DNA from: Candidatus Omnitrophota bacterium
Lineage (GTDB): Bacteria; Omnitrophota; Gorgyraeia; B26-G9
Direction: 5' to 3'
Assembly (NCBI GenBank): GCA_043805415.1
Contig: JAZDHZ010000034.1
Coordinates: 37,478-101,477, forward strand
Length of the DNA: 64,000 nt
Part shown: piece after piece, positions 1 through 64,000 of the stretch
Layout: every line of letters starts with the position of its first letter
How positions within the stretch are numbered: the first letter of the stretch is position 1
Notes under the pieces: generated by a model
The model's database searches: none
What the model was told of the DNA's origin: nothing
The model's input: the letters and a program-made list of their open reading frames with translations, nothing else
Position numbers and translations under genes: made by a program

Positions 1-1358
1 TGCGTGATAATCTGAGCAAGATTTATGAAAAAGAAATGTCTAAATATATGGATGATCCATGGAAAGCGCGCAATGAGTATATAAATGTTATTCTTGCTCG
101 CTCCCCAGAGAGTACAGGGGGTTTTATCTCCGATCATGCAAGTCGAGAGTTATTGGAAATAGAAAAAACTAATTTATTAAAAATGCTGGAAATGCAGCGA
201 CACGCGATGTTGATGTACACTAGTTGCGGCTGGTTTTTTGATGAGCTTTCAGGTATAGAAACGATCCAGGTAATACATTATGCGGCTCGGGCGATTCAAC
301 TAGCAAAAGAGGTGACTGGAATTGATTTAGAACCAGGATATTTAGAAATATTGAAAAAAGCAAAGAGTAATATTGCTGAATATGAAGATGGGGCCAAACT
401 GTATAATAAAATTATTAAGCCGACCATGCTTGACTTGAAAAGAGTGGCAGCTCATTACGCGGTTTCTTCTCTATTTAATGACTATGATCCAATCGCTAAG
501 ATTTATTCCTATGAAGTGCAGAGTAGTGATCAGGAGAAGATGCAAGCAGGTAAACAGCAACTTGTTGTTGGCACAGTAAAAATTATTTCCCAGATAACAT
601 TTGAACAAGGCGAGTTTAGTTATGCCATATTGTATTTAGGGGATCATATTGTTTTAGGGGGAGTGACAAAAGCTTTAAATCCCGATATTTTTGCCCAAAT
701 GCACAATAAAATCAGTGAAGCTTTTCAAAGAAGTAATGTCTCGGAAATATTTTCATTATTAGATGAATACTTTGGAACCCATGATTTTTCTTTATGGCAT
801 CTTTTTAAAGATGATCAAAGAAAAGTGCTAAATAAAATTCTCGGCGCAACGCTTAATGAAATCGAAACATCATTCAGGCAAGTAAAGGAACATCATTACC
901 CAATTATGCTCGCAATGAAAGAAATCGGAATTCCTTTGCCGAATGTTTTTTTAAATACCTTCGAGTTTCTTTTCAACACAGACATGAAAAAAGCTTTGGA
1001 GGCTGACCAAATAGAAATAAAACGTCTTATTGAGCTTGTAAAACAAGTAAAACGCTGGTCGCTTAAAATAGATAAACAAACAATCGGTTTTATTGCAAGC
1101 AAACGAATCACATCGTTAATGGAAGAGTTTAAGATAAATCCCGAAAATGTGACAAATATAAAGATCATAGAAAATATGTTTAAAGTTTTACGGCCACTAG
1201 ACTTACCATTGCGTATTTGGGAAGCTCAGAACATATATTTTTCGCTTAGAAAAGAATTGTTTGCTATTATGAATGCGAAGTTAAAGCAAAACGATAAGGA
1301 TGCAAAAAAATGGTGTGTAAACTTTAATGCCTTAGGCAATATCTTATCAATCAGGTAA
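1..1358 (+). CDS. C-terminal part of a GH57-associated (DUF3536-like) alpha-glucan-active protein; 5' end lies outside the window
   Basis: The reading frame is open from nt 3 with no upstream stop. The motif TSCGWFFDELSGIET is recalled from the DUF3536 region of GH57 enzymes. It sits beside malQ. Confidence 0.45.
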   Translation, partial: RDNLSKIYEKEMSKYMDDPWKARNEYINVILARSPESTGGFISDHASRELLEIEKTNLLKMLEMQRHAMLMYTSCGWFFDELSGIETIQVIHYAARAIQLAKEVTGIDLEPGYLEILKKAKSNIAEYEDGAKLYNKIIKPTMLDLKRVAAHYAVSSLFNDYDPIAKIYSYEVQSSDQEKMQAGKQQLVVGTVKIISQITFEQGEFSYAILYLGDHIVLGGVTKALNPDIFAQMHNKISEAFQRSNVSEIFSLLDEYFGTHDFSLWHLFKDDQRKVLNKILGATLNEIETSFRQVKEHHYPIMLAMKEIGIPLPNVFLNTFEFLFNTDMKKALEADQIEIKRLIELVKQVKRWSLKIDKQTIGFIASKRITSLMEEFKINPENVTNIKIIENMFKVLRPLDLPLRIWEAQNIYFSLRKELFAIMNAKLKQNDKDAKKWCVNFNALGNILSIR

Positions 1359-1423
1359 TAAATATTAACTCTAAACAAGCGTGGTTCAAAAAACAATTCA
1401 AGTAATTCAAGAATTTAGGGGGC

Positions 1424-2920
1424 ATGATGATTAAGCGGGGGAGCGGTTTATTATTGCATATTAGCAGTTTGGATTCAGCCTTTGGGATTGGGGATTTGGG
1501 GCAGGGAGCTTTTAAGTTTATTGATTTTTTAAAAAAAACAAACCAAAGTTATTGGCAGATATTGCCGCTTAATCCCACGGATTTAATCAGCGGCAACTCT
1601 CCTTACAGCAGTGCTTCCGCTTTTGCTGTAAATAGTTTATTGATAAGTCCAGGCTTATTGGTTAAAGATGGATTGCTTGAGGAAAAAGACCTTGAAATTT
1701 TTAAAGGAATTGCTCGAGATAAAGTTGATTATGAGTTAGTTTGTCAAGCTAAGGCAGAAATTTTCACAAAAGCTTTTGAACGTTTTAAAACCAGGGGGAT
1801 AAGTAAGGATTTTAAAACTTTTTGTAAAAACAATACTTCCTGGCTGGATGATTTTGCTGATTTTATGGTTTTTAAATCTTGCTTTGAGCAGAAGTGCTGG
1901 ACTCAATGGCCAATAGAAATTCGAGACCGTGATCAGCAAGCCATGCAGGGTCTAAGAGCGTCTAATTCTGACGCGATCCTGAAAGAAAAGTTTCTCCAAT
2001 ATATATTTTTTAAACAATGGCATGCTATTAAAAAATACGCGAATAAAAAAGGAGTGCAAATTATCGGGGATATTCCAATATATGTGACATATGACAGTGT
2101 TGATGTTTGGACTCATTCCGAGATTTTTAAGCTCACTAAAGATAAAAATCTTGAGTTTTTAGCAGGCGTACCGCCGGATTATTTTAGCAATACTGGACAA
2201 TTGTGGGGCAACCCTGTTTATGATTGGGATAAGCTAAAAGAGCAAGATTATTCATGGTGGATGCAAAGGGTTGAGCATAACCTTAAACTTTTTGACTTGG
2301 TTCGGATCGATCATTTTCGCGGATTCGTTGATTTTTGGCAAGTACCTGCTGGACAGGATACGGCAATTAATGGTCAATGGGTAAAAGCTCCGGCAAAGGA
2401 TTTTTTTACAAAACTTTTAAACAAATTTCCAGACTTGCCGATATTGGCTGAAGATTTGGGGATTATAACGGATGAGGTTAGGCAGACAATAAAGGACTTT
2501 TCATTTCCAGGAATGAAAATACTTTTGTTTGCTTTTTATGAAGATTTAGTAAAACATCCTTACTTGCCGCATAACTATACTGATAATTGCGCGGCTTATA
2601 CAGGCACGCATGATAATAATACTTTAAGAGGATGGTTTGATAATGAATTGTCATCAGAAGATAAGAAAAAATTGTTTGAATATCTTAAGGCTGAGGTGTC
2701 TGTAGATGATTTAAACTGGGTTTTAATCAAACTTTTAATGGATTCCGTTGCTAAGCTTGTCATAATCCCTGTACAGGACATATTAGGCCTTGGACAGGAA
2801 CATCGAATGAATACTCCGGGACTTGCTCAAGGTAACTGGCAGTGGCGCCTGAGTAATGATTTTATTACAGATAATATAAGTGATAAACTTTTAGAACTTA
2901 CGGTAACATCAAAAAGATAA
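1424..2920 (+). CDS. malQ: 4-alpha-glucanotransferase (amylomaltase, GH77)
   Basis: The N-terminus SGLLLHISSL..FGIGDLG is typical of MalQ. Length is ~498 aa with a Gly-rich catalytic region. An RBS (GGGGGC) lies upstream. Confidence 0.85.
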   Translation: MMIKRGSGLLLHISSLDSAFGIGDLGQGAFKFIDFLKKTNQSYWQILPLNPTDLISGNSPYSSASAFAVNSLLISPGLLVKDGLLEEKDLEIFKGIARDKVDYELVCQAKAEIFTKAFERFKTRGISKDFKTFCKNNTSWLDDFADFMVFKSCFEQKCWTQWPIEIRDRDQQAMQGLRASNSDAILKEKFLQYIFFKQWHAIKKYANKKGVQIIGDIPIYVTYDSVDVWTHSEIFKLTKDKNLEFLAGVPPDYFSNTGQLWGNPVYDWDKLKEQDYSWWMQRVEHNLKLFDLVRIDHFRGFVDFWQVPAGQDTAINGQWVKAPAKDFFTKLLNKFPDLPILAEDLGIITDEVRQTIKDFSFPGMKILLFAFYEDLVKHPYLPHNYTDNCAAYTGTHDNNTLRGWFDNELSSEDKKKLFEYLKAEVSVDDLNWVLIKLLMDSVAKLVIIPVQDILGLGQEHRMNTPGLAQGNWQWRLSNDFITDNISDKLLELTVTSKR

Positions 2921-3369
2921 ATGAGTTATGATCTTTTACTGCTCTACATAAAAGACATTGTGGGCATTGCAAAGTTTAAGCATATATGGTATACTTAATA
3001 AGTTTTAAAAAGATATAAATAAGAGTAATATCTTTAAATAAGGACTTATATGCGAAACTCGAGAAAATTTTCGACCTCAGACTTATCCAAGGCAACATTT
3101 GTTTACTCTTTTAGGCAGGATACTTTCTCAAAGGTTTGCTATCTTGTTTTAATTGGGTATCTATTTTTTGTCTCCATTATAATGCTTGTTGATGTATTAA
3201 GGTAAAAATAAGCATTTCCTCGAATATCCACAATTTTACAGTAATTTAAAAATAACGTGCAGCTAAAAAATAAGCAGCTTATTTCAACCTGTTTATTCTG
3301 AATTAGATAAATGCTCAGGCAAAGTTTTGCTGGACATAGAGTGCTATTGTAATATAATAATCCCTATAT

Positions 3370-4623
3370 ATGGAAAAAATTATTACTGTTACGGTGAATA
3401 TTACTGATAAAAAGCATTCTGTTGAAGATTGGTCGCTTGAACAATCTGCGCAGGAGTTGGCTCTTTTAATTCGGACGGTAAAGGGTGAAGTTGTTGGACA
3501 GATGCTGGCCAATCGTAAAACCCCAATGCCCAGCTCATACTTGGGTAAAGGCAAAGTAGAGGAATTATCTAATTTAGTTAAAGAAGTCAATGCGCAAACA
3601 GTTATATTTAATAATGACTTAACTCCTACCCAGCAGCGTAATCTTGAAGAGTCTCTGGGTGTAAAAACCATTGACCGGACCCAATTAATTCTCGATATAT
3701 TTGCTCGCCACGCCAGAACTAGTGAGGGAAAAGTTCAAGTAGAACTTGCCCAGCTGCAATATCTTTTGCCTCGTTTAGCAGGAAAGGGGATTGTACTTTC
3801 CCGCCTAGGCGGGGGGATTGGGACTCGCGGTCCAGGCGAGCAAAAGCTGGAAATTGACAGACGCCGGATCCGAACGCGGATTGATCGATTAAAAAAAGAT
3901 ATTAAAATTTTAAGTCAAAGGCGTTTGCAGCTAAGGACAAGACGACTGGAACACTCTTTGTCTACAGTTGCTTTAGTTGGCTACACCAATGCTGGTAAGT
4001 CAACACTGCTTAATGTTTTAGCCGGAGCAAGTGTTAAAATAAAAGATGAAATGTTTAGTACTCTTGATCCAGTAACCAAAAAGGTTACTTTGCCGAGTTG
4101 TAAATTAAAAATACTTTTATCAGATACAGTTGGTTTTTTGCATAAACTGCCGCATGATTTAATCGAGGCTTTTCAGGCAACGCTTGAAGCGGTAAAGGAT
4201 GCGCAATTAATAGTTATTGTGCTGGATATTTCAGATGAACTTGTTTATCAGCATAATGATGTGATTTGGGAAGTTTTAAACAGTCTGAATGTGCAAGACA
4301 AGCCAATTGTCTATGCTTTAAATAAGATTGATCTTATTGAGGATAAAAGTCTTGCGGATAGATTTAAAAGGCGATTTAATCCTGGTATTGCTGTTTCCGC
4401 AAAAGCTAATTTAAACATGGATATTCTTATGAGGGTTATTGAGGATAGCTTGCTTGATGAGTCAACGATTAGCGAGTTTTTTATCAAACATAGCCAAATG
4501 AATGCGCTTAATACGATTTACGAGCAAGGAAAAGTGCTTAAATTTGAGCATCGGGAAGACGGCATTTATGTAAAAGCAAAGATTCCAAGTTTATTAGCAA
4601 AAAAGCTCTTGACAGAAATTTAA
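3370..4623 (+). CDS. hflX: GTPase HflX
   Basis: It has a G1 P-loop (GYTNAGKST), DTVGF and NKID motifs and an N-terminal HflX domain. Length is 417 aa. Confidence 0.85.
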
Positions 4624-4639
4624 ACCTTGTGTTACTATA

Positions 4640-4666
4640 TTAGCACTCTTGTATGGAGAGTGCTAA
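4640..4666 (+). promoter_or_regulatory. CIRCE operator (HrcA binding site) TTAGCACTC-N9-GAGTGCTAA
   Basis: This is a perfect 9-N9-9 inverted repeat 12 nt upstream of the hrcA GTG start. It is preceded by a TACTATAT -10-like hexamer. Confidence 0.85.
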
Positions 4667-4678
4667 AGCGGAGCAAGC

Positions 4679-5731
4679 GTGAAGGTAGACGTAGAGCAAA
4701 GAAGAGAAAAAATCCTAAGGATTGTGATTAATAATTATATTTCTACAGGTAGTCCTGTGAGCTCAAGAACTATTTGTAATAAATATAGAGTAGCTTTGTG
4801 TCCGGCATCAGTCAGAAATGTATTAGCTGATTTGGAAGAGCAAGGCATGATAACGCATTTGCATACTTCGGCGGGAAGAATCCCCACGGATAAAGGATAT
4901 CGTTATTATGTTGATCGGCTTTTAAAATATTCCGGACTAACACCTCAGGAACAGACTGTAATTAATAAAGAATACTTAAGTAAGCATCTTGCTCTAGAAG
5001 AAGTGATGCGTAAGACATCAAAGTTATTATCAAATCTGACGAGTTATGCTGCTGTAGTTTCGCAGCCGGAAATTAAAAAGACAGCGTTTAAGCATATACA
5101 ATTTACAATGCTTGACGCGCAAAAAGTTTGTGTGACTTTAATCGCGAATACTGGAATGACCAAAAGCACAGTAGTTCATCTTGACGCGAAGATTGATAAG
5201 CAACAGCTTAGCAAGATTCAAAATTTTATGAATTCGCAGTTTGAAGATGTTCCGCTGTCACTGATAAAGCTAGAACTGCGCAGGATGATGATTCAAGAAA
5301 GAGATTCTTTCTTCCAGGTCTTACAAAATGCTATTGACCTTGTTGATTTAAGCTCAATAATTGACGATAGCATGCGTTTTTATCTTGAAGGGCTTAGTAA
5401 TGTTTTAGACTATCCTGATTTTGAGGATGCCCAAATGGTACGTTCTTTGATTAAAGTTTTAGATGAAAAAATTACTCTTTCGGGTATGCTGAACGATATT
5501 ATAAGTGAAACCCAGCAAAAAAAAATAATACGGATTTTTATCGGGCAGGAAAATCCCTGCGATATGGGCAAGAATTGCACAATAATTATGAGCAGCTACG
5601 CAGTAGATGATAAAATTGTGGGCGGACTGGGGATCATTGGTCCAAAACGCATGGATTATGGCAAAGCAATTGCCACAGTTCAGTATGTTTCTGATATGCT
5701 TAGCGAATCTTTAAACCGCTTTAGTTTTTAA
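4679..5731 (+). CDS. hrcA: heat-inducible transcription repressor HrcA
   Basis: It has a winged-helix N-terminus (VSSRTI..SVRNVLADLEEQG) and an HrcA C-terminal domain. It is the first gene of the hrcA-grpE-dnaK-dnaJ operon. It has a GTG start. Confidence 0.9.
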   Translation: MKVDVEQRREKILRIVINNYISTGSPVSSRTICNKYRVALCPASVRNVLADLEEQGMITHLHTSAGRIPTDKGYRYYVDRLLKYSGLTPQEQTVINKEYLSKHLALEEVMRKTSKLLSNLTSYAAVVSQPEIKKTAFKHIQFTMLDAQKVCVTLIANTGMTKSTVVHLDAKIDKQQLSKIQNFMNSQFEDVPLSLIKLELRRMMIQERDSFFQVLQNAIDLVDLSSIIDDSMRFYLEGLSNVLDYPDFEDAQMVRSLIKVLDEKITLSGMLNDIISETQQKKIIRIFIGQENPCDMGKNCTIIMSSYAVDDKIVGGLGIIGPKRMDYGKAIATVQYVSDMLSESLNRFSF

Positions 5732-5744
5732 GGAAAGATTTATT

Positions 5745-6341
5745 ATGAGTAAAGAACACAATAAAAAAGAAAATAAAGAAGAAGATAAACAACTTGATAT
5801 GGAAGAAAACCAACAACAGGACGCGGAAGAACAAATTATCTCAATTCCCAAAGCTGAGTATGAGCAATTACAGCTGAGCAGGGATAATGCTGCCGCGGCT
5901 CTTGAGAAAATGCTAAGGATTCAGGCTGATTTTGAAAATTCCAGAAAACGGCTTGAACGGGATAAAACTGATTTTATTAAATACGCGAATGATCAGATAA
6001 TCAGTCAATTAATTCCGTTTGTTGATGATTTTAAACGCGCCTTTGCCGCGGCTGACCAGACAAAAGACTTTGAGGTTTTACACAAGGGCGTGGAGATGAT
6101 CTTAAAACACCTGATTGAATTGCTAAAACAAAAGGGAGTTACGGAAATCGAAGCAGTAGGGAAAAAGTTTGATCCGGCATTTCATGAAGCAATGCTCCAG
6201 GTTGAAACCGATGAACATCCGGAAGATACCATAGTTGAAGAATTTCAAAAAGGCTATCTTTTAAACGACAGAGTTTTGCGCGCGGCAAAAGTAAAAGTCG
6301 CCAAAGCAAAAGAACAAGAAAATAAAGAAGATAACATTTAA
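5745..6341 (+). CDS. grpE: nucleotide exchange factor GrpE
   Basis: It has an acidic N-terminus, a coiled coil and a GrpE C-terminal beta domain (DPAFHEAM..). Its operon position fits. Confidence 0.85.
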
Positions 6342-6367
6342 ACAATAAAATAAAGGGGAGGTCAAAA

Positions 6368-8253
6368 ATGGCAAAAGTAATTGGAATCGATTTAGGTACA
6401 TCTAATTCAGCGGCATCGATATTAGAAGGAGGCAGACCAGTTATAATTCCTTCAGCCGAAGGAACAACAGTGGGTGGTGGTAAAGCTTTTCCGTCTATAG
6501 TCGCGTTTACAAAAGATGGGCAAAGACTGGTTGGCGAGCCGGCACGGCGTCAGGCTTCAATCAACGCGCAAGGAACAATCCAGGCAGCCAAAAGAAAATG
6601 GGGCTGGATTATCATTTCGAAGCTTATGGCAATAAATATACTCCGCAGCAGATATCAGCTTTTATCTTGCAGAAAATAAAAGAAGACGCGGAAGCTTATC
6701 TTGGCGATAAAGTAGAAGAAGTAGTTATTACCTGTCCGGCGTATTTTGATGACAATCAAAGAGCGGCAACAAAAGATGCGGGTCAAATCGCTGGGCTGAA
6801 AGTATTAAGAATTATTAATGAGCCTACAGCAGCCTGCCTTGCCTATGGACTTGATAAATCAGGTAAAGAACGAAAGATCCTGGTTTTTGACTTGGGCGGC
6901 GGAACTCTTGATGTAACAATAATGGAAATGGCTGATGGAGTATTTGAAGTAAAATCCACGCATGGGGATACTCATCTGGGCGGTACGGACATGGATAATA
7001 TTTTAATTGATTACATCGCTGATCAGTTTAAGAAAGAAAGCGGTATTGATCTGCGCAGTGATAAAATGGCTGTGCAAAGATTAAGAGAAGCCGCGGAAAA
7101 AGCAAAGATTGAACTTTCCGGAGCTTTGGCTACAGATATTAATCTGCCGTTTATTACGGCTGACGCGACCGGGCCAAAACATCTTACTTTAAATATAAGC
7201 CGAGCCAAACTGGAAGATCTTATCAATCCGATAGTTGAGCGCTGCCGTGGTCCGATTGAAAAAGCAATTGCTGATTCTAAAATTCCGGTTAACCAGATTG
7301 ATAAAATAATCATGGTTGGCGGCCCGACCCGGATGCCGATTGTTCAGAAATTTGTCGAAAGCGTTATTGGGACAAAAATTGAAGGCGGAGTTGATCCAAT
7401 GGAATGCGTAGCCATGGGCGCGGCGATTCAGGCAGGAATTATTAAAGGCGATGTAAAAGATATATTATTGCTTGATGTTACTCCATTGTCTTTAGGAATT
7501 GAAACCTTAGGCGGCGTTTGTACAAAACTAATTGAAAGAAATACAACAATTCCCACAAAAAAGAGCCAGATATTCTCAACCGCGGCGGATAATCAAACTG
7601 AGGTAACAATCAGAGTATTGCAGGGCGAACGTCAGATGGCTAATGATAATGTTGAGCTTGGCCGGTTTAATTTAGTGGGCATTCCGCCCGCGGCACGGGG
7701 TATTCCGCAAATCGAAGTCGCGTTTGATATTGACGCGAATGGTTTAGTACATGTCGCGGCTAAGGACCTTGGTACAGGCAAAGAACAGTCAATAAAAATC
7801 ACAGCTCCGAAAAAACTCTCAGAAGCAGAGATTGCCAAAATGGTAAAAGACGCGGAAGTTTTTGCTGAAGCTGATAAAAAGAAAAAAGAAGAAGTAGAAA
7901 CCCGTAACCAGGCAGAGACATTAGCCTACAGCACTGAAAAATCGCTTAAGGATTTCGGCGATAAAGTAAAAGCAGCGGATAAGAAAAATATTGAGAAGAA
8001 AATAGCGGATGTAAGAGAGGCGCTAAAAGGAACAGACACAGATAAGATCAAAGCGTCCGCGGAAGAGTTGTCAAAAGCATCACACTCTTTAGCTGAGGAA
8101 ATTTATAAAGCGCAGTCAGCACAGCAGCAATCTCAAGCCGGAGACCATGCAGCTGGCGCGGGGCAAGCTCAGCAAGAAGATTCACAAACAGATAAGAAAT
8201 CAAAAGAAGATGTTGTTGACGCGGAGTACAAAGTAGAAGACGAAAATAAATAA
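6368..8253 (+). CDS. dnaK: molecular chaperone DnaK, interrupted by a -1 frameshift in an A4-G-A4 run at 6590-6598
   Basis: ORF 6368..6679 encodes the DnaK N-terminus ([14 protein letters not shown]..). ORF 6598..8253 continues in another frame (..[36 protein letters not shown]..). Restoring one A gives a contiguous AAKRKMGLDY. Confidence 0.85.
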
Positions 8254-8350
8254 ACTAAACAGCAGACAGTAGTAAATACGCGAGATGTTGTAAAGTTGCT
8301 TATTTGCTGCTGTCTGTTTTATGCTTTTTAATATTGTTAAGGATAAAAAA

Positions 8351-9493
8351 ATGACCAATCGCGATTATTATGAAATATTAGGTGTTAGCAAGGGCGCTGA
8401 AGTTGGCGAAATAAAAAAGAGTTATCGACAACTGGCAATGAAATATCATCCTGACCGTGTTGCTCCTGAAAAACGCAAAGAATCTGAAGAGAAGTTTAAG
8501 GAAATATCAGAAGCTTATGCCGTGCTTTCCGATGCCAATAAACGCGCTCAATATGATCGGTTTGGTCATGCCGGCATAAACAATCAATATAGTTCGGAAG
8601 ATATATTCCGGGGAGCTGATTTTGGCTCAATCTTTGAAGAAATGGGTTTTGGCGGAGGAATTTTTGATGAACTGTTTTCCGGAGGCAGAGGCGGCGGGAG
8701 CCGGCGTTCGCAAAAAGGGCCAAGGCGGGGCGCGGATCTTGAATATCAGCTTGAGATCAGTTTTGAAGAAGCTGCTTTGGGAATTGAAAAAACCATATCA
8801 ATTAAGCGGGGCGAAACATGTACTGAATGCCAAGGTGAAGGCGCTGCTCCGGGCACAAAAAAAATCACCTGCCCAGCATGTAAAGGCAGCGGACAAATAG
8901 GACAGTCAGCGGGATTTTTTACCATCGCGAGAACCTGCGATAGCTGTCATGGCCAAGGCCAGATAATAACAACCCCCTGTAAAAAATGCCGCGGCATGGG
9001 CAAAGTTTCCATGGACCGGAAAATCAATGTTAAAATTCCCGCGGGAGTAGACAATGGCTCGCATCTGCGTGTGCGCTCAGAAGGCGAAGCCGGTGATAAA
9101 AATGGACCGCATGGTGATCTGTATATTTTAATTCACCTTAAAAAACATGAAACTTTCGAACGGCATAACGCGGATATATATTGCACAGTGCCGATTAGTT
9201 TTGTCGCAGCTGTGCTGGGCACAGAGATTGAAGTGCCTACGCTTTATGAATCTAAAATTAAAATGAAAATACCGCCAGGAACACAAACGGAAAAGATATT
9301 CAGAGTTACCGGAAAAGGTTTTGCCGATATCCGCGGTCATGGTAAAGGTGATCAATATGTAAAAGTTAGGGTTCAGGTACCAACAAACCTTAATCCCAGC
9401 CAGAAGAAATCCTTACTTGAATTCGCAAAGCTCACAGGCGAGGAAATAACAAACGAATCTATATCCCAAAAAATTAAAAAAGCGTTCAAATAA
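8351..9493 (+). CDS. dnaJ: co-chaperone DnaJ
   Basis: It has a J domain with HPD, a Gly/Phe-rich linker and four CxxCxGxG zinc-finger repeats. The likely start is the MTNRDYYEILGV Met. Confidence 0.9.
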   Translation: MTNRDYYEILGVSKGAEVGEIKKSYRQLAMKYHPDRVAPEKRKESEEKFKEISEAYAVLSDANKRAQYDRFGHAGINNQYSSEDIFRGADFGSIFEEMGFGGGIFDELFSGGRGGGSRRSQKGPRRGADLEYQLEISFEEAALGIEKTISIKRGETCTECQGEGAAPGTKKITCPACKGSGQIGQSAGFFTIARTCDSCHGQGQIITTPCKKCRGMGKVSMDRKINVKIPAGVDNGSHLRVRSEGEAGDKNGPHGDLYILIHLKKHETFERHNADIYCTVPISFVAAVLGTEIEVPTLYESKIKMKIPPGTQTEKIFRVTGKGFADIRGHGKGDQYVKVRVQVPTNLNPSQKKSLLEFAKLTGEEITNESISQKIKKAFK

Positions 9494-9525
9494 AAGATAT
9501 TTTCTCCTTAGAAAGGATGATCTAA

Positions 9526-9867
9526 GTGCCTACATATGATTATGAATGTTTATCTTGCGGTTATCTGTTTGAGTTTTTTCAGCAAATGAGCGATAAACCG
9601 ATTAGCAAGTGTCCGGAATGCGGGAAAAATAAAGTTAAGCGGCATATCGGCGCGGGTATGGGGATTATCTTTAAAGGCTCAGGTTTTTATGAAACAGACT
9701 ATAAGCGCGGCGATAATGCCGGAGCAGGCAGTAAAGCATCTCAGAATAATACAGTAAAAGATGGAAAAACCCAAGAGCCGGCGAAAAAAACCGAGGTTGC
9801 TAAAACGCCATCAATGGAAAGCAATAATATAAGTAAAGCGCAAAGCAAAGAGAAAGATAAAAAATAA
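9526..9867 (+). CDS. FmdB-family zinc-ribbon protein
   Basis: The N-terminus MPTYDYECLSCGYLFE..KCPECG is a CxxC..CxxC zinc ribbon typical of the FmdB family. It has a GTG start. Confidence 0.55.
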   Translation: MPTYDYECLSCGYLFEFFQQMSDKPISKCPECGKNKVKRHIGAGMGIIFKGSGFYETDYKRGDNAGAGSKASQNNTVKDGKTQEPAKKTEVAKTPSMESNNISKAQSKEKDKK

Positions 9868-9868
9868 T

Positions 9869-10237
9869 ATGGATAAAAATTTTCGCTTATACTGGATACC
9901 AGTAATAAGTTGGGCGATTCTGATTTTTGCCTTATCCTCGGTTTCGCGATTTCCCAAACAGCTTGAGCCTGTGTTTTTAGTCGATAAGCTTGCCCATTCG
10001 ATTGAATATGCTATTTTCGGTTTTTTGCTGGCCAGGGCATTTAAAAATTCTCGAGAAAGTAATTTGAAAAAGTTTTTCCGCGTTTTCGCGATGATTTGTG
10101 TTATTGTATATGGCATAACTGATGAATGGCATCAGAGCTTTGTTCCGTATCGTACTGCAAGTGGATTAGATCTGTTATCTGATGGCATTGGCGGGATGAT
10201 CGGGCAAATGTTTTACAGAAATAAAACTAAAACATAA
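9869..10237 (+). CDS. VanZ-like family membrane protein
   Basis: It has three to four TM segments and the VanZ signature DEWHQSFVPYR. Confidence 0.6.
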   Translation: MDKNFRLYWIPVISWAILIFALSSVSRFPKQLEPVFLVDKLAHSIEYAIFGFLLARAFKNSRESNLKKFFRVFAMICVIVYGITDEWHQSFVPYRTASGLDLLSDGIGGMIGQMFYRNKTKT

Positions 10238-10248
10238 GGGAGACTAAG

Positions 10249-11502
10249 ATGGCAGATATTTTACCTTTTTGCGGTTTGCGTTATAACAAGAAAAAAGTCA
10301 AAGAAATAAACAAAACTTTTGCTCCGCCTTATGATGTTATCTCACCTAAAGAACAGGCTGAGCTGTACAAACAACATCCGTTTAATGTGGTTAGATTAAT
10401 TTTAGGTAAAACTTCCTCCGCGGATAATCAAAAGAACAATCGCTATACCCGGGCAGGCAATTTATTCTATAAATGGATCAAAGACGGGATTTTGGTTCAG
10501 GATGAAAAACAGTCAATCTATCTGTATACGCAGGAGTACACTTTTGAGGGAAAGGCTAAAAAACGGATAGGGTTTATCGCTAAAATGCAGTTTACCGGCA
10601 AAGGAAGTCTGCCGCATGAGCATACCTTAGCAAAACCAAAGGTAGACAGAGTTAATCTGATGCGCGCGGTCAAAGCCAACCTTAGCCCGATATTCTCTTT
10701 TTATATTGATAATAAAAATGAAATTGATAAGCTTTTAATCCCATTTGCCAAGGAAAAACCAATAATAAGCTTTAAAGACAAAGATAAAATTACGCATCGG
10801 TTTTGGAAAATAGATGATCATATGACCATTGAAAAAGTTAAAAAACTGATGAGCAAAAAAGAGACTTTTATTGCTGATGGGCATCATCGTTATGAAGTGG
10901 CTAAATCCTTTTATGAAGAATCGCTTGCAAAAGGCGAGACTGGTGCTGACGGGGTTATGGTTTATTTTACCGGATTCAATGACCAGAACTTGAGTGTTAT
11001 GCCCACACATAGAATGGTGCAGGATATTCCTGGTCTTGAGAAAAAAATAGATTCTTTGAATAAATATTTTAATATTACACAAGTCGATGGCTTAGCAGCG
11101 ATGCTTAGTACGCAGGCAAAAACATCGGGTTTTTCTTTGGGCATGTGTTATAAAAATGATTTTTATGTTTTAAAAATGAAGGATAAAGTACTGCTTGATC
11201 AAATAATGCGTAAATCTCCGGAACAGTGGCGGAAACTGGATGTGGCCATGCTTAATAAAGTGGTTTTTGAGCATATCTTTAAACTCAATGAAGCAGAAAA
11301 AGAAGACAAGATAACATATACCCGCGATCCTTTATTTGCCGTAGAAAGTGTGAAAAATAAAAAAGTGGGAGTGGTATTTTTCCCAAATACAACCAAAGCA
11401 GAGCAGGTTAAAAAAATAGCATTATCGGGAAATCGGATGCCGCAAAAATCAACTTATTTTTACCCAAAACCAATAACTGGACTTGTGATCAATAAGTTTT
11501 AG
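10249..11502 (+). CDS. DUF1015 family protein
   Basis: The N-terminus ILPFCGLRYN and the motif APPYDVIS are typical of DUF1015. Confidence 0.55.
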   Translation: MADILPFCGLRYNKKKVKEINKTFAPPYDVISPKEQAELYKQHPFNVVRLILGKTSSADNQKNNRYTRAGNLFYKWIKDGILVQDEKQSIYLYTQEYTFEGKAKKRIGFIAKMQFTGKGSLPHEHTLAKPKVDRVNLMRAVKANLSPIFSFYIDNKNEIDKLLIPFAKEKPIISFKDKDKITHRFWKIDDHMTIEKVKKLMSKKETFIADGHHRYEVAKSFYEESLAKGETGADGVMVYFTGFNDQNLSVMPTHRMVQDIPGLEKKIDSLNKYFNITQVDGLAAMLSTQAKTSGFSLGMCYKNDFYVLKMKDKVLLDQIMRKSPEQWRKLDVAMLNKVVFEHIFKLNEAEKEDKITYTRDPLFAVESVKNKKVGVVFFPNTTKAEQVKKIALSGNRMPQKSTYFYPKPITGLVINKF

Positions 11503-11543
11503 TATTGAAGAGATAACTCTTTTTTAATAGTAAAGTCTTTATC

Positions 11544-11590
11544 CTAAGCCAAGATCTGTCAGGCATCTTGGCTTGGGTTATTTATATTGA
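11544..11590 (+). terminator. putative intrinsic terminator (AAGCCAAGAT/ATCTTGGCTT stem)
   Basis: A 10-bp stem with a 9-nt loop is followed by a T-rich tract downstream of the DUF1015 gene. Confidence 0.35.
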
Positions 11591-11685
11591 GTTAACTTTT
11601 AGGATATTGAATTAATTTGAAAATAAATTGACGCATATAAGTTTTAATCGGGAATGATTATAAGCTGGAGCAAATAAGTAAAATC

Positions 11686-12093
11686 ATGAAGAATGTGCTT
11701 TTTGTCTGTGTTGAGAATTCCTGCCGAAGTCAAATGGCGGAAGCTTTTTTTAAAAAATTAGCCGGATGTAATCTGCGGGGCTTTAGCGCAGGCTCTAAGC
11801 CTTCAGGAATTGTAAACCCCCTGGCAATTAAAGTGCTCAAGGAAAAAGATATTGATATTAGCGCGGCTGTTTCTAAAGGTTTTGCCCAATTGCCGATCAA
11901 ACAGTTTGATTATGTTATTACCATGGGCTGTAAGGATGTCTGTCCTCTTGTTCCGGGTAAAGCGAAAATAGATTGGCAGATACCTGACCCTAAAGACAAG
12001 GATATTGCTTTTTTTAGAATAGTTAGAGATGCCATAGAAAAACAAGTCAGAGCGCTTGTTGCTCATATATGCGATGATGCGTGCGGCAAATGA
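11686..12093 (+). CDS. arsC: arsenate reductase / low-molecular-weight phosphatase family (thioredoxin-coupled ArsC type)
   Basis: It has the N-terminal CX5R P-loop VLFVCVENSCRSQMAE. Length is 135 aa. Confidence 0.6.
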   Translation: MKNVLFVCVENSCRSQMAEAFFKKLAGCNLRGFSAGSKPSGIVNPLAIKVLKEKDIDISAAVSKGFAQLPIKQFDYVITMGCKDVCPLVPGKAKIDWQIPDPKDKDIAFFRIVRDAIEKQVRALVAHICDDACGK

Positions 12094-12210
12094 TGATATG
12101 TCAATAAATTAAAGTTGTCTTATTGTTGGCTTCCAGGTTTTTCGGTTTTATTTTCTTGAAAGTTGCCGCTTAAATTGTTTTGATTCGCTACTTTAATACA
12201 AGGATACTAT

Positions 12211-12807
12211 ATGACTAAAAAAAATAAAAAACTCGAAAATGAAAATATTTATGATTTTTTTGCTGAATCCGGCTTGCTTAAAAGAGTCAAGCGCAGCGGT
12301 TGGTGGGTGGTAGGCATAAAAGATCCGGAAAGCGTGGCTGATCATTGCTATCGCTGTGCTGTGATCGGCTATGTGCTTGCTAAAATGGAACAAGCTGATG
12401 CGCATACCGTTACAATGATGTGTTTGTTTAATGATTTGCATGAAGCGAGGATTAATGACGCGCATAAAGTGGCATCAACCTATCTTAATTACAGAGAAGC
12501 AGAAGATAAAGCTTTTTTTGATCAAATAAGGGATTTACCTGAATCAATCAGCAGGGAAATGGGTAATTGGCGCAAACAATATACAGAACAGAAAAATCCC
12601 GAAAGTATTATTGCCCGCGACGCGGATATTTTCGAATGTTTGGTGCAGGCAAAAGAATATTCAGACCAAGGCCATAGCCAGGCAAAGTTATTTTTCAAAA
12701 AAGCGCCGACTTTTTTAAAAACAAAAAGCGCTAAAAAACTATGGAAACATTTAAAACAATGGGATAGCAGCCATTGGTGGCAGAAAATCACAGAATTTGA
12801 AAGATAG
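12211..12807 (+). CDS. HD-domain phosphohydrolase (YfbR-like)
   Basis: It carries H..HD motifs (VADHCYRCAV..DLHEARINDAH). Confidence 0.55.
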   Translation: MTKKNKKLENENIYDFFAESGLLKRVKRSGWWVVGIKDPESVADHCYRCAVIGYVLAKMEQADAHTVTMMCLFNDLHEARINDAHKVASTYLNYREAEDKAFFDQIRDLPESISREMGNWRKQYTEQKNPESIIARDADIFECLVQAKEYSDQGHSQAKLFFKKAPTFLKTKSAKKLWKHLKQWDSSHWWQKITEFER

Positions 12808-12843
12808 ATTAGCTAATAGCTGATGGCTCATAGCTAATGGTCA
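12808..12843 (+). repeat. degenerate TAGCTAATAG/TAGCTGATGG tandem repeat with stops in all three frames
   Basis: The sequence ATTAGCTAATAGCTGATGGCTCATAGCTAATGGTCA lies immediately after the HD gene stop. The same family occurs at 12951-12973, 13239-13284 (inverted), 32179-32211 and 39335-39381. Confidence 0.6.
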
Positions 12844-13238
12844 AAAGCAGAGAACAGAAAACGGAAGACATAAAACAAATTACTAATTACTAATTTCTAA
12901 ACTCTAAATAAACTCAAATGACTAAAGCCGAAAACACAGAAAGAGCACTTGGCTAATAGCCGATAGTCAATGGTTTGGCAAAAATTCTCTTTGAGCGGCG
13001 CTTTCGAACGTAATTTTGACATGGAGGGCAAAATAGTGAGAACGCGCGGCTGAGACTGCACGATGCAGACTCAGGCTTAGCGAAAAGACGTGTTTTTGCC
13101 GGTAACCAGTTACGTGAGCAGCGATTAGGAAAAGCAAGAAGACAGAAAACAGAAAAAAGCAGCGAATCGGGATTAGGACTTAGGAATTGCAATTGTCCTG
13201 TGACCTTGTGACTGGTGACCTTGTGACCGAAAGTTTTT

Positions 13239-13284
13239 AACTATTGACTATTAGCTATTGACTATTAACTATCGACTATCAATG
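13239..13284 (-). repeat. inverted copy of the TAGCTAATAG-type degenerate repeat
   Basis: AACTATTGACTATTAGCTATTGACTATTAACTATCGACTATCAATG is the reverse complement of the unit family seen at 12808. It lies just upstream of greA. Confidence 0.55.
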
Positions 13285-13296
13285 AAAGGTATTGTA

Positions 13297-13767
13297 ATGG
13301 GTGACATTTTTTTAACCAGAGAAGGCTATGACAAGATAAAAGAAGAATACGATCTTTTGACTCAGAAAAGAAGACATGAACTTTCCCGGGCAATCGGCAC
13401 AGCCCGGGAGTTAGGCGATTTAAAAGAAAATGCTGAATACCATGCGGCTAAAGAAGCCCAGGGTTTAAATGAAGCGCGGATCAGAGAACTGGGAGATACC
13501 CTTAGCCGGTCAAGAATCATTGATAATGAAAATATTGATAAAGATAAGGTCTTGCTTGGGGCAAAAGTAAAGATCCGCATTGTTAGTGATAATGAAATAG
13601 AAGAGTATACGCTTGTTTCAGAAGCTGAGGCTGATTTTAATAACAATAAAATATCAGCAGCCTCTCCTTTAGGCCAAGGGATGATTGGGCATAAGGCGGG
13701 AGAAATTTTGCAGATAAAAATTCCTAATGGTTTTATGGTAGTGGAAATCCTGGAAATAAGCAGATAA
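13297..13767 (+). CDS. greA: transcription elongation factor GreA
   Basis: The coiled-coil N-terminus (LTREGYDKIKEEYDLL..) and FKBP-like C-terminus are typical of GreA. The start was moved to the ATG with an AAAGG RBS. The tracked TTG start lies inside the repeat. Confidence 0.85.
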   Translation: MGDIFLTREGYDKIKEEYDLLTQKRRHELSRAIGTARELGDLKENAEYHAAKEAQGLNEARIRELGDTLSRSRIIDNENIDKDKVLLGAKVKIRIVSDNEIEEYTLVSEAEADFNNNKISAASPLGQGMIGHKAGEILQIKIPNGFMVVEILEISR

Positions 13768-13771
13768 ATAT

Positions 13772-14755
13772 ATGAACAAAAAAGTTCGCGCCTTGGGATT
13801 ATTATCCGGCGGATTAGACAGTATTCTTGCAGTCAAAGTATTAGAGGCTCAGGGGATTGAAGTTACAGGTTTATCATTTGTAACTCCTTTTTTCGGCCCG
13901 CGGCTTGCCCAAAAAGCAGCGGATGATTTAAAGATCAAATTTATTATAAAAGACATTACAGCCGAGCATTTTAAAATGCTTAAAAATCCCTGCCATGGCT
14001 ATGGCAAAACAATGAATCCCTGTATTGACTGCCATGCTTTAATGCTGAATATCGCCGGAAAAATAATGGAAGAAAACGGCTATGATTTTATTTTTACCGG
14101 AGAAGTGATTGATGAAAGACCAATGTCGCAAACCCGGAGATCCCTGGAAGTCGTGGCGCGTTCATCAGGATATCAGGACTATGTAATCCGGCCTTTAAGC
14201 GCGAAACTGCTTGAACCCACAAAACTGGAAATAAGCGGCATTGTTGACCGGGAAAAACTGCTTGATATCAGGGGCAGATCGCGCAAGCCGCAGATCGCAT
14301 TAGCCAAAGAATTCGGGGTTAAGGATTATCCTAATCCTGCTGGCGGATGTTTGCTTACGGATCAGGGTTTTTCCAATCGGCTAAAAGAACTGCTGGGGAA
14401 AAACAGTGAGCCGGAAATAAAAGATTTAAAATTATTAAGCGTGGGCAGGCATTTTCGCTTAGGAGATACGGCTAAATTAATCTTAGGCCGGGATCAGACT
14501 GAGAATCAGACAATAGAGACTTTTTTCTCTAATAGCGACTATTTGCTGACTGCCAAAGACATTCCCGGGCCTTTGTGTTTATTGACAGGTGAAAACCTGG
14601 ACGCTTATATTGATAAGGCAGCGCATATCTGTGCTGCTTATAGCGATACTGATGAACAGGAACAATGCTTTGTGCTTATTGACCATGAGAACCAAAAGCA
14701 GGAAGTTCAAGTTATTGTAAATAAGAAAGACAGAACAGAACTTAGAATTAATTAA
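13772..14755 (+). CDS. ThiI-like PP-loop ATPase (tRNA sulfurtransferase family, no THUMP domain)
   Basis: It has the N-terminal SGGLDS PP-loop. NPCIDC..TGEVIDERPMSQTRRSL resembles ThiI TGE..GQVASQT. Confidence 0.45.
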   Translation: MNKKVRALGLLSGGLDSILAVKVLEAQGIEVTGLSFVTPFFGPRLAQKAADDLKIKFIIKDITAEHFKMLKNPCHGYGKTMNPCIDCHALMLNIAGKIMEENGYDFIFTGEVIDERPMSQTRRSLEVVARSSGYQDYVIRPLSAKLLEPTKLEISGIVDREKLLDIRGRSRKPQIALAKEFGVKDYPNPAGGCLLTDQGFSNRLKELLGKNSEPEIKDLKLLSVGRHFRLGDTAKLILGRDQTENQTIETFFSNSDYLLTAKDIPGPLCLLTGENLDAYIDKAAHICAAYSDTDEQEQCFVLIDHENQKQEVQVIVNKKDRTELRIN

Positions 14756-14770
14756 TAGTTCTATTACATA

Positions 14771-14812
14771 GAAAAAGCGGAAAGACTGGTGCTGAGTCTT
14801 TCCGCTTTTTAA
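14771..14812. terminator. bidirectional intrinsic terminator
   Basis: An AAGCGGAAAGACT..AGTCTTTCCGCTT hairpin is flanked by an A-run and a T-run. It sits between convergent genes. Confidence 0.6.
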
Positions 14813-14825
14813 TTAAGCATTATTT

Positions 14826-15149
14826 TTACGGTTTGTATGTTGGCGCGTGCAGCTCAGGAAAAGCTTTTAAATCCTCGCTTTTTCCCCATTGAGAAACCTT
14901 ATCATTTAAAAAGAATATTTGATAAGTAGCTTTTGTTTTCGGGTCAGTTACCTCCCACATCTCAAGAACATTACCAGTCGCGTCGACTTTTGAGGCTTTA
15001 GCAACAAAGGTATTGCCAATAAGGCTTCTGACCTCGTCTTTTTGCATGCTGATGGAAAGCCGATTAATTTTTTGCCCTACACCCGCGCATCCGGCAAGAC
15101 TTAAAGCTAAAGTTATGATAACGAAATATGAAAATATTTTGTTACGCAT
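14826..15149 (-). CDS. small lipoprotein
   Basis: It has a signal peptide with the lipobox LAGC. Confidence 0.5.
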   Translation of the reverse strand: MRNKIFSYFVIITLALSLAGCAGVGQKINRLSISMQKDEVRSLIGNTFVAKASKVDATGNVLEMWEVTDPKTKATYQIFFLNDKVSQWGKSEDLKAFPELHAPTYKP

Positions 15150-15626
15150 TGATTGTACTCCTTTCTTAGTGTTTAACTTGGCATGAAAATTGTTTATAAT
15201 TTACAACTAGTACTAAGCAATAATCATGCCATAAATACAACTTATTCCATGTAAAACAGGTTACGCATCTGTATGTATTTAAAAGTGTTAAGAGGAAAAC
15301 CTTAATTTATTTAAAATCCTCAAAAAAAACAATTAGGAAATATGAGAAAAATCTTTCTTAATTTGAAAAGTTCTTCTTAAATATTGTATTTATATATTAC
15401 TAAATTTTTTAATTTTGGCAAGAAATATGTTTAAATTCAGCAAGCGAAAATACAAGTTTTTTTCACAAATAAAACAGATAAAAGCTTAATTTGACATATT
15501 CAGCGGCTAAGGTTAAACTGAAAAGATGATTGGGCAGGGAGTAATCATTTAGAAATAGCTTTTTCTGTGGGATATTACTGGCGTGATTGTAATTAATAAT
15601 AAATTTGCAAATAAGGATAATAAATA

Positions 15627-16664
15627 ATGGAAAAAATTTCAAAAAAATATGAGACTGGGCAGAAGGATACAGACAGCCTGATAACTAAACTTGCCCAGCA
15701 ATCCAGCTGCCCGGAAACAGAATATTTACTGCGGCAAATGCTGACCACAGTGGCTAAATTAGGCAAAGAATCGCATGACCTGGCTGATCTAAAGATGATA
15801 AATAATACACTCAAGGAATTACGCTATGCTTTTAAAATATTCGCGCCTTATCGCGAGATTAAGAAAGTTATAATATTCGGCTCAGCAAGATCCAAGCAAA
15901 GCTCAGCAGAATATAAGCTTGCCGAACAATTTGCCAGAAAAATTACTGATAAAGGTTACATGGTGGTAACCGGAGGCGGTCCGGGAGTAATGGAGGCTGG
16001 CAATAAAGGCGCTAAATCCGCGATGGAGTTTGCCTTGAACATCAAACTGCCTTTTGAACAAGCCGCTAATCCGTATATTGATGAAAAAGACAAAATAATC
16101 AATTTTAAGTATTTTTTTACCAGAAAGCTGATGTTTGTTAAAGAAACAGACGCCACAGTGCTTTTTCCCGGAGGGTTTGGAACTCATGATGAGGGTTTTG
16201 AAATGCTTACCTTGATTCAAACCGGCAAAGCCCAGCCCCGTCCGATAATTTTAATGGAACCAAAAGGATTCTCATACTGGAGTCAATGGAAACGGTTTAT
16301 AACCAAGCAATTGGTTGGAAAAAAATATATTAATAAAGCGGATTTAAGCCTTTTTCAGATTGCGAATACTTCAAATCAGGCAGTTGCCTATATCGAGGAT
16401 TTTTATAAAGTATACCATTCAATAAGATATGTTCAGGGCTATACAGTATTGCGCTTAAACAAAGACATCTCCGATAAAACATTAAAAACCCTAAATAAAA
16501 AATTTAAAGATATATTAAAAGCAGGAACAATCAAGCGGAGTTTAGTAACAGATATAGAACATGAGCCAAAAGAATATCTGGATTTACCGCGTCTGATCAT
16601 GAATTTTAATCGCCATGATTATTCAAGGTTAATTGAATTAATCCACATGATTAATAAAGACTGA
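15627..16664 (+). CDS. LOG-family (TIGR00730) Rossmann-fold nucleotide-binding protein, PpnN/YgdH-like
   Basis: It has the motifs GSARS...VVTGGGPGVMEA and PGGFGTHDE. Confidence 0.65.
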   Translation: MEKISKKYETGQKDTDSLITKLAQQSSCPETEYLLRQMLTTVAKLGKESHDLADLKMINNTLKELRYAFKIFAPYREIKKVIIFGSARSKQSSAEYKLAEQFARKITDKGYMVVTGGGPGVMEAGNKGAKSAMEFALNIKLPFEQAANPYIDEKDKIINFKYFFTRKLMFVKETDATVLFPGGFGTHDEGFEMLTLIQTGKAQPRPIILMEPKGFSYWSQWKRFITKQLVGKKYINKADLSLFQIANTSNQAVAYIEDFYKVYHSIRYVQGYTVLRLNKDISDKTLKTLNKKFKDILKAGTIKRSLVTDIEHEPKEYLDLPRLIMNFNRHDYSRLIELIHMINKD

Positions 16665-16726
16665 TTTTAATGCCTGGATATGTTGTATTTACAGTATTTT
16701 TATAAATAATAATCAGGGAATGAATT

Positions 16727-17767
16727 ATGAAAAAACAAAACATTAAGAAAATACTTATTTTCGGCCATAGCAATATCGGCGATATTTGTTATGACATGGT
16801 TGTGGTTAATCCTTTAAGAAATGCTTTTCCCCAGGCAAAGATAAGTTTTATTACTTCGCCAAACGGAGTTGATATCGCGAATACAGTCAAGGGAATAGAT
16901 CAGATAATTGTTTTTGACAAGCATGGCAAAGATAAGGGCTTGTGGGGGTATTTGCGGTTTATGGCAATGATCAGAAAAGAAAAATTTGATTTTAGCCTTA
17001 TCCTGCGTGATGTGCAAATGCATTATTTTTTTAATATCCCAAACATATTAAAGTTTAAAAAGAATTCCTACCCAAACCAAGGGCTGCATTTAGCGCAAAA
17101 ATATCTTAAGTTTCTGGAAAGTCAGGAGATTAAAGCGCGAAAACCTGAGTTTGATTTTAAATTTTCTGATAATGATTTGCAATATGCTGATGATATTTTT
17201 AAGCAAAATAGCGCTGGGGATAATGGTTTACGTATCGGGATTATGCCTTTAGCTGCCTGGCCGCTTAAGTGCTGGCCAATTGATAATTGGAATTTACTAA
17301 TTGAAAAATTAGTTAAGCAAATGCAGGCTAAAGTTTTTTTATTCGGCAGAACAGGCTCAAGCGATTGGGATAAAGGGATTAAACAAAAGCTTTCCCCGAA
17401 AGCAATATCGCTTATTGATCAGACCACAATGTCTCAGTCAATGGCTTTGCTGAAATCGCTGGATATATTTATCGGCGCGGATACAAGCCTACTGCATCTT
17501 GCCAGCTGTATGGGTATTGAGACAATCGGATTATACGGTGCCACTGATCCGGATTTTATTTATCCCTTGTTCCACAAACAGAATATTGTTCTCTCAAAAG
17601 CAAAGCTAAAATGCCTGCCCTGTTATCCCGGGCCTGAGGGAGGAAGCTGCAAGGCAAATGAGCCGGCGGAATGTATGCAAGCCATATCCTGTGATCAGGT
17701 ATGGCAAAAGATAACTGAGGTTATAAATAGACAGCAAAATAAGCGGCATTCTAAGGAAAAGGCTTGA
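16727..17767 (+). CDS. glycosyltransferase family 9 (LPS heptosyltransferase-like)
   Basis: The N-terminus ILIFGHSNIGD and a Gly-rich C-terminal nucleotide-sugar-binding region match the GT9 architecture. Confidence 0.65.
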   Translation: MKKQNIKKILIFGHSNIGDICYDMVVVNPLRNAFPQAKISFITSPNGVDIANTVKGIDQIIVFDKHGKDKGLWGYLRFMAMIRKEKFDFSLILRDVQMHYFFNIPNILKFKKNSYPNQGLHLAQKYLKFLESQEIKARKPEFDFKFSDNDLQYADDIFKQNSAGDNGLRIGIMPLAAWPLKCWPIDNWNLLIEKLVKQMQAKVFLFGRTGSSDWDKGIKQKLSPKAISLIDQTTMSQSMALLKSLDIFIGADTSLLHLASCMGIETIGLYGATDPDFIYPLFHKQNIVLSKAKLKCLPCYPGPEGGSCKANEPAECMQAISCDQVWQKITEVINRQQNKRHSKEKA

Positions 17768-18591
17768 ATCACATGATGGTTATTGCTAAAACAACTGTAA
17801 CGATAATCGCGGGTTTAATTTTTCTGTTTTTCTATGCTCGTTATTTAGAAAACAAGAGTCTTTATTATCCGGTAGGTGAGATTTTTGATACTCCGGAGGA
17901 TATTAATCTTGAATATGAAAATGTATTTTTTTATTCAGAGGACAAAGTAAAATTAAATGCCTGGCTGATTAAAGCGAAAAATCCCAGAGCAACAATAATC
18001 TTCTGCCATGGCAATGGCGGTAATATAAGTCATCGCTTAGATAAAATAGATTTTTTTTATAACCTGGAGGTAAATCTATTTATTTTTGACTATCGCGGTT
18101 ATGGACAGAGTCAGGGAAAACCCAGTGAGAACGGGCTTTATCAAGATGTTCAAGCGGCTTATAAATTTATTAAAGATAAACAGCTGGGAGTTCCGATCAT
18201 CTTGTACGGGGAGTCATTAGGCGGGGCGATTGCCATAGATCTTGCGGCTAAAAGTGATTTTGCGGTTGATGGTTTAATCCTTGAAGGGGCTTTTAATAAT
18301 GTTAAGGATATGGCGAAACTTATTTACCCGCTCTTGCCAGCTGGTTTGCTTAAAACCAAGTTTGATTCGATTGCTAAGATTGCTAAGATAAAAGTTCCCA
18401 AGCTGCATTTTCACGGAAAAGCTGATGATATTGTGCCAATCGCTTTAGGCCGGAAATTGTTTGCCGCGGGAAATAGTCCGAAAAAATTTATTACTTTAGA
18501 AGGCAGTCATAATGACTGTTTTTTTATTTCCCAAGACTTAGCGCGCGGCAGTGTAAATGAATTTATCGATTCGCTGGCTGATCAACCCTAA
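17764..18591 (+). CDS. alpha/beta-fold hydrolase
   Basis: It has an HGNGGN oxyanion motif and a GESLGG nucleophile elbow. The C-terminus has Asp/His. Its start overlaps the upstream stop by 4 nt. Confidence 0.6.
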   Translation: MNHMMVIAKTTVTIIAGLIFLFFYARYLENKSLYYPVGEIFDTPEDINLEYENVFFYSEDKVKLNAWLIKAKNPRATIIFCHGNGGNISHRLDKIDFFYNLEVNLFIFDYRGYGQSQGKPSENGLYQDVQAAYKFIKDKQLGVPIILYGESLGGAIAIDLAAKSDFAVDGLILEGAFNNVKDMAKLIYPLLPAGLLKTKFDSIAKIAKIKVPKLHFHGKADDIVPIALGRKLFAAGNSPKKFITLEGSHNDCFFISQDLARGSVNEFIDSLADQP

Positions 18592-19882
18592 AGAATTCCC
18601 GGATTGCTTCCAGTTTTTTCTTACCTATACCCTTAACCTTAAGCAAGTCATCGACTGTTTTAAACGGTCTGGCGCTAATGATCTTATCAGCAGTGATTTT
18701 ACCGATTCCCTTTATAGCCATTAATTCTTTTTTAGTCCCGATGTTTAAATCAACTTGTCCCTGGGGTTCGATTGATTGGTTTGCTTTATTTAAGGCGGTT
18801 TGTTTAGAAGCTTGTTTTTGGTTTGCCCAGGTAAAAGGATCAGTTGAGAAGCTGGCGAAAATCGGCAGATGATCAGAGTAGCCTGCGCCTAAATGCATGC
18901 CTCTGCCATTTTTTTCTCTTTGCCATCTAAATATTTGCCCTTGGTTAAATAAATAGTTCGCAGTAAACCGGTCAAAAGAATTATCAAGATAAGAAATGCC
19001 TTTAGCGTCATAAAGTCCATGGCTCAAGATTATGGAATCAGGGCTGTTCTTATGTTCGGAAGCATTATAAGACCACCTTTTTGAAGCAGGGAGTTCCAGC
19101 CAGAGATTATACAGATACTTATTGTTTTTTTGTTTGCTGAGAAAATTTTCCGTTACCATCTTTGAATCAAGCGTGGTATTAAGAATATTATTTATCCCGG
19201 TCAGGCCTTTGGTATTATTAAACCGCTTGGAATTTTTAATGCTCTGATCTTCATTGTAATTAGAATTAAAATCCCCGAGAATAATAAAATCCGTATCAGC
19301 CGCAAGCGTATCAATATCTTTACGCAAGGCCAAAGCCGAGGCGATTCTTAAACTTTCCGGACCTTGTTTTGATTTCCAATGATTAATATATAAAATAAGC
19401 GGATTTGTTTCTAAAAAAACAGCAACTTTTAAAATATTCCTTACTTTGCTGTTATTAATCGGAATTTCCCAGGTTTTTGATATCGGGTATTTGGATAAAA
19501 CCGCGCATTTCACCACAGTGTTTTTGGCTTGGGCGATTTCATAATATGGATAATCCAAAGAATTTTCTTTCAATTTTTCCAATAGAAGTTTTAATACCTG
19601 CTCGGATTCGATTTCCTCCAAGGCAATAATATCGGCATTTAAATCCTTAATAACCTGGGCGATATTATTAAGCTTGATGTTTAAAGTATCCTGATTCCAG
19701 TTAAAGATATTATTGGGCAGATATTCAATGTATTCATTGCCGGAAGGCTCTAAATCAAACAGATTCTCAACATTATAAGTCGCGATTTTAAAAGTTTTAG
19801 CGTGCAGGGGAGCTGTAAACGCGAGAATAAACAAGAAGGTAATTAAAAAGATTAATTTATTTTTTAATATCAACATAAGCAA
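18563..19882 (-). CDS. secreted endonuclease/exonuclease/phosphatase (EEP) family nuclease with C-terminal ComEA-type helix-hairpin-helix domain
   Basis: It has a signal peptide and an EEP fold (NVENLFD..). The C-terminus ELMAIKGIGKITADKII..LLKVKGIGKKKLEAI is HhH. Confidence 0.65.
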   Translation of the reverse strand: MLMLILKNKLIFLITFLFILAFTAPLHAKTFKIATYNVENLFDLEPSGNEYIEYLPNNIFNWNQDTLNIKLNNIAQVIKDLNADIIALEEIESEQVLKLLLEKLKENSLDYPYYEIAQAKNTVVKCAVLSKYPISKTWEIPINNSKVRNILKVAVFLETNPLILYINHWKSKQGPESLRIASALALRKDIDTLAADTDFIILGDFNSNYNEDQSIKNSKRFNNTKGLTGINNILNTTLDSKMVTENFLSKQKNNKYLYNLWLELPASKRWSYNASEHKNSPDSIILSHGLYDAKGISYLDNSFDRFTANYLFNQGQIFRWQREKNGRGMHLGAGYSDHLPIFASFSTDPFTWANQKQASKQTALNKANQSIEPQGQVDLNIGTKKELMAIKGIGKITADKIISARPFKTVDDLLKVKGIGKKKLEAIREFFRVDQPANR

Positions 19883-19902
19883 TCAGTAATTAGTAAAGTT
19901 TA

Positions 19903-20394
19903 TTAACTCATTCTTAACTGTCTTAAAGCTTCTTTTGCCGCGCCTTTAATATTGGAAATCTCTTCTGGATTAGAAATTAATTCCTTTAATGCCTCAATAG
20001 CTGCTTTATCTCCGATTTTTGCCAGCGGGTAGATAACTGACCAGCGGACATGTTCGGATTCATCTTTTAAAGCCGCGCATAAATAGGGCACAGCGCTTTT
20101 ATCTTTAATCGCGCCTAATGCCGCGGCAGCCGCGCCCCTAACGCTTTCATCAGGGTCTTTTAATGCTTTAATTAAGGCTGGCACAGTGCATTTATCAGAC
20201 AGCCCTTTTTGAAAAGATTGGGCTACTGCCTGACGTACAGAAGAAGATTCATCATTTAAGAGAATCTTAATCAATTCCGGGATAATGGATTTATCCCCTA
20301 AGTTGGATAAAGACTGTATTGCTTGTTTGCGGGTAATCGGGTGGATGTCTTCTAAATCAATTAGTAATTCCGGGATATTCTTGTTATCAGCCAT
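19903..20394 (-). CDS. HEAT/PBS-lyase repeat protein
   Basis: It has tandem ~30-aa repeats of the form A.AL..I.D.S...VR..A. Confidence 0.65.
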   Translation of the reverse strand: MADNKNIPELLIDLEDIHPITRKQAIQSLSNLGDKSIIPELIKILLNDESSSVRQAVAQSFQKGLSDKCTVPALIKALKDPDESVRGAAAAALGAIKDKSAVPYLCAALKDESEHVRWSVIYPLAKIGDKAAIEALKELISNPEEISNIKGAAKEALRQLRMS

Positions 20395-20399
20395 TATTT

Positions 20400-20969
20400 T
20401 TATTGCCTTATTGGTTTTGCCGGAGGTGCTGGCGGCAAGGGAGGCGGAATATATATTTGCTGGCGTCTTATTGTTTGCATTAATTGCTGAGTTTGAATTT
20501 GCATCTGAGTATTTTGATAAAACTGATAGGTGCGGATAATTTCCATGGTTTTTCTATTTTCTTCTGTTTTGGTAGCTGTGTTTTGCAAACTGGCTTTATT
20601 TTCAAGCAGCTCTATTTGCTCTTGATCATATACTCCAAGATTTACAAGTTCTTTGAAGATTTTATCCGGGTCGTCTTCTGCCCAGAAATATAGCTCAGAG
20701 TCAACAAAAATTAGTACCCATTCTTCTTGGTTGCCAGAAATAGAACTGTTTTTTTTAAAACTATATTTCCAGAGTTCAACCGGGTAATTTTGCGAAGTAG
20801 TGCCAACTTGAATTTTTTCTTTGGGATCGCCCCAAAGTTCAATTACTGAACTTAAGGACAGGCTGTTTTGAAGTTGAGGCATTTTGGCTCTAGGAGCGCA
20901 GCTGCCAAGAATAAAACCAAATAAAATAAAAACACATAGAAATTTTTTCATATATACTGAATCTAACAT
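20400..20969 (-). CDS. lipoprotein with Pro-rich C-terminus
   Basis: It has a signal peptide with the lipobox LGSC and a C-terminal PPPLPPAPPAKP. Confidence 0.45.
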   Translation of the reverse strand: MLDSVYMKKFLCVFILFGFILGSCAPRAKMPQLQNSLSLSSVIELWGDPKEKIQVGTTSQNYPVELWKYSFKKNSSISGNQEEWVLIFVDSELYFWAEDDPDKIFKELVNLGVYDQEQIELLENKASLQNTATKTEENRKTMEIIRTYQFYQNTQMQIQTQQLMQTIRRQQIYIPPPLPPAPPAKPIRQ

Positions 20970-21077
20970 AAAAAAATGTAATTGTCAAAGAAACCGGCCG
21001 CGGAGCAAGCTATCATTATTATGACATCAAGTTCAAATTCACGAAAAAAGCGGAAAAAAGATAGCGCTTTGAAAAGC

Positions 21078-22043
21078 TTATAATGTATTTAGCTTCAGGA
21101 GGTTTTCTTTGATTTCATTTTTAGGCGCTGGACAGACATTGTTTTTTGAGAGTATAGCCTGCCCTGATTCGCTGAACTCAAACTTTAGGAATTCTTTAAC
21201 CGCTGGAGTCAGATTGTCAGTAGTTATGTATTGAAACAATTTCCTTTTCAGAGGATAAATGCCTTTTTTGATTACTTCTTGATCAAATGGGTTAAGGGGC
21301 GTGAATCCTGTTTTGAACGCTAAATTAACGGCAGCGATTGAGGGATCTTTTGCATAGGCTAATCCGACAAATCCAATTGCCGATACATCACTTTTAAGCT
21401 TCTCTGTTTCGCTAGCGTCAGTTAGCTGCCGCATTGATTCGTCGTACGCGGCAATGTTCAGCTTTTGTTGAAAAAATAAGGCTTGCGCGGAAGTTAATTC
21501 TCTTCCCAAAAGAACAATCGGACAGTCATCTCCCCCAACTTGTTTCCAGTTTTTTATTTCACCGGTGTAGATTTGCCGTACCTGTTCCATGGTAAGGGTT
21601 TTTATTGGATTCGCTTCATTAACAACAACGCAAAGATTATCATGCGCCAGCACTAATTCAATATACCTGCGGTCGCTTTCCATCAGAGCCCGGATGTCTG
21701 AGGCCTGCATCTGGGAGGAAGCATTGGCAATCGTTATTGTACCTTGTTTTAACTGACTAATTGCCTCTTCTGTAGTGCCGCCCTTAACGTCAATCCGGGT
21801 GGAGGCATTGGCAATCGTTATCGTACCTTGGTTTAATTGACTGATTCCCACGTCCGTGGTACCGCCCTTAACATCAATTTTTATTTCAGGATGCGTGGCA
21901 AGATAATTAGCTGCTAAAATTTCAACAATCTTGACCATGGATTCTGATCCGGCGATTTTAATATCCTCTGCGCGGGTAGTTTCAATGTTTACGGCTAAAA
22001 ACAAGACAATTAGTAAAAAGTTCACGAAATAATTATTTTTCAT
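21078..22043 (-). CDS. periplasmic substrate-binding protein (PstS-like PBP fold) containing a 28-aa tandem duplication
   Basis: It has a signal peptide and PBP-like motifs. The start was moved to the ATG (rc 22041-22043) preceded by GGAGG. An internal 84-bp tandem repeat spans ~21721-21888. Confidence 0.45.
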   Translation of the reverse strand: MKNNYFVNFLLIVLFLAVNIETTRAEDIKIAGSESMVKIVEILAANYLATHPEIKIDVKGGTTDVGISQLNQGTITIANASTRIDVKGGTTEEAISQLKQGTITIANASSQMQASDIRALMESDRRYIELVLAHDNLCVVVNEANPIKTLTMEQVRQIYTGEIKNWKQVGGDDCPIVLLGRELTSAQALFFQQKLNIAAYDESMRQLTDASETEKLKSDVSAIGFVGLAYAKDPSIAAVNLAFKTGFTPLNPFDQEVIKKGIYPLKRKLFQYITTDNLTPAVKEFLKFEFSESGQAILSKNNVCPAPKNEIKENLLKLNTL

Positions 22044-22383
22044 CTCTAATTCCTCCGATATATTATTATTAGCACAAAAAAAAATAATTTCAAGCAATAA
22101 AAAAGTCTATTCAGCTATTTTTATTTTTGGAATATCTTCAATCCGGTAGAAAAATATATTAGCAAATTTTTCAAAAGTGTGGTATATTTAAATCAAGAGG
22201 ATAGACGAGCAGTAAAGTACGTTTAATGTTTGGATTTTGAATAAGTTCGGAAATTTAAGTGTAACAACCTCGTCTGTCCTCGTTTTTTTATGCCCAAATC
22301 ATATTAAGATTTTACGTATTGCGCCGTGAGTCGTGCGTATCGCGTAAAAGCCCCAATTTATCTATAGCTTTTGTTTCTATCCG

Positions 22384-22411
22384 CAATACTCAATACTCAA
22401 TACTCAATACT
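22384..22411 (+). repeat. (CAATACT)x4 perfect tandem heptamer repeat
   Basis: It lies ~110 bp upstream of the uvrA start. Confidence 0.9.
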
Positions 22412-22521
22412 CTGTACAGTCTGTTTTTCCCCATTGCTACACTGCTTTGTTTGTGCTAGTATATTATTCACGTTTAATAGAGATTAACCATCCTTTTATC
22501 CGCTATATTTGAGAGTGAATT

Positions 22522-25332
22522 ATGGATAAACAATCAATTATTATCAAAGGCGCGAAAGAGCATAATCTAAAATCTCTGGATTTAGAGCTGCCGCGCAATA
22601 AGCTTATTGTGATTACCGGTCTTTCCGGATCAGGAAAGTCTTCCTTGGCATTTGATACCATCTATGCTGAAGGTCAGCGCAGATATGTGGAAAGCCTTTC
22701 AGCTTATGCCCGGCAATTTTTAGAGCAGTTGCATAAACCAGATGTCGAATATATCGAAGGGCTTTCTCCGGCAATTGCCATAGAACAAAGAGTGGCAGGC
22801 GCTAATCCCCGGTCAACTGTTGCTACCCAAACCGAAATCTACGATTATTTAAGATTGTTATTTGCCAGGATCGGCATTGCTTATTGCTATCGCTGTAACC
22901 GGAAAATAACTCAACAATCCGCACAGCAGATAGTCAGTCAAATTATGCAATTGCCTGAAGGAGTAAAGTTGTATCTGCTCGCGCCCTTAGTCAGAGGCCG
23001 AAAAGGGGAATATCGGAAAATATTTGAAGAAGTGGCTAAATCCGGCTTTGTCAGAGTGCGGGTCGACAATAAAATATATGATATAAATGAGCCGATTAAT
23101 CTGGATAAAAAAAAGACCCATTCCATAGAAGTTGTGGTTGATCGACTGATTTTAAAACAAGATATTAGAAAACGGCTGACTGATTCAGTGGAAACAGCTT
23201 TAAAAGTAGGCAAGAGTACTTTGCTGCTTTTGCTCGAAGGCCAAGACGCTAAAACCGAAGAAATGATATTCAGTGAAGTCTATGCCTGCACGCATTGCGG
23301 GATAAATTATGAGGAATTTCAACCCAGGATGTTTTCGTTTAACAGCCCTTATGGAGCATGTACTGCTTGCGGGGGATTGGGAACCAAAGTAGAAATAGAT
23401 GAAGATCTGGTTGTTCCGGACAGAACGCGCACGCTCAGAGAAGGCGCGCTTGAGCCTTGGCGCAGAGGCGGCAAAGGCTATATCATGTATTACCGCAGCC
23501 TGCTTTATGAATGCGCGTCTAAAGTGGGCTTTAGTCTGGATCTTCCGTTTAAAAAACTGGCTAAAAATATTCAGAAAATAATCCTATACGGCGACGAAAA
23601 CATCAATATCTGGGGTAAGCCATTCGAGGGGATTATTCCTAATCTGGAGCGGTTATTCAAGACCACAGACAGCGAGTTTAGGAAAGAAGAGATAAATAAA
23701 TATATGAGTAATCTGCCTTGTCCTGCCTGCCAAGGCGCGAGGCTGAAGCCGGAAAGTCTGGCGGTAAAAGTCGGAAACTTGTCAATATCTGATATTACCA
23801 GGCTTTCGATCATCAATGCTTCAATCTTTTTTCGCGATTTAAAATTAGACGAAAAAGAAAAACATATTGCCCGGCAGGTTTTAAAAGAAATCAGACAGCG
23901 GATTGAATTTATGGAAAACGTCGGGCTGGGCTATTTAAGTCTTGACCGGCAAAGCAGTACTTTATCCGGAGGCGAAGCGCAAAGAATCCGCCTGGCAACC
24001 CAGATCGGATCACGCTTGCGGGGAGTGATCTATGTTTTAGATGAACCAAGCATTGGTCTGCATCAGCGGGATAATGATAAACTTTTAGATACTTTAAAAG
24101 TTTTAAGAGATATCGGCAATACTTTAATCGTAGTTGAGCATGATGAGGCAACAATCAAACAAGCCGACTATATCGTAGATCTGGGGCCTGGGGCGGGAAA
24201 GCAAGGCGGCTATATAGTTGCTCAGGGAACTTTGCAGGATGTGCTCAAATCAAAGGATTCACTTACTGCCCAGTATATAAACGGAAGTTTTAAAATCCTG
24301 GCTGATAAAACAAGACAGAATAAAAAAGCGACAAAAACACTCCAGATCATTGGCGCGCGGGAACATAATCTTAAAAACATTGATCTAACTATTCCTTTGG
24401 GCTGTTTTGTCTGCATTACCGGAGTTTCCGGTTCAGGTAAATCAACGCTGATTGATGATGTGCTTTACCGCGGACTGGCCAAGAAATTATATTTTTCCAA
24501 AGAAAAACCAGGTCTGCATAAAGCAATTAAAGGCATTGAAAATATTGATAAAGTAATTGTGATCGATCAATCGCCGATCGGCAGAACCCCCCGTTCTAAT
24601 CCGGCGACCTATACTAATTTATTTTCTCCGATACGTGATTTTTTCTCCCAAATGCCTGAATCCAAGATCAGAGGTTATAAGCCGGGAAGGTTCAGCTTTA
24701 ATGTTAAAGGCGGCCGCTGTGAATCCTGCCAGGGAGATGGGATCAAAAAAATAGAAATGCATTTTCTTTCAGATGTTTATGTTCAGTGCGAAGTCTGTAA
24801 AGGTAAGCGCTATAATCAGCAGACCCTTGAAGTAAAGTATAAAGGAAAAACAATTTCCGATGTTCTGGAGATGACAGTCGCTGAGGCGCTTATTTTCTTT
24901 AATAATATTAACAGAGTCACATCGAAATTACAGGTTCTCCAGGAAGTTGGTCTTGGCTATATTCAGCTGGGGCAGGCAGCAACAACTCTTTCCGGAGGCG
25001 AGGCGCAAAGAGTAAAGCTTTCCACCGAGCTTGCCAAAAAAGCAACCGGTAAAACGCTCTATATCCTTGATGAGCCGACCACGGGATTGCATTTTGCTGA
25101 TATTGACAAACTGTTAAAGGTCTTGCACACTTTAGTAGATTATGGTAACACAGTATTAGTAATCGAACATAATCTTGATGTAATCAGAACCGCGGATTAT
25201 ATAATTGATTTAGGGCCTGAAGGCGGGGATAATGGAGGGCAGATAATTGCCGTTGGCACGCCTAAAGAAGTGATGAGCAACAATAAATCCTATACCGGGA
25301 AATATCTAAAACAACATTTAAAACAACACTAG
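22522..25332 (+). CDS. uvrA: excinuclease ABC subunit A
   Basis: It has two ABC ATPase modules (GLSGSGKSS / GVSGSGKST), zinc fingers and LSGGE signatures. Length is 936 aa. Confidence 0.95.
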
Positions 25333-25345
25333 AGATAAAGAAATA

Positions 25346-27835
25346 ATGGTTTATAATAAATTTTCAAAAAAAATCTTAGTTTTGCTGATAAGCATTATAG
25401 CTTTAAATTGCGGTATTTCATTTGCCCAGGAAAATGAATTTAAAGATCTTTTTTTATCAAAGCAGGTATTTAAAGACGGTTTTTATGACAGCGCGCTCAG
25501 ACAGCTGCAGCAATTTGAAAAAGATTATCCCTATAGTAAACGGCTGTTTGAAGTGGAATTTCTTATCGCCCAATGCTATTTAAAACAAGGCCATTTATAC
25601 AAAGCTTCTTCGGCTTTTGAAGAATTGCTTCAAAAAAGCAAGGAATTAGCTCCGGATAAAGCCGATGAAATTATTTTCTGGAGCGGCGAGACGTATTTTA
25701 AGGGAAAAGACTATAAGCGGGCGCGGGTATTTTACCAGAAGATAGTCAATGAATTGCCGGAATCGCGTTTTGTAAGCTACGCGATTTACAATAGCGCCTG
25801 GGCATCGTATGAGTTAAAAGATTTTCCCCAGGCTAAAAAAGAGTTTGAAGATTTTATCGCTAAATTCCCCAATCACGAATATGTCGCGGAAGCGCAATTT
25901 AAGATAGGAGAATTATTATTTGAAGCAAATGACCATGTTCAAGCCCAGGCTTTTCTCCTGGTTTATGTCAAAAAGCATCCCAAAAAAGAAAACTTAGCCA
26001 GGGCGTATTGTTTATTAGGTGAAATTTTTTATCGGATGGGCCAATACCAAAAGGCAATAGAGTATTATAATATATCGCTTGAAAATGGCCCGAGCTCACC
26101 TTATGCTCCTTACGCGCGTTACGGTATTGGCTGGGCTTATTTCGATGCCGGTGACTATGAGTCGAGTTTGCGGGCGTTTGAAAGTTTTCTTGAGTTTTTT
26201 TCCGCGCATAAGCTCGCGGAAATCGTTTATCTGCAAAGAGCGGAAGCTACCCGAAAATTAGAAAAGTATGATCAGGCCCTGCAGTTTTACAATGAGCTGT
26301 TAGAAAAATTCCCCACAGGCAAATGGGTGGCCAGAGCTTTTTTCGCGAAAGCCAAAACCCTTAATGATTTAAATAGAATTGATGAGGCAATAAATTGCTA
26401 TCAGGATTTACTTAAAAATTTTCCGCAAAATCAACTGGTTTCAGAAACGCATTATAATTTAGGAATTTTGTATTTAAAAAAACTTAATAATAAGAAAAGC
26501 GCTTTAAAGGAATTTAAACAAGTTGTTCAATTAACCAGTGATCCCAAGATTAAAGTCAATGCTCTGAGCAAAATCGCCGATGTTTATTTAGAAGCAGGAG
26601 ATGTGGAGCTGGCGCAAAAGGAATATGATAAAATTCTGATTGAATTTGCCGATAGTGCTTACGCGGATTACGCGCAGTTTCAATTAGGGATTAGTTTTTT
26701 AAAACAAGGAAGGTTTGACGCGGCAATATTGGCTTTTAGTAATGTGATTAATAATTTTCCTAAAAGTAAATTTATCGCCGAAGCGCGCTATCAATTGGGA
26801 ATCGCTTATTTTAAAAAAGGGGATTACTTGATCGCGATAAAAGAACTTAACGCCGCGATTGAAACCTATCCGGACCAAGGATTTAAGGATGACGCGTTAT
26901 TTTATATCGCGACATCTTTTTGTAATCAAAAGAAATTTGATGAGGCAATCGCGGTTTATACTCAGATAATAAAAACCGCTAAAGATAAAGAGCTGCTTTG
27001 GCGTTGCCTGCACCAGAGGGCTTGGGCATATTATAATAGCGGCAAGGAAAAAGAAGCGGTAAACGCGTTTACGGAATTTATCACCAAGTATCCGGAAGCG
27101 CCGATTGTCAGCGACACTCAATTTTGGCTGGGGCAGTATTATCTGCGCAATGCCCAGTATAATAAGGCCAAAGCATACTTCGCTTTGATTATAAAAGATA
27201 ATAATCCGCGCAATGAACTAAAAGATGACGCTTTATTTCAGCTGGGAATCTGCTTTTTAAAATCAGACGATAAAGACCTGGCTGTAGAGCAGTTTGATCT
27301 GCTTAAACAGGATTTTCCGGAAAGTGATTTTATTCCCGAAGCAATAATAAAAACCGCGGATATCCTGATTGAACAGGGCAAGATAGAAAAAGCGGAAACA
27401 GAATTAAATCAGCTGGTAAAAGGATACGCGGGTTCAATGTATGAAAATATCGCTTATAAAAAACTGGCGGATATTGAACAGAAAGAAGGCTCATATAAAA
27501 AAGCGTTGCTTAATTTAGAAAAAGCATCGCAGGCAAAAGAAGCTGCTCCGGGATTCAGGGTAGAGACGCATTTTGCCATAGCCGCGATAAGAGAAAAGAT
27601 AAAAGAATATGACCAGGCAATGGATGAATATTTAAAAGTGATTTATCTGTTTCCGGATATGCGCGCGGCAGTCAGTGAGGCATACTTGAAAATAGCCGCG
27701 CTGTTTGAACTGGAACAGGATTATAGTAAAGCGATCAATATTTATAATAAGATTATTGTTAATGATTTGCCGGGAAAAGCAGTAGCTGAAGAGAGGCTGG
27801 AATGGATCAAAGTAAATATAAAATCATCCTATTAA
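25346..27835 (+). CDS. secreted tetratricopeptide (TPR) repeat protein
   Basis: It has a signal peptide and more than 15 TPR-like 34-aa repeats (A.Y.LG..Y...Y..A). Confidence 0.75.
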   Translation: MVYNKFSKKILVLLISIIALNCGISFAQENEFKDLFLSKQVFKDGFYDSALRQLQQFEKDYPYSKRLFEVEFLIAQCYLKQGHLYKASSAFEELLQKSKELAPDKADEIIFWSGETYFKGKDYKRARVFYQKIVNELPESRFVSYAIYNSAWASYELKDFPQAKKEFEDFIAKFPNHEYVAEAQFKIGELLFEANDHVQAQAFLLVYVKKHPKKENLARAYCLLGEIFYRMGQYQKAIEYYNISLENGPSSPYAPYARYGIGWAYFDAGDYESSLRAFESFLEFFSAHKLAEIVYLQRAEATRKLEKYDQALQFYNELLEKFPTGKWVARAFFAKAKTLNDLNRIDEAINCYQDLLKNFPQNQLVSETHYNLGILYLKKLNNKKSALKEFKQVVQLTSDPKIKVNALSKIADVYLEAGDVELAQKEYDKILIEFADSAYADYAQFQLGISFLKQGRFDAAILAFSNVINNFPKSKFIAEARYQLGIAYFKKGDYLIAIKELNAAIETYPDQGFKDDALFYIATSFCNQKKFDEAIAVYTQIIKTAKDKELLWRCLHQRAWAYYNSGKEKEAVNAFTEFITKYPEAPIVSDTQFWLGQYYLRNAQYNKAKAYFALIIKDNNPRNELKDDALFQLGICFLKSDDKDLAVEQFDLLKQDFPESDFIPEAIIKTADILIEQGKIEKAETELNQLVKGYAGSMYENIAYKKLADIEQKEGSYKKALLNLEKASQAKEAAPGFRVETHFAIAAIREKIKEYDQAMDEYLKVIYLFPDMRAAVSEAYLKIAALFELEQDYSKAINIYNKIIVNDLPGKAVAEERLEWIKVNIKSSY

Positions 27836-29346
27836 TCATCGCGGTCGGTTGTTTAATTTCTCTAACCGCCAATAGAAAAGCTTGCGCTGATGAATTAGAA
27901 AAGCCGGTAATTAAATTGCCGCAGGTTAATATTACCGGAAAAGGCGAGGCTGACGATAATTTTCCGGACAGCGGGATTATTTCCGCTGATACCGTAGCCC
28001 AAAGCAGTCTAAATGATATTCCTCCGGACAAGGATGAAACCCAGGGGTTTTTAAGTAGTTCCTATGGGAGTTTTGATTCTAAATTGTTTGAGTTGGAACA
28101 CTCAATGAAATCCGACACATTTTATTATAATGCCGATATTAAGTTTGAAAAAAGCGCGGGAGATAGAGAGAATAGCCAGTTTACTACTTATCGGCCGAAT
28201 CTTACAGTGGGGATTCCGTTTTACGCGGAAAATGAATTGATTGTTAAAATTGATTACTTTGATAAAAAAATGGGTTTGCCGGGCAAAACAGATATGCCCA
28301 CATTAAGTTCCGACCGAGGAAGCAGCGATATGTTTTCTTCATTCAGCTTGGCCCATAAAGCCGGCGATATAAGCTTAAAAGCCGAACCTTACTATGGGGT
28401 TTCGATATTTAATGATTATCTGATCCGCGAGGATTTTAAGAATAAAGTTGTCGGCTTAAAGCTTGAAGCGGCTAATGAATTACTTTCCCTGGAAATGGAT
28501 GCTTACCACAATAAATTAGTCAGTCATTATGATTACGGAATTTGGAGAGCTAATCTCAGAACAATGCCTCTGGATCTAACCGATAGATGGCAGACTATTG
28601 TGGGAATTAATGCTTTTGCTCAGGAAAAATTCGGACAAAGCCCTTCGCCGTTTATTGAATTGGTTTTTGAAGAAAATGATGATTGTCTGCATAAATTTAC
28701 TTTGACCCGTGAGTTTGATCCGGTACTGTTTAATAAAACATATCTGGAAGATAATTATCTGGAAGTAAACCCGCAGGAAATGCGGCCGGTGAGAAACTCG
28801 GAAATTTCCTATAATCTGGATAAGCATATCAGTTCTCAATGGAGAGCGAATTTTTTAGTTTATTATAGTCAGAAAAAAGATTCCTGGTTTTTGGCGGACA
28901 ACGACAATGATGGTTTTTACGCTCCGGTTAGTATGCAGAAAGTTGATTTTAGCGGTATAAAGGTGTCGACGGAATATAATTGGAGTGAAGAATTCAATTA
29001 TTTTCTAAGCCTGGATGTTAGAAAAATAAGGAGCAAAGACTCGGAATATGAATTTGTTCCCTTTGAGCCGAAGCAGAAAATATCAGTTGGCCTGACATAC
29101 CAAATGAATGAAAATACTAAGATAGATTTTGTCGGTGATTATTCCGGGCGAAGATATTATTCTGTGAGTTCAAAACAGAGCTCGAGCGCCTATTTTCTTC
29201 TGGGATCAAAGCTTACGTATAACCTGAAAGATTACTTGACATTTTTTGCTTTAGTTGATAATTTATTAAATGATCACTACGATGTAGTTAGAGGATACCC
29301 TAATCAGAGCAGAAGTGTATTATCTGGAGTAACGGTCAGATTTTAA
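27802..29346 (+). CDS. outer-membrane beta-barrel protein (TonB-dependent-receptor-like C-terminus ..GVTVRF)
   Basis: It has a signal peptide, alternating amphipathic strands and a C-terminal aromatic residue. It precedes exbB-exbD-tonB. Confidence 0.5.
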   Translation: MDQSKYKIILLIIAVGCLISLTANRKACADELEKPVIKLPQVNITGKGEADDNFPDSGIISADTVAQSSLNDIPPDKDETQGFLSSSYGSFDSKLFELEHSMKSDTFYYNADIKFEKSAGDRENSQFTTYRPNLTVGIPFYAENELIVKIDYFDKKMGLPGKTDMPTLSSDRGSSDMFSSFSLAHKAGDISLKAEPYYGVSIFNDYLIREDFKNKVVGLKLEAANELLSLEMDAYHNKLVSHYDYGIWRANLRTMPLDLTDRWQTIVGINAFAQEKFGQSPSPFIELVFEENDDCLHKFTLTREFDPVLFNKTYLEDNYLEVNPQEMRPVRNSEISYNLDKHISSQWRANFLVYYSQKKDSWFLADNDNDGFYAPVSMQKVDFSGIKVSTEYNWSEEFNYFLSLDVRKIRSKDSEYEFVPFEPKQKISVGLTYQMNENTKIDFVGDYSGRRYYSVSSKQSSSAYFLLGSKLTYNLKDYLTFFALVDNLLNDHYDVVRGYPNQSRSVLSGVTVRF

Positions 29347-29522
29347 GCTTACATTTTATGGCGCAATTAGTTAGGAAAAATTCGACAGCAATATAGAAAT
29401 CTCCGGACGCCTTCCAGTTTAATTTCGGAATCACAGTTTATTACCATTGAAAACAGGGTTTTATCTTTAGATTAATACCTTAAAAAAAGAGCGGCAAATA
29501 AAATTTATTTATAGGAGGAATA

Positions 29523-30209
29523 ATGCAAAACATAATATTTAAACTGATCAGCCTTATCTCATCATGCTTAATCGCCACAGGATTATATCTTAAGATCGAT
29601 GTGATAAACAAGGGCGGGCCGGTTATGATTCCGATAATTTTGTGCTCAATATTCGCCTTCGCGATTATCTTAGAGAGAGTTATAAATATTTACCGCTCTA
29701 AAATCGATACATCCAGATTTATGGATGAAATTACCGCGGCCTTAAAGCGAAATCGGATTTCTGACGCGTTAGAAATCTGCGAGCAGACCCAGGGGCCGAT
29801 TGCCCAAATATTAAAAGCCGGGATTGCTAAGCATGATTGTCCTCGGGCGGAGATCCGCGAAGCAATAGAGGACGCGGGCTTACATGAAGTTCCTAAACTA
29901 GAAAAGAATCTCAGTTCGCTCGCGACCATTGCCCATGTCAGCCCTTTGCTCGGTTTGCTGGGAACAGTTACGGGAATGGTCAGCACTTTTCAGATTATCC
30001 AGCAGAAAGCTCAGGCAATGTGTCCGGTAGATCCTTCGGTGCTTGCTCAGGGCATTTGGGAAGCACTGATCACTACAGTCGCGGGTTTGGTTGTGGCTAT
30101 CCCGAGTTTTGTCGCGTACAATTATTTAGTGGCAAAAGTGGCAAACATGGTTGTCGAGATGGAAATAATGGCCACTGATCTTGTGAATATCCTGACACAG
30201 CGAAGGTAG
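29523..30209 (+). CDS. exbB: MotA/TolQ/ExbB proton-channel protein
   Basis: It has three TM helices and the conserved segment PLLGLLGTVTGM. Confidence 0.8.
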   Translation: MQNIIFKLISLISSCLIATGLYLKIDVINKGGPVMIPIILCSIFAFAIILERVINIYRSKIDTSRFMDEITAALKRNRISDALEICEQTQGPIAQILKAGIAKHDCPRAEIREAIEDAGLHEVPKLEKNLSSLATIAHVSPLLGLLGTVTGMVSTFQIIQQKAQAMCPVDPSVLAQGIWEALITTVAGLVVAIPSFVAYNYLVAKVANMVVEMEIMATDLVNILTQRR

Positions 30210-30221
30210 GAGGACTGTTTA

Positions 30222-30634
30222 ATGCGGTTTAGAAAGCATTTAGAGCTTGAAAAAGGCCAGAAAGAAATCAATATCACTCCTTTAGTGGATATGGTATTTC
30301 TGCTGCTTGTTTTTTTATGCTTACTTCAAGTTTTATTGTCATGCCGGGAATAAAAATAAATTTACCCAAAGCCGTTACCTCAGAAGTTATAAAAGATAAA
30401 AATATCATTATTACCGTGAATAGTGAAAACATTATTTATCTTAATGAAAAACCGATCACTTTAGCTGAGCTTACAAATCATCTTAGTGAAATGGTAAAGT
30501 CAAACAAAGAAATACCCTTGCTAATCAAAGCGGATAAAAATACGCAGCTGGGATCAGTTGTAATGGTATGGGATATTTGCCGGAAAGTGGGGATTTCCCA
30601 GATTAATATCGCGACTTTACAGGAAGTAAAATAA
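30222..30634 (+). CDS. exbD: ExbD/TolR biopolymer transport protein, interrupted by a -1 frameshift in a T7 run (30310-30316)
   Basis: The N-terminus MRFRKHLELEKGQKEINITPLVDMVFLLLVF is in one frame. The remainder (MLTSSFIVMPGIKINLPKA.., ORF 30317..30634) is in another. One extra T restores LLLVFFMLTSSF. Confidence 0.7.
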
Positions 30635-30637
30635 GCA

Positions 30638-31276
30638 ATGGGGGAAAAAAATATATTTGCTCTTGCTTTATCATTTTCTTTGGCATGGCATCTTGTCGGA
30701 GGAGAAGCAGTTCATATTATATGGCCAGAGAAACTCGCGGAACGCAAATTTCCAGAGATAAATTTTTGGGGATCACTTCTGGAGGCGCATAGATTTGAGC
30801 CAAAAGATATTAATTTTGGGTCGGAAATAAAAAATGGGCAACCAGTCGGCGAAACTGTTAAAAATAATCAGACAGATATAGAGTTTAATCTGTTGAAAAA
30901 AGAAATACTCCCGGTCTCTGAGCTTTCGGAAAAAAAAGATCCGGTAATTGAGATCAACACAGCCAGCTTAGCGGAGTTTTCGATTTCGGAAAGTATAAAG
31001 GGCGAGCTTAAAAGAAGCGTATTAGTAAAGCCGGCTTTACCCGTATACCCGGAATGGGCAAAAGAATTAGGAAACTATTTTGAGATTGAATTGAAATTTC
31101 TTATATTGCCTGACGGGACAGTCGGGAGTGTGGACAAGGTGACTTCTGCCGGCTATCCCGAACTTGATGAAATCGGAATTAGATATATAAGAAAATGGAA
31201 ATTTATGCCTTTGCCTGAGGGGTCTAAATCCCTGGAACAATGGGGAATCATTAAACTGGTTTTTAATCTTAAATGA
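30638..31276 (+). CDS. TonB-family energy transducer (C-terminal TonB domain)
   Basis: It has an N-terminal TM anchor and the C-terminus GSVDKVTSAGYPELDEIGIRYIRKWKFMP. Confidence 0.6.
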   Translation: MGEKNIFALALSFSLAWHLVGGEAVHIIWPEKLAERKFPEINFWGSLLEAHRFEPKDINFGSEIKNGQPVGETVKNNQTDIEFNLLKKEILPVSELSEKKDPVIEINTASLAEFSISESIKGELKRSVLVKPALPVYPEWAKELGNYFEIELKFLILPDGTVGSVDKVTSAGYPELDEIGIRYIRKWKFMPLPEGSKSLEQWGIIKLVFNLK

Positions 31277-31527
31277 TAAACTTATCTTTTGACCAAGCAG
31301 TTGCTTTTTATGTATTATTTTTTATTATAATATTTATCGGTAGTTGTGCCTTTGCTTTCGCGCGAAAATATAAGCAATGGTATCCTAAGGAATTCACCTT
31401 GTGGCAATGTTTGATTTGCGGGTTTGTTTATTCACGCGTATTTGACGATAAGATAACTGTTTGTCCGCGTTGCGGCAGTTTTAATAAAAAAGATATTCCC
31501 GCTGTTACTGAAGAAAATAATGAATAG
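31273..31527 (+). CDS. small membrane protein with C-terminal zinc ribbon
   Basis: It has one TM helix and CLICG..CPRCG. Confidence 0.35.
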   Translation: MINLSFDQAVAFYVLFFIIIFIGSCAFAFARKYKQWYPKEFTLWQCLICGFVYSRVFDDKITVCPRCGSFNKKDIPAVTEENNE

Positions 31528-31617
31528 AGTTATAATGCTTGATCTGAGCAGAATCGGATTTCTACTATAGCCGATGTGTATACACTAAATATCAGCTACG
31601 CAGCTAGCTAAGGAGGA

Positions 31618-31836
31618 GTGTTTATGATGATAATGGAAATTGGTATTGTTGCTGGAGATATCTGGCACTATCTGGATGAAAACGGAAATGTCGCTCTTGA
31701 AGATTTAATCAAGGGAATAGATAAACCCCGGAATTTAGTTTTAATGGGCCTGGGATGGTTAGCCCGAGAAGGCCATGTTAGTGTTGAAAATTCTGACGGT
31801 TCCAGAGTCAGTCTTAGAAAAAAAGACTTACTCTAA
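31618..31836 (+). CDS. small winged-helix (DUF2582-like) protein
   Basis: The motif LMGLGWLAREGHV matches the wHTH DUF2582 family. Confidence 0.4.
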   Translation: MFMMIMEIGIVAGDIWHYLDENGNVALEDLIKGIDKPRNLVLMGLGWLAREGHVSVENSDGSRVSLRKKDLL

Positions 31837-31841
31837 AGCTT

Positions 31842-32168
31842 ATGCTTAAAAATAATGAATATATTGTTGTTTTTGTTACTGCCGGCTCAACCAAAGAAGC
31901 TGATTTTTTAAGAAAAAAACTTATGGAAAGTAAACTGGCCGCTTGTGTTGCTAAAACAAGGGTTAACTCCATGTTTTGCTGGAAAGGTAAAGTCGAAACT
32001 GAAAACGAAGTATTGCTGATTATAAAAACAAAATATGCTTTATATGAAAAGCTGGAAGCTTTGATTAAAGAAAATCATAGTTATGAGGTGCCGGAGATTA
32101 TTGCTTTACCGATTATCACCGGCAGTAAACCGTATCTTGACTGGATAGATGAAAATACGAAAAAGTAA
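31842..32168 (+). CDS. cutA: divalent-cation tolerance protein CutA
   Basis: Length is ~108 aa. The motifs VVFVT and EVPEIIALPI are typical of CutA1. Confidence 0.8.
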   Translation: MLKNNEYIVVFVTAGSTKEADFLRKKLMESKLAACVAKTRVNSMFCWKGKVETENEVLLIIKTKYALYEKLEALIKENHSYEVPEIIALPIITGSKPYLDWIDENTKK

Positions 32169-32178
32169 AAAGCACTTT

Positions 32179-32211
32179 TAGCTCATAGCTGATAGCTCAT
32201 GGCTCATAGCA
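32179..32211 (+). repeat. degenerate TAGCTCATAG/TAGCTGATAG repeat (three-frame stop family)
   Basis: TTAGCTCATAGCTGATAGCTCATGGCTCATAGC starts 10 nt after the cutA stop. Confidence 0.6.
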
Positions 32212-32260
32212 AAAGCAAAAAAACAAAATAAAGTATAAAGTTGAAAACGCGATAAAGTAA

Positions 32261-32295
32261 AAAAGGCCGGGATTAATTATCCCGGCCTTTTTTGT
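32261..32295 (+). terminator. intrinsic terminator
   Basis: The hairpin GGCCGGGAT-taat-TATCCCGGCC is followed by T7. The GC-rich palindrome GGGCCACG-N6-CGTGGCCC follows at 32298-32319. Confidence 0.7.
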
Positions 32296-32380
32296 AGGGC
32301 CACGGCGTGACGTGGCCCTAATGGTGTCTTTGTGCCTTGTGTCTTGTGTCTTTAACTTAATCTGTGATATAATAAATCAA

Positions 32381-32875
32381 ATGAAAAAAGGTTTCACTCT
32401 CTTAGAGCTACTTATCGGGATTACAATATTCGCGATTATCTCCGGCGCGGTTTATACCAGTCTTTATCTGGGGATAAAAGTTTGGAAGAATGAAGAAAGA
32501 AATAATTCAAGCGTTCAGGAAATCATGCTGTGCTTTGGCTTGCTGGAAAAAAGCTTGCACAGTACTTTTCTTAATCCGGATAATGAGAATATAAAGTTTA
32601 AAGGCAGTTTGGAAAGACTTGAATTTTTCGCGGTAAATCAATCAGGGCAGCTGGAAGCCGTCAGCTTTTATCTTGAGCCTGCCGGTACCAGCGGTAAAGA
32701 TTTATTTAGATTATTGGTTTTAAGACAAAAACCCGGGCAGGAAAAAGAGCAGACAGAATCGATTCCGGAAGTTGTGAATAATCGAATAAGCGCTTTTAAA
32801 TTAAGCTATTTTGATCAAGGGAAAAATCAATGGTTTGAAGACTGGCCGGAAGAATTAGCTGCCCGGCGCAAGTAA
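32381..32875 (+). CDS. prepilin-type N-terminal cleavage/methylation domain protein (minor pseudopilin)
   Basis: MKKGFTLLELLIGITIFAII is the type IV pilin/pseudopilin leader plus hydrophobic helix. The tracked ORF extends further upstream in frame. Confidence 0.6.
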   Translation: MKKGFTLLELLIGITIFAIISGAVYTSLYLGIKVWKNEERNNSSVQEIMLCFGLLEKSLHSTFLNPDNENIKFKGSLERLEFFAVNQSGQLEAVSFYLEPAGTSGKDLFRLLVLRQKPGQEKEQTESIPEVVNNRISAFKLSYFDQGKNQWFEDWPEELAARRK

Positions 32876-33016
32876 AGGCGGAAATAGATTTTAAGACCGC
32901 GGACAATGGCGGGACTGGGCTGCGTTTAGAAAAATATATCAGTATCCCGATCGCGAATGAAATACAGTTTTCTTTTGACGAAGACGCGGGCTGATATTGT
33001 ACAATATATAAATTAA

Positions 33017-33847
33017 ATGGATAAAATCGCGAAAAGAAAAGATGGGTTGATTCTGATTATTGTTTTATGGATAATGTTTTTTCTTTCTGTTGCTGTGCTT
33101 ACCTTGGGGGCGAACAATAGAATGAATATAAGGCTGCGCTCACTGAATAATGAAAGTCTGCGCATGTTTTATCTGGCAAAAGAAGGGGTAAACCGGGCGA
33201 TTGATAGTCTGATCAGCGATGATCAGGAGTTTGATTCACTTAACGAAAACTGGAGCAAAAAAATATCCTTAGAAAAAGATGAAGGAATAGTAACGGTTCA
33301 GATAATTGATGAAAATAGATTTATAAACATTAACAGTGTTTCCGGAGAAATTTTAAATAATATTAAACTGCTTTTTCCTGAGATCACAGCTGAGCAGATA
33401 GACGCGATTATGAAAAACCGGCCGTTTAATTTAAAAACCGAGGTTAAAGATTTATTAGAACAAGGGGAAATAGCCCCTTTGGTTGAGCAAACAGGCCTGA
33501 TTGATATGCTGACTACTTTTACTGACGGGACTTTGAATATCAATACAGCATCTGAAAAAGTCCTGGCGCTGATTCCGAATATGACGGAAGCCGCAGCCCA
33601 GACAATTATTAGCCATCGGCAGGCAAACCCGTTTATCAGCAATGATTCGCTTTCAGCTGAACTATCGCTTTTGGGTTTACCTCTCGCGCAGATTAGTTCG
33701 CTGATTAAATTTGTTAAAGTGCGTTCAGCTGTATTCAGGATTTTAGTCAAAGCTCAATCAAAAGATAGGTATATTGCTAAAAAGCTTGAAGTAGTCGTGA
33801 GCCGGCAAGAGCAAAAAATACGCGTTTTATCGTCCATGGAGAATTGA
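33017..33847 (+). CDS. GspK-like type II secretion / pilus minor pseudopilin
   Basis: It has an N-terminal TM and a GspK-like domain. NINTASEKVLALIPNMTEAAAQTII is an HhH-like motif. Confidence 0.5.
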   Translation: MDKIAKRKDGLILIIVLWIMFFLSVAVLTLGANNRMNIRLRSLNNESLRMFYLAKEGVNRAIDSLISDDQEFDSLNENWSKKISLEKDEGIVTVQIIDENRFININSVSGEILNNIKLLFPEITAEQIDAIMKNRPFNLKTEVKDLLEQGEIAPLVEQTGLIDMLTTFTDGTLNINTASEKVLALIPNMTEAAAQTIISHRQANPFISNDSLSAELSLLGLPLAQISSLIKFVKVRSAVFRILVKAQSKDRYIAKKLEVVVSRQEQKIRVLSSMEN

Positions 33848-35190
33848 CCTTGATAAAAACAGTAATTTATTTTACGAATAAAGAAGCGCGGATCGTTCAA
33901 TTTAATATCAATAAACAATTGATCAAGATTGTTAAAGATAAAAGCATCGCTTTGGAAAACAAGGAGATCAATCCTTTAGCGATTAAGAATCTTGTTCTTA
34001 AACAGGGGATTGTTAAGACTAATCTCGCGGGCTGTCTTTTCCGCCATCAGGTAAGTGTAAGATTTTTCTCTTTTCCTTCGCATGAAGACGCGGAAATCGG
34101 CCGCATGGCCCAATATGAAGCCGCGGAATTGCTGCCGCTGAAGCCGGAAGAAACAATAATCAGGTATCTTATTTTAAAAAAAAGAGATAATGGCTACTCC
34201 GATACATTGGTTGTTGTCACGCATAAAGAAGAAGTGACAAAACTTCTGGATAAAATCAAAGCTTCGGCAATGGAAATAGAATCTTTGAACCTAAGCAGTT
34301 TAGCCTTGCTCAGCGGCCTTAAACATATTCTGGGAAAAAATATTTCAGATAGCAATGATAATGTTTTACTGGTTTATGTTGAAGATGGCGCGGTGGAAAT
34401 TATTATCGCGCGAAATGGGATTATTGAATTCAGCCGCGGGTTTTTGACCGAAGATATTAATACCTTTGCCCAGGTTTTAATCAGTGAAATCCGCCACAGC
34501 ATGGAGCTGTTTTTTAGTAATGCCGGAGAGAATAAACTAAAAAAAATCATCCTCGGTTCTCCCAATGGCGAGTTAAAAGCCATTGCTGAGGTTTTAAAAC
34601 AGAGATTTAGCGTGCCGATTCAAGAGGAAAAAATGGACATTGCTTATGGACTAGCTTCTTTAGGAAATAGCGGAGTTAATTTATTGAGCAATGAATTTAT
34701 TTTAAAGCGAAAACTGCGATCCTTTAATAAGAAAATTGTAATCAGCTGTCTGCTTCTGTTTGTGAATATTCTATTGTGCGGCGGAATATTCATGATTCAG
34801 CTAAATAGAAAACAGGCTTATCTGGAAAAGCTGAATACAGAAATAGCCGGCCGTAAACCGCAGGCCCAGGCAGTGCAGAATAAATTAAGAAAGCTTGAAA
34901 TAGTTAAAGCCCAATTAAGCTCCCAACTGCTTATTTTAGACGCGATTACTGATATCGTCGATATTTCTCCGGTGTCAACTAACCTTAATATGCTTTCGAT
35001 AAATGAGCAGGGAATTATGGTAATCAGAGGCCAGGCAAAAACTTTGCAGGAAGTGCTGGATTTTGTTGGCGCGATAGAAAAATCAATGTATTTCACTAAT
35101 AGCCATTTAAATTATTCTAATCGCAGAAAACTGAAGGATATGGAACTTATTGATTTTGAAATTCAGTCTAAGGTAGAGCAGAAAAATTAA
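33844..35190 (+). CDS. PilM-like actin-fold domain fused to a TM and PilN-like coiled coil (GspL-like assembly protein)
   Basis: The N-terminal ~280 aa resemble PilM. It has an internal TM (IVISCLLLFVNILLCGGIFMI) and a coiled-coil C-terminus. It has a TTG start. Confidence 0.45.
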   Translation: MTLIKTVIYFTNKEARIVQFNINKQLIKIVKDKSIALENKEINPLAIKNLVLKQGIVKTNLAGCLFRHQVSVRFFSFPSHEDAEIGRMAQYEAAELLPLKPEETIIRYLILKKRDNGYSDTLVVVTHKEEVTKLLDKIKASAMEIESLNLSSLALLSGLKHILGKNISDSNDNVLLVYVEDGAVEIIIARNGIIEFSRGFLTEDINTFAQVLISEIRHSMELFFSNAGENKLKKIILGSPNGELKAIAEVLKQRFSVPIQEEKMDIAYGLASLGNSGVNLLSNEFILKRKLRSFNKKIVISCLLLFVNILLCGGIFMIQLNRKQAYLEKLNTEIAGRKPQAQAVQNKLRKLEIVKAQLSSQLLILDAITDIVDISPVSTNLNMLSINEQGIMVIRGQAKTLQEVLDFVGAIEKSMYFTNSHLNYSNRRKLKDMELIDFEIQSKVEQKN

Positions 35191-35288
35191 ACATAGATAA
35201 ATAAGGCAGAAGGTGGATAAGGGAAACGGAAAAGAGTTCTCTGGCTTTATAACTTCTGCCTTTTGCGTTTAAATCTTAAAAGGCAAAT

Positions 35289-35840
35289 ATGCGGATTATC
35301 AGCGGAGAATTTAAAAACCGGAACTTAAAAATGCCTAATTCCCGGGAGGTCAGGCCTACCAGTCAAAAAGTCAGAAAAGCGATTTTTGCTGTTTTGGCCG
35401 GAGAAATTGAAGGAAAAAAGGTATTAGATCTTTTTAGCGGCAGCGGAGCCCTGGGGTTTGAGGCTTTAAGTGCCGGAGCGGCTGGGATTACTTTTGTGGA
35501 AAAAAGCAAATTATCAATCAAAACAATATATGACAACGCGATGCTTTTGGCTGTTAAGCCCAAGTGCGCGGTAATTAGCGGCGACGCGCTGGAAAGTCTG
35601 GATAGCTTGCATGCCAAAGGTTTACGCTATGATCTTGTATTTGCTGATCCTCCTTATCTTGGCGGTTTGGCAAAAAAATGCTTGCTCAAAATCAGCAGCT
35701 GTGATATATTACTCGCGCCTGCAATAGTAGTTATTGAACACTACAAAAAGGATGAGCTGCCGACGATCAGCGGAAATTTAAAGCTGTGGCAGCTTAAAAA
35801 TTATGGGGACACTCTTGTCTCCTTTTATACCTATGCTTAA
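35289..35840 (+). CDS. rsmD: 16S rRNA (guanine966-N2)-methyltransferase RsmD
   Basis: It has the motifs VLDLFSGSGALGFEALS and FADPPY. Confidence 0.8.
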   Translation: MRIISGEFKNRNLKMPNSREVRPTSQKVRKAIFAVLAGEIEGKKVLDLFSGSGALGFEALSAGAAGITFVEKSKLSIKTIYDNAMLLAVKPKCAVISGDALESLDSLHAKGLRYDLVFADPPYLGGLAKKCLLKISSCDILLAPAIVVIEHYKKDELPTISGNLKLWQLKNYGDTLVSFYTYA

Positions 35841-35916
35841 ATTCCATATTTTGGTGTAAGAGTATAACTATTTTATTTGCAGAGTGTTAAGTTTCTAGTT
35901 TAGAATCGGATCAGGA

Positions 35917-36408
35917 GTGTTTATTTTGAAACAAAGAGCAGTGTATCCCGGAACATTTGATCCGGTTACTTATGGGCATATTGATATAATCAAAAGAGCG
36001 GCAAAGCTCTATGATCAGGTCATTGTTGCCGTAGCGGCAAATTCTTCAAAGGAGACATTGTTTAGTGTCAGCGAGCGGGTATCAATGCTTAAGCAGGCAA
36101 CAAAGGGCTTGTCTAGAGTAAGAGTGGATGCTTTTGATCAGCTGATGGTTGATTATGTGCAAAGTAAAAATATTAATGTGGTAATCCGGGGATTAAGAAT
36201 GATCTCGGATTTTGAATATGAATTTCAAATGGCCTTAACTAACCGCAAGCTGAATAAAGATATTGAAATTGTGTTTATGATGCCCAATGAATCATATTCC
36301 TTTGTCTCAAGTAAATTGATCAAAGAAGTCGCCAGATTAGGCGCGAATTTAGCGGAATTTGTTCCAAGTTTTGTGGAAAAGAAATTAAAAAAAATATTAG
36401 TAAAGTAA
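35917..36408 (+). CDS. coaD: phosphopantetheine adenylyltransferase
   Basis: It has the motif AVYPGTFDPVTYGHIDII. Length is ~160 aa. Confidence 0.85.
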   Translation: MFILKQRAVYPGTFDPVTYGHIDIIKRAAKLYDQVIVAVAANSSKETLFSVSERVSMLKQATKGLSRVRVDAFDQLMVDYVQSKNINVVIRGLRMISDFEYEFQMALTNRKLNKDIEIVFMMPNESYSFVSSKLIKEVARLGANLAEFVPSFVEKKLKKILVK

Positions 36409-36491
36409 GTTACTGAAGTAAATGGTTTAAGTAAATTATTGGTTCAATTTTATTTTATTAGGATAAAGATTCTAATAATCGCGAGGAGAAA

Positions 36492-37496
36492 ATGGAGATT
36501 TTAAATAAAATCAGGCAAAGGGCCAGGGACAATCAGCGAACAATTGTTCTGCCTGAAGGTGATGATAAGCGGATTTTAGAAGCAGCGAAAATTATTGTTA
36601 AAGAAAATCTAGCCAAGATTATAATCCTGGCGCTGGATGATAATTTTAAACAAAAAGCAGAAGCAGCGGGACTGGATTTAACAAAGGTCCAGGTAGTTAA
36701 TCCGGCAAAAAGTCCTGATCTGACGGAATTTTACGAGAAATTTTTTGAGCTGAGAAAAGCCAAGGGAATTACTGAGGAGCAAGCCAGAGAGCAGATGCTC
36801 AAACCAGTATATTTCGGAGCAATGATGGTGCGTTTCGGCAAAGCTGACGGCATGGTTGCCGGCGCGATGAATACAACCGCGGATGTGGCTAAAGCCGCGA
36901 TTTACTGCATTGGTTTTGGCGAAAAAAGCCGGACCATTTCCAGCTGTTTCTTAATCTCAGTTCCGGATTGCGTATATGGTTCAAAAGGAACTTTTGTTTT
37001 TGCTGACTGCGGCATTGTGCCTGATCCTTCGCCGTCTCAGATCGCGAATATTGCCGCGTCTGCTTCAGAATTGTTCAGTTTATTAGTTGAAGAAGAGCCA
37101 AAGGTAGCTTTGCTCAGTTTCTCGACTAAAGGCAGTGCCCAGCATGAAATGGTGGATAAAATAGTCAGAGCCAAAGCGATTATTGATGAAAAATATCCGG
37201 AATTAATTGCCGACGGAGAATTGCAGCTGGACGCGGCGATTGTCCCGGAAGTAGCCAAGATTAAAGCTCCGGACAGTAAAGTCGCCGGAGCGGCAAATGT
37301 TCTGATTTTCCCGGATCTTAATGCCGGAAATATATCATACAAAATGGTGCAGCGCTTAGCCAAAGCTGAAGTTATCGGTCCGATGATGAATGGCGTGTCC
37401 AAGCCCTGCAGTGATCTTTCCCGCGGCTGCACAATCGATGAAATTGTTAATGCTGTGTGTACAACATCAATCCGGGTTACCCAAGAGAATAAATAA
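36492..37496 (+). CDS. pta: phosphate acetyltransferase (short PTA_PTB type)
   Basis: It has a PTA_PTB domain (TIVLPEGDD..SKPCSDLSRG). Length is 334 aa. It lies directly upstream of ackA. Confidence 0.85.
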   Translation: MEILNKIRQRARDNQRTIVLPEGDDKRILEAAKIIVKENLAKIIILALDDNFKQKAEAAGLDLTKVQVVNPAKSPDLTEFYEKFFELRKAKGITEEQAREQMLKPVYFGAMMVRFGKADGMVAGAMNTTADVAKAAIYCIGFGEKSRTISSCFLISVPDCVYGSKGTFVFADCGIVPDPSPSQIANIAASASELFSLLVEEEPKVALLSFSTKGSAQHEMVDKIVRAKAIIDEKYPELIADGELQLDAAIVPEVAKIKAPDSKVAGAANVLIFPDLNAGNISYKMVQRLAKAEVIGPMMNGVSKPCSDLSRGCTIDEIVNAVCTTSIRVTQENK

Positions 37497-38629
37497 TGAA
37501 TATACTAGTTATAAATTGCGGAAGTTCATCAATAAAATATCAGCTGTTTTGTATGGAAAAAAACCAATCCCTGGTAAGCGGCATCGCGGAAAAGATCGGC
37601 AGTGAAGGATCAGGCATTACCCATAAAAAAGGCGATAAATGCTATAAAGCCAAGCTGGAATTAAATGATTATTTTACGGCAATTGAAAAGATTTCCCAGC
37701 TGCTTACTGATCCGGTCTGGGGAGCGGTAAACAGTAAAGAAGATATTCAGGCAATCGGGCACAGGGTTGTGCACGGCGGCGAAGAATTTAAAACATCGGT
37801 AATTATTGATAAGCATGTTTTAGAAAGAATAAAATTTTACAGCAGCCTCGCGCCTTTGCATAATCCTCCGGCTTATAATGGGATTCAAGCAACTCAAAAG
37901 ATTTTTCCTGAAGTTAAGCAGGTCGCGGTTTTTGATACAGCATTTCATCAGACAATGCCGGAAGAGGCATTTATGTATGGCCTGCCGTATAAGCTGTATA
38001 CAAAATATTGCATTAGGCGTTACGGGTTTCATGGCACCAGCCATCGTTATGTATCATCAGCTGCTGCCAAAATTCTAAAGCGCCCTTTAAATAAATTAAA
38101 GCTGATTACCTGCCATTTGGGCAATGGCTGCAGCATTACCGCGGTTAAAAACAGCTGTTCAGTGGATACAAGCATGGGTTTTACTCCGCTGGAAGGATTA
38201 ATGATGGGCACCCGCTGCGGGGATATTGATCCGGCTTTAATCAGCTATATTATGGAAAAAGAAAAACTCAGCGCTGAGCAGGTTGGGCAGATGATGAACA
38301 GCAAAAGCGGTTTACTGGGTATTTCCGGAATAAGTAATGATATGCGCGATCTGCTTGAGCACGCGGAAAATGGGCATAAGCAGGCAAAGCTGGCAATAGA
38401 TATGTTTATTTATAAAGTGAAAAAATATATCGGCGCATATATCGCGGCCATGAACGGCGCGGACGCGATTGTGCTTACCGGTGGGATTGGTGAGAATATG
38501 CCGCTGGTCAAGCAAAGGCTGGTTAAAGAATTAAGAAATCTGATGGGCAAGAAAATGAAAATGCTGATTATTCATACCGAAGAAGAGCATTTAATCGCCC
38601 TGGATACTTTTGAACTTATAAAAAGGTAA
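37496..38629 (+). CDS. ackA: acetate kinase
   Basis: It has the N-terminus ILVINCGSSSIKYQLF and the motifs HRVVHGG and GFHGTSH. Confidence 0.9.
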   Translation: MNILVINCGSSSIKYQLFCMEKNQSLVSGIAEKIGSEGSGITHKKGDKCYKAKLELNDYFTAIEKISQLLTDPVWGAVNSKEDIQAIGHRVVHGGEEFKTSVIIDKHVLERIKFYSSLAPLHNPPAYNGIQATQKIFPEVKQVAVFDTAFHQTMPEEAFMYGLPYKLYTKYCIRRYGFHGTSHRYVSSAAAKILKRPLNKLKLITCHLGNGCSITAVKNSCSVDTSMGFTPLEGLMMGTRCGDIDPALISYIMEKEKLSAEQVGQMMNSKSGLLGISGISNDMRDLLEHAENGHKQAKLAIDMFIYKVKKYIGAYIAAMNGADAIVLTGGIGENMPLVKQRLVKELRNLMGKKMKMLIIHTEEEHLIALDTFELIKR

Positions 38630-38638
38630 GATTCAGCA

Positions 38639-39088
38639 ATGAAAGTTATTGTAAATGAAATTCCGCCTCAGGGTTTGGAGCTGGAAGAGTCAGAATCAGC
38701 GAAAGTGCTGGATATAGAGCGCAGTGATATTGAATTTATAAAACCAGTTCAGATTAAAGCAAAAGTTAAGCGCGAATATGACAGCATCAGAATACATCTG
38801 GATATTGAAGGTGAAATACGCTTTGCTTGTGCCCGATGCCTGGAAGATGAAACTCGGATTTTAGCAGAGCATATTGATATAATCAAAGACGCAAAAGAAG
38901 AAAAAATAATTGATTTAACTCAAATTGCCAGAGAAGAAATAATCTTTGCTTATCCGGAAAAATTGCTTTGCAAGTCAGACTGCAAAGGTTTGTGCCAGAG
39001 ATGCGGCAGAAATAGGAATGTGCATACATGCCGATGCGAAATAAGCGAAAGTTCGCTCGGAATTCATATAGATAGATTAGATAATTGA
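38639..39088 (+). CDS. YceD/DUF177 family protein
   Basis: It has a C-terminal CxxC..CxxC. Its position upstream of rpmF-plsX is conserved. Confidence 0.7.
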   Translation: MKVIVNEIPPQGLELEESESAKVLDIERSDIEFIKPVQIKAKVKREYDSIRIHLDIEGEIRFACARCLEDETRILAEHIDIIKDAKEEKIIDLTQIAREEIIFAYPEKLLCKSDCKGLCQRCGRNRNVHTCRCEISESSLGIHIDRLDN

Positions 39089-39133
39089 TATAAAAACAAG
39101 AACATTACGATATGTTTTAAGGAGGAATAAACA

Positions 39134-39331
39134 ATGGCGCATCCAAAACGGAAACATTCTAAAACCAGGCGTGATACAAAACGGGCTTCAAACTCAAAAT
39201 TAGATACACCAGGCAGTTCATTATGTCCGGCCTGCAATCAGCCTAAACCAGCGCACCATATCTGTCCGCAGTGCGGAGAATATAAAGGGATTAAGTACAT
39301 AGTAAAAAAAGAAAAAGAACCGAAAAAGTAA
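39134..39331 (+). CDS. rpmF: 50S ribosomal protein L32
   Basis: It has the N-terminus MAHPKRKHSKTRRD and CPACNQ..CPQCG. Confidence 0.9.
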   Translation: MAHPKRKHSKTRRDTKRASNSKLDTPGSSLCPACNQPKPAHHICPQCGEYKGIKYIVKKEKEPKK

Positions 39332-39334
39332 GAA

Positions 39335-39381
39335 CTAATGGCTAATAGCTAATGGTCAATAGCTGATAGTTAAGAGCTAAG
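39335..39381 (+). repeat. degenerate TAATGGCTAATAGCTAATGGTCAATAGCTGATAG repeat (three-frame stop family)
   Basis: It starts 4 nt after the rpmF stop. Confidence 0.6.
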
Positions 39382-39512
39382 AAGTAAATAGTTTAAATAT
39401 TGAGTTTTTCTTTTTTAACAGTTAGTTTTTTTACGCAATACGCGATACTCACGACGCTATACTGAAAAAGTATAACTTATAACTCATAACTCGTAAAAGG
39501 TATTTAATCTAT

Positions 39513-40508
39513 ATGAGAATAGCAGTTGATGCCATGGGGGGAGACCATGCTCCGGATGTAATAATTAACGGAGCAATATTAGCAGCCAAAGAAATGAATA
39601 TTGATATTATTTTGGTTGGACCGGAAGATATTATTAAAAGCAAGCTTGCGGAGCAGAAGAAGGTTCCGGGCAATATTTCAGTTTTTAATGCTACTGAGAT
39701 TATCGCGATGAATGAATCTCCGGCAGTAAGCGTGCGCCGGAAAAAGGATTCTTCAATAAATGTCGCGGTAAAAATGGTTAAGGATAAAACTGCCGAGGCC
39801 ATGGTCTCCGCGGGTAATACCGGAGCTGTGGTTTGCGCGGCAAGCATGTTTTTAAGAAACCTTCCTGGAGTGGACCGGCCGGGGATAAGCGTTTTATTGC
39901 CCACACTTAAAGATGTGGTTCAGGTAATTGATATGGGCGCGAATATTGACGCCAAGCCTGAGCATCTTCTGCAATATGGGATTATGGGCAGCGTGTACAG
40001 CAATTATGTGCTGCATAAGCAGAACCCGACTGTCGGGCTGCTGAATATCGGAGAAGAAGAAACCAAAGGCCCGGAATTTGTTAAAGAAACATTTAAATTG
40101 CTTGAGCTGAATAAAAATATAAATTTTATCGGCAATGTCGAAGGCCGCGATATTTATGTCGGTGACTGCGATGTTATTGTTTGCGACGGTTTTTTAGGTA
40201 ATGTGGTTTTAAAAGTATCTGAAGGCTTGGCTGACGCGATTAAAGAAATGCTTAAGCGTAAACTTTCGACCAATATCTTTACCAAGCTCGGAGCTTTGCT
40301 TAGTGCTCCGGCATTTAGAGCGCTGAAAAGAGAAACTGATTATTCTGAGTATGGAGGAGCGCCTTTGCTGGGAGTTGATGGCGTATGTATTATTGCTCAT
40401 GGCGGGTCTTCAGCCAACGCGATTAAAAATGCTATTCGAGTCGCGCATGAATCATTATTAAAAAATGTTAATCAGCATATAATCGAGGCATTAGAAAATA
40501 AAAGTTAG
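39513..40508 (+). CDS. plsX: phosphate acyltransferase PlsX
   Basis: It has the N-terminus MRIAVDAMGGDHAP and is full length. Confidence 0.9.
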   Translation: MRIAVDAMGGDHAPDVIINGAILAAKEMNIDIILVGPEDIIKSKLAEQKKVPGNISVFNATEIIAMNESPAVSVRRKKDSSINVAVKMVKDKTAEAMVSAGNTGAVVCAASMFLRNLPGVDRPGISVLLPTLKDVVQVIDMGANIDAKPEHLLQYGIMGSVYSNYVLHKQNPTVGLLNIGEEETKGPEFVKETFKLLELNKNINFIGNVEGRDIYVGDCDVIVCDGFLGNVVLKVSEGLADAIKEMLKRKLSTNIFTKLGALLSAPAFRALKRETDYSEYGGAPLLGVDGVCIIAHGGSSANAIKNAIRVAHESLLKNVNQHIIEALENKS

Positions 40509-40554
40509 GCCTGCCTTTTTTAAATCAGAAGTTTTTCAAGGAGATTTATTTTAA

Positions 40555-41490
40555 ATGTGTGACTGCAAAAAAACCGCGTATATTTTTCCCGGCCAAGGCG
40601 CGCAGTATGTAGGTATGGGAAAAGACTTATATGATAGTTTTCCCCAAGCCAAAGCAATTTTTAACCTAGCTAATCAAGTCTTGGGCTTTGATCTGGCTAA
40701 AATCTGTTTTGAAGGCCCGATTGAGGAATTAACCAAAAGCGCGATTTGTCAGCCGGCAATAGTAACCCACAGCATTGCTGCTTTTGAAGCGCTTAAATCT
40801 GTTTGCGCTAGTATGGCTCCTGCGGCCTGCGCCGGCTTGAGTTTAGGTGAATATTCTGCTTTGGTTGCTTGTGGAAGTTTAAAATTTAAAGACGCGGTAA
40901 GCCTAGTGCGTAAAAGAGGTTTATTTATGGATCAGGCTTCTTTGGATAATCCCGGCACCATGGCTTGTGTTTTAGGCATTGAGCTGGAACAAGCCAGGCA
41001 GATCTGCGCGGAATCTGACGCGGAAATCGCGAATCTTAACTGCCCGGGCCAGATTGTGCTGTCCGGCAGCCTGAGCGCGATGAAAAAAGCCGAAGAACTG
41101 GCCAAAGCTGCTGGCGCGAAAAGAGTTATTCCGCTTGGGGTAAGCGGTGCTTTTCATTCATCTTTAATGCGCTCAGCCGCTGATAAGCTGAAAAAAGAAT
41201 TGCAAAATATCCAGATCAGCAAACCAAATGTACTGTTTATTCCCAATGTGACTGCCGGCTATGCGGCTGATCCTGAACAAATAGGCAAGCTGTTAACCGA
41301 ACAAGTAGCAAATACTACTTATTGGGGAAAAAGCATTGAACTGTTAAAAAAAGACGGCATTTGCTGTTTTATTGAAATGGGGCCAGCAAAGGTTTTGCGC
41401 GGTTTGCTTCAGCGGATTGACAAAGAATTGAATGTGCTGAATCTGGATAAAACCAGTGATTTTGAAAAAATAGCTGAATGTTGCGGTTAA
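40555..41490 (+). CDS. fabD: malonyl-CoA:ACP transacylase
   Basis: It has the motifs FPGQGAQY, GLSLGEYSAL and GAFHS. Confidence 0.9.
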   Translation: MCDCKKTAYIFPGQGAQYVGMGKDLYDSFPQAKAIFNLANQVLGFDLAKICFEGPIEELTKSAICQPAIVTHSIAAFEALKSVCASMAPAACAGLSLGEYSALVACGSLKFKDAVSLVRKRGLFMDQASLDNPGTMACVLGIELEQARQICAESDAEIANLNCPGQIVLSGSLSAMKKAEELAKAAGAKRVIPLGVSGAFHSSLMRSAADKLKKELQNIQISKPNVLFIPNVTAGYAADPEQIGKLLTEQVANTTYWGKSIELLKKDGICCFIEMGPAKVLRGLLQRIDKELNVLNLDKTSDFEKIAECCG

Positions 41491-41536
41491 TAGTTATAAT
41501 ATTAAAGGAATAGATCTGAATTTAAGGGAGATAATC

Positions 41537-42277
41537 ATGAAATTAAAAGGAAAAGTCGCTTTTATCACAGGAGGAGCCGCGGGAATTGGTAAAGAAATAG
41601 CCATGACTCTTGCTAAACAAGGGGCAGACTGTGTTATTTGTGATGTTAATGAATCTGAGCTAAACAAAACCGCTGCTGAAATCGAAGCAGTTGGAGTAAA
41701 AGCAATGCCGATTGTTTTAAATGTTTGCAGCATGGCTGATTGCGAAGAAGCAGTGAACAAAATTATTGACAAATTTCAAAAAGTAGATATACTAATCAAT
41801 AACGCTGGCATTACCAGAGATGGTTTGCTGATTAGGATGAAGGAATCCGACTGGGATGCGGTGATTTCAGTTAATCTCAAAGGAGCCTTTAATTGCACCA
41901 AAGCTGTGGTTAAACCAATGATGAAACAGCGTTCCGGCGCGATAGTTAATATGGCGTCAATAATTGGTTTAATGGGTAATGCTGGTCAGGTTAATTATGC
42001 TGCTTCGAAAGCTGGTTTAATTGGTTTGACAAAAAGTGTGGCCAAAGAAGTTGCAACACGTAATATCCGGGTTAACGCTATTGCTCCTGGGTTTATTGAA
42101 ACAAAAATGACCCAGGTTTTAACAGATGATGTTAAGCAGGCAATGCTTAAGCAGATACCATTGGGCAAATTCGGCAGCCCGCAAGATGTCGCGAATTTAG
42201 TAGTATTTTTAGTCACTGATGACTCAAACTACATAACAGGCCAGGTGATTTCAATCAATGGCGGGATGTTAATGTAG
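41537..42277 (+). CDS. fabG: 3-oxoacyl-ACP reductase
   Basis: It is an SDR with [11 protein letters not shown] and a YxxxK catalytic motif. Confidence 0.9.
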
Positions 42278-42302
42278 TCTCTTGAAAGGAGGCAAAAATA
42301 AA

Positions 42303-42539
42303 ATGGCAGTAGAAGATAAAGTAAAAGCAATAATCGTTGATCAGTTAGGTGTTAAAGCGGAAGAAGTTACTTCAAACGCATCATTTGTAGATGACCTTGG
42401 CGCGGATTCTTTGGATACAGTAGAGCTGGTTATGGCTCTGGAAGAAGAATTTGGGATCGAGATTCCTGATGAAGATGCTGAGAAGATGACAACTGTTGGC
42501 GAAGCAATCAAATATATCGCCAGCAAGACAGAAGCTTAA
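42303..42539 (+). CDS. acpP: acyl carrier protein
   Basis: It has the DLGADSLD phosphopantetheine site. The start was set at the Met of MAVEDKVK. Confidence 0.9.
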
Positions 42540-42604
42540 ATTAATCTCTAGTTTATAAACAATAGGCTAGCAACAAGGGGATTGTTTTCTTATTTTAAAA
42601 TATT

Positions 42605-43846
42605 ATGGATAGAAGAAGAGTTGTTATTACAGGCATTGGTATTGTTTCCCCTGTGGGAAACACAAAAGATGATTTTTGGCATTCATTATGCGAAGGAAAA
42701 AGCGGAGCCGGCAGAGTAAGCTACTTTGACGCTTCGGAATTTACTTCTCAGATTGACGCGGAAGTAAAGAACTTTGATCCCACCTTTTGTATTCAGCCCA
42801 AAGAGCTAAAGCGCATGGATCGGTTTGTCCAATTCGCTGTGGCTGCCAGTAAAATGGCCTGCGATGATGCCGGCTTTGAGCTTGAAAAAGAAGATGTTAC
42901 CAGGATCGGAGTACTTGTTGGTACAGGTATCGGCGGCCTGCATGTGGTTGAAGAGCAGGAAAAAAAGTATCTGGAACATGGACCAAGAAAAATATCACCT
43001 TTTCTGATTCCCATGCTGATAGTGAACATGGCTCCTGGCCAGATATCCATCAGTTTAGGACTTAAAGGCCCGAATTCCTGTGTAACTACTGCCTGCGCCA
43101 CAGGCGGTCATTGCATTGGCGATGCTTTTAAGATTATTGAAAGAGGCGATGCTGAGGCAATGTTTGCCGGCGGCACAGAAAGCTGCATTACTCCTTTGGG
43201 TTTTGGCGGTTTTTGCGCGCTAAAGGCTTTGACTACCAGAAATGACGCTCCGGAAAAAGCTTCAAGACCTTTTGACCGCGACCGGGATGGTTTTCTTATG
43301 GCTGAAGGCTCAGGGATTGTGGTTTTAGAAGAACTGGAACACGCGAAAAAAAGAGGCGCGAAGATTTACGCGGAAATCGTGGGATACGGAATGAGCGGTG
43401 ATGCTTATCATATGACTGCTCCTGATCCAGCTGGTGACGGCGGAGCGCGCTGCATGAACCTGGCTTTAAAAGACGGCAAGATTAATATAGAGCAAGTGGA
43501 TTATATTAACGCGCATGGTACATCAACTCCGATGAATGACCGGGTTGAGACTTTAGCAATTAAGACTGTGTTTGGCGATTACGCGAAAAAAGTGGCGATC
43601 AGCTCCACCAAGTCAATGACCGGCCATTTATTAGGCGCGGCCGGCGGCGTGGAATGCGCGGCCATAGCCTTATCCATAAAACACGGGATTATTCCTCCAA
43701 CAATCAATTATGAAACACCGGATCCGGATTGTGATTTAGATTATGTGCCGAATATTGCCAGAAAACAGCCGGTTAATGTGGCAATATCTAATTCTCTGGG
43801 TTTTGGCGGACATAATGTGACTCTGGTGCTTAAAAAGTACGAATAA
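42605..43846 (+). CDS. fabF: 3-oxoacyl-ACP synthase II
   Basis: It has the active-site Cys (ACATG) and His-His (HGTST, GHLLGAAG). Confidence 0.9.
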   Translation: MDRRRVVITGIGIVSPVGNTKDDFWHSLCEGKSGAGRVSYFDASEFTSQIDAEVKNFDPTFCIQPKELKRMDRFVQFAVAASKMACDDAGFELEKEDVTRIGVLVGTGIGGLHVVEEQEKKYLEHGPRKISPFLIPMLIVNMAPGQISISLGLKGPNSCVTTACATGGHCIGDAFKIIERGDAEAMFAGGTESCITPLGFGGFCALKALTTRNDAPEKASRPFDRDRDGFLMAEGSGIVVLEELEHAKKRGAKIYAEIVGYGMSGDAYHMTAPDPAGDGGARCMNLALKDGKINIEQVDYINAHGTSTPMNDRVETLAIKTVFGDYAKKVAISSTKSMTGHLLGAAGGVECAAIALSIKHGIIPPTINYETPDPDCDLDYVPNIARKQPVNVAISNSLGFGGHNVTLVLKKYE

Positions 43847-43869
43847 ATAATTAATGTTCAATGAATTCC

Positions 43870-43906
43870 TTAGAGGGCAACCGTCAAAAAGTTGCCCTCT
43901 AATTTT
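43870..43906 (+). terminator. intrinsic terminator
   Basis: The AGAGGGCAAC..GTTGCCCTCT hairpin plus a T-tract closes the fab operon. Confidence 0.7.
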
Positions 43907-44054
43907 AAGTCCTTGTTTTATTGACATCATAATTTATTTCGGTTATAATATTTGTCTATTTAAGTAATTATATATAGCTATTTTTTGTTGATTGTTTCCA
44001 ATAGGAAAACATTTGCTATTTTTTTTTTTAATAATTTAATGAAAGGACGTGGCT

Positions 44055-45224
44055 ATGGATTATTTGCTAACTGAAGAGCAGATAATGGTTAGGGACCTGG
44101 CAAGAAAAATCGCCCAGGAAAAGTTAAAACCAATAGTAAAAGAACTTGATGAAAAAGAAGAGTTTCCTTGGAAGATCATGAAACTATTAGCAGACGCTGA
44201 TCTGTTTGGGGTTTATATTGATGAAAAATACGGGGGAATGGGGCTGGGTGTATTTGGCTTATGTCTTGTAACTGAAGAACTTTCCAAGATTTGCGGCGGT
44301 GTCGCGGTTACTTATGCCGCGTCCGGTTTGGGAACAGACCCGATTATTTTATTTGGAACTGAAGAACAAAAGAAAAAATTCCTACCGGCTTTAGCCAGCG
44401 GTAAAAAATTAGCGGCTTTTGGCGTAACTGAACCAAACGCGGGAAGTGATGCCGGAGCAATTGAAACTACTGCCAAAAAAGACGGCGATCATTATATTAT
44501 TAATGGAATGAAGCATTTTATTACCAATGGCGGAGACGCTGAGGTTTATGTAATTATTGCCATGACAGATAAAACCAAGGGCCAGCGCGGTTCTTCGGCT
44601 TTTATTGTGGAAAAAGGCACTCCGGGTTTTACATTTGGCAAAAAAGAAGAAAAAATGGGTATCCGCACTTCTTCTACCCGCGAATTGATTTTCCAGGACT
44701 GCAGAGTTCCTAAAGAAAATCTGCTGGGCAAAGAAGGCATGGGTTTTATTGTAACCATGAAGACTTTTGATTTATCCCGTCCGGGTGTTGCCGCGCAGGC
44801 ATTGGGAATCGCTCAGGGCGCGCTTGATTTGGCAGTTGATTATTCCAGACAGAGAATTCAGTTCGGCAAGCCGATCTGCGCTAATCAGGGAATCAAATTC
44901 ATGTTAGCTGATATGGCCACTCAGATTGAAGCAGCGCGCGGACTGGTTTATAGCGTAGCGCGTCAGATCGATAGCGGTAATGTAAAGGTTGCCAAAGAAT
45001 CAGCAATGGCTAAATTATTTGCTTCTGATGTGGCGATGAAAGTTACCACAGACGCTGTGCAGATTTTCGGCGGCTATGGTTATATGCGCGAATATCCAAT
45101 TGAAAAATACATGCGTGACGCGAAAATCACTCAGATCTATGAAGGCACCAATCAGATCCAGAGAGAAATTATCGGAAACAATTTAATTAAGGAGTCGCTT
45201 GCCGCGTCAAAGCAGGCGAAATAG
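44055..45224 (+). CDS. acyl-CoA dehydrogenase (butyryl-CoA dehydrogenase-like, Etf-dependent)
   Basis: It has ACAD N-terminal, middle and C-terminal domains with a catalytic Glu near the C-terminus (YEGTNQIQ). The start was moved to the ATG with a GAAAGGA RBS. Confidence 0.85.
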   Translation: MDYLLTEEQIMVRDLARKIAQEKLKPIVKELDEKEEFPWKIMKLLADADLFGVYIDEKYGGMGLGVFGLCLVTEELSKICGGVAVTYAASGLGTDPIILFGTEEQKKKFLPALASGKKLAAFGVTEPNAGSDAGAIETTAKKDGDHYIINGMKHFITNGGDAEVYVIIAMTDKTKGQRGSSAFIVEKGTPGFTFGKKEEKMGIRTSSTRELIFQDCRVPKENLLGKEGMGFIVTMKTFDLSRPGVAAQALGIAQGALDLAVDYSRQRIQFGKPICANQGIKFMLADMATQIEAARGLVYSVARQIDSGNVKVAKESAMAKLFASDVAMKVTTDAVQIFGGYGYMREYPIEKYMRDAKITQIYEGTNQIQREIIGNNLIKESLAASKQAK

Positions 45225-45227
45225 TCA

Positions 45228-46016
45228 ATGAATATAGTAGTTTGCATAAAACAAGTGCCTGATACAACTGATGTGCGGATCAATCCGGAAACAAATACTC
45301 TGGTGCGTGACGGAGTTGTTTCGATTATCAATCCATTTGATATGTACGCGATTGAAGAAGGATTGCGTTTGCGCGAAAGATTTGAAGGCAAGGTAACGGT
45401 TATTACCATGGGACCGCCGCAGGCTGAAGCTGCTTTAAGAGAATGCATTGCTTTAGGCGCGGATGAAGGGGTTTTACTTTCTGACCGGGCTTTTGCCGGA
45501 AGCGATACACTGGCAACCAGCTACGCATTGGCCATGGGAATTAAAAAACTGGGAAAAGTTGATCTGATTCTTTGCGGTAAGCAGGCAATTGACGGTGATA
45601 CCGCGCAGGTCGGACCGGGAATCTCGGTTTGGCTGGGCATTCCGCAAGTTGCTTTTGCTAAAAAGATCGATGGCACAACTGAGAAAGATATTAAGGCTTT
45701 TCGCGTGGAAAGAATGACTGAAGAAGGCGCGGATGTTCTGGAAATACCTCTGCCCTGCATGATTTCCGTGGTTAAAGATATTAATGAACCCAGACTGCCG
45801 TCTTTAAAAGGCATGATGCGTTCAAAAAAAGCTGAGATCATCAAATGGACAGCTGATGATATTCAGGCAGATAAGAAAAAGATCGGCTTGGACGGTTCGC
45901 CCACGCAGGTGGTGAAAATATTCAGCCCGCCGGTAAGAGAAGGCGGACAGGTTCTCCATGGTGATGCTAAAGATGTTACGGATAAATTGTATAGTCTTAT
46001 AAAAGACGTGATTTAA
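45228..46016 (+). CDS. etfB: electron transfer flavoprotein beta subunit
   Basis: It has the N-terminus MNIVVCIKQVPD. Length is 262 aa. Confidence 0.85.
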   Translation: MNIVVCIKQVPDTTDVRINPETNTLVRDGVVSIINPFDMYAIEEGLRLRERFEGKVTVITMGPPQAEAALRECIALGADEGVLLSDRAFAGSDTLATSYALAMGIKKLGKVDLILCGKQAIDGDTAQVGPGISVWLGIPQVAFAKKIDGTTEKDIKAFRVERMTEEGADVLEIPLPCMISVVKDINEPRLPSLKGMMRSKKAEIIKWTADDIQADKKKIGLDGSPTQVVKIFSPPVREGGQVLHGDAKDVTDKLYSLIKDVI

Positions 46017-46044
46017 TAACAATTATTTAGGATATTAGACTAAA

Positions 46045-47232
46045 ATGGCGATTGAAATTATTGTACAAAAATGTGTTGGTTGTCGGTTGTGCGTAAAAGC
46101 ATGTCCTTTTGCCGCGATTGATATGGTTAATAATGTCGCGGAAATTAATGATAATTGTACTTTATGCGGTGCCTGCGTTGACAGCTGTAAGTTTGACGCG
46201 ATTTTACTGCGCAAAACCGAGGAAGTCTCAGTTTCTCTGGATGATTATCAGGATGTCTGGGTTTTTGCTGAGCAGAAAAAAGGCGTGATTCAGTCAGTTG
46301 TTTTTGAATTACTTGGCGAAGGCAAGAAACTCGCTCAGAAAAGAAATCAGAATTTAGCCGCGGTTTTAATCGGTCATAAATTAAAAGACGCTGCCAAGCA
46401 ATTAATTGAACGTGGAGCTGATAAGGTTTATGTAATTGACGCTCCTGAGCTTAAACATTATCAGGCAGATACTTATGCCAAAGTACTGACCAGTGTGATT
46501 GAACAGTATAAACCGGAGATTGTATTAACCGGCGCGACTTCCATTGGCCGGGCTTTGATTCCGCGCGTGGCTGTTGAACTTAAGACAGGGCTGACAGCGG
46601 ATTGTACTGCTTTGGATATTGATGAAGAAAAAGGCATGCTTTTGCAGACTCGTCCGGCATTTGGCGGAAATATCATGGCCACAATCATCTGCCCGTCACG
46701 CCGTCCGCAAATGGCAACTGTGCGCCATAAGGTTATGCAGGAAGCTGTGATTGATAAAACCAATAAAGGCGAGATTATTGAAATCAAGCCGAAAAAAGAG
46801 TTATTAACTTCCAGAACTAAATTAATTGATTTAATTGAAGACATGGAAGAAACAATGAATATCGCTGAAGCTGATATTATTGTTTCCGGCGGCAGAGGCA
46901 TGGGCAAGGCTGAGAACTTTAAAATATTAGAAGAGTTTGCCAAAGCAATCGGCGGAGCAGTCGGAGCATCGCGCGCCGCGGTTGACAGCGGATTTATTCC
47001 CTATTCCCATCAGGTCGGACAAACTGGCAAAACCGTTTGCCCGAAAATCTATTTTGCCTGCGGTATTTCCGGCCAGATCCAGCATCTAGTCGGCATGCAG
47101 TCATCAGACATCATCGTAGCGATCAACAAAGACCCTGATGCCCCGATATTCAAGCTGGCGACCTACGGCATCGTCGGAGACTTATTTGAAGTAATACCCA
47201 TGCTGACCAAAAAATTCGCGAAAAAGAAGTAA
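46045..47232 (+). CDS. etfA: electron transfer flavoprotein alpha subunit with N-terminal 2x[4Fe-4S] ferredoxin domain
   Basis: The N-terminus has CVGCRLCVKACP and CTLCGACVDSC. The EtfA FAD-binding C-terminus follows. Confidence 0.85.
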   Translation: MAIEIIVQKCVGCRLCVKACPFAAIDMVNNVAEINDNCTLCGACVDSCKFDAILLRKTEEVSVSLDDYQDVWVFAEQKKGVIQSVVFELLGEGKKLAQKRNQNLAAVLIGHKLKDAAKQLIERGADKVYVIDAPELKHYQADTYAKVLTSVIEQYKPEIVLTGATSIGRALIPRVAVELKTGLTADCTALDIDEEKGMLLQTRPAFGGNIMATIICPSRRPQMATVRHKVMQEAVIDKTNKGEIIEIKPKKELLTSRTKLIDLIEDMEETMNIAEADIIVSGGRGMGKAENFKILEEFAKAIGGAVGASRAAVDSGFIPYSHQVGQTGKTVCPKIYFACGISGQIQHLVGMQSSDIIVAINKDPDAPIFKLATYGIVGDLFEVIPMLTKKFAKKK

Positions 47233-47289
47233 GATCAACGGATTCAAACACAGAAAGACGTGTAAGATGAGCGTTAAGATCAATAGCCA

Positions 47290-47327
47290 AAAAGCAATTC
47301 CTTAAGAAAGGAATTGCTTTTTTTTGT
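47290..47327 (+). terminator. intrinsic terminator after etfA
   Basis: AAGCAATTCCTT-aagaa-AGGAATTGCTT is followed by T7. A second GC-rich palindrome GGCCAGGTC-GAG-ACCTGGCC lies at 47369-47389. Confidence 0.7.
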
Positions 47328-47439
47328 TCACCATGGATAAATAAATGAATATAAAACAAAATCCCGTAGGGCCAGGTCGAGACCTGGCCGAAACATAATC
47401 AAAAAATATGGCCGAAACAAATAAATTAGAAGAAGTAAA

Positions 47440-47450
47440 GGGGACGGTTC
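47440..47450 (+). repeat. GGGGACGGTTC(C/T)ATTT repeat family member
   Basis: Related copies occur at 48514, 49099 and 49897. The copies at 49099 and 49897 are each followed ~25 nt later by a GGGGTCAAGTCTCTA element. Confidence 0.7.
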
Positions 47451-47580
47451 TATTTAATTGAGAGAGTGGCGTTCCTCCGTCGTGCTTGTTCCTCGGTTTA
47501 TAAGGCGGGGCTATCCGTTTCTAAACCAAAGAAAATTAGATCACTTGGTTTTGAAGATGGATAACGTTGCGTGTTTACTC

Positions 47581-47625
47581 GTGAGCGGGGACGTTGTTTG
47601 ATAAATTGATTTATTTAAATAGTGA
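47581..47625 (+). repeat. 45-bp perfect direct repeat copy 1 (GTGAGCGGGGACGTTGTTTGATAAATTGATTTATTTAAATAGTGA)
   Basis: It is identical to 48463-48507. Similarity continues for a further ~40 nt (AAGGGGAYGGTT..TTTTTGG). Confidence 0.9.
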
Positions 47626-47742
47626 AAAAACTAAAAGGAATAAAGGGGATGGTTTTGTTTTTGGTAAACCATAAAATTTGCTTCCCGCATAAATCGGCGG
47701 GGCAAGCTGTTTGCCCTTCGACAAACTCAGGGTAAAAGCGCA

Positions 47743-47748
47743 AACGTT
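47743..47748 (+). promoter_or_regulatory. weaker AAACGTT upstream motif (GCGCAAACGTTATGTGAG) 22 nt before the RDD gene start
   Basis: It shares the CAAACGTTAT core with the motifs at 57828, 58159, 59755 and 60764. Confidence 0.35.
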
Positions 47749-47769
47749 ATGTGAGAAAAAATAATAAAT

Positions 47770-48483
47770 ATGAAAAAAGACTATAAAGAAAAAATATCGC
47801 AGTATACATTGGAAGAACTTATGGATGTTTCCATTCATATTGATAAGGAAAAGTTTCCTGATAGGTATGAAATGATTATTGCGGAGATTGAAGTTAGGAA
47901 GAATCAGCCAAAGGGTAGTTCAGAAGAACAAGATAAAAAACAAAGAATTTTTGCTGGATTCTGGATTAGATTTTGGGCATATGTTTTAGACATAATCCCG
48001 GTGCTATTATTATGGGTATTTTTATATAGGTTTTATTTTCAAGCAAAATCGGTTGTTACTCTATATTATGGAGTTTTTCCTCTGGGCTGGATTGCTTACA
48101 GAATTTATTTTCATGGTAGATGGGGGCAAACACTTGGAAAAATGGCAATGAAAATAAAAGTAGTTAATGTTGACTTTGGCAAAATTGATTATTATGCTGC
48201 TTTTAAAAGAGAAATTGTTAATATATTGATTGATTTAATCACAATAATTGTTGTAGTTGCAGCAATGAAATCTATTCCTTCAGTAAACTGGCTAGTTATG
48301 CCAGAAATAGAAAAGCAAAATGTAATTTTAAGGGCAAAAGATAAAATTAGTTTTATTGGATTGTTCTGGTTATATGCTGATATTATTTGTTTATTAATTA
48401 ATAAGCAAAAACGGTCGATACACGATTTTATTGGAAGCACAATAGTTGTAAGAGAAGAAGTAGTGAGCGGGGACGTTGTTTGA
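47770..48483 (+). CDS. RDD-family membrane protein
   Basis: It has the motifs WIRFWAYVLD, GQTLGKMAMKIKVV and RSIHDFIGSTIVV, with three to four TM helices. Confidence 0.6.
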   Translation: MKKDYKEKISQYTLEELMDVSIHIDKEKFPDRYEMIIAEIEVRKNQPKGSSEEQDKKQRIFAGFWIRFWAYVLDIIPVLLLWVFLYRFYFQAKSVVTLYYGVFPLGWIAYRIYFHGRWGQTLGKMAMKIKVVNVDFGKIDYYAAFKREIVNILIDLITIIVVVAAMKSIPSVNWLVMPEIEKQNVILRAKDKISFIGLFWLYADIICLLINKQKRSIHDFIGSTIVVREEVVSGDVV

Positions 48484-48507
48484 TAAATTGATTTATTTAA
48501 ATAGTGA
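48463..48507 (+). repeat. 45-bp perfect direct repeat copy 2, overlapping the last 7 codons of the RDD gene
   Basis: It is identical to 47581-47625. It encodes the ..VVSGDVV* tail of the RDD gene. Confidence 0.9.
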
Positions 48508-48580
48508 TTTTAAGGGGACGGTTATATTTTTTTGGAATAAATATATATATTTATTCATTCCAAACAAGAAGGAGAGCAAA

Positions 48581-49027
48581 ATGAAGAAGGTGATAGGTTT
48601 TATGGTCACAGTATTAGTGTTGGCAACGGGCATCGCATATGCTGCCATAGAAGAATATTATGAAGAAAAACCTTTAAAGATTCAGAAAGCTGACCCTTTT
48701 GATAATGACAAACAAATAAAAATTCGAGTGGGCGAAAAGATCATATTCAAAATCAAGATATATCAGGATGAATTCTTTGGCCAGACTACTATTAGTGCAA
48801 ATGCTAATATTGACAATACAACCAAACAGAAAGTCAAAGCCATCTATTCAATCTCGTTTCATGATAAGGATGGCAAGCTTGTCGCATGTCACCAGGGATC
48901 ATGGGACCTCGATGAAAATGATGATGTAAATTACGGAAGTGGCATTATCTACACAGATACCGCTTCGATTGCATCAGTTACAAATTACAAATTAAAAACA
49001 CAGGTGATTGAATCTAAAAAGGAATGA
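48581..49027 (+). CDS. small secreted protein of unknown function
   Basis: It has an AAGGAG RBS and a signal peptide (MKKVIGFMVTVLVLATGIAYA). The tracked ORF is longer, but the upstream part covers repeat DNA. Confidence 0.35.
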   Translation: MKKVIGFMVTVLVLATGIAYAAIEEYYEEKPLKIQKADPFDNDKQIKIRVGEKIIFKIKIYQDEFFGQTTISANANIDNTTKQKVKAIYSISFHDKDGKLVACHQGSWDLDENDDVNYGSGIIYTDTASIASVTNYKLKTQVIESKKE

Positions 49028-49098
49028 CCAAAAAAAGTGTAAATGGAGTCAGGTCTTGAATCTAGATAATGGACGAAAAAAGCAAAAAAAGGGGAAAA

Positions 49099-49151
49099 GG
49101 GGACGGTTCCATTTTCGGAGGAAAAACAGAGGGTCAAGTCTCTACTTGACT
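49099..49151 (+). repeat. composite repeat: GGGGACGGTTCCATTTTCGG followed by the palindrome GGTCAAG-tctcta-CTTGAC
   Basis: It is nearly identical in layout to 49897-49950. Confidence 0.7.
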
Positions 49152-49230
49152 ACAAGTAAAATTTATTGAGAAAGAGTGGAAGGCTAGGGGACGTAGTGAG
49201 CTAACCCGGGATTGACGGACACCAAGAAAA

Positions 49231-49268
49231 GGGGTCAAGTCTGTAATCTTGATATTTTTATAAACGTT
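49231..49268 (+). repeat. GGGGTCAAGTCTGTAATCTTGATATTTTTATAAACGTTTGACAC element
   Basis: It belongs to the GGGGTCAAGTCT family. It contains an AAACGTT core 43 nt upstream of the ATG at 49311. Confidence 0.7.
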
Positions 49269-49298
49269 TGACACTAATTTTTGTTTTAGCTTAAAGGT

Positions 49299-49829
49299 TT
49301 GATAGATAAAATGAGAGAAATTTATTACGCGATCTATAAAAATGCTGATTATAAAACAATGGTTATGGTAAGCTTAGCCGAAGCAATCATCTCCAAAAGA
49401 GGCAGATTTAATAAAGATAAATTTATTTTAAGTGATGAAATAGGTTTAAATCGGTTTGAGAAACAAATTTTAAGTAAAATATGTTTAAATAACTTTTGTT
49501 ATTTTCATATTTCAGATTACACTAAATGGATTGATTATTTGATTCAAGAATGTATAAAAAATAAATATTTTAAGAAGCTGCTTGTCTTGGGGCCAAAGCC
49601 AACAAAATATTTTAAGACAGAATTAAAAAAAAATTTAAAAAATTTCAATGAGGATATTATTGCCTATATTGACTCAAGGGAAATTAATTTGTTAATGAAG
49701 ATTAATAAGTCTATTTCCCAAATTAAATTGCCTGAATTTAGACAATTAATCAAAAAAAAAGATATTATGGCTGAAATGATGGCTGAAGTTATGGATAAGG
49801 GGTATTGGCTCGAGGCAGATAAGTTGTAG
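49299..49829 (+). CDS. hypothetical protein (cytoplasmic, Lys-rich)
   Basis: This is an ORF only. The alternative ATG start is at 49311. No recognisable domain was found. Confidence 0.3.
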   Translation: MIDKMREIYYAIYKNADYKTMVMVSLAEAIISKRGRFNKDKFILSDEIGLNRFEKQILSKICLNNFCYFHISDYTKWIDYLIQECIKNKYFKKLLVLGPKPTKYFKTELKKNLKNFNEDIIAYIDSREINLLMKINKSISQIKLPEFRQLIKKKDIMAEMMAEVMDKGYWLEADKL

Positions 49830-49896
49830 CAATAAAAGAAGATATTGAGGGGCGTAGTTTAAAGATTTAAAGTTATAGAAACAATGAAGGAAAAAA

Positions 49897-49965
49897 GGGA
49901 CGGTTCCATTTTCGGTGAAAGATAAGGGGTCAAGTCTCTAATCCTGACATTTTTAACGCTTAATG
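49897..49965 (+). repeat. composite repeat: GGGACGGTTCCATTTTCGG + GGGGTCAAGTCTCTAATCCTGAC + AACGCTTAATGC
   Basis: See 49099. It lies 35-100 nt upstream of the ORF at 50000. Confidence 0.7.
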
Positions 49966-49999
49966 CTAATTTCGTAATTTAAAATTTAAAGGATGAGAA

Positions 50000-51202
50000 A
50001 TGAGAAGAGTATTGCTTGTAATTTTATTAATTGGTGTTTTTTGTCCGTTTTCTTTAGCTCAGGAGCAAAATTCTGATTTCGATTTTAAGATTTTCTTAAC
50101 TCAACAGAGTGAAGAAATGGATTGGTGGAATGGGGTTCCTTCTCAATTTGGTCCGCATATTTCTGAAGTCAGTAGTGTTTCTAAAAAAGAAATTTTTAAA
50201 ATAATACCTATTTTCCGTAATTACGGTCTTGAGGATGGGGAAAAAGCAAACATTATATATAATGTTTCTATTTTAAAGCCAGATAATAGTATTTATGCAG
50301 AGATAAATGATCTTGAGGGGTGGAAGGGTAAAGTTAATGGGCCGTATTTGTTACCAGCGAAAAATAGATTAGTGGTTTGTTTTGAGCCTGAGGACACATT
50401 CGGTGAATATGCTATAAGAATAGAATCTTTTGATAAAATTAAAGATCAGAAAGTAGCTCATGAAGACAAAATTAATCTAGAAGAGTTTAAATTGCCTGAT
50501 TTAAAAGATGATGTAGATCTGTTTTTTACGTACAACTATAATCCTGACCCTGAAAAAGCCATGGCTTATTTTTTGAATTCTGCATACCCGTTTATAAATG
50601 AAAAAGGGCAAGTTGTATGGTCTGGGATATGGTTTTTTAAATGTGTTTTTGATGAAAATGATTTTCTAATTCCCCAAATCGTAAAATTTTTTAAAGATGA
50701 AGCTACTAAAAAGCAGAAAGAGAATATAATTTTACTATTCTATTTTTTAGGAAAAACGAAAGAGCTTGATTTAAAAGGGGATTTAGTAAAATATAGTGAA
50801 GGGTTTAAAAAAATAAAGGCTCCAAATCCTTACGATAAAATAGATAATCCTAGTCAGCTGGATATGCTATGGGGAGAGTTTTTTGCTACTGGTAGATTAA
50901 AACCAGTAAGGCAGATTATATCTTCATTCCAGCTTAGTGAATTCATGGGGACATTGGAAAAAATTAAGAAAAAAGAACTAGATGTTAATGAAAAATCTGT
51001 GTACCGCGAAGCAATGCTTGAAGCTACTTTCAGTTCTGCCCTTTGGTCTTTAGAAAGTAATTGCAATCAATCGAGCTTACTATATCAATATTGCGTTGGA
51101 CTTATTGAGTCTGATGAATTAAATGATAATGAAAAAGGCTATTTAGGAGCTATTTTAAACAGTGTATATGAGAAGAAGAAAAAAGAAGACAGAAAAGAAT
51201 AA
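50000..51202 (+). CDS. secreted hypothetical protein (400 aa)
   Basis: It has a signal peptide (MRRVLLVILLIGVFCPFSLAQE). No recognisable domain was found. Confidence 0.35.
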   Translation: MRRVLLVILLIGVFCPFSLAQEQNSDFDFKIFLTQQSEEMDWWNGVPSQFGPHISEVSSVSKKEIFKIIPIFRNYGLEDGEKANIIYNVSILKPDNSIYAEINDLEGWKGKVNGPYLLPAKNRLVVCFEPEDTFGEYAIRIESFDKIKDQKVAHEDKINLEEFKLPDLKDDVDLFFTYNYNPDPEKAMAYFLNSAYPFINEKGQVVWSGIWFFKCVFDENDFLIPQIVKFFKDEATKKQKENIILLFYFLGKTKELDLKGDLVKYSEGFKKIKAPNPYDKIDNPSQLDMLWGEFFATGRLKPVRQIISSFQLSEFMGTLEKIKKKELDVNEKSVYREAMLEATFSSALWSLESNCNQSSLLYQYCVGLIESDELNDNEKGYLGAILNSVYEKKKKEDRKE

Positions 51203-51220
51203 TAGGGTCAAATAAGAAAA

Positions 51221-51265
51221 GGGATCAAGTCTGTAATCTAGATATTTCCCTAAACGTTCAACGTT
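51221..51265 (+). repeat. GGGATCAAGTCTGTAATCTAGATATTTCCCTAAACGTTCAACGTT element
   Basis: It belongs to the GGGGTCAAGTCT family and has a doubled AACGTT core. It lies 27-40 nt upstream of the ATG at 51292. Confidence 0.7.
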
Positions 51266-51291
51266 AATTTTTACTCAAGTTTAAATGTTAT

Positions 51292-51885
51292 ATGCAAAAA
51301 ATAATAAAAATTACTTTTTTTGTCATTTTTTTTCAAAATGTCCTATGCAATCAGATATTTTGTTCTGAGAAATCACCTGAGCCGTTTGGGGTGGATGACA
51401 TTACACTTGCGGTCACAAATGGGCAGCCGTATATTTATCAGGCTGAAATTTCTGCTGAAAAAAAACTGCATAAATACCTTTGGCTAAGATGTGGGTTAGC
51501 AGGCATATTTGATTCCAATAAACCTGATCTGTTTGGAGGTATTACGCTGGGAGTCAGATTACATGGAAAGGCTTTTTTTGCTCCTTTTGTAGGAATCGGA
51601 AGTTTTTTGGGTGAATCTGCTCATTATAAAGATGCCGATCATGACGGAATTAACAATGACGGCGATGCCTGGACGGATGAACCGGGTGAGAAAAAAAGAG
51701 TTAATAACTTTATTTCTGCAATTTATCCTGAGATTGGTATGCAGATTAATATAGCCAAAGAAAAGAGTATTTCCGCTTTTGGAAGATATTATGTTTCAAC
51801 TGAGGGAAGAGATGATGATTCCTGGATGTGGGGATTTAGTTTTTCGGTTAAATTTGGGGCAGGCCTAAAAAATGAAAAAGATTGA
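51292..51885 (+). CDS. secreted protein with thrombospondin-type-3-like Asp-rich Ca-binding motif (DADHDGINNDGDAWTDE); possible small OM beta-barrel
   Basis: It has a signal peptide, a C-terminal aromatic residue (..FSVKF) and a DxDxDG motif. Confidence 0.3.
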   Translation: MQKIIKITFFVIFFQNVLCNQIFCSEKSPEPFGVDDITLAVTNGQPYIYQAEISAEKKLHKYLWLRCGLAGIFDSNKPDLFGGITLGVRLHGKAFFAPFVGIGSFLGESAHYKDADHDGINNDGDAWTDEPGEKKRVNNFISAIYPEIGMQINIAKEKSISAFGRYYVSTEGRDDDSWMWGFSFSVKFGAGLKNEKD

Positions 51886-52071
51886 CGAATTAAAAAAACT
51901 AGAGTCTTCAGAGGAGATTTTCCTAAGCGCTTAACGCTATCCGCTAAACACTGATTTTGCGGTTTTTTTTGGTAAATCATAAAATTTAGTGAAATAGGGG
52001 GCGTTGATTCAAACATATATAAAAGAAAATTATAGAGAAATAATAGTGTCAGATATTGAAAAAGGAGACAA

Positions 52072-52581
52072 GTGATGAATGAAAATCATCAAACAAATAA
52101 TAAAGGAATGTCTGATCTGGAGATAAAATCCCTTATCGTTAAACGCAATAATGATGCGCAGGAAATCGTTCGATCCCTAAATTCTCAGAGCATTATTAAT
52201 CATTTAATGAGTTCTGATCTAGCAACAAGTATGAGTATGAGTATATGGCTTGGACTGCATGATAATTTTAACTGTGCCCGAGGTCTTTTAGTTCATGTTC
52301 GATCAAAAGAATCCGAGCTAGTTTCTGATGCATATAAATCTTCGGGGGAAATTGTTGGACGATTCCGTTGTAATAACTGTGGTTTTGAGACTGGACTCGG
52401 AGTAAAATACTTTCAACAAAGGATAACCAAAGGAGAGCTTAGCTCTCCGATTAAACCTGAAGATCTTTTTCTTGGTGCAGCAGCTAGAAAATTATCGCAG
52501 CAAGTAATTGATCTACGTAGAGCACAAATTGAATCTCTTCGTTTAAAAGGATCGGACAAGGATGTTTTTCCCTCTCTCTAG
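52072..52581 (+). CDS. hypothetical protein
   Basis: This is an ORF with a GGAGA RBS. It contains an RCNNCG motif. No recognisable domain was found. Confidence 0.3.
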   Translation: MMNENHQTNNKGMSDLEIKSLIVKRNNDAQEIVRSLNSQSIINHLMSSDLATSMSMSIWLGLHDNFNCARGLLVHVRSKESELVSDAYKSSGEIVGRFRCNNCGFETGLGVKYFQQRITKGELSSPIKPEDLFLGAAARKLSQQVIDLRRAQIESLRLKGSDKDVFPSL

Positions 52582-52708
52582 GGAAAGGGGTCAAGTCTGT
52601 AATCTCAACATTTCTCTAATAGAAAGCAACGGTTAAAGGGGTTAAAAAGTGCCCGAATTATTGAGCTAGTACAACATCGCATAAAATTACAGTGGAATAG
52701 AACTAGAG
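52582..52708 (+). repeat. 127-bp perfect direct repeat, copy 1 (begins GGAAAGGGGTCAAGTCTGTAATCTCAAC)
   Basis: It is 100% identical to 57625-57751. A further shared TGAAAACTG follows a 10-bp indel. It starts right at the stop codon of the preceding ORF. Confidence 0.9.
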
Positions 52709-52724
52709 TGAAAACTGCGTAAGC

Positions 52725-52740
52725 GGGGTCAAACCTTGAC
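52725..52740 (+). repeat. GGGGTCAAACCTTGAC palindromic element
   Basis: It is a GTCAA-acc-TTGAC palindrome of the same family. Confidence 0.6.
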
Positions 52741-52783
52741 TTTGGACAAAATGTGAAATATCAGGCGTGATAATAACTTCTAA

Positions 52784-53026
52784 AGTGGAGGTCTGACCCT
52801 GAGATTTTATGGGGAGATACCGGCGACAACTAAAGAGTCGGACGCTATGAGTAAAGCGCTGAAAAATAATAACTTTAAATTTGTCGGATCAACAATTTGT
52901 TACGCGTTTATGCAGGCAGTAGGGATGGTCAATGACCATTTAACTACATGTTATAGATATAATAGAGTACCTAAGGCAAAAAAACAGCGGTTAACGGATA
53001 GGGATAGGAGAAAAATAGTTGGATGA
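52784..53026 (+). pseudogene. tag: 3' remnant (~80 codons) of DNA-3-methyladenine glycosylase I gene
   Basis: The in-frame translation ..ESDAMSKALKNNNFKFVGSTICYAFMQAVGMVNDHLTTCY.. matches the Tag C-terminus (SDALSKALKKRGFKFVGTTICYSFMQACGLVNDH). There is no N-terminal two-thirds. Its stop overlaps the treZ start. Confidence 0.7.
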
Positions 53027-54849
53027 ACAAAAAAATAGGCGCTAACTATACAAATAATAATATCTGCGAATTCTCTGTATGGGCTCCTTTAAAAGAGGAT
53101 ATCTCGCTTCATATCCTTTCTGATAAGCAAAGGATTATTCCGATGCAGAAAGACGCGGACGGATATTTTAGCGTTACTGTTGATGAAGTTGTCCCGGGTA
53201 CAAAATATCTTTTTCACCTTGAAGCTAATAGCGAGTATCCGGATCCCGCGTCATTCTATCAACCGGACGATGTAATGGGCCCTTCTTGTGTTGTTGACCA
53301 TTCGGCCTTTGTCTGGGATGATAAAAATTGGCAGGGATGCTTGGCCGCGGAAATGATTATTTATGAGCTGCATGCCGGGACATTTACGCCAGAAGGAACA
53401 TTTGATGGGATCATTACAAAGCTTTCGCATTTGCAGGATTTGGGGGTTAATACAATCGAAATCATGCCGGTGGCTCAATTTCCCGGAACAAGAAACTGGG
53501 GATATGATGGGGTTTATCCTTTCGCCGTACAAAATTCATACGGCGGCCCAGCCGGGTTAAAAAGGCTGGTTAACGAATGCCACAAACGAAAAATAAGCGT
53601 TATTCTTGACGTTGTTTATAATCATTTTGGCCCGGAAGGGAATTTCTTGCGTCAATATATGCCGTGTTTTACGGATAAATATAAAACAGCGTGGGGCGAG
53701 GCAATCAATTTTGATGATGCCTACAGTTATGGAGTTAGAGATTACTTTATTCAGAATGCTTTGTATTGGTTGGAACACTTCCACATGGACGCTTTAAGAC
53801 TGGACGCGGTTCATGGTATTTTTGATATGAGCGCGAAACATATTCTTAAAGAATTATCGGAAAAAGTGACGGAATTTTCACGATTAAAGCAAAGAAAATA
53901 TTACCTAATTGCTGAGAGTGATTTAAATGACAGACGCGTCATAGATCCTGACTCCAAAGGCGGCTATGGGCTGGACGCGCAGTGGAACGATGATTTTCAT
54001 CATTGCCTGCATACGCTTTTGACAAAAGAAAATCAGGGATATTACGAAGATTTCGGACAGGTTGAACAAATGGCTAAAGCGCTAAAACAAGGATTTGTTT
54101 ATTCGTGGGATTATTCGAAATTCCGGAAAAGATATCACGGAAGCGCATCAACAGATATTTCTGCCGGCCAGTTTGTTGTTTTTTCTCAAAACCACGATCA
54201 AATCGGCAACCGCGTGAAAGGTGAACGGCTTTCCGCGCTGGTTTCTTTTGAGGCTTTGAAAGTTGCCGCCGGGACTGTCCTTCTGTCCGCGAATATTCCT
54301 TTATTATTTATGGGAGAAGAATACGGCGAGAACGCGCCGTTTCTCTATTTCATGAGTTTTCATGATAAGCAGTTGATTGAGGCGATTCGCGCCGGGAGAA
54401 AAAAAGAGTTTGCTTCATTTAATTGGCAGGGCGAACCGGATGATCCGTACGCTGAAGAAACATTTTTAAAATCAAAATTAAAATGGGATATAATTAAGAA
54501 TGAGAAACAGCGTGTTCTGTTGGAATTTTATAAGAAATTGATTCAGATAAGAAAATCGGCCGGGAGCTTGTTTGCGAAAGCTATTCTTGAGGTCAATGCC
54601 GATGAAGAAACTAAAGTAATTTCTATAACGCGTTTACAAAAACAAGCAGGGCTTCATCTCGCGATAAATTTTCACAATAAAAATGCCGCGTATACGTCTC
54701 TAAAGCTTGAGGGACAGTGGAAAAGATTGCTTGTCTCATCGGATATTAAGTGGTTAGGGCCAGGGACAAATGTTCCGGAAAAGGCCGTCAATAACGGAGA
54801 ATTTATTTTGGAACCTTTTAGTTTAATAGTATTTGAGAAAAAACAGTGA
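53023..54849 (+). CDS. treZ: malto-oligosyltrehalose trehalohydrolase (GH13)
   Basis: It has an N-terminal CBM48-like region (FSVWAP). Catalytic regions include DVVYNHFGPEG, GFRLDAVH-like DALRLDAVHG, EEYGENAPF and QNHDQIGNR. Confidence 0.9.
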   Translation: MNKKIGANYTNNNICEFSVWAPLKEDISLHILSDKQRIIPMQKDADGYFSVTVDEVVPGTKYLFHLEANSEYPDPASFYQPDDVMGPSCVVDHSAFVWDDKNWQGCLAAEMIIYELHAGTFTPEGTFDGIITKLSHLQDLGVNTIEIMPVAQFPGTRNWGYDGVYPFAVQNSYGGPAGLKRLVNECHKRKISVILDVVYNHFGPEGNFLRQYMPCFTDKYKTAWGEAINFDDAYSYGVRDYFIQNALYWLEHFHMDALRLDAVHGIFDMSAKHILKELSEKVTEFSRLKQRKYYLIAESDLNDRRVIDPDSKGGYGLDAQWNDDFHHCLHTLLTKENQGYYEDFGQVEQMAKALKQGFVYSWDYSKFRKRYHGSASTDISAGQFVVFSQNHDQIGNRVKGERLSALVSFEALKVAAGTVLLSANIPLLFMGEEYGENAPFLYFMSFHDKQLIEAIRAGRKKEFASFNWQGEPDDPYAEETFLKSKLKWDIIKNEKQRVLLEFYKKLIQIRKSAGSLFAKAILEVNADEETKVISITRLQKQAGLHLAINFHNKNAAYTSLKLEGQWKRLLVSSDIKWLGPGTNVPEKAVNNGEFILEPFSLIVFEKKQ

Positions 54850-57617
54850 AAGTACCTATTAGCACATATCGAATTCAATTTCACGCCGGCTTTACGTTTG
54901 AATCGGCTGCCGGCATATCGCGGTATTTGAAGGATCTGGGGGTATCGCATATTTACGCGTCGCCGATTCTTCAAGCCAAGAAGGGGAGCATGCACGGTTA
55001 TGATGTTGTTGATCCCCTTCAGATCAACCCGGAATTGGGCGGAGAAGAAAAATTTAACCGGCTTATTGAGCAGGTTAGGGCTCTGAATATGGGGTGGCTT
55101 CAGGATATTGTGCCTAATCACATGGCGTTTGACAGTGAAAACAAGATGTTGATGGATGTTTTTGAGAAAGGTGAGGCGTCCCAATTTTTTGATTATTTTG
55201 ACATTAACTGGAATCATCCTTACTTAAACTTAAAAGGAAAGGCATTGACGCCTTTTTTGGGAGATTTCTACGGCAATTGTCTTAAAAAAGGTGAAATAGT
55301 TGTCGGGATAGATGAGAATGGATTTTTTATTAAGTACTATGAATTGAAATTACCGGTACTGTTATCCTCCTACGCCGGAATTCTCAGAGGATGTCTTGAT
55401 TTATTAGAACACGCGGATAATCACACGACAGACGAGGCGGATCAATTCAATCACGCGATTGGGATTTTTAAGGCTTTAAACCAGCGTGACAATCAGGCGG
55501 TGACTGTTGCCAAAGCCGGCCTTTGGCGCGTGTTTACGAAAGATAAAAGAGTTGAAAAAACTATCGCCAGTTTCCTAGAGAAAATGAATAATGGAAAAAC
55601 GGATTCATTAGACCTGCTTCACAATCTAATCTCTGATCAACTCTTTCGTCTTTCTTTCTGGAAAGTAGGTAATGATGAGTTAAATTACAGGAGGTTCTTC
55701 ACGGTCAATTCCTTGATATGTTTAAGAGTGGAAGAATTCAGCGTCTTTGATTTTCTTCATAAGCGGATATCGGAGCTTGTTAATAATGGGCAAATAGACG
55801 GTATCAGGCTGGATCATATTGACGGTTTAGATTCTCCGCTTATTTATATGCGGCGGTTGAGGGAAAAAACAGGAGACCGGTATATTGTTGTGGAAAAGAT
55901 TCTTTGTAAAGATGAGCACCTGCCCGAGAATTGGCCGGTACAAGGAACGACGGGGTATGATTTCCTGAACTATGTTAATGGGGTTTTTGTTGACGCCGCG
56001 TCTGAACGCGCGATGGAAAGAATCTATATATCGTTTAGTGGTATGCGTTTTCGGTTTGAGTCGCTTGTCGTTGAAAAAAAACGGTTATTTATGGGAAAGC
56101 ATATGGCCGGCGATATCGATAATCTCGCCCATTTATTGAAAAATATTTTGAGTGGGAACATATATGGTTCTGATTTTACAATGTATGGGTTGCGCCGGGC
56201 TTTGGTCGAAATTATGGCGCATTTTCCGGTGTACCGAACTTATGCTTCGGAACTTGGGATAAGCGAGTCAGATATGTTTTATATTAAGCAGGCGCTGGAT
56301 AGAGCCCGGAGGACAGGGCAAGACCTTTTATATGAATTAGACGCGATTGAAAAAATCCTTTCTTTGGATTCCGCGCTTAATATAAACGACGCGGAAAAGG
56401 AAAAATACCGTCATTTTACGAAAAGATTTCAGCAGTTTACCGGCGCTCTGATGGCCAAAGGCTCAGAAGACACCGCGGATTATATTTTTAACCGTTTCAT
56501 ATCGCTGAATGAAGTAGGCGGGTTTCCGGAAAAGTTTGGCCTGGCATTAGGAGATTTTCACGAATTTAATGTTAAACGACTGAAAGACTGGCCGTATTCA
56601 ATGAGCGCGACGGCAACACATGATACCAAACGGGGAGAAGATGTCAGGGCGCGGATTAATGTGCTTTCTGAAATGCCGGAAGAATGGAAAAATATCGCAA
56701 AATTATCACATAAGCAAAATAAGAAGCACAAATCGAAAATCGGTCATGAGCTCGCGCCCGGCAAAAATGATGAATATCTTATTTATCAGACGTTCATTGG
56801 CGCTTTTCCATTTAAACCAGAGGAAGCAGAAAATTTTAAGGAAAGGATGAAGCAATATATCGTTAAAGCTGTTCGTGAAGCGAAGCTTCATACGGCATGG
56901 CTGAAACCAGACACACAATATGAGGAGGCCTGCGTCAAGTTCATTGATAGAATTTTAGATTCTTCAAGTGAAAATCAATTCCTGAATAATTTTATTCCTT
57001 TTCAAAGAAAAGTAGCATATTTTGGGATGTTTAATTCTTTGTCCCAGACACTTCTTAAATTAACAGCACCGGGTATACCCGATATCTATCAAGGCAATGA
57101 ATTGTGGGATTTTAATTTGGTTGATCCTGATAACAGAAGGCCGGTTGATTTTGAGAAACGTAAGCAATTTCTTAATGAGATACAAGGTAAAGAGAACGAT
57201 TTATCACCTCTGATCAAGGAATTGCTTGCCCACAAAGAAGACGGAAGAATAAAGATGTTCACGCTCTACCGTCTTTTGAAGGCAAGAAATGAATTTAGCG
57301 AATTATTTCAGAACGGCGAATATATCCCTCTTGAGGTCAAGGGGGCATTACAAAACCACATTATTGCTTTTGCCCGCAGAAAGGACAATAGCTGTTGTGT
57401 TGTCATCGCTCCGCGATTTTTATCAAAGGTTGTTAAAGAGAATGAGTTGCCTTTGGGAGAAACGGTCTGGCAGGATACAGCGATCATTTTACCCGAAGGA
57501 TTTCCGTCAGAATGGAGAGATATCCTAACCGGGGAAAGCCAGCGAGCGGAAGGGATTATCTTTATAGGAAAGGTTTTAAAGATTCTTCCGGTCAGTTTAT
57601 TGTCTTTGCATGAATAA
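54846..57617 (+). CDS. treY: malto-oligosyltrehalose synthase (GH13)
   Basis: It has the N-terminus ISTYRIQFHAGFTF..LGVSHIYASPILQA..GSMHGYDV and DGIRLDHIDGL. Length is 923 aa. Confidence 0.9.
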   Translation: MKVPISTYRIQFHAGFTFESAAGISRYLKDLGVSHIYASPILQAKKGSMHGYDVVDPLQINPELGGEEKFNRLIEQVRALNMGWLQDIVPNHMAFDSENKMLMDVFEKGEASQFFDYFDINWNHPYLNLKGKALTPFLGDFYGNCLKKGEIVVGIDENGFFIKYYELKLPVLLSSYAGILRGCLDLLEHADNHTTDEADQFNHAIGIFKALNQRDNQAVTVAKAGLWRVFTKDKRVEKTIASFLEKMNNGKTDSLDLLHNLISDQLFRLSFWKVGNDELNYRRFFTVNSLICLRVEEFSVFDFLHKRISELVNNGQIDGIRLDHIDGLDSPLIYMRRLREKTGDRYIVVEKILCKDEHLPENWPVQGTTGYDFLNYVNGVFVDAASERAMERIYISFSGMRFRFESLVVEKKRLFMGKHMAGDIDNLAHLLKNILSGNIYGSDFTMYGLRRALVEIMAHFPVYRTYASELGISESDMFYIKQALDRARRTGQDLLYELDAIEKILSLDSALNINDAEKEKYRHFTKRFQQFTGALMAKGSEDTADYIFNRFISLNEVGGFPEKFGLALGDFHEFNVKRLKDWPYSMSATATHDTKRGEDVRARINVLSEMPEEWKNIAKLSHKQNKKHKSKIGHELAPGKNDEYLIYQTFIGAFPFKPEEAENFKERMKQYIVKAVREAKLHTAWLKPDTQYEEACVKFIDRILDSSSENQFLNNFIPFQRKVAYFGMFNSLSQTLLKLTAPGIPDIYQGNELWDFNLVDPDNRRPVDFEKRKQFLNEIQGKENDLSPLIKELLAHKEDGRIKMFTLYRLLKARNEFSELFQNGEYIPLEVKGALQNHIIAFARRKDNSCCVVIAPRFLSKVVKENELPLGETVWQDTAIILPEGFPSEWRDILTGESQRAEGIIFIGKVLKILPVSLLSLHE

Positions 57618-57624
57618 GTTTGCA

Positions 57625-57751
57625 GGAAAGGGGTCAAGTCTGTAATCTCAACATTTCTCTAATAGAAAGCAACGGTTAAAGGGGTTAAAAAGTGCCCGAA
57701 TTATTGAGCTAGTACAACATCGCATAAAATTACAGTGGAATAGAACTAGAG
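57625..57751 (+). repeat. 127-bp perfect direct repeat, copy 2
   Basis: It is identical to 52582-52708. It starts 8 nt after the treY stop. Confidence 0.9.
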
Positions 57752-57827
57752 GGTCAGGCATTGAAAACTGAAGACTAAAAACAATTGGAAATGCAGGCAA
57801 TCAAATAACGCTGTGCGTTTCTTCTGC

Positions 57828-57844
57828 CTGAGCTCAAACGTTAT
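57828..57844 (+). promoter_or_regulatory. conserved upstream motif CTGAGCTCAAACGTTAT (TGAGCTCA + AACGTT palindromes)
   Basis: It lies 19 nt upstream of the ATG at 57863, followed by an AGGAGG RBS. The same motif occurs at 58159, 59755, 60764 and, degenerate, 63257. Confidence 0.6.
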
Positions 57845-57862
57845 AACTAAGGAGGGAATATC

Positions 57863-58105
57863 ATGGCTTGTCCGATAGAAGGTAGCTGTACATTTCATAA
57901 TAATCAAATACATATGTTGGAAGAACGGAAAAAAATAATACAAGTAAGGTTTTGTCTTAGTAGTTATTCGCAATGTGCTCGTTATAAAGTATATGCATAT
58001 TTTAAATCTACACATCAGGTTCCTCCAGGTTTATACCCAAATAATTTTGAGCAAGCTAATGAACTGATCCAAAACGATAGGCGGAAACATGGCGGCGGGC
58101 ATTAA
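57863..58105 (+). CDS. small Cys-containing protein (80 aa; CPIEGSC..C..C)
   Basis: This is an ORF with a strong RBS and the conserved upstream motif. No recognisable family was found. Confidence 0.35.
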   Translation: MACPIEGSCTFHNNQIHMLEERKKIIQVRFCLSSYSQCARYKVYAYFKSTHQVPPGLYPNNFEQANELIQNDRRKHGGGH

Positions 58106-58158
58106 TTGTACTAAAACTATGTGGGAAATAAAGGGAGACAATACTTAATTACTCTGTT

Positions 58159-58174
58159 TGAGCTCAAACGTTAT
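58159..58174 (+). promoter_or_regulatory. conserved upstream motif TGAGCTCAAACGTTAT
   Basis: It lies 39 nt upstream of the ATG at 58213, followed by an AAGGAG RBS. Confidence 0.6.
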
Positions 58175-58212
58175 ATAAATTTTTCGCTAGTTAAAATAAT
58201 TTAAGGAGACAA

Positions 58213-59742
58213 ATGTTCCATATTAGGCTTATTGATCGATTCTTTGTTTTATTGATTAAGATTATTGATAAAGCGCAGGATAAGATTATCAAGAATTATG
58301 CTGTGTTTACTTTGATTGTGAGTAGGGCTCCGCAAACGGTCGGAGCGGAAGCTTGCTGGTATAGAGCAATCAAAGAATTTATGATTGCTTATAAAGATGT
58401 TCCGGCTTATAGAGAGTTTCTGAAGAAGAGTGGCTGGAAATGCGAATCCAGGGATGCTAAACGTATTTTTGAATCATTGCCTTTAATGGATAAAGCTAAT
58501 TATATTCTTCCTTATAGTACAGAGGATAGATGTCTTAACGGTAAGTTCTTTGACAAAGGGGTTGTTATTGATGAGTCTTCAGGATCAACAGGTATTCCTT
58601 ATAACTGGGTAAGAAGCCAGGAAGAAAGGGAAATTGTTAAACAGCTGATTGGGGTGTATCTGCGATACTGTTATGGTAATCAGAATTTTATTATTCTGAA
58701 TACATTCAGTATGGGAGCCTGGGCAACTGGGTTTAATATGGCTTTAGCAGCACAGTCATTGGGTGTGGTTAAGTCTACTGGTCCGGATGTGGATAAAATA
58801 TTAAGAACGCTTGAATTTTTTAGCGGTAAATATCCGTATATTCTTAATGGATATCCGCCATTTTTAAAATATCTGTTTGATGAAGGAGATAAGCGGGGAT
58901 TTAAGTGGAAAGATTATAATATCCATGTGCTTGTCGGCGGAGAAGGCATGTCCGAAGGATTAAGGGATTATCTGCTTAGGTACGCGAAGACGGTTTATTC
59001 CGGTTATGGGGCTTCTGATTTAGAGATTGGCATCGCAGGTGAGAATCCTTTGACTGTTATGATCAGGAAGTTATGCCTTAAAGATCCTGAGTTAAAAAAC
59101 ACGCTTTTTGGCGAAGATCACCGCATGCCCATGCTTTTTCAGTATAATCCTTTGGATCATTTTATTGAAATAATCCAAAAAGAAATAGTTGTGACCATAA
59201 GTAAGCCTTGGACGCTTTCTCCCAGGATAAGATATAATATCAAGGATGAAGGGGGCATGATTACTTTTGATCAGATGAAAGAAAAGCTGAAAGCGCATAA
59301 TGTTGATTTATTGGAATTGGAACTGGAATGTAAATATCCGCGTTGGTATGTACCGTTTTTATTCATATACGGCAGAAAAGACAGTACTGTATCAGTTATG
59401 GGAGCAAATATATACCCTGAGGATGTGGAAAGTGTAATATATTCAGATTTGATGCTGGCACAGAATATTAATTCATTTTCAATATCACTGGAAGAGGATA
59501 CTCAAGGCAATCCGCATCCTTGTTTTGAATTTGAATTACTGGATATAGAGCAAAAATCCCGGGTTGAAAAGAAATTAAGTGAATTAATGTCATCCGGTCT
59601 GGCTAAATTAAGTCTGGATTATAAGAAGGCTTTGGAAGAGTATCCGCAGGCACTTGAGCCGATTATCAGGATTTTTGAGTTAAATCAAGGGCCGTTTAAG
59701 GAAAATCAAAGGCGGATCAAAAGACGCTATGTTAAGAGCTAG
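58213..59742 (+). CDS. adenylate-forming enzyme of the PaaK/CapK/F390-synthetase-like (phenylacetate-CoA ligase) family
   Basis: It has the A1 motif ESSGSTGIPY (compare SSGTTGKP). The C-terminal ~509 aa match this family, with an N-terminal extension. Confidence 0.5.
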   Translation: MFHIRLIDRFFVLLIKIIDKAQDKIIKNYAVFTLIVSRAPQTVGAEACWYRAIKEFMIAYKDVPAYREFLKKSGWKCESRDAKRIFESLPLMDKANYILPYSTEDRCLNGKFFDKGVVIDESSGSTGIPYNWVRSQEEREIVKQLIGVYLRYCYGNQNFIILNTFSMGAWATGFNMALAAQSLGVVKSTGPDVDKILRTLEFFSGKYPYILNGYPPFLKYLFDEGDKRGFKWKDYNIHVLVGGEGMSEGLRDYLLRYAKTVYSGYGASDLEIGIAGENPLTVMIRKLCLKDPELKNTLFGEDHRMPMLFQYNPLDHFIEIIQKEIVVTISKPWTLSPRIRYNIKDEGGMITFDQMKEKLKAHNVDLLELELECKYPRWYVPFLFIYGRKDSTVSVMGANIYPEDVESVIYSDLMLAQNINSFSISLEEDTQGNPHPCFEFELLDIEQKSRVEKKLSELMSSGLAKLSLDYKKALEEYPQALEPIIRIFELNQGPFKENQRRIKRRYVKS

Positions 59743-59754
59743 GGTTGGATAGCT

Positions 59755-59776
59755 CTGCCTGAGCGCAAAACGTTAT
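59755..59776 (+). promoter_or_regulatory. conserved upstream motif CTGCCTGAGCGCAAAACGTTAT preceded by a stop-codon hairpin AGAGCTA-N8-TAGCTCT
   Basis: It lies 30 nt upstream of the ATG at 59806, followed by an AGGAGG RBS. Confidence 0.6.
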
Positions 59777-59805
59777 GTGTTGTATCACTTGAATAAGGAG
59801 GGGTT

Positions 59806-60690
59806 ATGTCTGTATCTTTTAATGAAGAATTAAAACAGTCTAAGGTGCAAGAAGTAGTAGGACTCCCAATCAATAAGGAAATTATTTTTTCCAATCATAA
59901 AAATGTATATAAAAAAAGAATTGAAAAACGTCAATCAAGATTATTAAAAAAAATTGCTTTTTTAAAGCCATTCTTGTCTGGTGATGAAAATATTATAATG
60001 ATTACAACTGCTTGTTCTCCGATGTCCATTACCGAGCAGTTTCTTGTTGGTTGGATGATTTTTTATCTAAAACGGTCGCTTTTAGTATTTACTAATAAGC
60101 GGATTTTCCATATTCCAACTAAAACTGATTATTCGTATAGAAATTCGATCGCGCAGATTTTTTATGAGGATTGTCAAACGATAACTGTTCGAAGTAGGAG
60201 CTTGATTTGTAAATATAAGAATAATATAAAAGAACAGTTTCATTATATTGAAAGTAGCTGCATAAAAAAAATCAAATCGCTTATAAAAGATTTGACTGGG
60301 ACTGGGGAGAACGCCAGTAAATATCATAGGCGGACACATATTTGTCCTCGTTGTGCTCATGAGCTTGAACAGAATAAATATATGTGTTTAAATTGCCAGC
60401 TTGTTTTTTTAAACAAAAAAGACTCTGATAAAATTTCTTGGATTTACCCTGGAGGTGGTTATTTTTATACAAGGCATCCATTTCTTGGTCTAGGCGATGC
60501 AATTGTACAGTTGATTCTAATTATTTGGGTTGTTGATGCTTTAGTTACTGTTATCACTAAAGGTGTTGAAACTATAGGAATTCTGGTTTTTTCCACAATT
60601 TTACTGGTATTTGAAAAACTGATGACTGTATATGAAGCAACACATTTTATCAGTGAATACATCCCTATTGAAAAAAACTTAGGGAAATAG
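59806..60690 (+). CDS. membrane protein with bacterial PH (bPH_2/YdbS-like) domain, zinc ribbon (CPRCAHE..CLNCQ) and 2 C-terminal TM helices
   Basis: ENIIMITTACSP..LLVFTNKRIFHI resembles a bPH domain. It has a CxxC..CxxC zinc ribbon and hydrophobic C-terminal segments. Confidence 0.4.
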   Translation: MSVSFNEELKQSKVQEVVGLPINKEIIFSNHKNVYKKRIEKRQSRLLKKIAFLKPFLSGDENIIMITTACSPMSITEQFLVGWMIFYLKRSLLVFTNKRIFHIPTKTDYSYRNSIAQIFYEDCQTITVRSRSLICKYKNNIKEQFHYIESSCIKKIKSLIKDLTGTGENASKYHRRTHICPRCAHELEQNKYMCLNCQLVFLNKKDSDKISWIYPGGGYFYTRHPFLGLGDAIVQLILIIWVVDALVTVITKGVETIGILVFSTILLVFEKLMTVYEATHFISEYIPIEKNLGK

Positions 60691-60763
60691 TAATTTGTGT
60701 AAATTTATAAAAAATCACTTTAGCTAACTGGAGTGCGCGCGCAAATGGAGTTCAACCCAGTAG

Positions 60764-60778
60764 CTGAGCTCAAACGTT
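60764..60778 (+). promoter_or_regulatory. conserved upstream motif CTGAGCTCAAACGTT
   Basis: It lies 45 nt upstream of the ATG at 60823. Confidence 0.55.
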
Positions 60779-60822
60779 CGGCGCGCAATAAGCATGAAAT
60801 GTCTTTGCGGTGCTAAAAGGAT

Positions 60823-61974
60823 ATGAGTATGAAAAGTATCTGTAGGTCGGGAACAGTCTGTTTATTGCTGGGTGTTTTTCTTTTTTTCAACATTTCTGAG
60901 CTAAGAGCAGAAGCACCCCAGCCCTTGTTCAATGTCGGCTATCAGGTTCTTGATCTCAAATATATAAAGGACAATCAGGAGCAAAGTCTTACTGTGGCTG
61001 TCTGGTATCCGACTGCGCAACAGCCAAAGACATACAACTACGGCGGGCCAACAAACGGCAATGTTGCTGTAGACGCAACACCTTATGCCAAAGCCGGACC
61101 ATATCCTTTATTGGTGTTTTCGCACGGGTTCGGGGGCAGTGGACTTGGCTCTATGTTTTTCACTGAGACTCTTGCTGCTCTTGGCTGGATTGTCGCCTGC
61201 CCGGATCACCATGACAAATATTCAGCTGTCCGCATCCGGACCGGACAAAATCAAAACCTCGACCGATTGGGGTTTATGAAGCAAGGCAAAGAGATAGCAT
61301 CTTCCGGCCCTGAAGACCGCGGCAAGTATTTTTACCGCCTGGATGAGATGAAGCTTGTGCTGGACGGCATGCAGGCTTCCGGCATATTCGGGCAATTGAT
61401 TGACCCAGACCGGATTGCTGTGGGCGGACATTCTTTTGGCGGATTCACGGCCTTGGGACTCTGCGGGACGATTAAGGAACGCCGCGATCTTCGTATTAAG
61501 GCTTTGCTGTTGTTTTCAACCGGTGCCGGGGGGTATCTTTACACAGAAGAGGAACTTAGCGCAGTGCGGATTCCCTGTATGCTGTTTATGGGTCAAAGAG
61601 AAGAAAAACAAAGCCGCGGCTCCCACAAAATGTCGGAGCTGTCAGCTAAGATATTTGAAAATTTATCCGGGCCGAAGTACTTCCTGGAAGTAAAGGGAGC
61701 CAGCCATTTTTCGTTTAATAATTGTTTTGCAAAAAATTTGCGGACAAAACTGCTGAGTGGCACGAAAAAGCAGTTTGAAGTTATTAGAAAATACTCGATT
61801 GCTTTTTTGGAAGAGTATATTGCAGAAAGAAAAGACTTTGGTCATTTGCTGGAACAGCGTGACCCGCTGCTTACACGCTATCTCAGGGAGCCTGTTTTAG
61901 ACGCATCCAAACAAGGTTTGGCGGACGATACCCAACCAGACGTTTCAGCGGACGAGGACAAGCCGCGTGACTAA
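60823..61974 (+). CDS. secreted alpha/beta hydrolase (dienelactone hydrolase / PAF-acetylhydrolase / PETase-like)
   Basis: It has a signal peptide, FSHGFGGSG and the nucleophile elbow GGHSFGG. Confidence 0.55.
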   Translation: MSMKSICRSGTVCLLLGVFLFFNISELRAEAPQPLFNVGYQVLDLKYIKDNQEQSLTVAVWYPTAQQPKTYNYGGPTNGNVAVDATPYAKAGPYPLLVFSHGFGGSGLGSMFFTETLAALGWIVACPDHHDKYSAVRIRTGQNQNLDRLGFMKQGKEIASSGPEDRGKYFYRLDEMKLVLDGMQASGIFGQLIDPDRIAVGGHSFGGFTALGLCGTIKERRDLRIKALLLFSTGAGGYLYTEEELSAVRIPCMLFMGQREEKQSRGSHKMSELSAKIFENLSGPKYFLEVKGASHFSFNNCFAKNLRTKLLSGTKKQFEVIRKYSIAFLEEYIAERKDFGHLLEQRDPLLTRYLREPVLDASKQGLADDTQPDVSADEDKPRD

Positions 61975-62006
61975 ACTTCACGTTAACAGAATAAATAAGG
62001 AGAAAA

Positions 62007-63206
62007 GTGGAAAAATTAAAGTTTGGAGCTTTGATTGAAAAAAGTATAGCCAGGACAAAGCAGATGCTGCTAAAGCCCTTTTCTTTTAGGAAATGGATGT
62101 GGCTGCTGTTTATCGCGTATATGGCAGGAGCCATGAGCGGAGGAACAAACCTTAATTATAATTTTAGTGGAAACAATAGTTCTGATCAGACTCAAACCGT
62201 ATCAGAGTCCGAAGACATTGCGAAAGATCCGGATCAGGCAGAGCCTAATGATGAGCCAGAATCCAAGCAGGCAACTGAAACAGATATATTTATTAGATTT
62301 GTGGCAGATAAGGATTTTAAGGCTAAAGAATTCTTCGCGGAACTTAAAAAAAAGGCAGTATCTGAAGAATTTAGACATTTTCTTTTGCCGATTGCCATCG
62401 GTGTATTTGTTTTGTTTGGGATTATAATTATTTTTACCTGGTTATACAGCAGGTTTTTATTTATCTGGTTTGAAGCTATTGTTAAAGATCAGACGGCGAT
62501 TAAAGAGCCTTTTAAGCGGTATAAGCAACAGGGTTCATCAATTTTTAAAGTATCCATCTTGATGATGTTTTTTGGGCTGATTCTCTTTGGGCTTATTGTT
62601 TTATGGATGCTTAGTATATTAAGAAGCACTGGAGTTTGCGCTGATTTTAATAACCTTAATTTTAAAGAAGTCCTTAAAGTATTGCAAGTTCCCTTAATTA
62701 CTCTTTTGGGTTGGTTTATTTTTTCTAATTTATGGGATTTTTTCCTTTCTAAGTTTATAGTTGTTTTCATGGCAGTAAAGCAAACGACTTTCTGGCCTGG
62801 GTTCAGGGAACTTATCAGAGTTCTGAGCGAACATAAAAAAGATATGTTTTTCTTTATTTTGATGTCTATTCTGCTGGGAATAGCAGTGTGGATTATATAT
62901 ATAGTAGTATTTTTAGCGGGTATTTTAATATCATTATTAATCGGGGGAGTTTGCTTGGGACTTATATATTTCATAATTGTGTTTTTGCTGAAATTAAAGG
63001 TTCTGTTTAATGTCTTAGCAATTATTTTTGCTGTGTGTTTTGCTGTATGCGTAGTTTTATTTATTACTTGTATCGGTTTGCCGTTTGCTGTGTTTTTTAA
63101 GAATTTCTTATTATATTTTATTTCAAATTTAAACTGCGGGTATACGCCAATTCCTTTGATTGAAGAGCCGGATGAGGCAAAACCGGAAAACAAAGAAGCA
63201 ATCTAA
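62007..63206 (+). CDS. polytopic membrane protein with acidic N-terminal linker
   Basis: It has a GTG start with an AAGGAG RBS and at least six hydrophobic helices in the C-terminal half. An antisense 234-aa ORF on the opposite strand was judged spurious. Confidence 0.4.
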   Translation: MEKLKFGALIEKSIARTKQMLLKPFSFRKWMWLLFIAYMAGAMSGGTNLNYNFSGNNSSDQTQTVSESEDIAKDPDQAEPNDEPESKQATETDIFIRFVADKDFKAKEFFAELKKKAVSEEFRHFLLPIAIGVFVLFGIIIIFTWLYSRFLFIWFEAIVKDQTAIKEPFKRYKQQGSSIFKVSILMMFFGLILFGLIVLWMLSILRSTGVCADFNNLNFKEVLKVLQVPLITLLGWFIFSNLWDFFLSKFIVVFMAVKQTTFWPGFRELIRVLSEHKKDMFFFILMSILLGIAVWIIYIVVFLAGILISLLIGGVCLGLIYFIIVFLLKLKVLFNVLAIIFAVCFAVCVVLFITCIGLPFAVFFKNFLLYFISNLNCGYTPIPLIEEPDEAKPENKEAI

Positions 63207-63256
63207 AAGATTAGCTGGCTAGTGACTGCGCGCGGAAGAAGCCAAGATAAATATTC

Positions 63257-63272
63257 GCGCTCAAGTGTTATG
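63257..63272 (+). promoter_or_regulatory. degenerate copy of the upstream motif (CGCGCTCAAGTGTTATG)
   Basis: It lies 25 nt upstream of the ATG at 63298. Confidence 0.4.
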
Positions 63273-63297
63273 TAAAAAAACTAAAAAAGGAAACAGA

Positions 63298-64000
63298 ATG
63301 CGGAAAATATTATTTACAATTATTTTATTACTATTTTCAGTTAATTCCTATGCGGAAAACACTTCAAAAGAGGATGACTATATTTATCCGGTAAATAGTA
63401 TGTATAAACAAGCGGTTCAAAATACTATTCAAGCCGCAATCCAAGAGCAAGGAGAAGTTCATACTGCTTTAAATGAGATTTTAGCATCAAGGTGGGCAGA
63501 TAATCAGTTGGTGTTTGACGCGATCAATAATAATAAACAGGCGATTAATCTGTTTAAACAAGCGGCATTGCAGGAAAGTAATCAGGCGATGTTTACGCAA
63601 AGACCAAAAGAGATCACATTTGATATGCCGATGTCGAGTTGCTCTAAAGAAATGCTGCTTTTTAAATTAGTGCTTGCTGAAGGACTTATGTTTGAATCAA
63701 AAGAAGAATATCCTAAAGCAATAGAGAATTATATTGCCGCAATCAGATTTATAATGCACTGTTCGCGGGAGGAATTTAAAACATTGGTTTCGCAGTTAAT
63801 GGAAAGAGCTTATTTTAATAAAGCTTATAATTGTCTTTGTAATACAATTTCAAATGATAAGTTCAACAATAAATATCATCAGGAATTGCTCAAGTATTTG
63901 AATCTGATTTATCAAGAACAGGATTTTTTTGAAAGTGCTTTTAAAACTGAATTGCTTGTTTCTAAAAGTCTGGTGAGAATGATAGGAAAAGAGCATTCAA
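63298..64000 (+). CDS. secreted hypothetical protein, 3' end outside window
   Basis: It has an AAAGGA RBS and a signal peptide (MRKILFTIILLLFSVNSYA). The frame is open to the window edge. Confidence 0.3.
   Translation, partial: MRKILFTIILLLFSVNSYAENTSKEDDYIYPVNSMYKQAVQNTIQAAIQEQGEVHTALNEILASRWADNQLVFDAINNNKQAINLFKQAALQESNQAMFTQRPKEITFDMPMSSCSKEMLLFKLVLAEGLMFESKEEYPKAIENYIAAIRFIMHCSREEFKTLVSQLMERAYFNKAYNCLCNTISNDKFNNKYHQELLKYLNLIYQEQDFFESAFKTELLVSKSLVRMIGKEHS

Follow-up and report, generated by a model that had tools for sequence, protein, structure and literature searches.

A 22-27-nt element, here termed box B, recurs in the spacers of an integron-type gene cassette array on chromosomal DNA from the MAG of an uncultured Candidatus Omnitrophota bacterium, and it is a lineage-specific box of such spacers. 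It appears that the element is best explained as a putative cassette-junction or recombination box that is recognised by a protein, a tentative reading to which we assign a probability of about 0.35; the REP/MITE, terminator, and promoter readings fit the observations less well. The DNA analysed is a stretch of 64 kb, referred to below as the window, and the features mapped in it are collected in Table 1.

The array consists of co-directional gene cassettes, extends from ~47.3 kb to the end of the window downstream of the etfBA operon, and is a real integron-type cassette array. A CALIN is recognised by at least two clustered and co-oriented attC sites with R''/R' and L''/L' helices between promoterless ORFs. 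Six genuine attC sites were mapped within 47683-63277, and their R''/R' and L''/L' helices are 77% paired, compared with 26-45% in slid controls, with covariation seen in the L helix. A covariance model built from the six sites (R1), which is specific to the local attC family, matches the window with E values from 3e-12 to 7e-5. Outside the window, R1 picks out independent sites, of which four are in L077 (E 7e-5 to 0.017) and others are in L101/L102 (E 0.0014). Overall, the family occurs in four contigs besides that of the window. A textbook attC hairpin in L079, which served as the positive control for folding, has a z of -6.

No integron integrase, recombinase, or transposase domain was detected by a Pfam scan of 44 window ORFs (43 of them among the 53 window ORFs of at least 150 aa), and the small ORFs inspected in 47233-47769 contained nothing suggestive of integrase remnants. 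A complete integron is told from a CALIN by an integrase gene (intI) next to the array. Since no integrase was found in the window, the array is counted as a CALIN or a degraded sedentary integron. Rfam searches yielded nothing relevant, either at the gathering threshold over the whole window or at E values up to 5 in 47.2-53.1 kb, and tRNA and tmRNA genes, which are possible integration targets, are absent from the window. At etfA, the terminator scan identified a genuine terminator with a 15-bp stem.

Box B opens with a purine/A tract, to which GGGG and the arm GTCAAG are joined; an invariant spacer of 8 nt (TCTGTAAT) separates this arm from a second, variable one (CTTGAC type), and ATT(T) closes the element. 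When the window was searched with GGGGTCAAGTCTSTAATCT allowing at most 3 mismatches, exactly 5 matches were obtained (49231, 49926, 51221, 52587, and 57630), all on the + strand and none inverted, compared with 0 matches in 100 shuffles. In a repeat search, the family spans 37 nt, its members being 81-100% identical. All five copies fall within 8.6 kb, the other 55 kb of the window having none, and neither the 47 kb of core genes nor the canonical-attC part of the array carries a copy; box B is thus restricted to the attC-poor inner part of the array. The spacings between copies range from 85 to 5043 nt, with no constant unit length. A first-pass annotation of this DNA had described a family of seven palindromic repeats, all of them in array spacers. 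The location was correct, as every copy is intergenic and inside the co-directional array, and the repeated motif is real in its five near-exact copies, whereas the repeat proposed at 49132 is a variant box and that at 52725 is a left half only.

Table 1. Integron-type and box B-related features of the window.
Feature	Position	Strand	Evidence or context
Canonical attC, leftmost of the array	47683..47756	+	Helix pairing and covariance model
Box A (GGGGACGGTTCCATTTTCGG)	49099..49118	+	Repeat search
Degenerate box (GGAGTCAGGTCTTGAATCTAGATA)	49045..49068	+	18 nt past the stop at 49027
Variant box B'' (GGGTCAAGTCTCTACTTGACTAC)	49130..49152	+	Stable 7-8-bp hairpin
Box B, exact (AAAAGGGGTCAAGTCTGTAATCTTGATATT)	49227..49256	+	204 nt past the stop of ORF 48581-49027; 80 nt before ATG 49311
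Decayed attC-like remnant (ATAAAC/GTTTGAC ... TTAGCTTAAAGGTTTGAT)	49258..49305	+	3' of box B
Equivalent attC remnants	49950-49992, 51247-51297		
Box B, 1 mismatch to the 19-mer (TCTCTAATCC)	49922..49951	+	Box A 5' of it; 74 nt before ATG 50000
Box B, 1 mismatch (GGGA)	51217..51246	+	19 nt past the stop of ORF 50000-51202; 71 nt before ATG 51292
Box B, exact	52583..52612	+	6 nt past the stop of ORF 52075-52581; within the left 127-nt repeat
Exact 127-nt direct repeat, left copy	52582..52708	+	
Left half-box GGGGTCAAACCTTGAC	52725..52740	+	Left half of box B only
Other half-boxes	51205-51212, 52638-52645, 57681-57688, 57751-57758		
Exact 127-nt direct repeat, right copy	57625-57751		
Box B, exact	57626..57655	+	13 nt past the treY stop; 145 nt upstream of attC 57775-57850; within the right 127-nt repeat
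Canonical attC	57775..57850	+	Helix pairing and covariance model
Further attC sites	58105-58180, 59706-59782, 60704-60786, 63192-63277	+	Helix pairing and covariance model

With regard to its position, box B begins 6-20 nt past the stop codon of a cassette ORF in three of the five near-exact window copies. Among 10 copies counted, it begins 0-20 nt past a stop in seven and is co-oriented with the gene in nine, a placement, directly behind a cassette ORF and in its orientation, that is expected of an attC site. In canonical cassettes belonging to the same family, the R''-L'' half of attC is found at this end of the spacer, nearest the upstream ORF. The two kinds of site are nearly exclusive: four of the five spacers with box B have no R1 match, and five of the six attC spacers have no box B. 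In three of the five cases, box B lies directly 5' of a decayed attC remnant, which is followed by the start codon of the next cassette. The 3' end of an L077 spacer, itself attC-like, is ~80% identical to the remnant at 49258, and only the remnant at 51247 scores with R1 (15 bits). It had been claimed that four copies lie 30-80 nt upstream of start codons and are followed by an AAACGTT core. Both counts were too high: three copies lie at such a distance (71-80 nt from the box start, or 52-61 nt from its end, to the ATG), and AAACGTT follows two (49262 and 51252), the third having AACGCTT. This core is the R-box of the decayed attC remnant, a motif (...CTCAAAC/GTTAT...) common to the genuine attC sites of the array.

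Several related elements occur in the same region. At 49099 and at 49896, box A lies ~30 nt 5' of B, and it is solitary at 47440, 47642, and 48514. The variant B'' also follows box B in L001, and the degenerate box near 49045 resembles one that in L100 stands after the homologue of ORF 52075. Both the 52587 and the 57630 copies of box B lie inside the exact 127-nt direct repeat and thus cannot be counted as independent; the two repeats flank a 4.9-kb insert comprising a tag fragment (a truncated tag gene at the start of the insert), treZ, and treY. The origin of box B as the native 3' flank of treY was rejected, since the closest treY relatives have no box B (it is missing at 84%, 74%, and 66% identity).

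Comparison of 9 distinct copies, those of five other Omnitrophota MAGs among them, shows no variation in the left arm, in the unpaired GGGG, or in the 8-nt spacer; only the right arm varies, so that the asymmetry reported by the first-pass annotation was confirmed. Across these copies, 79% of the cells of the arms pair, a value that drops to 33-55% on sliding of the partner, and a single compensatory pair was seen. In the GGGA variant at 51217, the base of the right arm that pairs with the changed position is T, giving an A-U pair. When the modules were folded singly as ssDNA or RNA, as had been suggested, z stayed around 0 on either strand (-0.9 to +0.8), which is not significant. The inverse core sites RYYYAAC/GTTRRRY are absent from box B, whose arms are GTCAAG and CTTGAY, and a scan for the RYYYAAC ... 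GTTRRRY pattern returned 1 match per strand in 64 kb; model R1 matched over no box B. The pattern scan, the folding, and the covariance model together rule out box B as a canonical attC. A diverged L'-R' or R''-L'' half of the local attC was also considered on the basis of a weak likeness by eye (GAGCTCAAGT--GTTAT against GGGGTCAAGTCTGTAAT), to which R1 is blind. In addition, a coding remnant (frame KGSSL, then stop) or a derivation from hicA found no support in BLASTP and Pfam.

Outside the window, five other Omnitrophota MAGs carry one exact box B each, and a metagenome scan gave 10 matches, 2 of which are duplicates of Omnitrophota loci. The viral contigs scanned contained chance or tandem-repeat matches only, and a search of a paper library for a 16-base core of the box (GGTCAAGTCTGTAATC) found no paper. 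Of the five MAG contigs with box B, three (L020, L038, and L062) have a length of only 2-5 kb, and a contig end is ~340 nt away from the box in L017 and in L062. Spacers and cassettes that are homologous differ in whether they carry box B. The window spacer 49830-50002 shares both flanks with L077 2902-3052, and boxes A and B occur in the window only. Likewise, the cassette of ORF 52075 carries box B in the window, whereas its L100 counterpart has a B-like box that is degenerate, and in L101/L102 its context is that of a canonical attC. The idea that L017 and L038 differ by an invertible segment was discarded, as the homology in inverted orientation stems from the remnant of an unrelated small gene with CACAGAGG repeats on its flanks.

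Box B is also associated with rearrangements. The 127-nt duplication of the window starts 5 nt before box B, and tandem duplications lie immediately beside the box in L017 and L100. In another MAG (L073), box B truncates a toxin gene: hicB is followed by an ORF running into box B instead of an intact hicA, and the neighbouring hicBA pair is intact.

On the preferred reading, box B would be the recognition core of a non-canonical cassette junction, namely a sequence-specific protein-binding and recombination site of the type "arm, 8-nt overlap, arm". The conserved arm and the spacer would represent the tail of the upstream cassette, and the variable arm would come from whatever DNA got joined to it; if so, box B would work like an att core or an attC stem. 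Without itself being a canonical attC, it would mark the spots of DNA joining, duplication, or truncation. The invariance of the left arm, GGGG, and spacer beside a variable right arm, despite identities of only 57-71% between the proteins shared with related Omnitrophota contigs (L075, L077, and L079), fits sequence-specific recognition and hybrid sites, and it is unlike the pattern of a purely structural hairpin or a -35 box. In part, the earlier description of the repeat as recombination-site-like stands, being the better half of that reading: the boxes lie in inter-cassette spacers adjoining decayed attC, but they fail the attC tests and no recombinase was found.

However, several observations count against a junction. 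The border of the ORF-50000 cassette, as determined by nucleotide homology, is the R' box at ~49981, which is ~50 nt downstream of box B. The 127-nt duplication runs 105 nt beyond box B and is more readily accounted for by homologous recombination than by a crossover inside the box. Moreover, RYYYAAC/GTTRRRY boxes, a significant fold, and an R1 match are all missing from box B, a weak terminator would likewise be consistent with its A-tract, weak hairpin, and T-tract, and no integrase, recombinase, or transposase was found in the 64 kb. Decidedly doubtful is an extended form of the proposal, in which boxes B, A, and D would be the site of a second, attC-independent recombination system co-resident with the classical integron array in Omnitrophota. 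In such an "alternative cassette grammar", a sequence-specific double-strand core (arm, 8 nt, arm) would replace the structure-specific attC hairpin and would be served by a putative recombinase.

A terminator or insulator at the cassette 3' end is somewhat unlikely. The weak GUCAAG/CUUGAY hairpin with its 8-nt loop and the A- and U-tracts would curb read-through, possibly in both directions, which agrees with the location of box B just past stop codons, its orientation with the genes, and the excess of pairing between its arms, compensatory pair included. On the other hand, an invariant loop and an unpaired GGGG beside a decaying arm are the reverse of what a structural element would show, and the stems are weak, with z near 0. 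The terminator scan called no + strand terminator at any box B, in contrast to the long stem at etfA, and flagged the minus-strand reading of two copies only. Furthermore, the T-tract is missing in L017, L038, and L020, and box B is limited to one array.

It is unlikely that box B represents the end or footprint of a miniature mobile element that inserts beside hairpins or attC in one orientation and without target duplication, for which IS200/IS605-type PATEs, or IS1111-attC and group IIC-attC elements, would be the models. Boxes A and B together form an indel relative to the homologous L077 spacer, all copies share a single orientation in a stretch of uniformly positive GC skew, and no terminal inverted repeats or target duplications flank box B in the window, as in HUH-type elements. 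An inverted box pair 210 nt apart in L062 points in the same direction, as does a short ORF 3' of the box in L017 (MSRPLRIEYEDAF, then stop; no Pfam match), which may resemble the N-terminus of IS200-like Y1 proteins. Yet a second end of the element cannot be defined, box B mostly occurs without box A, the unit length is inconsistent, no transposase was found, and each other MAG has one exact copy.

A functionless relic is distinctly unlikely. Box B would then be the best-kept piece of one ancestral spacer or attC that was copied through duplication or gene conversion and carried from MAG to MAG along with cassettes. The spacers 49224-49322 and 51214-51312 are indeed paralogous over 99 nt with 77% identity, and the copies at 52587 and 57630 belong to one duplication. 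However, 18-22 nt of box B recur unchanged in five other MAGs, where the flanks are unrelated, whereas the rest of each spacer is only ~77% identical or unrelated.

Very unlikely is a promoter module for the next cassette, in which the right arm (TTGACA) would serve as the -35 hexamer, with the site of an operator or activator lying upstream of it in the invariant part. By eye, L017 and L038 have TTGACA followed 16 nt on by a near-consensus AATAAT or TATAAC, and the three window copies located 71-80 nt upstream of an ATG have TAATTT 17-20 nt past the hexamer. Nevertheless, no part of the box varies more than the putative hexamer, the sigma-70 scan reported a promoter-like site at no box B of the window, the spacer is 20 nt in two of the three copies (16-18 nt in sigma-70 promoters), and two copies have no nearby downstream gene. 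The classical REP/BIME or MITE first proposed is barely credible: box B is a repeated, intergenic, imperfect palindrome, but it is absent from the window outside the 8.6 kb and from the core genes, has one orientation and one copy in each other genome, and lacks terminal inverted repeats, target duplications, and a significant fold.

Integron arrays are generally taken to be punctuated by attC only, which is recognised by shape rather than by sequence. In Omnitrophota, a phylum that has hardly been studied, part of the array has instead a box of invariant sequence as its punctuation, and insertions, duplications, and truncated genes coincide with this box. Use of box B by a protein would imply a second way of joining or fixing cassettes and would show how arrays decay or are remodelled after integrase loss. 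If box B is only a terminator or a relic, the annotation would still be useful, showing that the region is a CALIN and the AAACGTT core an attC R-box.

Among known systems, integron attC sites and CALINs share several features with box B. It occupies the position of attC within the array, at the 3' end of a cassette ORF of like orientation whose stop it overlaps or abuts; its inverted repeat is imperfect and includes unpaired bases, an R-box-like AAAC/GTT lies beside it, and it travels with cassettes. Unlike attC, it has neither RYYYAAC/GTTRRRY nor a significant single-strand fold, and it is not seen by the attC model R1. Moreover, attC sites conserve structure, not sequence (PMC9024848), whereas box B has an invariant sequence. 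Intrinsic (bidirectional) terminators likewise have an A-tract, a hairpin, and a T-tract just past the stop, but the stem of box B is weak and AT-rich, its loop is invariant while one arm decays, and it is confined to a single locus. REP/BIME elements associated with RAYT are also short, intergenic, imperfect palindromes with a conserved 5' part; in contrast, box B is not dispersed, has one orientation, and forms no significant hairpin, and no RAYT (Y1) gene flanked by it was found in the window. Box B starts with GGGGTC and has ACG(C/T)T ~31-35 nt in, in which it may resemble Tn3-family 38-bp repeats and TIME miniature elements. In the Tn3 family, terminal repeats of 38 bp form inverted pairs, the target duplication is 5 bp, and the transposase is of the DDE type, whereas box B in the window has no inverted partner, 5-bp duplication, or transposase, and its inner 20 nt are unconserved. 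Finally, the shufflon sfx sites of Rci are asymmetric tyrosine-recombinase core sites that are inverted and lie inside coding segments. The sites of box B differ in being direct and intergenic, with no recombinase known, but they share with sfx the conservation of one arm and an asymmetric central spacer next to a variable arm, as in a directional site.

Except for four, the ordinary core genes in the first 47 kb of the window (1-47 kb) lie on the + strand; they include malQ, hflX, hrcA-grpE-dnaK-dnaJ, greA, uvrA, exbB/tonB, the fab operon, and an acyl-CoA dehydrogenase gene with etfBA. Beyond a strong etfA terminator (47289-47322), the gene content changes to small or unrelated genes, most with no Pfam match, separated by short spacers packed with repeats. 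This right quarter (47300-64000) forms a gene-cassette array of the integron type, in which six canonical attC sites lie. Such sites are defined by structural conservation, with R and L boxes; where they cluster without an integrase, the term is CALIN (PMC9024848). No integrase, recombinase, or transposase was found when 44 window ORFs were compared with Pfam, and the array, with no integrase in view, is a CALIN or a degraded sedentary integron directly downstream of the etfBA terminator in chromosomal Omnitrophota DNA. The product of the ORF at 50000-51202 is 100% identical to a hypothetical protein encoded on a 169.5-kb contig of a Candidatus Omnitrophota MAG. Cassettes for a 400-aa protein, an 80-aa protein, and DUF7544 recur, differently ordered, in other Omnitrophota contigs.

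A second repeat, (C)TGAGCKCAAACGTTATRT, stands 20-50 nt before six start codons. In L079, a comparison contig carrying a homologue (63% identical) of the ORF at 50000-51202, all intergenic gaps are textbook attC sites, which open with (T)ATAAC(G/A)AWTCGCTAYAGG at the stop codon and continue through a variable central hairpin to the 3' end YACCTGAGCTCAARYGTTAT, a ribosome-binding site, and ATG; one of them, folded as single-stranded DNA, has a z of -6 and a bulged base. Seven L079 sites and the six window sites were aligned and a covariance model was built. Across these 13 sites, pairing in the R''/R' and L''/L' helices is 77%, compared with 26-45% in slid controls (pairing recomputed with the partner shifted), and compensatory changes are seen in the L helix. 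The model recovers the window sites (see table) and also matches untrained sites, four in contig L077 and one each in contigs L101 and L102. A perfect 14-bp palindrome, GTTTGAGCTCAAAC, lies at 58155-58168 within one window site.

Spacers of the array also carry box B, a 22-27-nt element comprised of a purine/A tract, GGGG, a GTCAAG arm, an 8-nt spacer, a variable arm of the CTTGAC type, and ATT(T). Five matches to its 19-mer GGGGTCAAGTCTSTAATCT with at most three mismatches occur in the window, all on the + strand, and none in 100 dinucleotide-preserving shuffles of it; extended by a repeat finder, the family reaches 37 nt at 81-100% identity. The first-pass annotation had counted seven copies, of which five hold and two are reclassified here as variants. 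The copies at 52587 and 57630 are not independent, since both lie inside one exact 127-nt direct repeat. One exact copy each, with unrelated flanks, is present in five other Omnitrophota MAGs (L001, L017, L020, L038, and L062), and searches of metagenomes, viruses, and the literature contributed nothing more.

Positions of repeat features in the window
Feature	Position	Sequence	Remark
attC	47683-47756
attC	57775-57850
attC	58105-58180
attC	59706-59782
attC	60704-60786
attC	63192-63277
Box B	49231
Box B	49926
Box B	51221		19 nt after stop codon
Box B	52587		6 nt after stop codon
Box B	57630		13 nt after stop codon
Variant of B	49132	GGGTCAAGTCTCTACTTGACTAC	genuine 7-8-bp hairpin
Variant of B	52725	GGGGTCAAACCTTGAC	left half only
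Degenerate or half box	49045		18 nt after stop codon
Degenerate or half box	51205
Degenerate or half box	52638/57681
Degenerate or half box	57751
Box A	47440
Box A	47642
Box A	48514
Box A	49099
Box A	49896

Nine distinct copies all agree in GGG-TCAAGTCT-TAATC and in the A-TT that follows, and they differ in the right-arm hexamer (TTGATA, CTGACA, TAGATA, TCAACA, ACAACA, ACGTCA). A hairpin model (A-tract, GTCAAG, 8-nt loop, CTTGAC, T-tract) is 79% paired versus 33-55% in slid controls and shows a single compensatory change from a G-C to an A-U pair; single sequences fold no better than shuffles. Because the loop and the unpaired G's are invariant beside a decaying arm, box B appears to be recognized by its sequence rather than as a structural hairpin.

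All copies of box B fall between the first two attC sites of the array, a 10-kb stretch in which the covariance model detects a 15-bit remnant (51247-51297) but no canonical attC. The two elements are nearly exclusive: four of the five box B spacers lack attC, and five of the six attC spacers lack box B. The distance from the stop codon to the box is 0-14 nt in L017, L038, and L062. In three spacers the box is followed by a module of ~50 nt, (A)AACGYT..TAATTT..AAAKGTTWKAT, and then ATG; the 3' part of this module matches an L077 spacer at its attC-like 3' end (GTCTGAGCTCAAAAGTTGAAAT) with ~80% identity. It had been proposed that four copies precede start codons and are followed by an AAACGTT core; this applies to three, 71-80 nt before the start, with AAACGTT after two and AACGCTT after the third. 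As AAAC|GTT is the spacer-R' junction in every canonical attC of the array, the proposed core is an attC R-box motif. Nucleotide homology with L079 places the ORF-50000 cassette at 49981 to 51199, which makes box B part of the non-coding 3' tail of the cassette before it. As a separate observation, G+C content is 0.31-0.33 at 48-52 kb versus 0.36-0.44 elsewhere, a dip exactly over the cassettes carrying box B.

Box B is a separable module. The spacers at window 49830-50002 and L077 2902-3052 have common 5' (GTTTAAAGATTTAAAG) and 3' (TAAACGCTT..TGCTA..TAATTT) blocks, between which boxes A and B are found only in the window. Box B follows the ORF-52075 cassette in the window; the homologue in contig L100 (82% identity) is followed by three tandem CAGAAATAA units and a degenerate box (AGGGTCAGGTCTGAAATAAT), and that in L101/L102 (77% identity) has no box after it and a canonical attC before it. 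Box B also comes after treY in the window, and treY relatives at 84%, 74%, and 66% identity lack it there.

Box B also adjoins rearrangement joints. The 127-nt repeat (52582-52708 and 57625-57751) starts 5 nt before the box and flanks a 4.9-kb insert, which begins with a 3' fragment of tag (3-methyladenine glycosylase; last 47 codons, 52817-53008), continues with treZ and treY, and resembles a segment of core metabolism that the array has captured. In contig L073 (10423-11538, the same DNA as L001), an intact hicB-hicA pair and a second hicB stand in tandem, and the partner ORF of the latter lacks a HicA domain and enters box B after ~24 codons; beyond the box come the hairpin of the variant box B'', a short inverted repeat (GATAACATC..GATGTTATTC), and then a small ORF that is truncated. 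In L017, an 18-nt tandem duplication takes in the stop codon together with 8 nt at the start of box B, and window 51205-51238 has the same layout.

Additional repeats and remnants were observed. Box A (AAAAGGGGACGGTTCCATTTTCGG) forms a second family, has a AAAAGGGG start in common with box B, and twice lies 30 nt upstream of it in a unit of ~65 nt. An exact 45-nt direct repeat (GTGAGCGGGGACGTTGTTTGATAAATTGATTTATTTAAATAGTGA; 47581-47625 and 48463-48507) flanks an RDD-family ORF (47770-48483), whose last codons and stop come from the second copy, and resembles the 3' end of a variant attC (GAGC-GGGGAC-GTTGTTT). The ORF-less stretch at 47585-47756, comprised of box A (GGGGAYGGTTYTRTTTTTGG), TAAACCATAAAATTTGC, and a terminal attC, is conserved in contig L075 at ~8085-8200 (two MAGs; 91% identity between window 47651-47694 and L075 8093-8137), has a partial copy at 51963-51987, and could be a cassette without an ORF, for instance a promoter or a small RNA. 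Beyond the exact 127-nt repeat, after an indel, the two copies stay similar over TGAAAACTG. Tandem duplications at the junction of ORF end and box occur in L100 (705-760, CAGAAATAA three times) and L017 (reverse strand 7405-7440, ACAGGAATAAGGGGTCAA twice). L101 and L102 have the same attC and the same ORF (homologue of window 52075-52581) and diverge right after the stop (GGAATAA), which points to a junction directly at the stop. Downstream of box B, L017 (reverse strand 7630-7772) and L038 (1910-2125, flanked by inverted ATTCACCACAGAG..CACAGAG repeats) carry small-gene remnants that are oppositely oriented; their peptide (..HKVQLLTYMKLAKIKVDLLINCNVKLLKNGIE) looks like a possible GxxExxY-type protein.

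Box B is a lineage-specific, orientation-locked box in spacers without attC, and it is not itself an attC, since it fails the R-box, folding, and model tests. We tentatively infer that a protein recognizes it as a junction or as a recombination core with the layout 'arm, 8-nt spacer, arm' (probability about 0.35), and that it would function in the manner of an att core or attC stem. A role as a weak terminator or insulator is rather unlikely, and the promoter/terminator scan made no terminator call at box B on the + strand. Somewhat more doubtful is a miniature mobile element that targets hairpins, followed closely by a functionless relic. A promoter is improbable, as no part of the box is less conserved than the would-be -35, and the same scan placed none there on the + strand. 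A classical REP/MITE is very improbable.

The recombination-core reading of box B itself faces objections: no recombinase was found within the window, the cassette border defined by homology is the R' box and not inside box B, and the 127-nt duplication resembles the product of homologous rather than site-specific recombination. As far as could be found, no box of invariant sequence that stands in for attC over part of an array has been described, and any function of this one is putative; the array itself belongs to a known kind of element, here in a phylum that has been little studied.

Follow-up and report, generated by a model that had tools for sequence, protein, structure and literature searches.

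Identical 127-bp repeats around a tag remnant and the trehalose genes treZ-treY in a hypervariable island downstream of etfA of an Omnitrophota genome

In a metagenome-assembled genome (MAG) of an Omnitrophota bacterium, a truncated tag gene and the trehalose genes treZ and treY are bracketed by two identical 127-bp direct repeats, called R1 and R2 here (R for either copy), which raises the question of how such a pair arose and what it implies for the genes between its members. An original prediction had put the pair down to recent duplication or recombination and had suggested that it could mark the insertion that destroyed tag. We analysed 64 kb of this genome (the window, to which all positions refer) and compared it with the corresponding loci of five close relatives (L025 to L030 and L035 to L037), whose EtfA proteins are 87–93% identical to that of the window. 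Genes of the window were compared with core genes in codon usage (GC3 and JSD), and the open reading frames (ORFs) of the island described below were searched against Pfam, NCBIfam, PADLOC and PHROGs. The features are collected in Table 1.

Table 1. Features of the repeat-bracketed locus and of the island in which it lies (window positions).
Feature	Position	Strand	Details
etfA, ferredoxin-fused electron-transfer flavoprotein alpha	46045..47232	+	last conserved gene before the island; homologues 87–93%
Intrinsic terminator of the etf operon	47289..47322	+	left island border; 15-bp stem, then T run
REP-like unit	47363..47395	+	canonical; GTAG, then GGCCAGGTC/GACCTGGCC hairpin
45-bp perfect direct repeat, copy 1	47581..47625	+	with GGGGAC box; 100% identical to 48463-48507
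RDD-family membrane protein gene	47770..48483	+	Pfam RDD, E = 2e-22; GC3 0.24; between the 45-bp repeats
45-bp perfect direct repeat, copy 2	48463..48507	+	contains the final 7 codons of the RDD gene
X-type junction module	49122..49173	+	AGGGTCAAGTCTCTACTTGAC...ATTGAGAAA; weak box-HMM match
IS3-family left-end remnant	49197..49235	+	39 nt; only IS trace; also in L025, L028, L035
Box 1 unit	49224..49299	+	GGGGTCAAGTCTGTAATCT core (exact) and conserved stretch reaching the next start codon; 80% over 76 nt to 51214-51289
Four AT-rich ORFs	49299..52581	+	49299-49829, 50000-51202, 51292-51885, 52072-52581; GC3 0.24–0.29 vs 0.32 or more in core genes
Box 2 unit	49919..49972	+	preceded by GGGACGGTTCCATTTTCGG box at 49897
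Box 3 unit	51214..51289	+	fills the whole gap between ORFs 50000-51202 and 51292-51885
R1, left 127-bp copy	52582..52708	+	enlarged X-type module; GGGGTCAAGTCTGTAATCT core at 52587-52605
Modules Z and Y	52709..52810	+	contiguous with R1; right end = tag breakpoint; homologous to L030 4940-5045
tag (DNA-3-methyladenine glycosylase I), 3' remnant	52811..53026	+	Pfam, tblastn, translation; stop overlaps treZ start (ATGA)
treZ, malto-oligosyltrehalose trehalohydrolase	53023..54849	+	intact, 608 aa; GH13 domains; codon usage core-like, JSD 0.032
treY, malto-oligosyltrehalose synthase	54846..57617	+	intact, 923 aa; GH13 domains; synteny with treZ in all relatives; codon usage core-like, JSD 0.030
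R2, right 127-bp copy	57625..57751	+	GGGGTCAAGTCTGTAATCT core at 57630-57648
10-bp insert and shared 9-mer	57752..57770	+	GGTCAGGCAT (57752-57761), then TGAAAACTG; homology with R1-Z ends here

The two copies of R agree at 127 of 127 positions, start 5043 bp apart and find each other in a self-BLAST of the window with E = 5e-62, in full accord with the original prediction, as is the presence, past a 10-bp indel, of a further 9 bp common to both sides (52709-52717 and 57762-57770). That each copy begins immediately after a stop codon holds for R1, which directly follows the TAG of ORF 52072-52581, and approximately also for R2, which starts 7 nt past the treY TAA. Within the 64 kb of the MAG, R is known in these two copies. 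Its 127 nt hold no ATG on the + strand and fold no better than shuffled sequence (z-scores +0.8 to +1.2), and neither strand of the repeat units as a whole folds significantly on its own. Only the left end of R is sharply conserved, and neither terminal inverted repeats nor a target-site duplication can be defined. A composite transposon or IS-bounded unit was rejected, as the repeats, given their length and the missing start codon, encode no transposase. An att-bounded integrative element was likewise discarded: direct repeats are present, but the window contains neither an integrase gene nor any detectable tRNA or tmRNA. A structured RNA or riboswitch found no counterpart in Rfam, be it at gathering score in the window or at E ≤ 1 in 47000-58500.

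Judging by its sequence, the tag stump between the repeats is a pseudogene remnant. Its translation matches profile positions 128-176 of 177 of Pfam Adenine_glyco (PF03352; E = 1.4e-21) and is 67% identical to residues 134-179 of E. coli Tag (tblastn), and its 72 codons contain no internal stop; the 5' part of tag was found nowhere in the window by tblastn. The fragment had been put at about 80 codons, and an open frame of 80 codons does lie upstream of treZ (52784-53026), of which only 52811-53026 is derived from Tag. treZ and treY are intact, as had been claimed, with products close in length to those of the relatives (609 and about 925 aa) and a 4-nt overlap that the relatives share; an intact synthase gene and an intact trehalohydrolase gene thus stand side by side, as the TreY-TreZ pathway demands. 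By codon usage, the block of tag remnant (tag'), treZ and treY looks native, unlike the AT-rich genes on its left, whose usage suggests a foreign origin; this argues against the trehalose genes being newly arrived cargo. The best TreZ match reaches 73% identity, and its upstream gene is glgX; among the nearest TreZ homologues (73% or less), glgX or unrelated genes lie upstream, never tag, and the box described below is missing. Neither the synteny of TreZ homologues nor a search with the Tag stump led to a close relative in which an intact tag-treZ-treY could be seen, the latter search returning only fragmentary, distant Tag proteins that carry no synteny information.

The original prediction had treated the repeat on its own. 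R1 and R2 belong, however, to a family of junction elements found locally, in a hypervariable hot spot common to the relatives. The first ~38 nt of the repeat are a GGGGTCAAGTCTGTAATC box, of which the window has five strong copies and, according to an HMM, about three weak ones; every copy is intergenic, lies on the + strand and falls within 47.3-57.8 kb. A search with the 19-nt core, allowing up to 3 mismatches, gave 5 matches compared to 0 in 100 shuffles, which excludes chance as the origin of the box family. The short motif GGGG(A/T)C shows the same strand bias, with 14 occurrences on the + strand of the window and none on the - strand; 10 of the 14 are in the 1.87 kb of island intergenic DNA (83-fold enrichment). 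In three other Omnitrophota MAGs the box likewise directly follows stop codons; the exact 19-mer had zero matches in the JGI metagenome collection, and in viral contigs the box gave two chance matches inside coding sequence and a second box none. A search of the boxes for sigma-70 promoter and terminator consensus gave no promoter call and, at two boxes, only weak minus-strand hairpins resembling terminators. A GTCAAG-N8-CTTGAC palindrome is perfect in L013 and L019, retains 5–6 of its 6 pairs in boxes 1-3, where one G-C pair has changed to A-T by compensation, and keeps 4 of 6 in R.

With its arrangement of small same-strand ORFs lacking a family match, its conserved ~76-nt repeats between them and its hypervariability in the relatives, the locus recalls an integron-like array (CALIN) with the boxes as attC-type sites. 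This reading is barely credible and was largely refuted: a regular-expression search of both strands found no RYYYAAC...GTTRRRY pair in the island intergenic regions, the units lack a significant fold on either strand as noted above, and no IntI or other tyrosine recombinase is encoded, tblastn with IntI1 and XerD returning nothing at E < 1 from the window and the relatives' loci. The enzyme present at the relatives' locus is instead a putative Y1 transposase.

The hot spot begins at the etfA terminator. Upstream, the order pta-ackA-yceD-rpmF-plsX-fabDG-acpP-fabF-acd-etfB-etfA is conserved in L025 to L030 and L035 to L037, and the terminator flank is 74–90% identical in all relatives; beyond it homology is lost, and the genes downstream of etfA differ between L025/26, L027/28, L029/30, L035 and L036/37. 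On the right, homologues of ORF 58213-59742 (74% identity) have no neighbours in common and thus do not define where the island ends. The four AT-rich ORFs of the window island are without a family match in Pfam, NCBIfam, PADLOC and PHROGs, and the idea that the island ORFs bring phage or defence functions was rejected, as PADLOC and PHROGs returned no match. In one relative, Gabija-like defence genes occupy the hot spot.

What the islands share is short modules: stretches of 27–100 nt from the intergenic DNA of the window recur at 75–100% identity in the islands of the relatives, in differing order and in some cases inverted. Hereby, the X-type module of the window is 83% identical to L030 4877-4939 and also matches L030 6545-6594, and the head and tail of R align with X modules, with ~68 nt extra inside. 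R1 runs on into modules Z-Y, with which X is likewise contiguous in L030; in L029 and L030, Z-Y directly follow the etfA terminator, and Y is inverted in L028 (4265-4299). The 45-bp pair around the RDD gene belongs to the same box superfamily as R, and the right flank of its first copy continues into backbone common to L025 11359-11399. L025 itself has 79-nt repeats of 92% identity (12336-12414 and 15051-15129) that bracket genes. The boxes start with (A)AAGGGG and lack a 5' GT(A/G)G; GTAG with a GC-rich hairpin is carried by separate units at 47366 and 32294, the latter being a second REP-like unit (32294-32320), and the unit of 47363-47395 is also present in L028 at 4197-4245. The sequence of the IS3-family remnant lies in L025 (20286-20354) directly 5' of an HTH_Tnp_1 orfA.

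The homology of the R1-Z-Y mosaic ends at about 52810, where Tag homology starts. The suggestion that the repeat marks the insertion that destroyed tag therefore needs qualification: the repeat ends 102 nt short of the breakpoint (~52810), where Z-Y, which is contiguous with R1, comes to its end. The Y/tag' junction looks like a duplication joint, and one could imagine a remnant of a tandem duplication, in which the stretch from mid-tag through treZ-treY-R-Z-Y was duplicated, the first copy was mostly replaced by AT-rich cassettes and the second Z-Y was deleted. A stump free of internal stops over its whole length is consistent with such a recent event. We nevertheless regard this course of events as highly unlikely, as it calls for two or more additional deletions or replacements, all of them precise, neither a first treZ-treY copy nor the tag 5' half has left a trace, and the 45-bp pair and the box family are left unexplained.

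No Y1 or other transposase or recombinase gene was found in the 64-kb window, nor a RAYT (REP-associated tyrosine transposase) gene, be it with a RAYT query or with the relatives' own proteins. Three relatives carry a putative IS200-like/RAYT Y1-transposase gene or pseudogene at the etfA-downstream locus. L036 shows a PF01797 match at the orthologous position (27 bits, cutoff 23), L035 a match to the NCBIfam REP-associated tyrosine transposase NF047646 (E = 7e-5) that is below the cutoff, and L029/L030 a Y1 transposase pseudogene that is followed, after some 30 nt, by a GGGGATCAAG box. In L013, a box is followed by a 13-codon remnant, MSRPLRIEYEDAF, which presumably resembles the N-termini of RAYT proteins.

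Compared to the 80–86% identity among the other family members, the perfect match of R1 and R2 points to recent copying, which supports the recent duplication or recombination of the original prediction. Taken together, we consider it about an even bet (probability roughly 0.5) that R1 and R2 are recently copied members of the GGGG(T/A)C-box junction modules in a REP/BIME-type mosaic zone that starts at the etfA terminator. In the sequence of events that we infer, a native, translationally coupled tag-treZ-treY operon would have bordered on the hot spot; a mosaic with module Y as its last part would then have been joined to mid-tag with loss of the tag 5' part, and AT-rich cassettes would have accumulated on the left. 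Finally, R would have been copied recently, either through copying of the HUH-transposase type that starts at its precise left end, or because members of the family underwent gene conversion or recombination with each other, so that one copy came to lie on each side of tag'-treZ-treY. As a consequence, the R1-Z-Y mosaic would now have to supply or pass on transcription for the stump and treZ-treY. A bolder proposal, speculative and rather improbable in our view, is that the GGGG(T/A)C modules serve as recombination or initiation sites of an undescribed, integrase-free cassette system driven by the HUH (Y1/RAYT-like) transposase found at this locus in relatives. Starting from the precise left end, box plus gene(s) would be copied or transferred in single-stranded form, which would leave perfect repeats such as the 45-bp and 127-bp pairs and build a hypervariable cassette array downstream of etfA.

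The asymmetric flanks of R could also be read as the outcome of a cassette or Campbell-type integration, in which a circle carrying Z-Y-tag'-treZ-treY and one R recombined at an A-R-D site, either homologously or via a box-specific recombinase acting in trans, with the 45-bp pair as a second event. A crossover within R predicts just this asymmetry, the left copy running into Z-Y and the right one into the other flank (10-bp insert, 9 nt of Z); moreover, perfect repeats surround gene units of the window in two independent cases, both from the same box superfamily, and repeat-bracketed genes such as those of L025 occur in relatives too. Such an integration is conceivable yet unlikely: it requires two already identical copies of R and so leaves the identity itself unexplained, neither the window nor the relatives' loci encode a recombinase, treZ-treY are compositionally native rather than imported, and the circle must have closed at an arbitrary point in tag.

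As the source is a MAG, an assembly or strain-mixture artefact has to be considered as well. Here, R would be a 127-mer node of a de Bruijn graph that two paths enter and two leave, and the assembler would have threaded a loop through it, the true arrangement being A-R-D and a separate treY-R-Z molecule, tandem array or strain. A length of 127 is a common maximum for the assembler k-mer, being the maximum k of SPAdes and also part of a MEGAHIT preset; a contig of another, unrelated Omnitrophota MAG is named k127_..., and the relatives' contigs often break within the island. Still, the path needs all four junctions in the reads, the alternative is a 5-kb circle or tandem array without replication or recombination genes, and repeats of exactly k are, by our own reasoning, not favoured by graph logic. 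Furthermore, the repeat boundaries look biological, because on the left the repeat stops where the box family naturally does, and on the right homology picks up again past the 10-bp indel. We thus consider an artefact quite improbable.

As for its consequences, by analogy with established RecA biology the two direct repeats could be substrates for RecA-dependent pop-out of the 5,043-bp unit, as the original prediction had also envisaged. Trehalose synthesis has a patchy distribution across Omnitrophota MAGs (PMC8542988), and synthesis of this compatible solute from a 5-kb segment that may be primed for recombinational loss would fit this patchiness. Mechanistically there is no surprise, since repeat-mediated turnover of islands is well known and a scar of genome shuffling is fairly ordinary. 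What the locus adds is a previously undescribed junction-repeat family and a conserved hot spot of plasticity behind etfA, both in a phylum without a cultured model, where this locus could be a marker for strain-level variation.

Among known systems, Campbell-type integration and excision and IS26-type translocatable units resemble the locus in the perfect repeat on each side of a 4.9-kb block and in asymmetric flanks as after a single crossover; here, however, the repeat is a 127-nt non-coding module rather than an IS or a gene, and no circular form or empty site was observed. Integron arrays and CALINs share the same-orientation small cassettes with related repeats, the hypervariable content at a fixed position and the perfect repeats around single-gene units, but the present repeats lack attC motif, fold and IntI and stay conserved as far as the following start codon. 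With MITEs, among them those that stem from IS200/IS605 elements, the repeats share their small, non-autonomous nature, identical copies that imply recent movement and a strict strand bias, but neither terminal inverted repeats nor a target-site duplication can be defined for R. REP/BIME elements and RAYT genes are known from Proteobacteria such as E. coli and Pseudomonas, and IS1397 is an IS3-family element that inserts into REP units. Unlike these, the GGGGTC box has no 5' GTAG and occurs in one orientation instead of inverted pairs, its copies are confined to one 10-kb island of a window without RAYT instead of being dispersed, and R is 127–146 nt long and largely unstructured. In common with REP/BIME-RAYT systems, the locus has short intergenic units right after stop codons or terminators, motif mosaics that are reshuffled between strains, a probable association, in relatives, with an IS200-like Y1/HUH transposase gene and an IS3-family element beside the units that recalls IS1397.

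The original prediction of two identical 127-bp direct repeats is borne out by the window sequence. The left copy (R1) and the right copy (R2) agree at 127 of 127 positions, are spaced 5,043 bp apart and match each other in a self-BLAST of the window with E = 5e-62. The further shared stretch predicted beyond an indel was also found, as R2 is followed by a 10-bp insert (GGTCAGGCAT), after which TGAAAACTG is common to both copies. Both copies had been said to start right after a stop codon, which is correct for R1, placed directly past the TAG stop of the ORF 52072-52581, whereas R2 starts 7 nt past the TAA stop of treY. The tag remnant and the intact treZ and treY genes between the copies were confirmed by profile match and gene calls. 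The feature itself is real, and its first interpretation was right in part.

The repeat carries a conserved element (GGGGTCAAG, GGGG(T/A)C type), referred to here as the box. At up to 3 mismatches, the window has five matches to the 19-nt core GGGGTCAAGTCTGTAATCT, compared to no occurrence in 100 shuffles; all five copies are intergenic and on the plus strand, and weaker copies at 49131 and 49043 were picked up by an HMM built from them. The motif GGGG[AT]C is present 14 times on the plus strand and 0 times on the minus strand of the window, 10 of the 14 lying within 1.87 kb of intergenic DNA of the variable region past etfA (the island), which corresponds to an 83-fold enrichment. Nearly all genes and the positive GC skew of the whole window are also on the plus strand. 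Three of the five window copies (boxes 1-3) are conserved over about 76 nt as far as the next start codon, and the ORFs behind them are unrelated. In a genome-collection scan the box was found in three other Omnitrophota MAGs, each time a few bases past a stop codon; the remaining 8 matches fall in unrelated taxa and are about as many as estimated for chance. The JGI metagenome collection does not contain the exact core, and two core matches in viral contigs, both inside coding sequence, look like chance. Short tandem duplications (CAGGAATAAGGGGTCAA, GAAATAGAGGGTC and GAAAAGGGG, each present twice) lie exactly at the 5' edge of boxes in the window (51203-51228) and in the loci L013 (~330-375, minus strand), L030 (4877-4903) and L019 (1576-1598), and may be the footprint of a copying mechanism.

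A pure assembly artefact has to be considered for the R1/R2 structure, 127 being a widely used maximum k-mer and also the length of the repeat. Seen as a de Bruijn graph, this structure forms a loop through a single 127-mer node. The reads must contain all four junctions, and the sole alternative resolution is left flank-R-right flank (A-R-D) together with treY-R-Z in circular or tandem form, Z being the short non-coding module behind R1. However, the left edge of the repeat is the natural edge of the box family, and homology picks up again beyond the 10-bp indel, which together make such an artefact improbable. An integron was rejected, as there is neither an attC motif pair nor IntI, and the units fold significantly on neither strand; a tRNA-linked att site and a known RNA family were likewise ruled out for R.

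Upstream of the island, the order pta-ackA-yceD-rpmF-plsX-fabD-fabG-acpP-fabF-acd-etfB-etfA is conserved in all EtfA relatives, and past the etfA terminator each relative has different genes (see table). The repeat pair therefore sits in a hypervariable island. The island ORFs have no match in Pfam, NCBIfam, PADLOC or PHROGs, and homologues of the ORF 58213-59742 (74% identity) have none of its neighbours beside them. This ORF, encoding a PaaK-like adenylate-forming enzyme, and the ORF 57863-58105, encoding an 80-aa Cys-rich protein, each have TCTG(CC/TT)TGAGCTCAAACGTTATA some 20 nt before the ribosome-binding site (58153-58175 and 57823-57845, respectively), possibly an operator or promoter common to both. 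The etfA hot spot of L025/L026 (15242-20243; GCA_018817165.1; JGI 3300014656) contains an AbiJ-like gene, an OLD-TOPRIM/AAA ATPase and a UvrD helicase, a Gabija-like set by which the hot spot acts as a defence island in that genome.

Coordinates of features in the window and in loci of its relatives (window positions unless a locus is named)
Feature	Coordinates	Remark
etfA	46045-47232	relatives at 87-93% EtfA identity
etf terminator	47289-47322	left island border
45-bp direct repeat	47581-47625; 48463-48507	perfect
RDD-family gene	47770-48483	bracketed by 45-bp repeat
Core copies	49231; 49926; 51221; 52587; 57630	
X-type modules	49122-49173; L030 4886-4950; L030 6541-6612	
IS3-family left end	49197-49235; L025 20286-20354; L028 6825-6893; L035 ~6170-6230	remnant in window
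R1	52582-52708	
R2	57625-57751	
treZ	53023-54849	intact
treY	54846-57617	intact
L025/26, genes past etfA		hypotheticals, AbiJ-like, OLD-TOPRIM ATPase + UvrD helicase (Gabija-like), IS3 orfA
L027/28, genes past etfA		TPR protein, aldehyde dehydrogenase
L029/30, genes past etfA		DUF2971 protein, Y1-transposase pseudogene
L035, genes past etfA		truncated RAYT-like gene, SWIB protein, small ORFs
L036/37, genes past etfA		Y1 transposase

A BLASTN comparison of intergenic DNA of the island reveals many modules of 27-100 nt at 75-100% identity that are common to the window and the islands of its relatives, in differing order and sometimes in inverted orientation. Alignment A3 shows R to consist of the head and tail of one of these, the X-type module, between which about 68 additional bases are found. 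L029/L030 have X-Z-Y as an uninterrupted series directly behind the etfA terminator. The same Z-Y comes after R1 (52709-52810), while R2 has just the initial 9 nt of Z, beyond the 10-bp insert. The Z-Y homology ends at about 52810, where the Tag homology starts. The 45-bp repeat around the RDD-family gene, whose last 7 codons are encoded by the second copy, shares the layout of R when compared by eye (GGGGAC-N17-ATTTATTTAAATAG versus GGGGTC-N17-ATTTCTCTAATAG), and the arrangement around its gene is that of the 127-bp pair. Two island genes of L025 are bracketed by a 79-nt direct repeat (12336-12414 and 15051-15129, 92% identity), and this module is also found at window 47514-47556 and downstream of the RAYT remnant in L035 (4035-4074). 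Elsewhere in the window, an 86-nt tandem repeat (21709-21794 and 21793-21878, 84% identity) lies inside a minus-strand PBP-like solute-binding gene (21078-22097). The IS3-family left end, which in L025 directly precedes an HTH_Tnp_1 orfA, sits right behind a different GGGG(A/T)C-type box in each genome, which suggests that the element targets such boxes.

Between R1 and R2, 102 nt of non-coding DNA precede the tag remnant, which covers only positions 128-176 of 177 in the Pfam Adenine_glyco profile and is 67% identical to residues 134-179 of E. coli Tag; a BLAST search found no 5' portion of tag in the window. The remnant frame is open over 80 uninterrupted codons (52784-53026) and ends in an ATGA shared with the treZ start codon, which suggests that it may have been kept because treZ is still translationally coupled to it. 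The 4-nt overlap between treZ and treY is also seen in relatives. The codon usage of treZ and treY (JSD 0.032 and 0.030, GC3 0.40 and 0.42, respectively) is within the JSD range of 27 core genes (0.037 ± 0.008). The ORFs at 47.7-52.6 kb are AT-rich, with a GC3 of 0.24-0.29 in five of six and 0.36 in the sixth, compared to at least 0.32 in core genes, and have a JSD of 0.06-0.085, a value somewhat inflated by their short length. The core-like codon usage of treZ and treY, along with the ATGA overlap, favors a native tag-treZ-treY operon, probably truncated by the mosaic, over a recently arrived trehalose cassette. The closest TreZ homologues (up to 73% identity) have glgX or unrelated genes upstream, and thus no relative shows in which direction the event went. 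Among Omnitrophota MAGs, trehalose synthesis is distributed patchily (PMC8542988).

R1 and R2 appear to be recent copies of one junction module. They could have arisen by copying from a defined left end in the manner of HUH enzymes, or by recombination among family members, as gene conversion or one crossover; the left edge of R is sharp and family-typical and the right edge is ragged (an indel, after which homology is lost), so that both routes fit. Neither a tyrosine recombinase nor a transposase was detected in the window. Y1 (HUH) transposase genes occupy the orthologous position in relatives. The L036 gene matches PF01797 above the gathering score, the truncated L035 gene has a match below cutoff (E = 7e-5) to the NCBIfam model for REP-associated tyrosine transposase, and some 30 nt downstream of the L029/L030 pseudogene lies a GGGGATCAAG box. 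Canonical REP-like units (CTGTAG, then a GC-rich hairpin) interrupt the Y1-transposase genes of L030, L035 and L036. The two REP-like units of the window (at 47366, within 47363-47395, and at 32294, within 32294-32320; GTAG, then a GGCC...GGCC hairpin) each lie just downstream of an intrinsic terminator. A 13-codon remnant (MSRPLRIEYEDAF) that may resemble RAYT N-termini comes after the box of L013. An HUH-driven cassette system appears rather unlikely. Campbell-type integration, by which a circle carrying one R would have recombined into the chromosome, reproduces the observed flank asymmetry of R1 and R2 exactly, but presupposes two already identical copies of R.

In conclusion, R1-Z-Y would now have to supply or pass on transcription of treZ-treY. 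However they arose, perfect direct repeats of 127 bp far exceed the minimum homology for RecA-dependent recombination, and the 5,043-bp unit should therefore be deletable, with A-R-D left behind. The feature adds both a new sequence family and a new locus to a known phenomenon, in which intergenic mosaic repeats within a zone of plasticity give rise to recombination-prone direct repeats around accessory genes.

Follow-up and report, generated by a model that had tools for sequence, protein, structure and literature searches.

In the window, by which we mean the whole 64-kb stretch of DNA that was analysed, a chromosomal segment from an uncultured Candidatus Omnitrophota, the region at 0-47 kb holds core genes, including malQ, hrcA-grpE-dnaK-dnaJ, greA, uvrA, tonB/exbBD, pta-ackA, plsX-fabD-fabG-fabF and an acyl-CoA dehydrogenase gene with ETF; downstream of the ETF operon, 47289-47322 is a strong terminator. 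From that terminator to at least 63.3 kb, all ORFs lie on the + strand, and most of them lack a Pfam family. Within this run lies a 4.9-kb block (52709-57624) in which a fragment of tag, the gene for 3-methyladenine DNA glycosylase I (the fragment is written tag' below), is followed by treZ and treY, and which sits between two identical 127-bp direct repeats, R1 and R2 (Table 1). R1 begins immediately after the stop codon of an ORF at 52072-52581 that encodes 169 aa of no known family (ORF169).

Table 1. Positions of the genes, repeats and signals at the tag'-treZ-treY block
Feature	Position	Strand	Remarks
R1, exact 127-bp direct repeat, left copy	52582..52708	+	100% identity to R2; begins with the GGGGTCAAGTCTGTAATC motif
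9-mer TGAAAACTG	52709..52717	+	second copy at 57762-57770 after R2, past a 10-nt indel
74-nt inverted-repeat element	52726..52799	.	arms 52726-52746 (GGGTCAAACCTTGACTTTGGA) and 52779-52799 (TCTAAAGTGGAGGTCTGACCC)
Open frame with tag remnant	52784..53026	+	80 sense codons and TGA; Tag-homologous part from about 52802/52811 to 52969
59-aa ORF, the sole ORF with a start codon within the remnant	52847..53026	+	starts at the conserved internal Met of ...SDAMSK...
AGGAG, Shine-Dalgarno-like sequence of treZ	53006..53010	+	12 nt before the ATG, within the remnant tail; read directly
treZ, malto-oligosyltrehalose trehalohydrolase, intact	53023..54849	+	TIGR02402, 727.9 bits against a cut-off of 538.8; 100% identity to the PGAP protein MFH1062751.1 from an Omnitrophota MAG
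treY, malto-oligosyltrehalose synthase, intact	54846..57617	+	TIGR02401, 934 bits against a cut-off of 498.65
R2, exact 127-bp direct repeat, right copy	57625..57751	+	7 nt after the treY stop
Palindromic inter-ORF element	57739..57846	+	ATAGAAC-TAGAG-GGTCAGGCA ... TGCCTGAGC-TCAAAC-GTTATAA; 12/15 positions complementary, 0/300 shuffles

The open frame that carries the remnant is bounded upstream by an in-frame TAA (52781-52783). A Pfam profile search matched it to PF03352 (Adenine_glyco) with E = 1.4e-21 and 77.6 bits (gathering cut-off, 25), and residues 10-58 of the frame (nt 52811-52957) correspond to positions 128-176 of the 177 in the profile. The match was further strengthened by the Tag proteins of E. 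coli (PDB 1LMZ; E = 1.1e-16, remnant residues 10-59 aligned to Tag 133-182) and Salmonella (PDB 2OFI; E = 1.6e-16). The first-pass annotation had placed a truncated tag remnant at exactly these coordinates and had aligned it with the last ~45 residues of E. coli Tag; the position and the C-terminal character of the match both hold, and its length comes to about 50 residues instead of ~45. While a whole Tag domain spans about 177-189 profile positions, the NCBIfam profiles TIGR00624 and NF007678 were matched by the remnant over their last 50 positions alone (130-179 of 179 and 133-183 of 189, respectively), with scores of 73.9 against a whole-protein cut-off of 232.5 and of 73.4 against 349. 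The longest BLAST alignments put the start of the Tag homology at 52802, and the profile alignment puts it at 52811. Pieces of Tag were also sought by tblastn with seven Tag sequences against the entire window at a lenient threshold (E <= 50), and this yielded one match, running from 52802/52814 to 52960-52975 with E values of 1e-17 to 1e-26. No N-terminal piece of Tag was detected in any frame across the window, including both repeat flanks, as all other tblastn matches had E >= 0.18; this agrees with the earlier statement that the N-terminal two-thirds are not encoded upstream, and the 64 kb hold no second Tag match.

In Tag structures, the helix-hairpin-helix (HhH) part that binds DNA, the pocket for the base and two of the four zinc ligands all belong to the N-terminal two-thirds. 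Retained in the remnant is the conserved ...FVG.TICY.FMQA.G.VNDH...C block, in which NDHLTTC aligns with NDHVVGC of 1LMZ, so that both C-terminal zinc ligands (His and Cys) are present. Of the four Tag ligands (Cys4, His17, His175 and Cys179; E. coli numbering), the N-terminal pair is gone along with the missing N-terminus, and two are left. The first start codon of the frame is an internal ATG at 52847, and neither a start codon nor a ribosome-binding site stands at the N-terminus of the domain. Compared with the Tag proteins of E. coli and Salmonella (PF03352, TIGR00624; 1LMZ, 1NKU, 1P7M, 2OFI, 2OFK), the likeness thus lies in the C-terminal block with its His/Cys ligands, whereas the N-terminal start, the HhH and the base-binding part are lacking. 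Because the catalytic two-thirds are missing and the scores fall under the NCBIfam cut-offs, the feature is, judged from its sequence, a non-functional, 5'-truncated tag remnant, that is, a pseudogene comprising the 3' end (the last quarter) of the gene, and its predicted product cannot be a glycosylase. The 59-aa sequence has no exact copy in a protein collection that contains the PGAP products of the neighbouring genes. Between V1747_07710 and _07735, the PGAP locus-tag series includes one tag to which no protein belongs, as would fit an annotated pseudogene at the remnant; proteins of this MAG at the locus include MFH1062748.1, MFH1062750.1, MFH1062751.1, MFH1062753.1 and MFH1062754.1. In these respects, it resembles the incomplete pseudogenes that annotation pipelines flag (a known gene devoid of its 5' part, beside repeat elements, with a protein-less locus tag) and shows nothing unusual against them. 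The remnant alone matters little and is best annotated as a truncated pseudogene and not as a small protein, and the capacity of the organism for 3-methyladenine repair is not inferable from the present locus.

The remnant has decayed only slightly. Its frame runs through 75 codons with neither stop nor frameshift, and it equals the consensus of its best homologues at 46 of the 52 aligned positions. Four of its residues are rare ones, including NNN where K-R-G is usual; relaxed selection was considered on this ground and dropped as not significant, since 17 of 109 homologues carry as many rare residues. The slight decay of the remnant, together with the 100% identity of the two 127-bp repeats, suggests that the truncation may be recent. 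At about 52969 the Tag-like part ends (...NDHLTTCYRY) and gives way to a 21-residue K/R-rich tail that runs into the ATGA. Counted from the zinc-binding Cys, this tail has 24 aa and exceeds in length the tails of 116 of 118 homologues, so that its final codons may be read-through. Basic (K/R-rich) tails as such are normal among homologues of the Tag subfamily.

Downstream of the remnant, the locus shares with the treX-treZ-treY and treZ-treY operons for trehalose from glycogen an intact treZ and treY that pass their equivalog cut-offs and overlap by 4 nt, the same overlap as in relatives. It departs from the treX-treZ-treY type in that a tag fragment stands upstream in place of treX, and a Pfam scan of every ORF of 250 aa or more revealed no treX in the window. 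Among other treZ loci, the eight most similar ones (65-73% identity at the protein level) are arranged as glgE-treS-glgB-treX-treZ-treY, as treX-treZ-treY or as treZ-treY alone. A further 80 treZ loci from metagenomes (49-63% identity) were examined with 5-kb flanks, and a Tag-like sequence occurs in none of the 88. Adjacency of tag and treZ thus appears unique to the present genome in current data, in a lineage that is poorly sampled and whose nearest TreZ is 73% identical, and neither a donor nor a relative with this adjacency was found among the 88 loci. The first-pass annotation had treated tag as a former resident of this place, for which the loci of the relatives offer no evidence. In one treX-treZ arrangement (L003), the treX upstream of treZ ends in an identical ATGA overlap. 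The possibility that the tail of the remnant is the 3' end of a treX was rejected, as it shows no similarity to the TreX C-terminus.

The overlap with treZ itself, already pointed out in the first-pass annotation, is formed by the remnant TGA (53024-53026) and the treZ ATG (53023-53025). This stop lies inside treZ's own ATGAAC, and any upstream frame that is open in that phase ends there. We estimate the chance of such an overlap for a random upstream frame at ~10%, from a one-in-three chance of the right phase times a probability of ~0.3 that 19 codons of AT-rich DNA contain no stop. Promoter and terminator scans of 52582-53022 on the + strand gave no promoter-like or terminator-like sites, and the internal ATG at 52847 has a weak Shine-Dalgarno sequence (AAGAG) upstream. 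Translational coupling of the putative 59-aa ORF to treZ is possible and would not be needed, because treZ has its own AGGAG and its closest relatives use treX or no upstream gene; at most, the 3' end of the remnant would give treZ its AGGAG and an upstream reading frame. These observations bear on the idea that the fragment has been kept for a function, either as a 59-aa ORF that feeds ribosomes to the treZ start or as a small protein made of the Tag C-terminus. The ATGA overlap, the intact frame and the closeness to the family consensus speak for such retention. The intactness is explained equally well by a recent event and the rare residues are matched in number by 17 of the 109 homologues, and with no good Shine-Dalgarno sequence at the internal ATG, a treZ that is served by its own AGGAG, close relatives whose treZ follows treX or no gene at all, no 59-aa product in the protein collection and two of four zinc ligands, we regard retention for function as quite improbable.

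A second reading of the same junction holds that tag' arrived together with the upstream repeat element, which would make the tag'/treZ joint itself a novel recombination junction. This would fit the absence of tag beside treZ in all 88 related loci and the length of the tail, which continues after the Cys as if into foreign sequence. It demands, in turn, a junction that falls within ~20 nt of the natural end of tag as well as of the exact treZ start, and in its K/R-richness the tail resembles those of native Tag proteins, so that we consider it very unlikely indeed, the least probable of the readings weighed here.

The break in tag lies next to several repeats and palindromes. The 127-bp repeat and a GGGGTCAAACCTTGAC palindrome (52725-52740) stand where the first-pass annotation had located them, and between R1 and the Tag homology there are 93 nt of unique sequence with motifs of the array type (the GGGTCA palindrome and TGAAAACTG). 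The arms of the 74-nt inverted-repeat element are 81% complementary around a 32-nt loop, a score reached by 0-3 of 500 shuffles (p <= 0.006), and the Tag homology begins 2-12 nt past its outer arm. On the right side, the palindromic element at 57739..57846 ends in a conserved TGAGCTCAAACGTTAT motif just before the next ORF (57863-58105). Folding as single-stranded DNA was no more stable than that of shuffled sequences at either end (57618-57863, z = 0.29; 52582-52810, z = -0.86). Homology extending beyond the repeats was also considered: a global alignment of the sequence after R1 with that after R2 was suggestive, and shuffling showed it not to be significant, the shared 9-mer excepted.

The exact length of the repeat raises the question of whether the placement of the block is an assembly artefact, in which a shared k-mer node of 127 bp was misthreaded along a path A-R-B-R-C and the block belongs to another strain or to a circular molecule. 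Assemblers commonly use a maximum k of exactly this size, 127, another Omnitrophota MAG has a contig with k127 in its name, and dnaK is split into two overlapping ORFs in the window, which hints at indel errors or is a real frameshift. Against this, an exact repeat of an unrelated length (45 nt) flanks another gene, and the reads must join both ends of the block to the repeat regardless. Moreover, the 93 nt of unique sequence with array-type motifs mean that tag is truly truncated, and truly linked to the repeat family, whatever the placement, and an artefact therefore seems improbable to us.

The DNA on both sides of the block has a character of its own. While core genes have a GC3 of 0.382 +/- 0.036, most of the neighbouring small ORFs lie at 0.24-0.29; tag' (0.35), treZ (0.40) and treY (0.42) are core-like in this measure, and so is an ORF of the array at 58213-59742 (ORF509, 0.36). 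Two families of motifs mark the spaces between the ORFs. Hairpins of the GGGTCAAGTCT type, placed directly behind stop codons, occur at 6 sites against 0.35 expected, all of them on the + strand and within 47-58 kb, and units of the form GGGGTCAAG-loop-CTTGAC are found in many copies 0-12 nt past stop codons. The TGAGCTCAAACGTTAT motif (with <=3 mismatches) is found at 6 sites against 0.56 expected, four of which are within the array region, and a variant longer by one base stands at 59760; these four and the variant precede the ORFs at 47770, 57863, 58213, 59806 and 60823, at a spacing of 23-47 nt before the start codon (23 nt for ORF 57863-58105). A 45-nt exact repeat brackets an RDD-family gene. 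The 21-mer AAGGGGTCAAGTCTSTAATCY was found in 2 of 185,579 species-representative genomes, both of them Omnitrophota MAGs, and there it stands directly after a stop codon.

Genes of the array recur elsewhere. Homologues of ORF169 (77-82% aa identity) are present in three other contexts, with the similarity confined to the stretch from ribosome-binding site to stop, and two contigs with ORF169 homologues are identical as far as the stop codon and then diverge. ORF509 shares 88.5% nt identity with a second Omnitrophota MAG, in a stretch that opens 18 nt ahead of the ATG and closes 3 nt past the stop and is the only similarity there; its homologue in that MAG follows an MNT/HepT pair. About 280 nt upstream of the ORF509 homologue lies a sequence of ~85 nt that recurs at the end of the contig (L097). 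Because homologues of ORF169 and ORF509 occur in other contexts, with homology that ends at the gene borders, the genes of the array behave as movable modules. A Pfam scan of the 33 ORFs in the window that reach 250 aa, all of which were covered, recognised no recombinase, integrase or transposase, and no tRNA genes or Rfam families that could serve as integration targets were found in a scan for them.

Cassette-like ORFs with an identical upstream motif thus lie on either side of tag'-treZ-treY. The remnant does not mark a boundary between array and core, as the block is enclosed by 127-bp repeats and has such ORFs to its left and to its right. The first-pass annotation had taken the break for direct evidence of a core gene disrupted by the accessory array: the repeats do adjoin the break, and the claim of direct evidence is not supported. 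A relocated module fits at least as well as disruption in place because the block is enclosed, none of the 88 related treZ loci carries tag, and array genes are found in other contexts.

Disruption in place would mean that tag-treZ-treY is native core DNA, that accessory DNA with its repeats entered upstream and deleted the 5' two-thirds of tag, and that more accessory DNA with the second 127-bp copy was inserted downstream of treY. The core-like GC3 and codon usage of tag', treZ and treY, unlike those of most flanking small ORFs, speak for it, as do the tight, operon-like tag/treZ junction with its ATGA overlap and the position of the break next to a repeat element. The composition, in turn, is weak evidence that does not discriminate, because ORF509 has an equally core-like GC3 and is mobile. 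Disruption in place also has to account for cassette-like ORFs that share an upstream motif and flank the block left and right, for identical direct repeats that bracket exactly tag'-treZ-treY and for 88 related treZ loci without tag, and we hold it to be a serious alternative that is nonetheless rather unlikely.

Our preferred reading, to which we assign a probability of roughly 45-50%, is that tag'-treZ-treY is a relocated or rearranged module and that tag' is a hitch-hiking remnant at its left edge. Because the junction is tight and operon-like, tag would formerly have stood directly upstream of treZ in the DNA from which the block came. The treZ-treY segment would then have moved into the accessory region, or have been rearranged within it, through recombination at repeat elements, with a left breakpoint inside tag, so that a 5'-truncated piece was carried along. 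The block would have been inserted between ORF169 and the ORF that follows, and a circular intermediate recombining in the 127-bp element would produce precisely the flanking direct repeats that are observed. Relocation is favoured because DNA of the array type encloses the block on both sides, because this region and a sister MAG contain further modules between direct repeats, and because array genes change their context and tag-treZ is not a conserved arrangement. Against relocation, the core-like GC3 of tag', treZ and treY would also fit an island of resident core DNA into which accessory DNA came from either side, the window scan revealed no recombinase, and the sequences after the two repeat copies are, apart from the shared 9-mer, not significantly similar.

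The finding itself is an ordinary rearrangement scar at short repeat elements and not a working gene. The value of the remnant is that of a marker, which fixes the left edge of the 4.9-kb treZ-treY block between the identical repeats. It shows that, in this accessory region of Omnitrophota, short palindromic repeat elements are where rearrangements cut, and that genes can be severed in the process. Of more interest than the remnant is the cassette-like array that surrounds it.

This array was therefore compared with known systems of a similar appearance. It shares with CALIN and integron cassette arrays a one-directional run of mostly small ORFs whose function is not known, and with integron cassettes the recurrence of its genes in other contexts. 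As with attC sites, a conserved motif ending in ...CAAACGTTAT (GTTAT), which we take to resemble attC right ends, stands 23-47 nt before start codons, and two elements show significant terminal inverted complementarity (ATAAC...GTTAT). Judged by the attC architecture of inverted core sites R'' (RYYYAAC) and R' (GTTRRRY) with paired L''/L' boxes, the 185-nt element that ends at 47750 (ATAACGTTGCG...CGCAAACGTTAT) fits R''/R' (0/500 shuffles), and it and the one ending at 57846 are the two of eight sites with attC-like complementarity; the other six are without it. The array differs from integrons in having no integrase in the 64 kb, from attC sites in that most of its sites lack R''/R' complementarity and that folding of two elements was no better than that of shuffles, and from integron cassettes in the size of the tag'-treZ-treY block, which at 4.9 kb holds two and a quarter genes. 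A canonical integron is for these reasons (no integrase, no significant folding, core-site complementarity at 2 of 8 sites) no more than a candidate reading, and a search of the literature on integrons in Omnitrophota returned nothing relevant.

A more far-reaching possibility, and to our minds an improbable one, is that the array represents a so far undescribed cassette system of Omnitrophota, integron-like or of a non-integron kind, in which tag'-treZ-treY is a freshly made cassette that still bears its scar. A segment of a chromosomal operon would have been captured with its 3' end intact and its 5' end truncated. This polarity, complete at the 3' side and cut at the 5' side within the upstream gene and beside a palindromic element, would be expected from copying that proceeds from the 3' end, for example from reverse transcription of a polycistronic transcript that stopped early; an equal polarity would result if a secondary site within tag had recombined. 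If the region is a cassette system, the remnant would bear on the origin of cassettes from chromosomal genes, and if the block was made in this way, it would be a rare direct trace of the birth of a gene cassette.

REP/BIME-type palindromes and MITE-like hairpins offer the other comparison, with their many extragenic copies after stop codons and, in the present case, a 21-mer common to other Omnitrophota MAGs; in contrast to REP/RAYT systems, the window holds no Y1 (RAYT) transposase. The array thus resembles both integron cassette arrays and REP-type extragenic palindromes. Scans of a viral collection with two motifs gave 0 matches for one and 6 for the other, the latter taken as chance level. 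As a separate observation, made by eye, a 13-codon ORF (MSRPLRIEYEDAF*) that follows the copy of the hairpin in L011 looks like the N-terminus of a Y1 (RAYT) protein.

The genes tag', treZ and treY, the first a 5'-truncated remnant of the 3-methyladenine DNA glycosylase I gene, are enclosed by a 127-bp exact direct repeat, 3' of which a 10-nt indel is followed by a 9-mer common to both copies. Since 127 bp is a common maximum assembler k-mer, the repeat as assembled calls for read-level confirmation. A similar arrangement surrounds the RDD-family gene, whose last 21 nt fall inside the second copy of a 45-nt exact repeat, and by-eye comparison revealed a similar but diverged AAGGGGA(C/T)GGTT...TTTTTGG stretch after each copy; a perfect tract adjoining a diverged tract is thus common to both repeats (by eye in the 45-nt case).

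Two further sequence families occupy the spaces between ORFs of the array. Hairpins of the GGGGTCAAGTCT..CTTGAC family lie 0-12 nt 3' of stop codons, with 6 sites observed in the window versus 0.35 expected and frequent tandem duplication of their purine-rich lead-in. Across a collection of 185,579 species, the 21-mer of this family was found in only two other genomes, both Omnitrophota (loci L011 and L012). By eye, the short ORF near the L011 hairpin looks like the N-terminal end of a Y1 transposase of the IS200/RAYT type and, judged by this likeness, would be another truncated gene adjoining the repeat family. The conserved motif (C)TGAGCTCAAACGTTAT, located 23-47 nt 5' of ORF starts and confined within the window to the accessory region, is similar to integron attC sites at their right end, and the element at 47561-47750 displays terminal inverted complementarity of 25 nt (ATAACGTTGCG...CGCAAACGTTAT).

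Homologues of array genes were observed in unrelated neighbourhoods of other metagenomes and MAGs (L094-L097), with similarity that extends no further than the ribosome-binding site on one side and the stop codon on the other. L095 and L096 are identical as far as the stop codon and diverge beyond it. In the Omnitrophota MAG L097, the ORF509 homologue is preceded by an MNT/HepT pair, and an ~85-nt sequence occurs once upstream of this homologue and again at the contig end. The Cys-rich ORF directly after the right 127-bp repeat has a good AAGGAGG site. No Pfam family was found for this ORF, and the protein collection containing the neighbouring PGAP products lacks its exact sequence.

Further 5'-truncated Tag ORFs were identified in public data at L001 and L013. 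The L013 ORF, whose first 38 residues are glycosyltransferase-like and fused to a Tag C-terminus, is possibly a chimera, and it is the closest relative of the window remnant (81-83% amino acid identity).

Among the core genes of the window, dnaK is split, which reflects either an assembly indel error or a frameshift in this essential gene. Heptamer-repeat runs were also observed at three intergenic places of this core portion, together with an 84-bp tandem duplication hosted by a periplasmic-binding-protein-like ORF.

Coordinates of repeats, motifs and ORFs in the window and comparison loci
Feature	Position	Details
127-bp repeat	window 52582-52708, 57625-57751	spacing 5043 bp
45-nt repeat	window 47581-47625, 48463-48507	brackets RDD-family gene (47770-48483)
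GGGGTCAAGTCT..CTTGAC hairpins	window 49131, 49232, 49927, 51222, 52588, 57631; L011 321-341; L012 1592-1612	L011 on - strand
13-codon ORF (MSRPLRIEYEDAF*)	L011 about 285-245	- strand; ~35 nt downstream of hairpin
(C)TGAGCTCAAACGTTAT motif	window 47735, 57829, 58159, 59760, 60765, 63247; L095 about 225-245	
ORF169	window 52072-52581	homologues in L094, L095, L096
ORF509 region	window 58195-59745	homologue at L097 3917-5466
Cys-rich ORF	window 57863-58105	80 aa
Truncated Tag ORF	L001 7959-8267	88 aa; middle of 60.9-kb contig, 36% GC
Truncated Tag ORF	L013 129-497	122 aa; 658-bp contig
dnaK, two overlapping ORFs	window 6368-6679, 6598-8253	HSP70 profile positions 1-71, 102-598
Heptamer-repeat runs	window 12810-12849, 32172-32225, 39325-39378	TAGCTAA/TGGCTCA type
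84-bp tandem duplication	window 21709-21876	minus strand; 83% identity; within ORF 21078-22097

Follow-up and report, generated by a model that had tools for sequence, protein, structure and literature searches.

A Repeated Motif Upstream of Accessory Genes in a Candidatus Omnitrophota Contig: Very Probably the Right-Hand End of attC Sites in a Relic Integron Cassette Array

Introduction

The motif YCTGNNTGAGCTCAAACGTTAT, which recurs upstream of consecutive accessory genes in a Candidatus Omnitrophota contig, is very probably the right-hand end of integron attC sites, and the array to which it belongs in the window (the whole stretch of 64 kb that was analysed) is, with the same high probability, a relic that is CALIN-like, decayed and devoid of an integrase. 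In the motif, CTGAGC is the L′ box, TCAAAC the unpaired spacer on the 3′ side and GTTAT.. the R′ core, and, as read from the letters, the attC crossover point predicted within it is G|TT. The original prediction had offered three readings, an operator, an island-specific promoter and the conserved 3′ core of a recombination site at integron-like cassette boundaries, and the third of these is the right one. The element is thus of a known kind in a decayed state and no new kind of system is revealed; with the identity of the motif settled in this way, exact G|TT unit boundaries are obtained for six accessory genes and the region is recognized as integron-derived. In addition, a documented case of integron cassette arrays and their decay is added for Candidatus Omnitrophota.

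The bottom strand of an attC site folds into an imperfect hairpin in which R″ pairs with R′ and L″ with L′ while some bases are left extrahelical, and the integron integrase, IntI, binds this folded hairpin and cleaves R′ at G|TT. A gene cassette consequently spans from TT to G, and its single promoterless open reading frame (ORF) begins a few tens of bases past the site. It is because of this cassette anatomy that the motif stands before one start codon after another, each copy lying 18-42 nt upstream with an AGGAG-like ribosome-binding site (RBS) in between. A well-known lineage-specific attC family is that of the Vibrio cholerae repeats (VCRs), which are homogeneous, punctuate the long superintegron array, have GTTAT-type R′ ends, are about 120 nt long and highly uniform, and are served by the adjacent intIA; the likeness of the window sites to VCRs lies in their being a lineage-specific family with GTTAT-type R′, and the sequence is different.

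The mismatch of the motif to the canonical GTTRRRY core had been held against an integron origin. This objection is not valid, because it is GTT that is conserved in the R′ box of attC sites (Cury et al. 2016, PMC4889954), and this triplet is present at all seven sites discussed below (47746, 57840, 58170, 59772, 60776, 61982 and 63267). Moreover, GTTAT is a common natural form of R′: it occurs in 5 of the 10 sites of a complete Omnitrophota integron (locus L143, described below) and in 11 of 45 array attC sites that were not chosen via the 16-mer core of the motif.

Motif Copies in the Window

Direct reading of the sequence gives exact copies of the 16-mer TGAGCTCAAACGTTAT at 57829-57844 and 58159-58174. 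The copy at 60765-60780 differs from it at two positions, that at 59760-59776 (TGAGCGCAAAACGTTAT) by an inserted A and a substitution, and that at 63256-63271 is a 12/16 match, so that the five main sites are where they were first reported. Matches with at most three mismatches number 6 in the window against 0.56 ± 0.76 expected, and none of 100 shuffles reaches 6; the motif is non-random and real. Its confinement to the accessory array essentially holds as well, since the sole other near-matches, at 21173 (three mismatches) and 46446 (two mismatches), lie within core coding genes, have no GTT and are at chance level in number. The two adjacent perfect palindromes that had been described, TGAGCTCA and AACGTT, are true as strings, but they are an incidental product of the abutting L′ box, spacer and R′ triplet.

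Four weaker versions had also been listed, of which two stood and two did not. The copy at 47738 has a 5′-half match at 47668 (P about 0.03) and scores 9.5 bits with model R1 (see below), and that at 61974 is accompanied by the best attC 5′-half match of the window on both strands, at 61930, 53 nt upstream (P about 0.0009). Those at 49262 and 51252 have only AAACGTT in common with the motif, get no score from any model and belong to another repeat family (GGGGTCAAGTCTGTAATCT). This repeat, D1 (GGGGTCAAGTCTGTAATCT...AAACGTT), was also considered as a second attC class and rejected, as none of the models scores it, it forms no usable hairpin and, at 51214, there is no room for a 5′ half. The same region also carries a further repeat family, D4.

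Rfam gave nothing in the whole window at gathering thresholds, nor in 47-64 kb at E ≤ 1, and no tRNA genes were found in the window. The 16-mer is not phage-related, because a viral collection gave only 6 scattered matches.

The Individual Sites

The sites were scored with home-made covariance models. The training sites of R1 and R2 either carry the 16-mer or were located by means of it, which makes the scores of these two models for the 3′ halves partly circular. R3 does not depend on the 16-mer, as its only source was the set of ten attC sites in L143 (a lineage-wide alignment, at 414 columns, was too wide). In addition, a 5′-half matrix, which carries no motif information, and a 3′-half matrix were used, the latter run over 128,000 positions. 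With both R1 and R2 the three best matches in 64 kb, both strands included, are sites 4, 1 and 2, with R2 E-values of 0.017-0.041. The 5′-half matrix has its best match at 61930 and its second-best on the + strand at 60705, and each of the two precedes a motif copy by the right distance. R3, which detects attC sites of unrelated arrays at 22-64 bits, gave no significant match in the window; its best, site 4, has 13.2 bits and an E-value of about 1, level with a hairpin at 8244.

All sites are on the + strand. Site 1 (57776-57846) is of full length, with R″ TAAAAAC (57776-57782), L″ TGCAGGC and the 3′ end GCCTGAGCTCAAAC|GTTATAA, in which the L′ box, spacer and R′ follow one another and G|TT falls at 57840|57841; with the full R1 model it scores 25.9 bits (E=1.6e-4), and it ranks first of 128,000 with the 3′-half matrix. 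Its left boundary differs by model, as R1 places it at 57776 and R2 gives 20.5 bits to a shorter version, 57803-57846. A reading as a very short site of 41 nt (ATAAC...GTTAT) was set aside since R1 and homologues in another Omnitrophota array, L035, put the start at 57776, although R2 still favours the short form. Site 2 (58136-58176; G|TT 58170|58171) has a perfect 3′ half, GTTTGAGCTCAAACGTTATAT, whereas its 5′ half is lost or unrecognisable; it scores 18.8 bits with R1 (E=0.016) and 19.1 bits with R2 (E=0.041), ranks third with the 3′-half matrix and forms no hairpin (-2.3 kcal/mol, z=-0.7). Site 3 (59735-59778; G|TT 59772|59773) is a remnant that consists of a 7-bp stem-loop, AGAGCTA...TAGCTCT, and then GCCTGAGCGCAAAACGTTATGT; without the extra A its 3′ half would have 28.3 bits, third in the window, and neither R1, R2 nor the 5′-half matrix found an R″ or L″ there.

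Site 4 (60705-60782; G|TT 60776|60777), again of full length, has R″ TTATAAA, in which AAC has become AAA, and R′ GTTCGGC, and its L″ ACTTTAGCTAACTGG pairs with its L′ CCAGTAGCTGAGC leaving extrahelical bases. It is the best of the window in all three models, with 26.1 bits in R1 (E=1.5e-4), 20.7 bits in R2 and the non-significant score in R3 given above, and ranks second on the + strand with the 5′-half matrix. Site 5 (61930-61989; G|TT 61982|61983) overlaps the 3′ end of a hydrolase ORF and combines a good 5′ half, ACCCAAC CAGAC GTTTCAGCGG, with a diverged 3′ half, CCGCGTGACTAAACTTCAC|GTTAACA; its 5′-half matrix score of 13.2 is the best of 128,000, the P of about 0.0009 referring to a fall within 115 nt of the weak motif, and in R3 it ranks fourth with 11.1 bits, which is not significant. 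Site 6 (63245-63273; G|TT 63267|63268) is a remnant, GCGCTCAAGTGTTATGT, with 14.4 bits in R1 (E=0.26) and rank 18 with the 3′-half matrix; a possible 5′ part from 63213 resembles site 4 when compared by eye. Finally, a weak attC-like site precedes an RDD-family gene at 47668-47752, with R″ ACCATAA, the 3′ end AGCGCAAACGTTATGT and G|TT at 47746|47747; its R1 E-value is 6, its predicted DNA fold has -15 kcal/mol (z=-2.3), and it ranks 13th with the 3′-half matrix.

The Same Sites in Other Genomes

The 16-mer was found in at least 119 loci of other genomes. Among the loci listed, 53 have an attC 5′ half (xxTAAC-NNNTCGCTGCA) 35-135 nt upstream by a simple pattern, and about 65 have attC sites by R1 at E ≤ 0.01, in many of them as arrays, for instance of more than 13 attC sites in L012 and of 5-6 each in L069 and L100. 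The phyla in which attC sites end in the 16-mer include Proteobacteria, Planctomycetia, Nitrospirota, Desulfobacterota, Chlamydiae, Elusimicrobia and others. In the structure alignment of the attC sites 83% of the cells are paired against 75% in shuffles, and for the L helix the figure is 94%; three positions outside the 16-mer show 9-12 double compensatory changes for each pair. Furthermore, an integron integrase adjoins the array in L066 (TIGR02249, 473 bits, cut-off 265), and IntI homologues are also present in L112, L072, L058 and L098. Arrays with sites that end in the 16-mer are true integrons.

The window sites themselves have relatives beyond the 16-mer. Intact attC sites in L139 (1406-1483) and L125 match site 4 at 87.7% identity over 73 nt, and sites in L140, L033, L138 and L141 match it at 92-97% over 38-55 nt, the type of site 4 being found in four metagenome loci on three contigs with 3-6 attC sites each. 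In these relatives R″ is an intact ATAAC and the cassette rule holds, by which the variable part of R′ is the reverse complement of the next R″ (8/8 positions in L139 and 8/8 in L141), whereas site 4 of the window has AAA instead. Site 1 has relatives in three sites of the Omnitrophota array L035 (85-93% identity over 40-55 nt), an array that also carries partly decayed attC copies, as the window does. In the arrays L035, L125 and L138-L141 the site 1 and site 4 types thus recur at 85-97% identity beside entirely different genes, as would be expected, on this sequence comparison, of lineage-specific attC families.

The closest complete system is L143 (GCA_043813255.1, contig JBDRLG010000006.1), from another Candidatus Omnitrophota metagenome-assembled genome (MAG), a complete chromosomal integron with intI and 10 attC sites that stand between small ORFs. 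It shares with the window the phylum, the site architecture and related 3′ ends (e.g., CGCTGAGCTCGGGCGTTATGG and GGTGAGCTTGAACGTTAGAG), and the geometry is equal, its cassettes being small with an RBS and ATG 10-45 nt past R′. In L143, however, an intI of 434 aa is divergent from the array, the 10 attC sites fold well and R′ is complementary to the next R″ at 36/36 positions; none of this is seen in the window. The window array probably descends from an Omnitrophota chromosomal integron like that of L143. NCBI-named integron integrases exist in Candidatus Omnitrophota, and in the literature searched no paper was found on integrons in this group, where public annotation already names the integrases.

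Probable Decay of the Array and Absence of an Integrase from the Window

The AAC triplet of R″ is kept at only 2 of the 6 sites, namely site 1 and site 5 (ACCCAAC), and is changed to AAA at sites 4 and 6, to AAT at site 2 and to AAG at site 3. The rule of complementarity between R′ and the next R″ holds for 8 of 20 positions in the window, where chance gives 5 of 20, against 52/52 in the three active arrays L143, L139 and L141. The predicted bottom-strand hairpins of the window sites are weak (z from -2.0 to +0.7). No intI was detected in the window, tblastn of the verified IntI of L066 in six frames giving a best E of 0.22, and Pfam scans found no Phage_integrase domain in the flanking ORFs within the 64 kb. 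Nor was an attI found in the window, which lacks the combination of intI, adjacent attI and cassette promoter that marks a complete integron. From the absence of an integrase in 64 kb, the mutation or loss of most left halves and the missing cassette-specific complementarity of successive sites, we infer that the array is a relic, a decayed attC cluster with no integrase. The intact L143 and the eroded window together make a simple yardstick for dating or ranking array decay, by the R′/next-R″ rule and the drop in model score.

Left halves (R″/L″) are missing at three sites, 2, 3 and 6. The near-perfect 3′ halves at these same sites are not predicted by simple neutral decay.

With the home-made models, three sites (57776-57846, 58136-58176 and 60705-60782) lie on the + strand within 3 kb with no intI nearby. 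This agrees with the CALIN elements of Cury et al. (2016, PMC4889954) in the R″-L″...L′-R′ layout, the GTT crossover triplet, at least two sites within 4 kb and their location on one strand, as well as in the position of the sites between co-oriented single ORFs of 0.3-1.6 kb that start tens of bases past the site. The window differs from a CALIN in that its sites are mostly eroded, with AAC lost in 4 of 6, left halves missing in three and no complementarity of R′ with the next R″. To judge from the remnants at 47.5-48.5 kb, the accessory region that begins at 47.2 kb may be an older part of the same array.

Other Explanations for the Motif

Besides debris of a cassette array, the motif could be DNA that now serves the genes behind it. 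In one such explanation, which is unlikely, the L′-R′ half derived from attC has been co-opted and is now under selection for what it contributes to the 5′ UTR, promoter or operator of the ORF that follows, in which case the half-sites at 58156, 59756 and 63253 would be functional regulatory DNA of stranded cassette genes and not debris. This would explain why near-perfect 3′ halves remain where 5′ halves have vanished, the 16-mer being kept at 16/16 in site 2, at 14/16 plus one indel in site 3 and at 12/16 in site 6 with no recognisable R″/L″ and no hairpin, and the motif always stands directly upstream of an RBS and a start codon. However, cassette anatomy already accounts for that position, which L143 shares, the asymmetry is reversed in site 5, which fits random one-sided deletions, no candidate regulator gene is found in the array, and sigma-70-type -35/-10 pairs in 57500-63400 number 7 against 17 expected, none of them at the motif. 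A promoter specific to the island, with the TTATAA/TTATAT past the motif as -10 hexamer, is very improbable. TA-rich hexamers do follow GTT directly at some copies, but their sequence differs between copies (TTCGGC at site 4 and TTAACA at site 5), these bases being the part of R′ that varies and is specific to the cassette; no -35 element is conserved at 16-18 nt, and a scan with the sigma-70 consensus, from which Omnitrophota promoters might differ, found no promoter coinciding with any motif copy. ECF-sigma, sigma-54 and dif/Xer readings were set aside, as no conserved partner element appears to stand at the required spacing.

An operator, in which TGAGCTCA and AACGTT would be bound by a dimeric transcription factor and the accessory genes would thereby be regulated jointly, has in its favour the palindromic strings recurring upstream of consecutive genes, and is just as improbable as the promoter. 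The identical 16-mer ends attC hairpins, always with an upstream R″/L″ partner, in unrelated genomes, and no single regulator could serve these phyla, which extend from Proteobacteria and Planctomycetia to Chlamydiae and others; nor is there an HTH or other regulator gene in 57.6-64 kb. Moreover, homologues of the downstream genes lack the motif: those at 53-79% identity in eight loci are without it, homologues of the 509-aa ORF in four contexts have no attC, and of three contexts of the 294-aa ORF one, in the Syntrophaceae contig L136, lies between attC-like sites as judged by eye, where R2 gave no score. With such homologues in unrelated contexts, the motif is not tied to particular genes. 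Least probable of all is an unrelated intergenic repeat of the REP, MITE or terminator type that resembles attC ends by chance; the presence of the D1 and D4 repeats and the weak hairpins of the window would fit it, but sites 1 and 4 align over 40-73 nt, beyond the 16-mer, with attC sites in arrays that follow the cassette rule, and the independent 5′-half matches fall at the right spacing.

The Cassettes and Their Genes

With the motif taken as the right-hand end of attC sites, six boundaries are found from 57.8 kb to past 63.3 kb, and they delimit units of one ORF each, 330-1602 bp in length (five complete), all on the + strand. Cassette 1 (57841-58170, 330 bp) carries an ORF of 80 aa (57863-58105) with no Pfam match. 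Cassette 2 (58171-59772, 1602 bp) encodes a PaaK-like adenylate-forming enzyme of 509 aa (58213-59742), and an NCBI protein from a Candidatus Omnitrophota MAG matches this enzyme at 100% identity. Cassette 3 (59773-60776, 1004 bp) encodes a protein of 294 aa (59806-60690). An alpha/beta hydrolase of 383 aa (60823-61974) is encoded in cassette 4 (60777-61982, 1206 bp) and a DUF7544 membrane protein of 399 aa (62007-63206) in cassette 5 (61983-63267, 1285 bp), while the TPR-like ORF of cassette 6 (63298-64000) runs past the end of the window. Upstream of the array are treZ/treY and, further up, etfBA and acyl-CoA dehydrogenase genes.

Identity of the Repeated Motif

The 16-mer repeated in the window is part of the attC sites of an integrase-less integron array, a known kind of element of which this is a decayed example. 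Exact copies of TGAGCTCAAACGTTAT are present at 57829 and 58159, the copy at 60765 has two mismatches, that at 59760 has one substitution and one inserted A, and that at 63256 agrees in 12/16 positions. The motif is real and recurrent, as originally noted: with up to three mismatches allowed, the window has six matches where 0.56 would be expected, a count not reached in any of 100 shuffles. Its placement before consecutive genes is also confirmed, since start codons on the + strand follow the copies at 18-42 nt with a ribosome-binding site (RBS) between. Two more near-matches, at 21173 and 46446, lie within core genes and are without GTT, and their number is as chance predicts.

Among the earlier readings, that of the 3' core of a recombination site at cassette boundaries was correct, the motif being the right half of integron attC sites. 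The objection that it does not match GTTRRRY fails because the GTT triplet is the only strongly conserved part of the R' box (Cury et al. 2016, PMC4889954) and because GTTAT is common in genuine sites. The phylum concerned, Candidatus Omnitrophota, is one in which integrons are annotated yet little discussed.

attC Sites with the Same 16-mer in Other Genomes

When one genome per species was scanned, the exact 16-mer was found at at least 119 loci (L-numbers denote loci from other genomes or metagenomes). About half of the matches listed, read with their flanks, are textbook integron attC sites composed of xxTAAC, a short spacer, TCGCTGCAG, a G + C-rich variable stem and then C-TGAGCTCAAAC-GTTAT, with RBS and start codon within tens of bases after them; a crude left-half attC pattern is satisfied in 53 of the 119 matches listed. 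In an alignment of 30 of these sites, the pairing of R'' with R' and of L'' with L', one base being extrahelical, holds in 83% of cells versus 75% when shuffled and in 94% for the L helix; double compensatory changes number 9-12 at each of three pairs that lie beyond the 16-mer. R1, a covariance model made from this alignment, detects many-site arrays in the 16-mer loci, for example, more than 13 sites within 8 kb of L012. Moreover, an integron integrase adjoins the array in L066 (TIGR02249, 473 bits; cut-off 265), and IntI homologues are also present in L112, L072, L058 and L098. The attC layout, the compensatory changes and the arrays with IntI together indicate that the 16-mer corresponds to three elements of a widespread attC class, its L' box, 3' spacer and R' core.

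Relatives are also found in Omnitrophota. The attC sites of L125 (Omnitrophota) and L139 share 87.7% identity with the fourth window site over 73 nt, a metagenome scan with a pattern specific for that site gave three contigs, each with 3-6 attC sites, and the Omnitrophota array L035 has three relatives of the first site and one copy of the site-4 type with different genes alongside. In addition, an IntI query recovers Candidatus Omnitrophota proteins named integron integrase by NCBI. One of them is encoded in L143, from a Candidatus Omnitrophota MAG (1-9223 of GCA_043813255.1, JBDRLG010000006.1), a complete integron in which intI (7919-9223, + strand) is divergent from ten attC sites (- strand) that lie between 12 small ORFs, HicAB and an acetyltransferase included. 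Apart from this, one and the same attC, its flanks also matching fully over at least 150 nt, occurs in L096 475-558 (Aenigmatarchaeota MAG) and L114 1864-1947 (Omnitrophota MAG), either because a single piece of DNA was binned twice or through a very recent transfer.

The Array in the Window

R1, run with filters off on both strands of all 64 kb, gave five + strand sites, namely site 4 (60709-60778, 26.1 bits, E = 1.5e-4), site 1 (57776-57846, 25.9 bits, E = 1.6e-4), a full-length site whose R'' is TAAAAAC and whose L'' is TGCAGGC, site 2 (58136-58176, 18.8 bits, E = 0.016), site 6 (63245-63273, 14.4 bits) and a weak upstream site (47669-47752, 9.5 bits); the remainder was noise. A broader model, R2, made from 82 array sites of which 45 are without the exact 16-mer, likewise has sites 4, 1 and 2 as its top three. 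Because R1 and R2 both include the motif, the left half was scored by itself with a 21-column matrix. The best match of the entire window is at 61930 (ACCCAACCAGACGTTTCAGCG; site 5), 53 nt upstream of 61974, where a weak motif copy had been proposed and is thereby upheld; the + strand runner-up is 60705, and 47668 also exceeds background.

With G|TT taken as the crossover, the + strand units, each with one ORF, are 330 bp (an 80-aa protein), 1602 bp (a PaaK-like ligase, 509 aa), 1004 bp (a 294-aa unknown), 1206 bp (an alpha/beta hydrolase) and 1285 bp (a DUF7544 protein). Proteins of a Candidatus Omnitrophota MAG at NCBI (V1747_07735) are 100% identical to two window proteins.

The promoter and operator readings of the motif are not retained, and no known RNA family of Rfam matched in the window. 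No sigma-70-type promoter coincides with a motif copy, the region having 7 matches to this promoter type where 17 would be expected, and the hexamer that follows GTT is where R' varies from one cassette to the next. As for an operator, the identical string terminates hairpins in many phyla, and the 509-aa and the 294-aa gene both have homologues that stand in unrelated contexts without the motif. One homologue of the 294-aa gene (54% identity), on the Syntrophaceae contig L136, is flanked by attC-like sites (1587-1700, 2592-2780, 3621-3757 and 4505-4604) whose spacer differs (GAGTTTTTTGTTAT) and which the models scored poorly.

Decay of the Array

Throughout L143, L139 and L141 (52/52 positions), reverse-complementing the variable part of an R' box yields exactly the R'' of the site that follows, which is the footprint of cassettes that entered as circles at G|TT. 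In the window, by contrast, this holds at 8/20 positions, near chance, and the AAC triplet is retained at only two sites. R3, a model made from the ten L143 sites alone and independent of the 16-mer, gives attC sites of unrelated arrays 22-64 bits and intact site-4 relatives 22-26 bits; in the window it gives site 4 13.2 bits and site 5 11.1 bits, both non-significant. The bottom-strand hairpins predicted for the window sites are weak, and tblastn with a verified IntI found no integrase within the 64 kb (best E 0.22). The eroded R'/R'' rule, weak hairpins, low R3 scores and lack of IntI in the window point to a relic array, most aptly called a CALIN-like cluster (attC sites lacking an integron-integrase, as in Cury et al. 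2016, PMC4889954).

Right halves are near-perfect and left halves absent at sites 2, 3 and 6 (58136, 59735 and 63245), with the reverse at site 5. Such half-sites would be explained if an unstable palindrome had suffered deletions on one side; that the retained right halves serve a secondary function seems very improbable.

Remnants and Other Repeats

An exact 45-nt repeat (47581-47625 and 48463-48507) flanks an RDD-family gene, and a remnant at 47561-47597 is also matched exactly at 48463-48507. Within the repeat, GTGAGCGGGGACG|TTG aligns to the 3' half of site 1; the repeat therefore looks like a decayed attC end whose duplication took in the beginning of the following unit. Given the upstream remnants (47561-47597, 48463-48507 and the weak site at 47668-47752), the accessory region from 47.2 kb onwards may represent an older stretch of this array. 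The ORF at 48476-49027, as listed, begins at a TTG within this repeat; translation probably begins instead at ATG 48582, with AAGGAGAG just before it. A hairpin-like noncoding block at 47514-47556 (CTAAACCAAAGAAAAT..ATCACTTGGTTT) shows 93% identity to L035 (counterparts at 4362-4320 and 2722-2700, both - strand), and attC-type sites adjoin it in both genomes. A second short repeat family, AAGGGGACGGTTCYATTT, is present in the same intergenic regions at 47438, 47643, 48512, 49097 and 49894.

The weak motif copies proposed at 49262 and 51252 were rejected as attC copies, having just AAACGTT in common with the motif and belonging to a separate repeat (GGGGTCAAGTCTGTAATCT...) after stop codons from 49 to 57.6 kb. 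This repeat, AAG(A)AAAGGGGTCAAGTCTGTAATCTNGAYATTT, directly follows the stop codons of consecutive accessory genes (49224-49260, 49919-49955, 51214-51250, 52580-52616 and 57623-57659, and a degenerate copy at 49041), has no attC score with any model used here and is missing from the loci compared, except that L035 (Omnitrophota) has a partial copy at ~4400 on the - strand.

A perfect 127-nt direct repeat (52582-52708 and 57625-57751), beyond which weaker similarity goes on, surrounds the trehalose-synthesis genes treZ (53023-54849) and treY (54846-57617); a recent insertion or duplication could lie behind it, as could an artefact of assembly. Heptamer-like tracts (TAGCTCATAGCTGATAGCTCATGGCTCATAGC) come after two core genes, at 32181-32228 and 12812-12861, and are 84-86% identical to one (L138 1381-1429) that belongs to the long variable attC stem in L138, L038 and L140. 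Finally, a frameshift, either a sequencing error or the mark of a pseudogene, divides dnaK between two frames that overlap, 6368-6679 and 6598-8253 (HSP70 profile positions 1-71 and 102-598).
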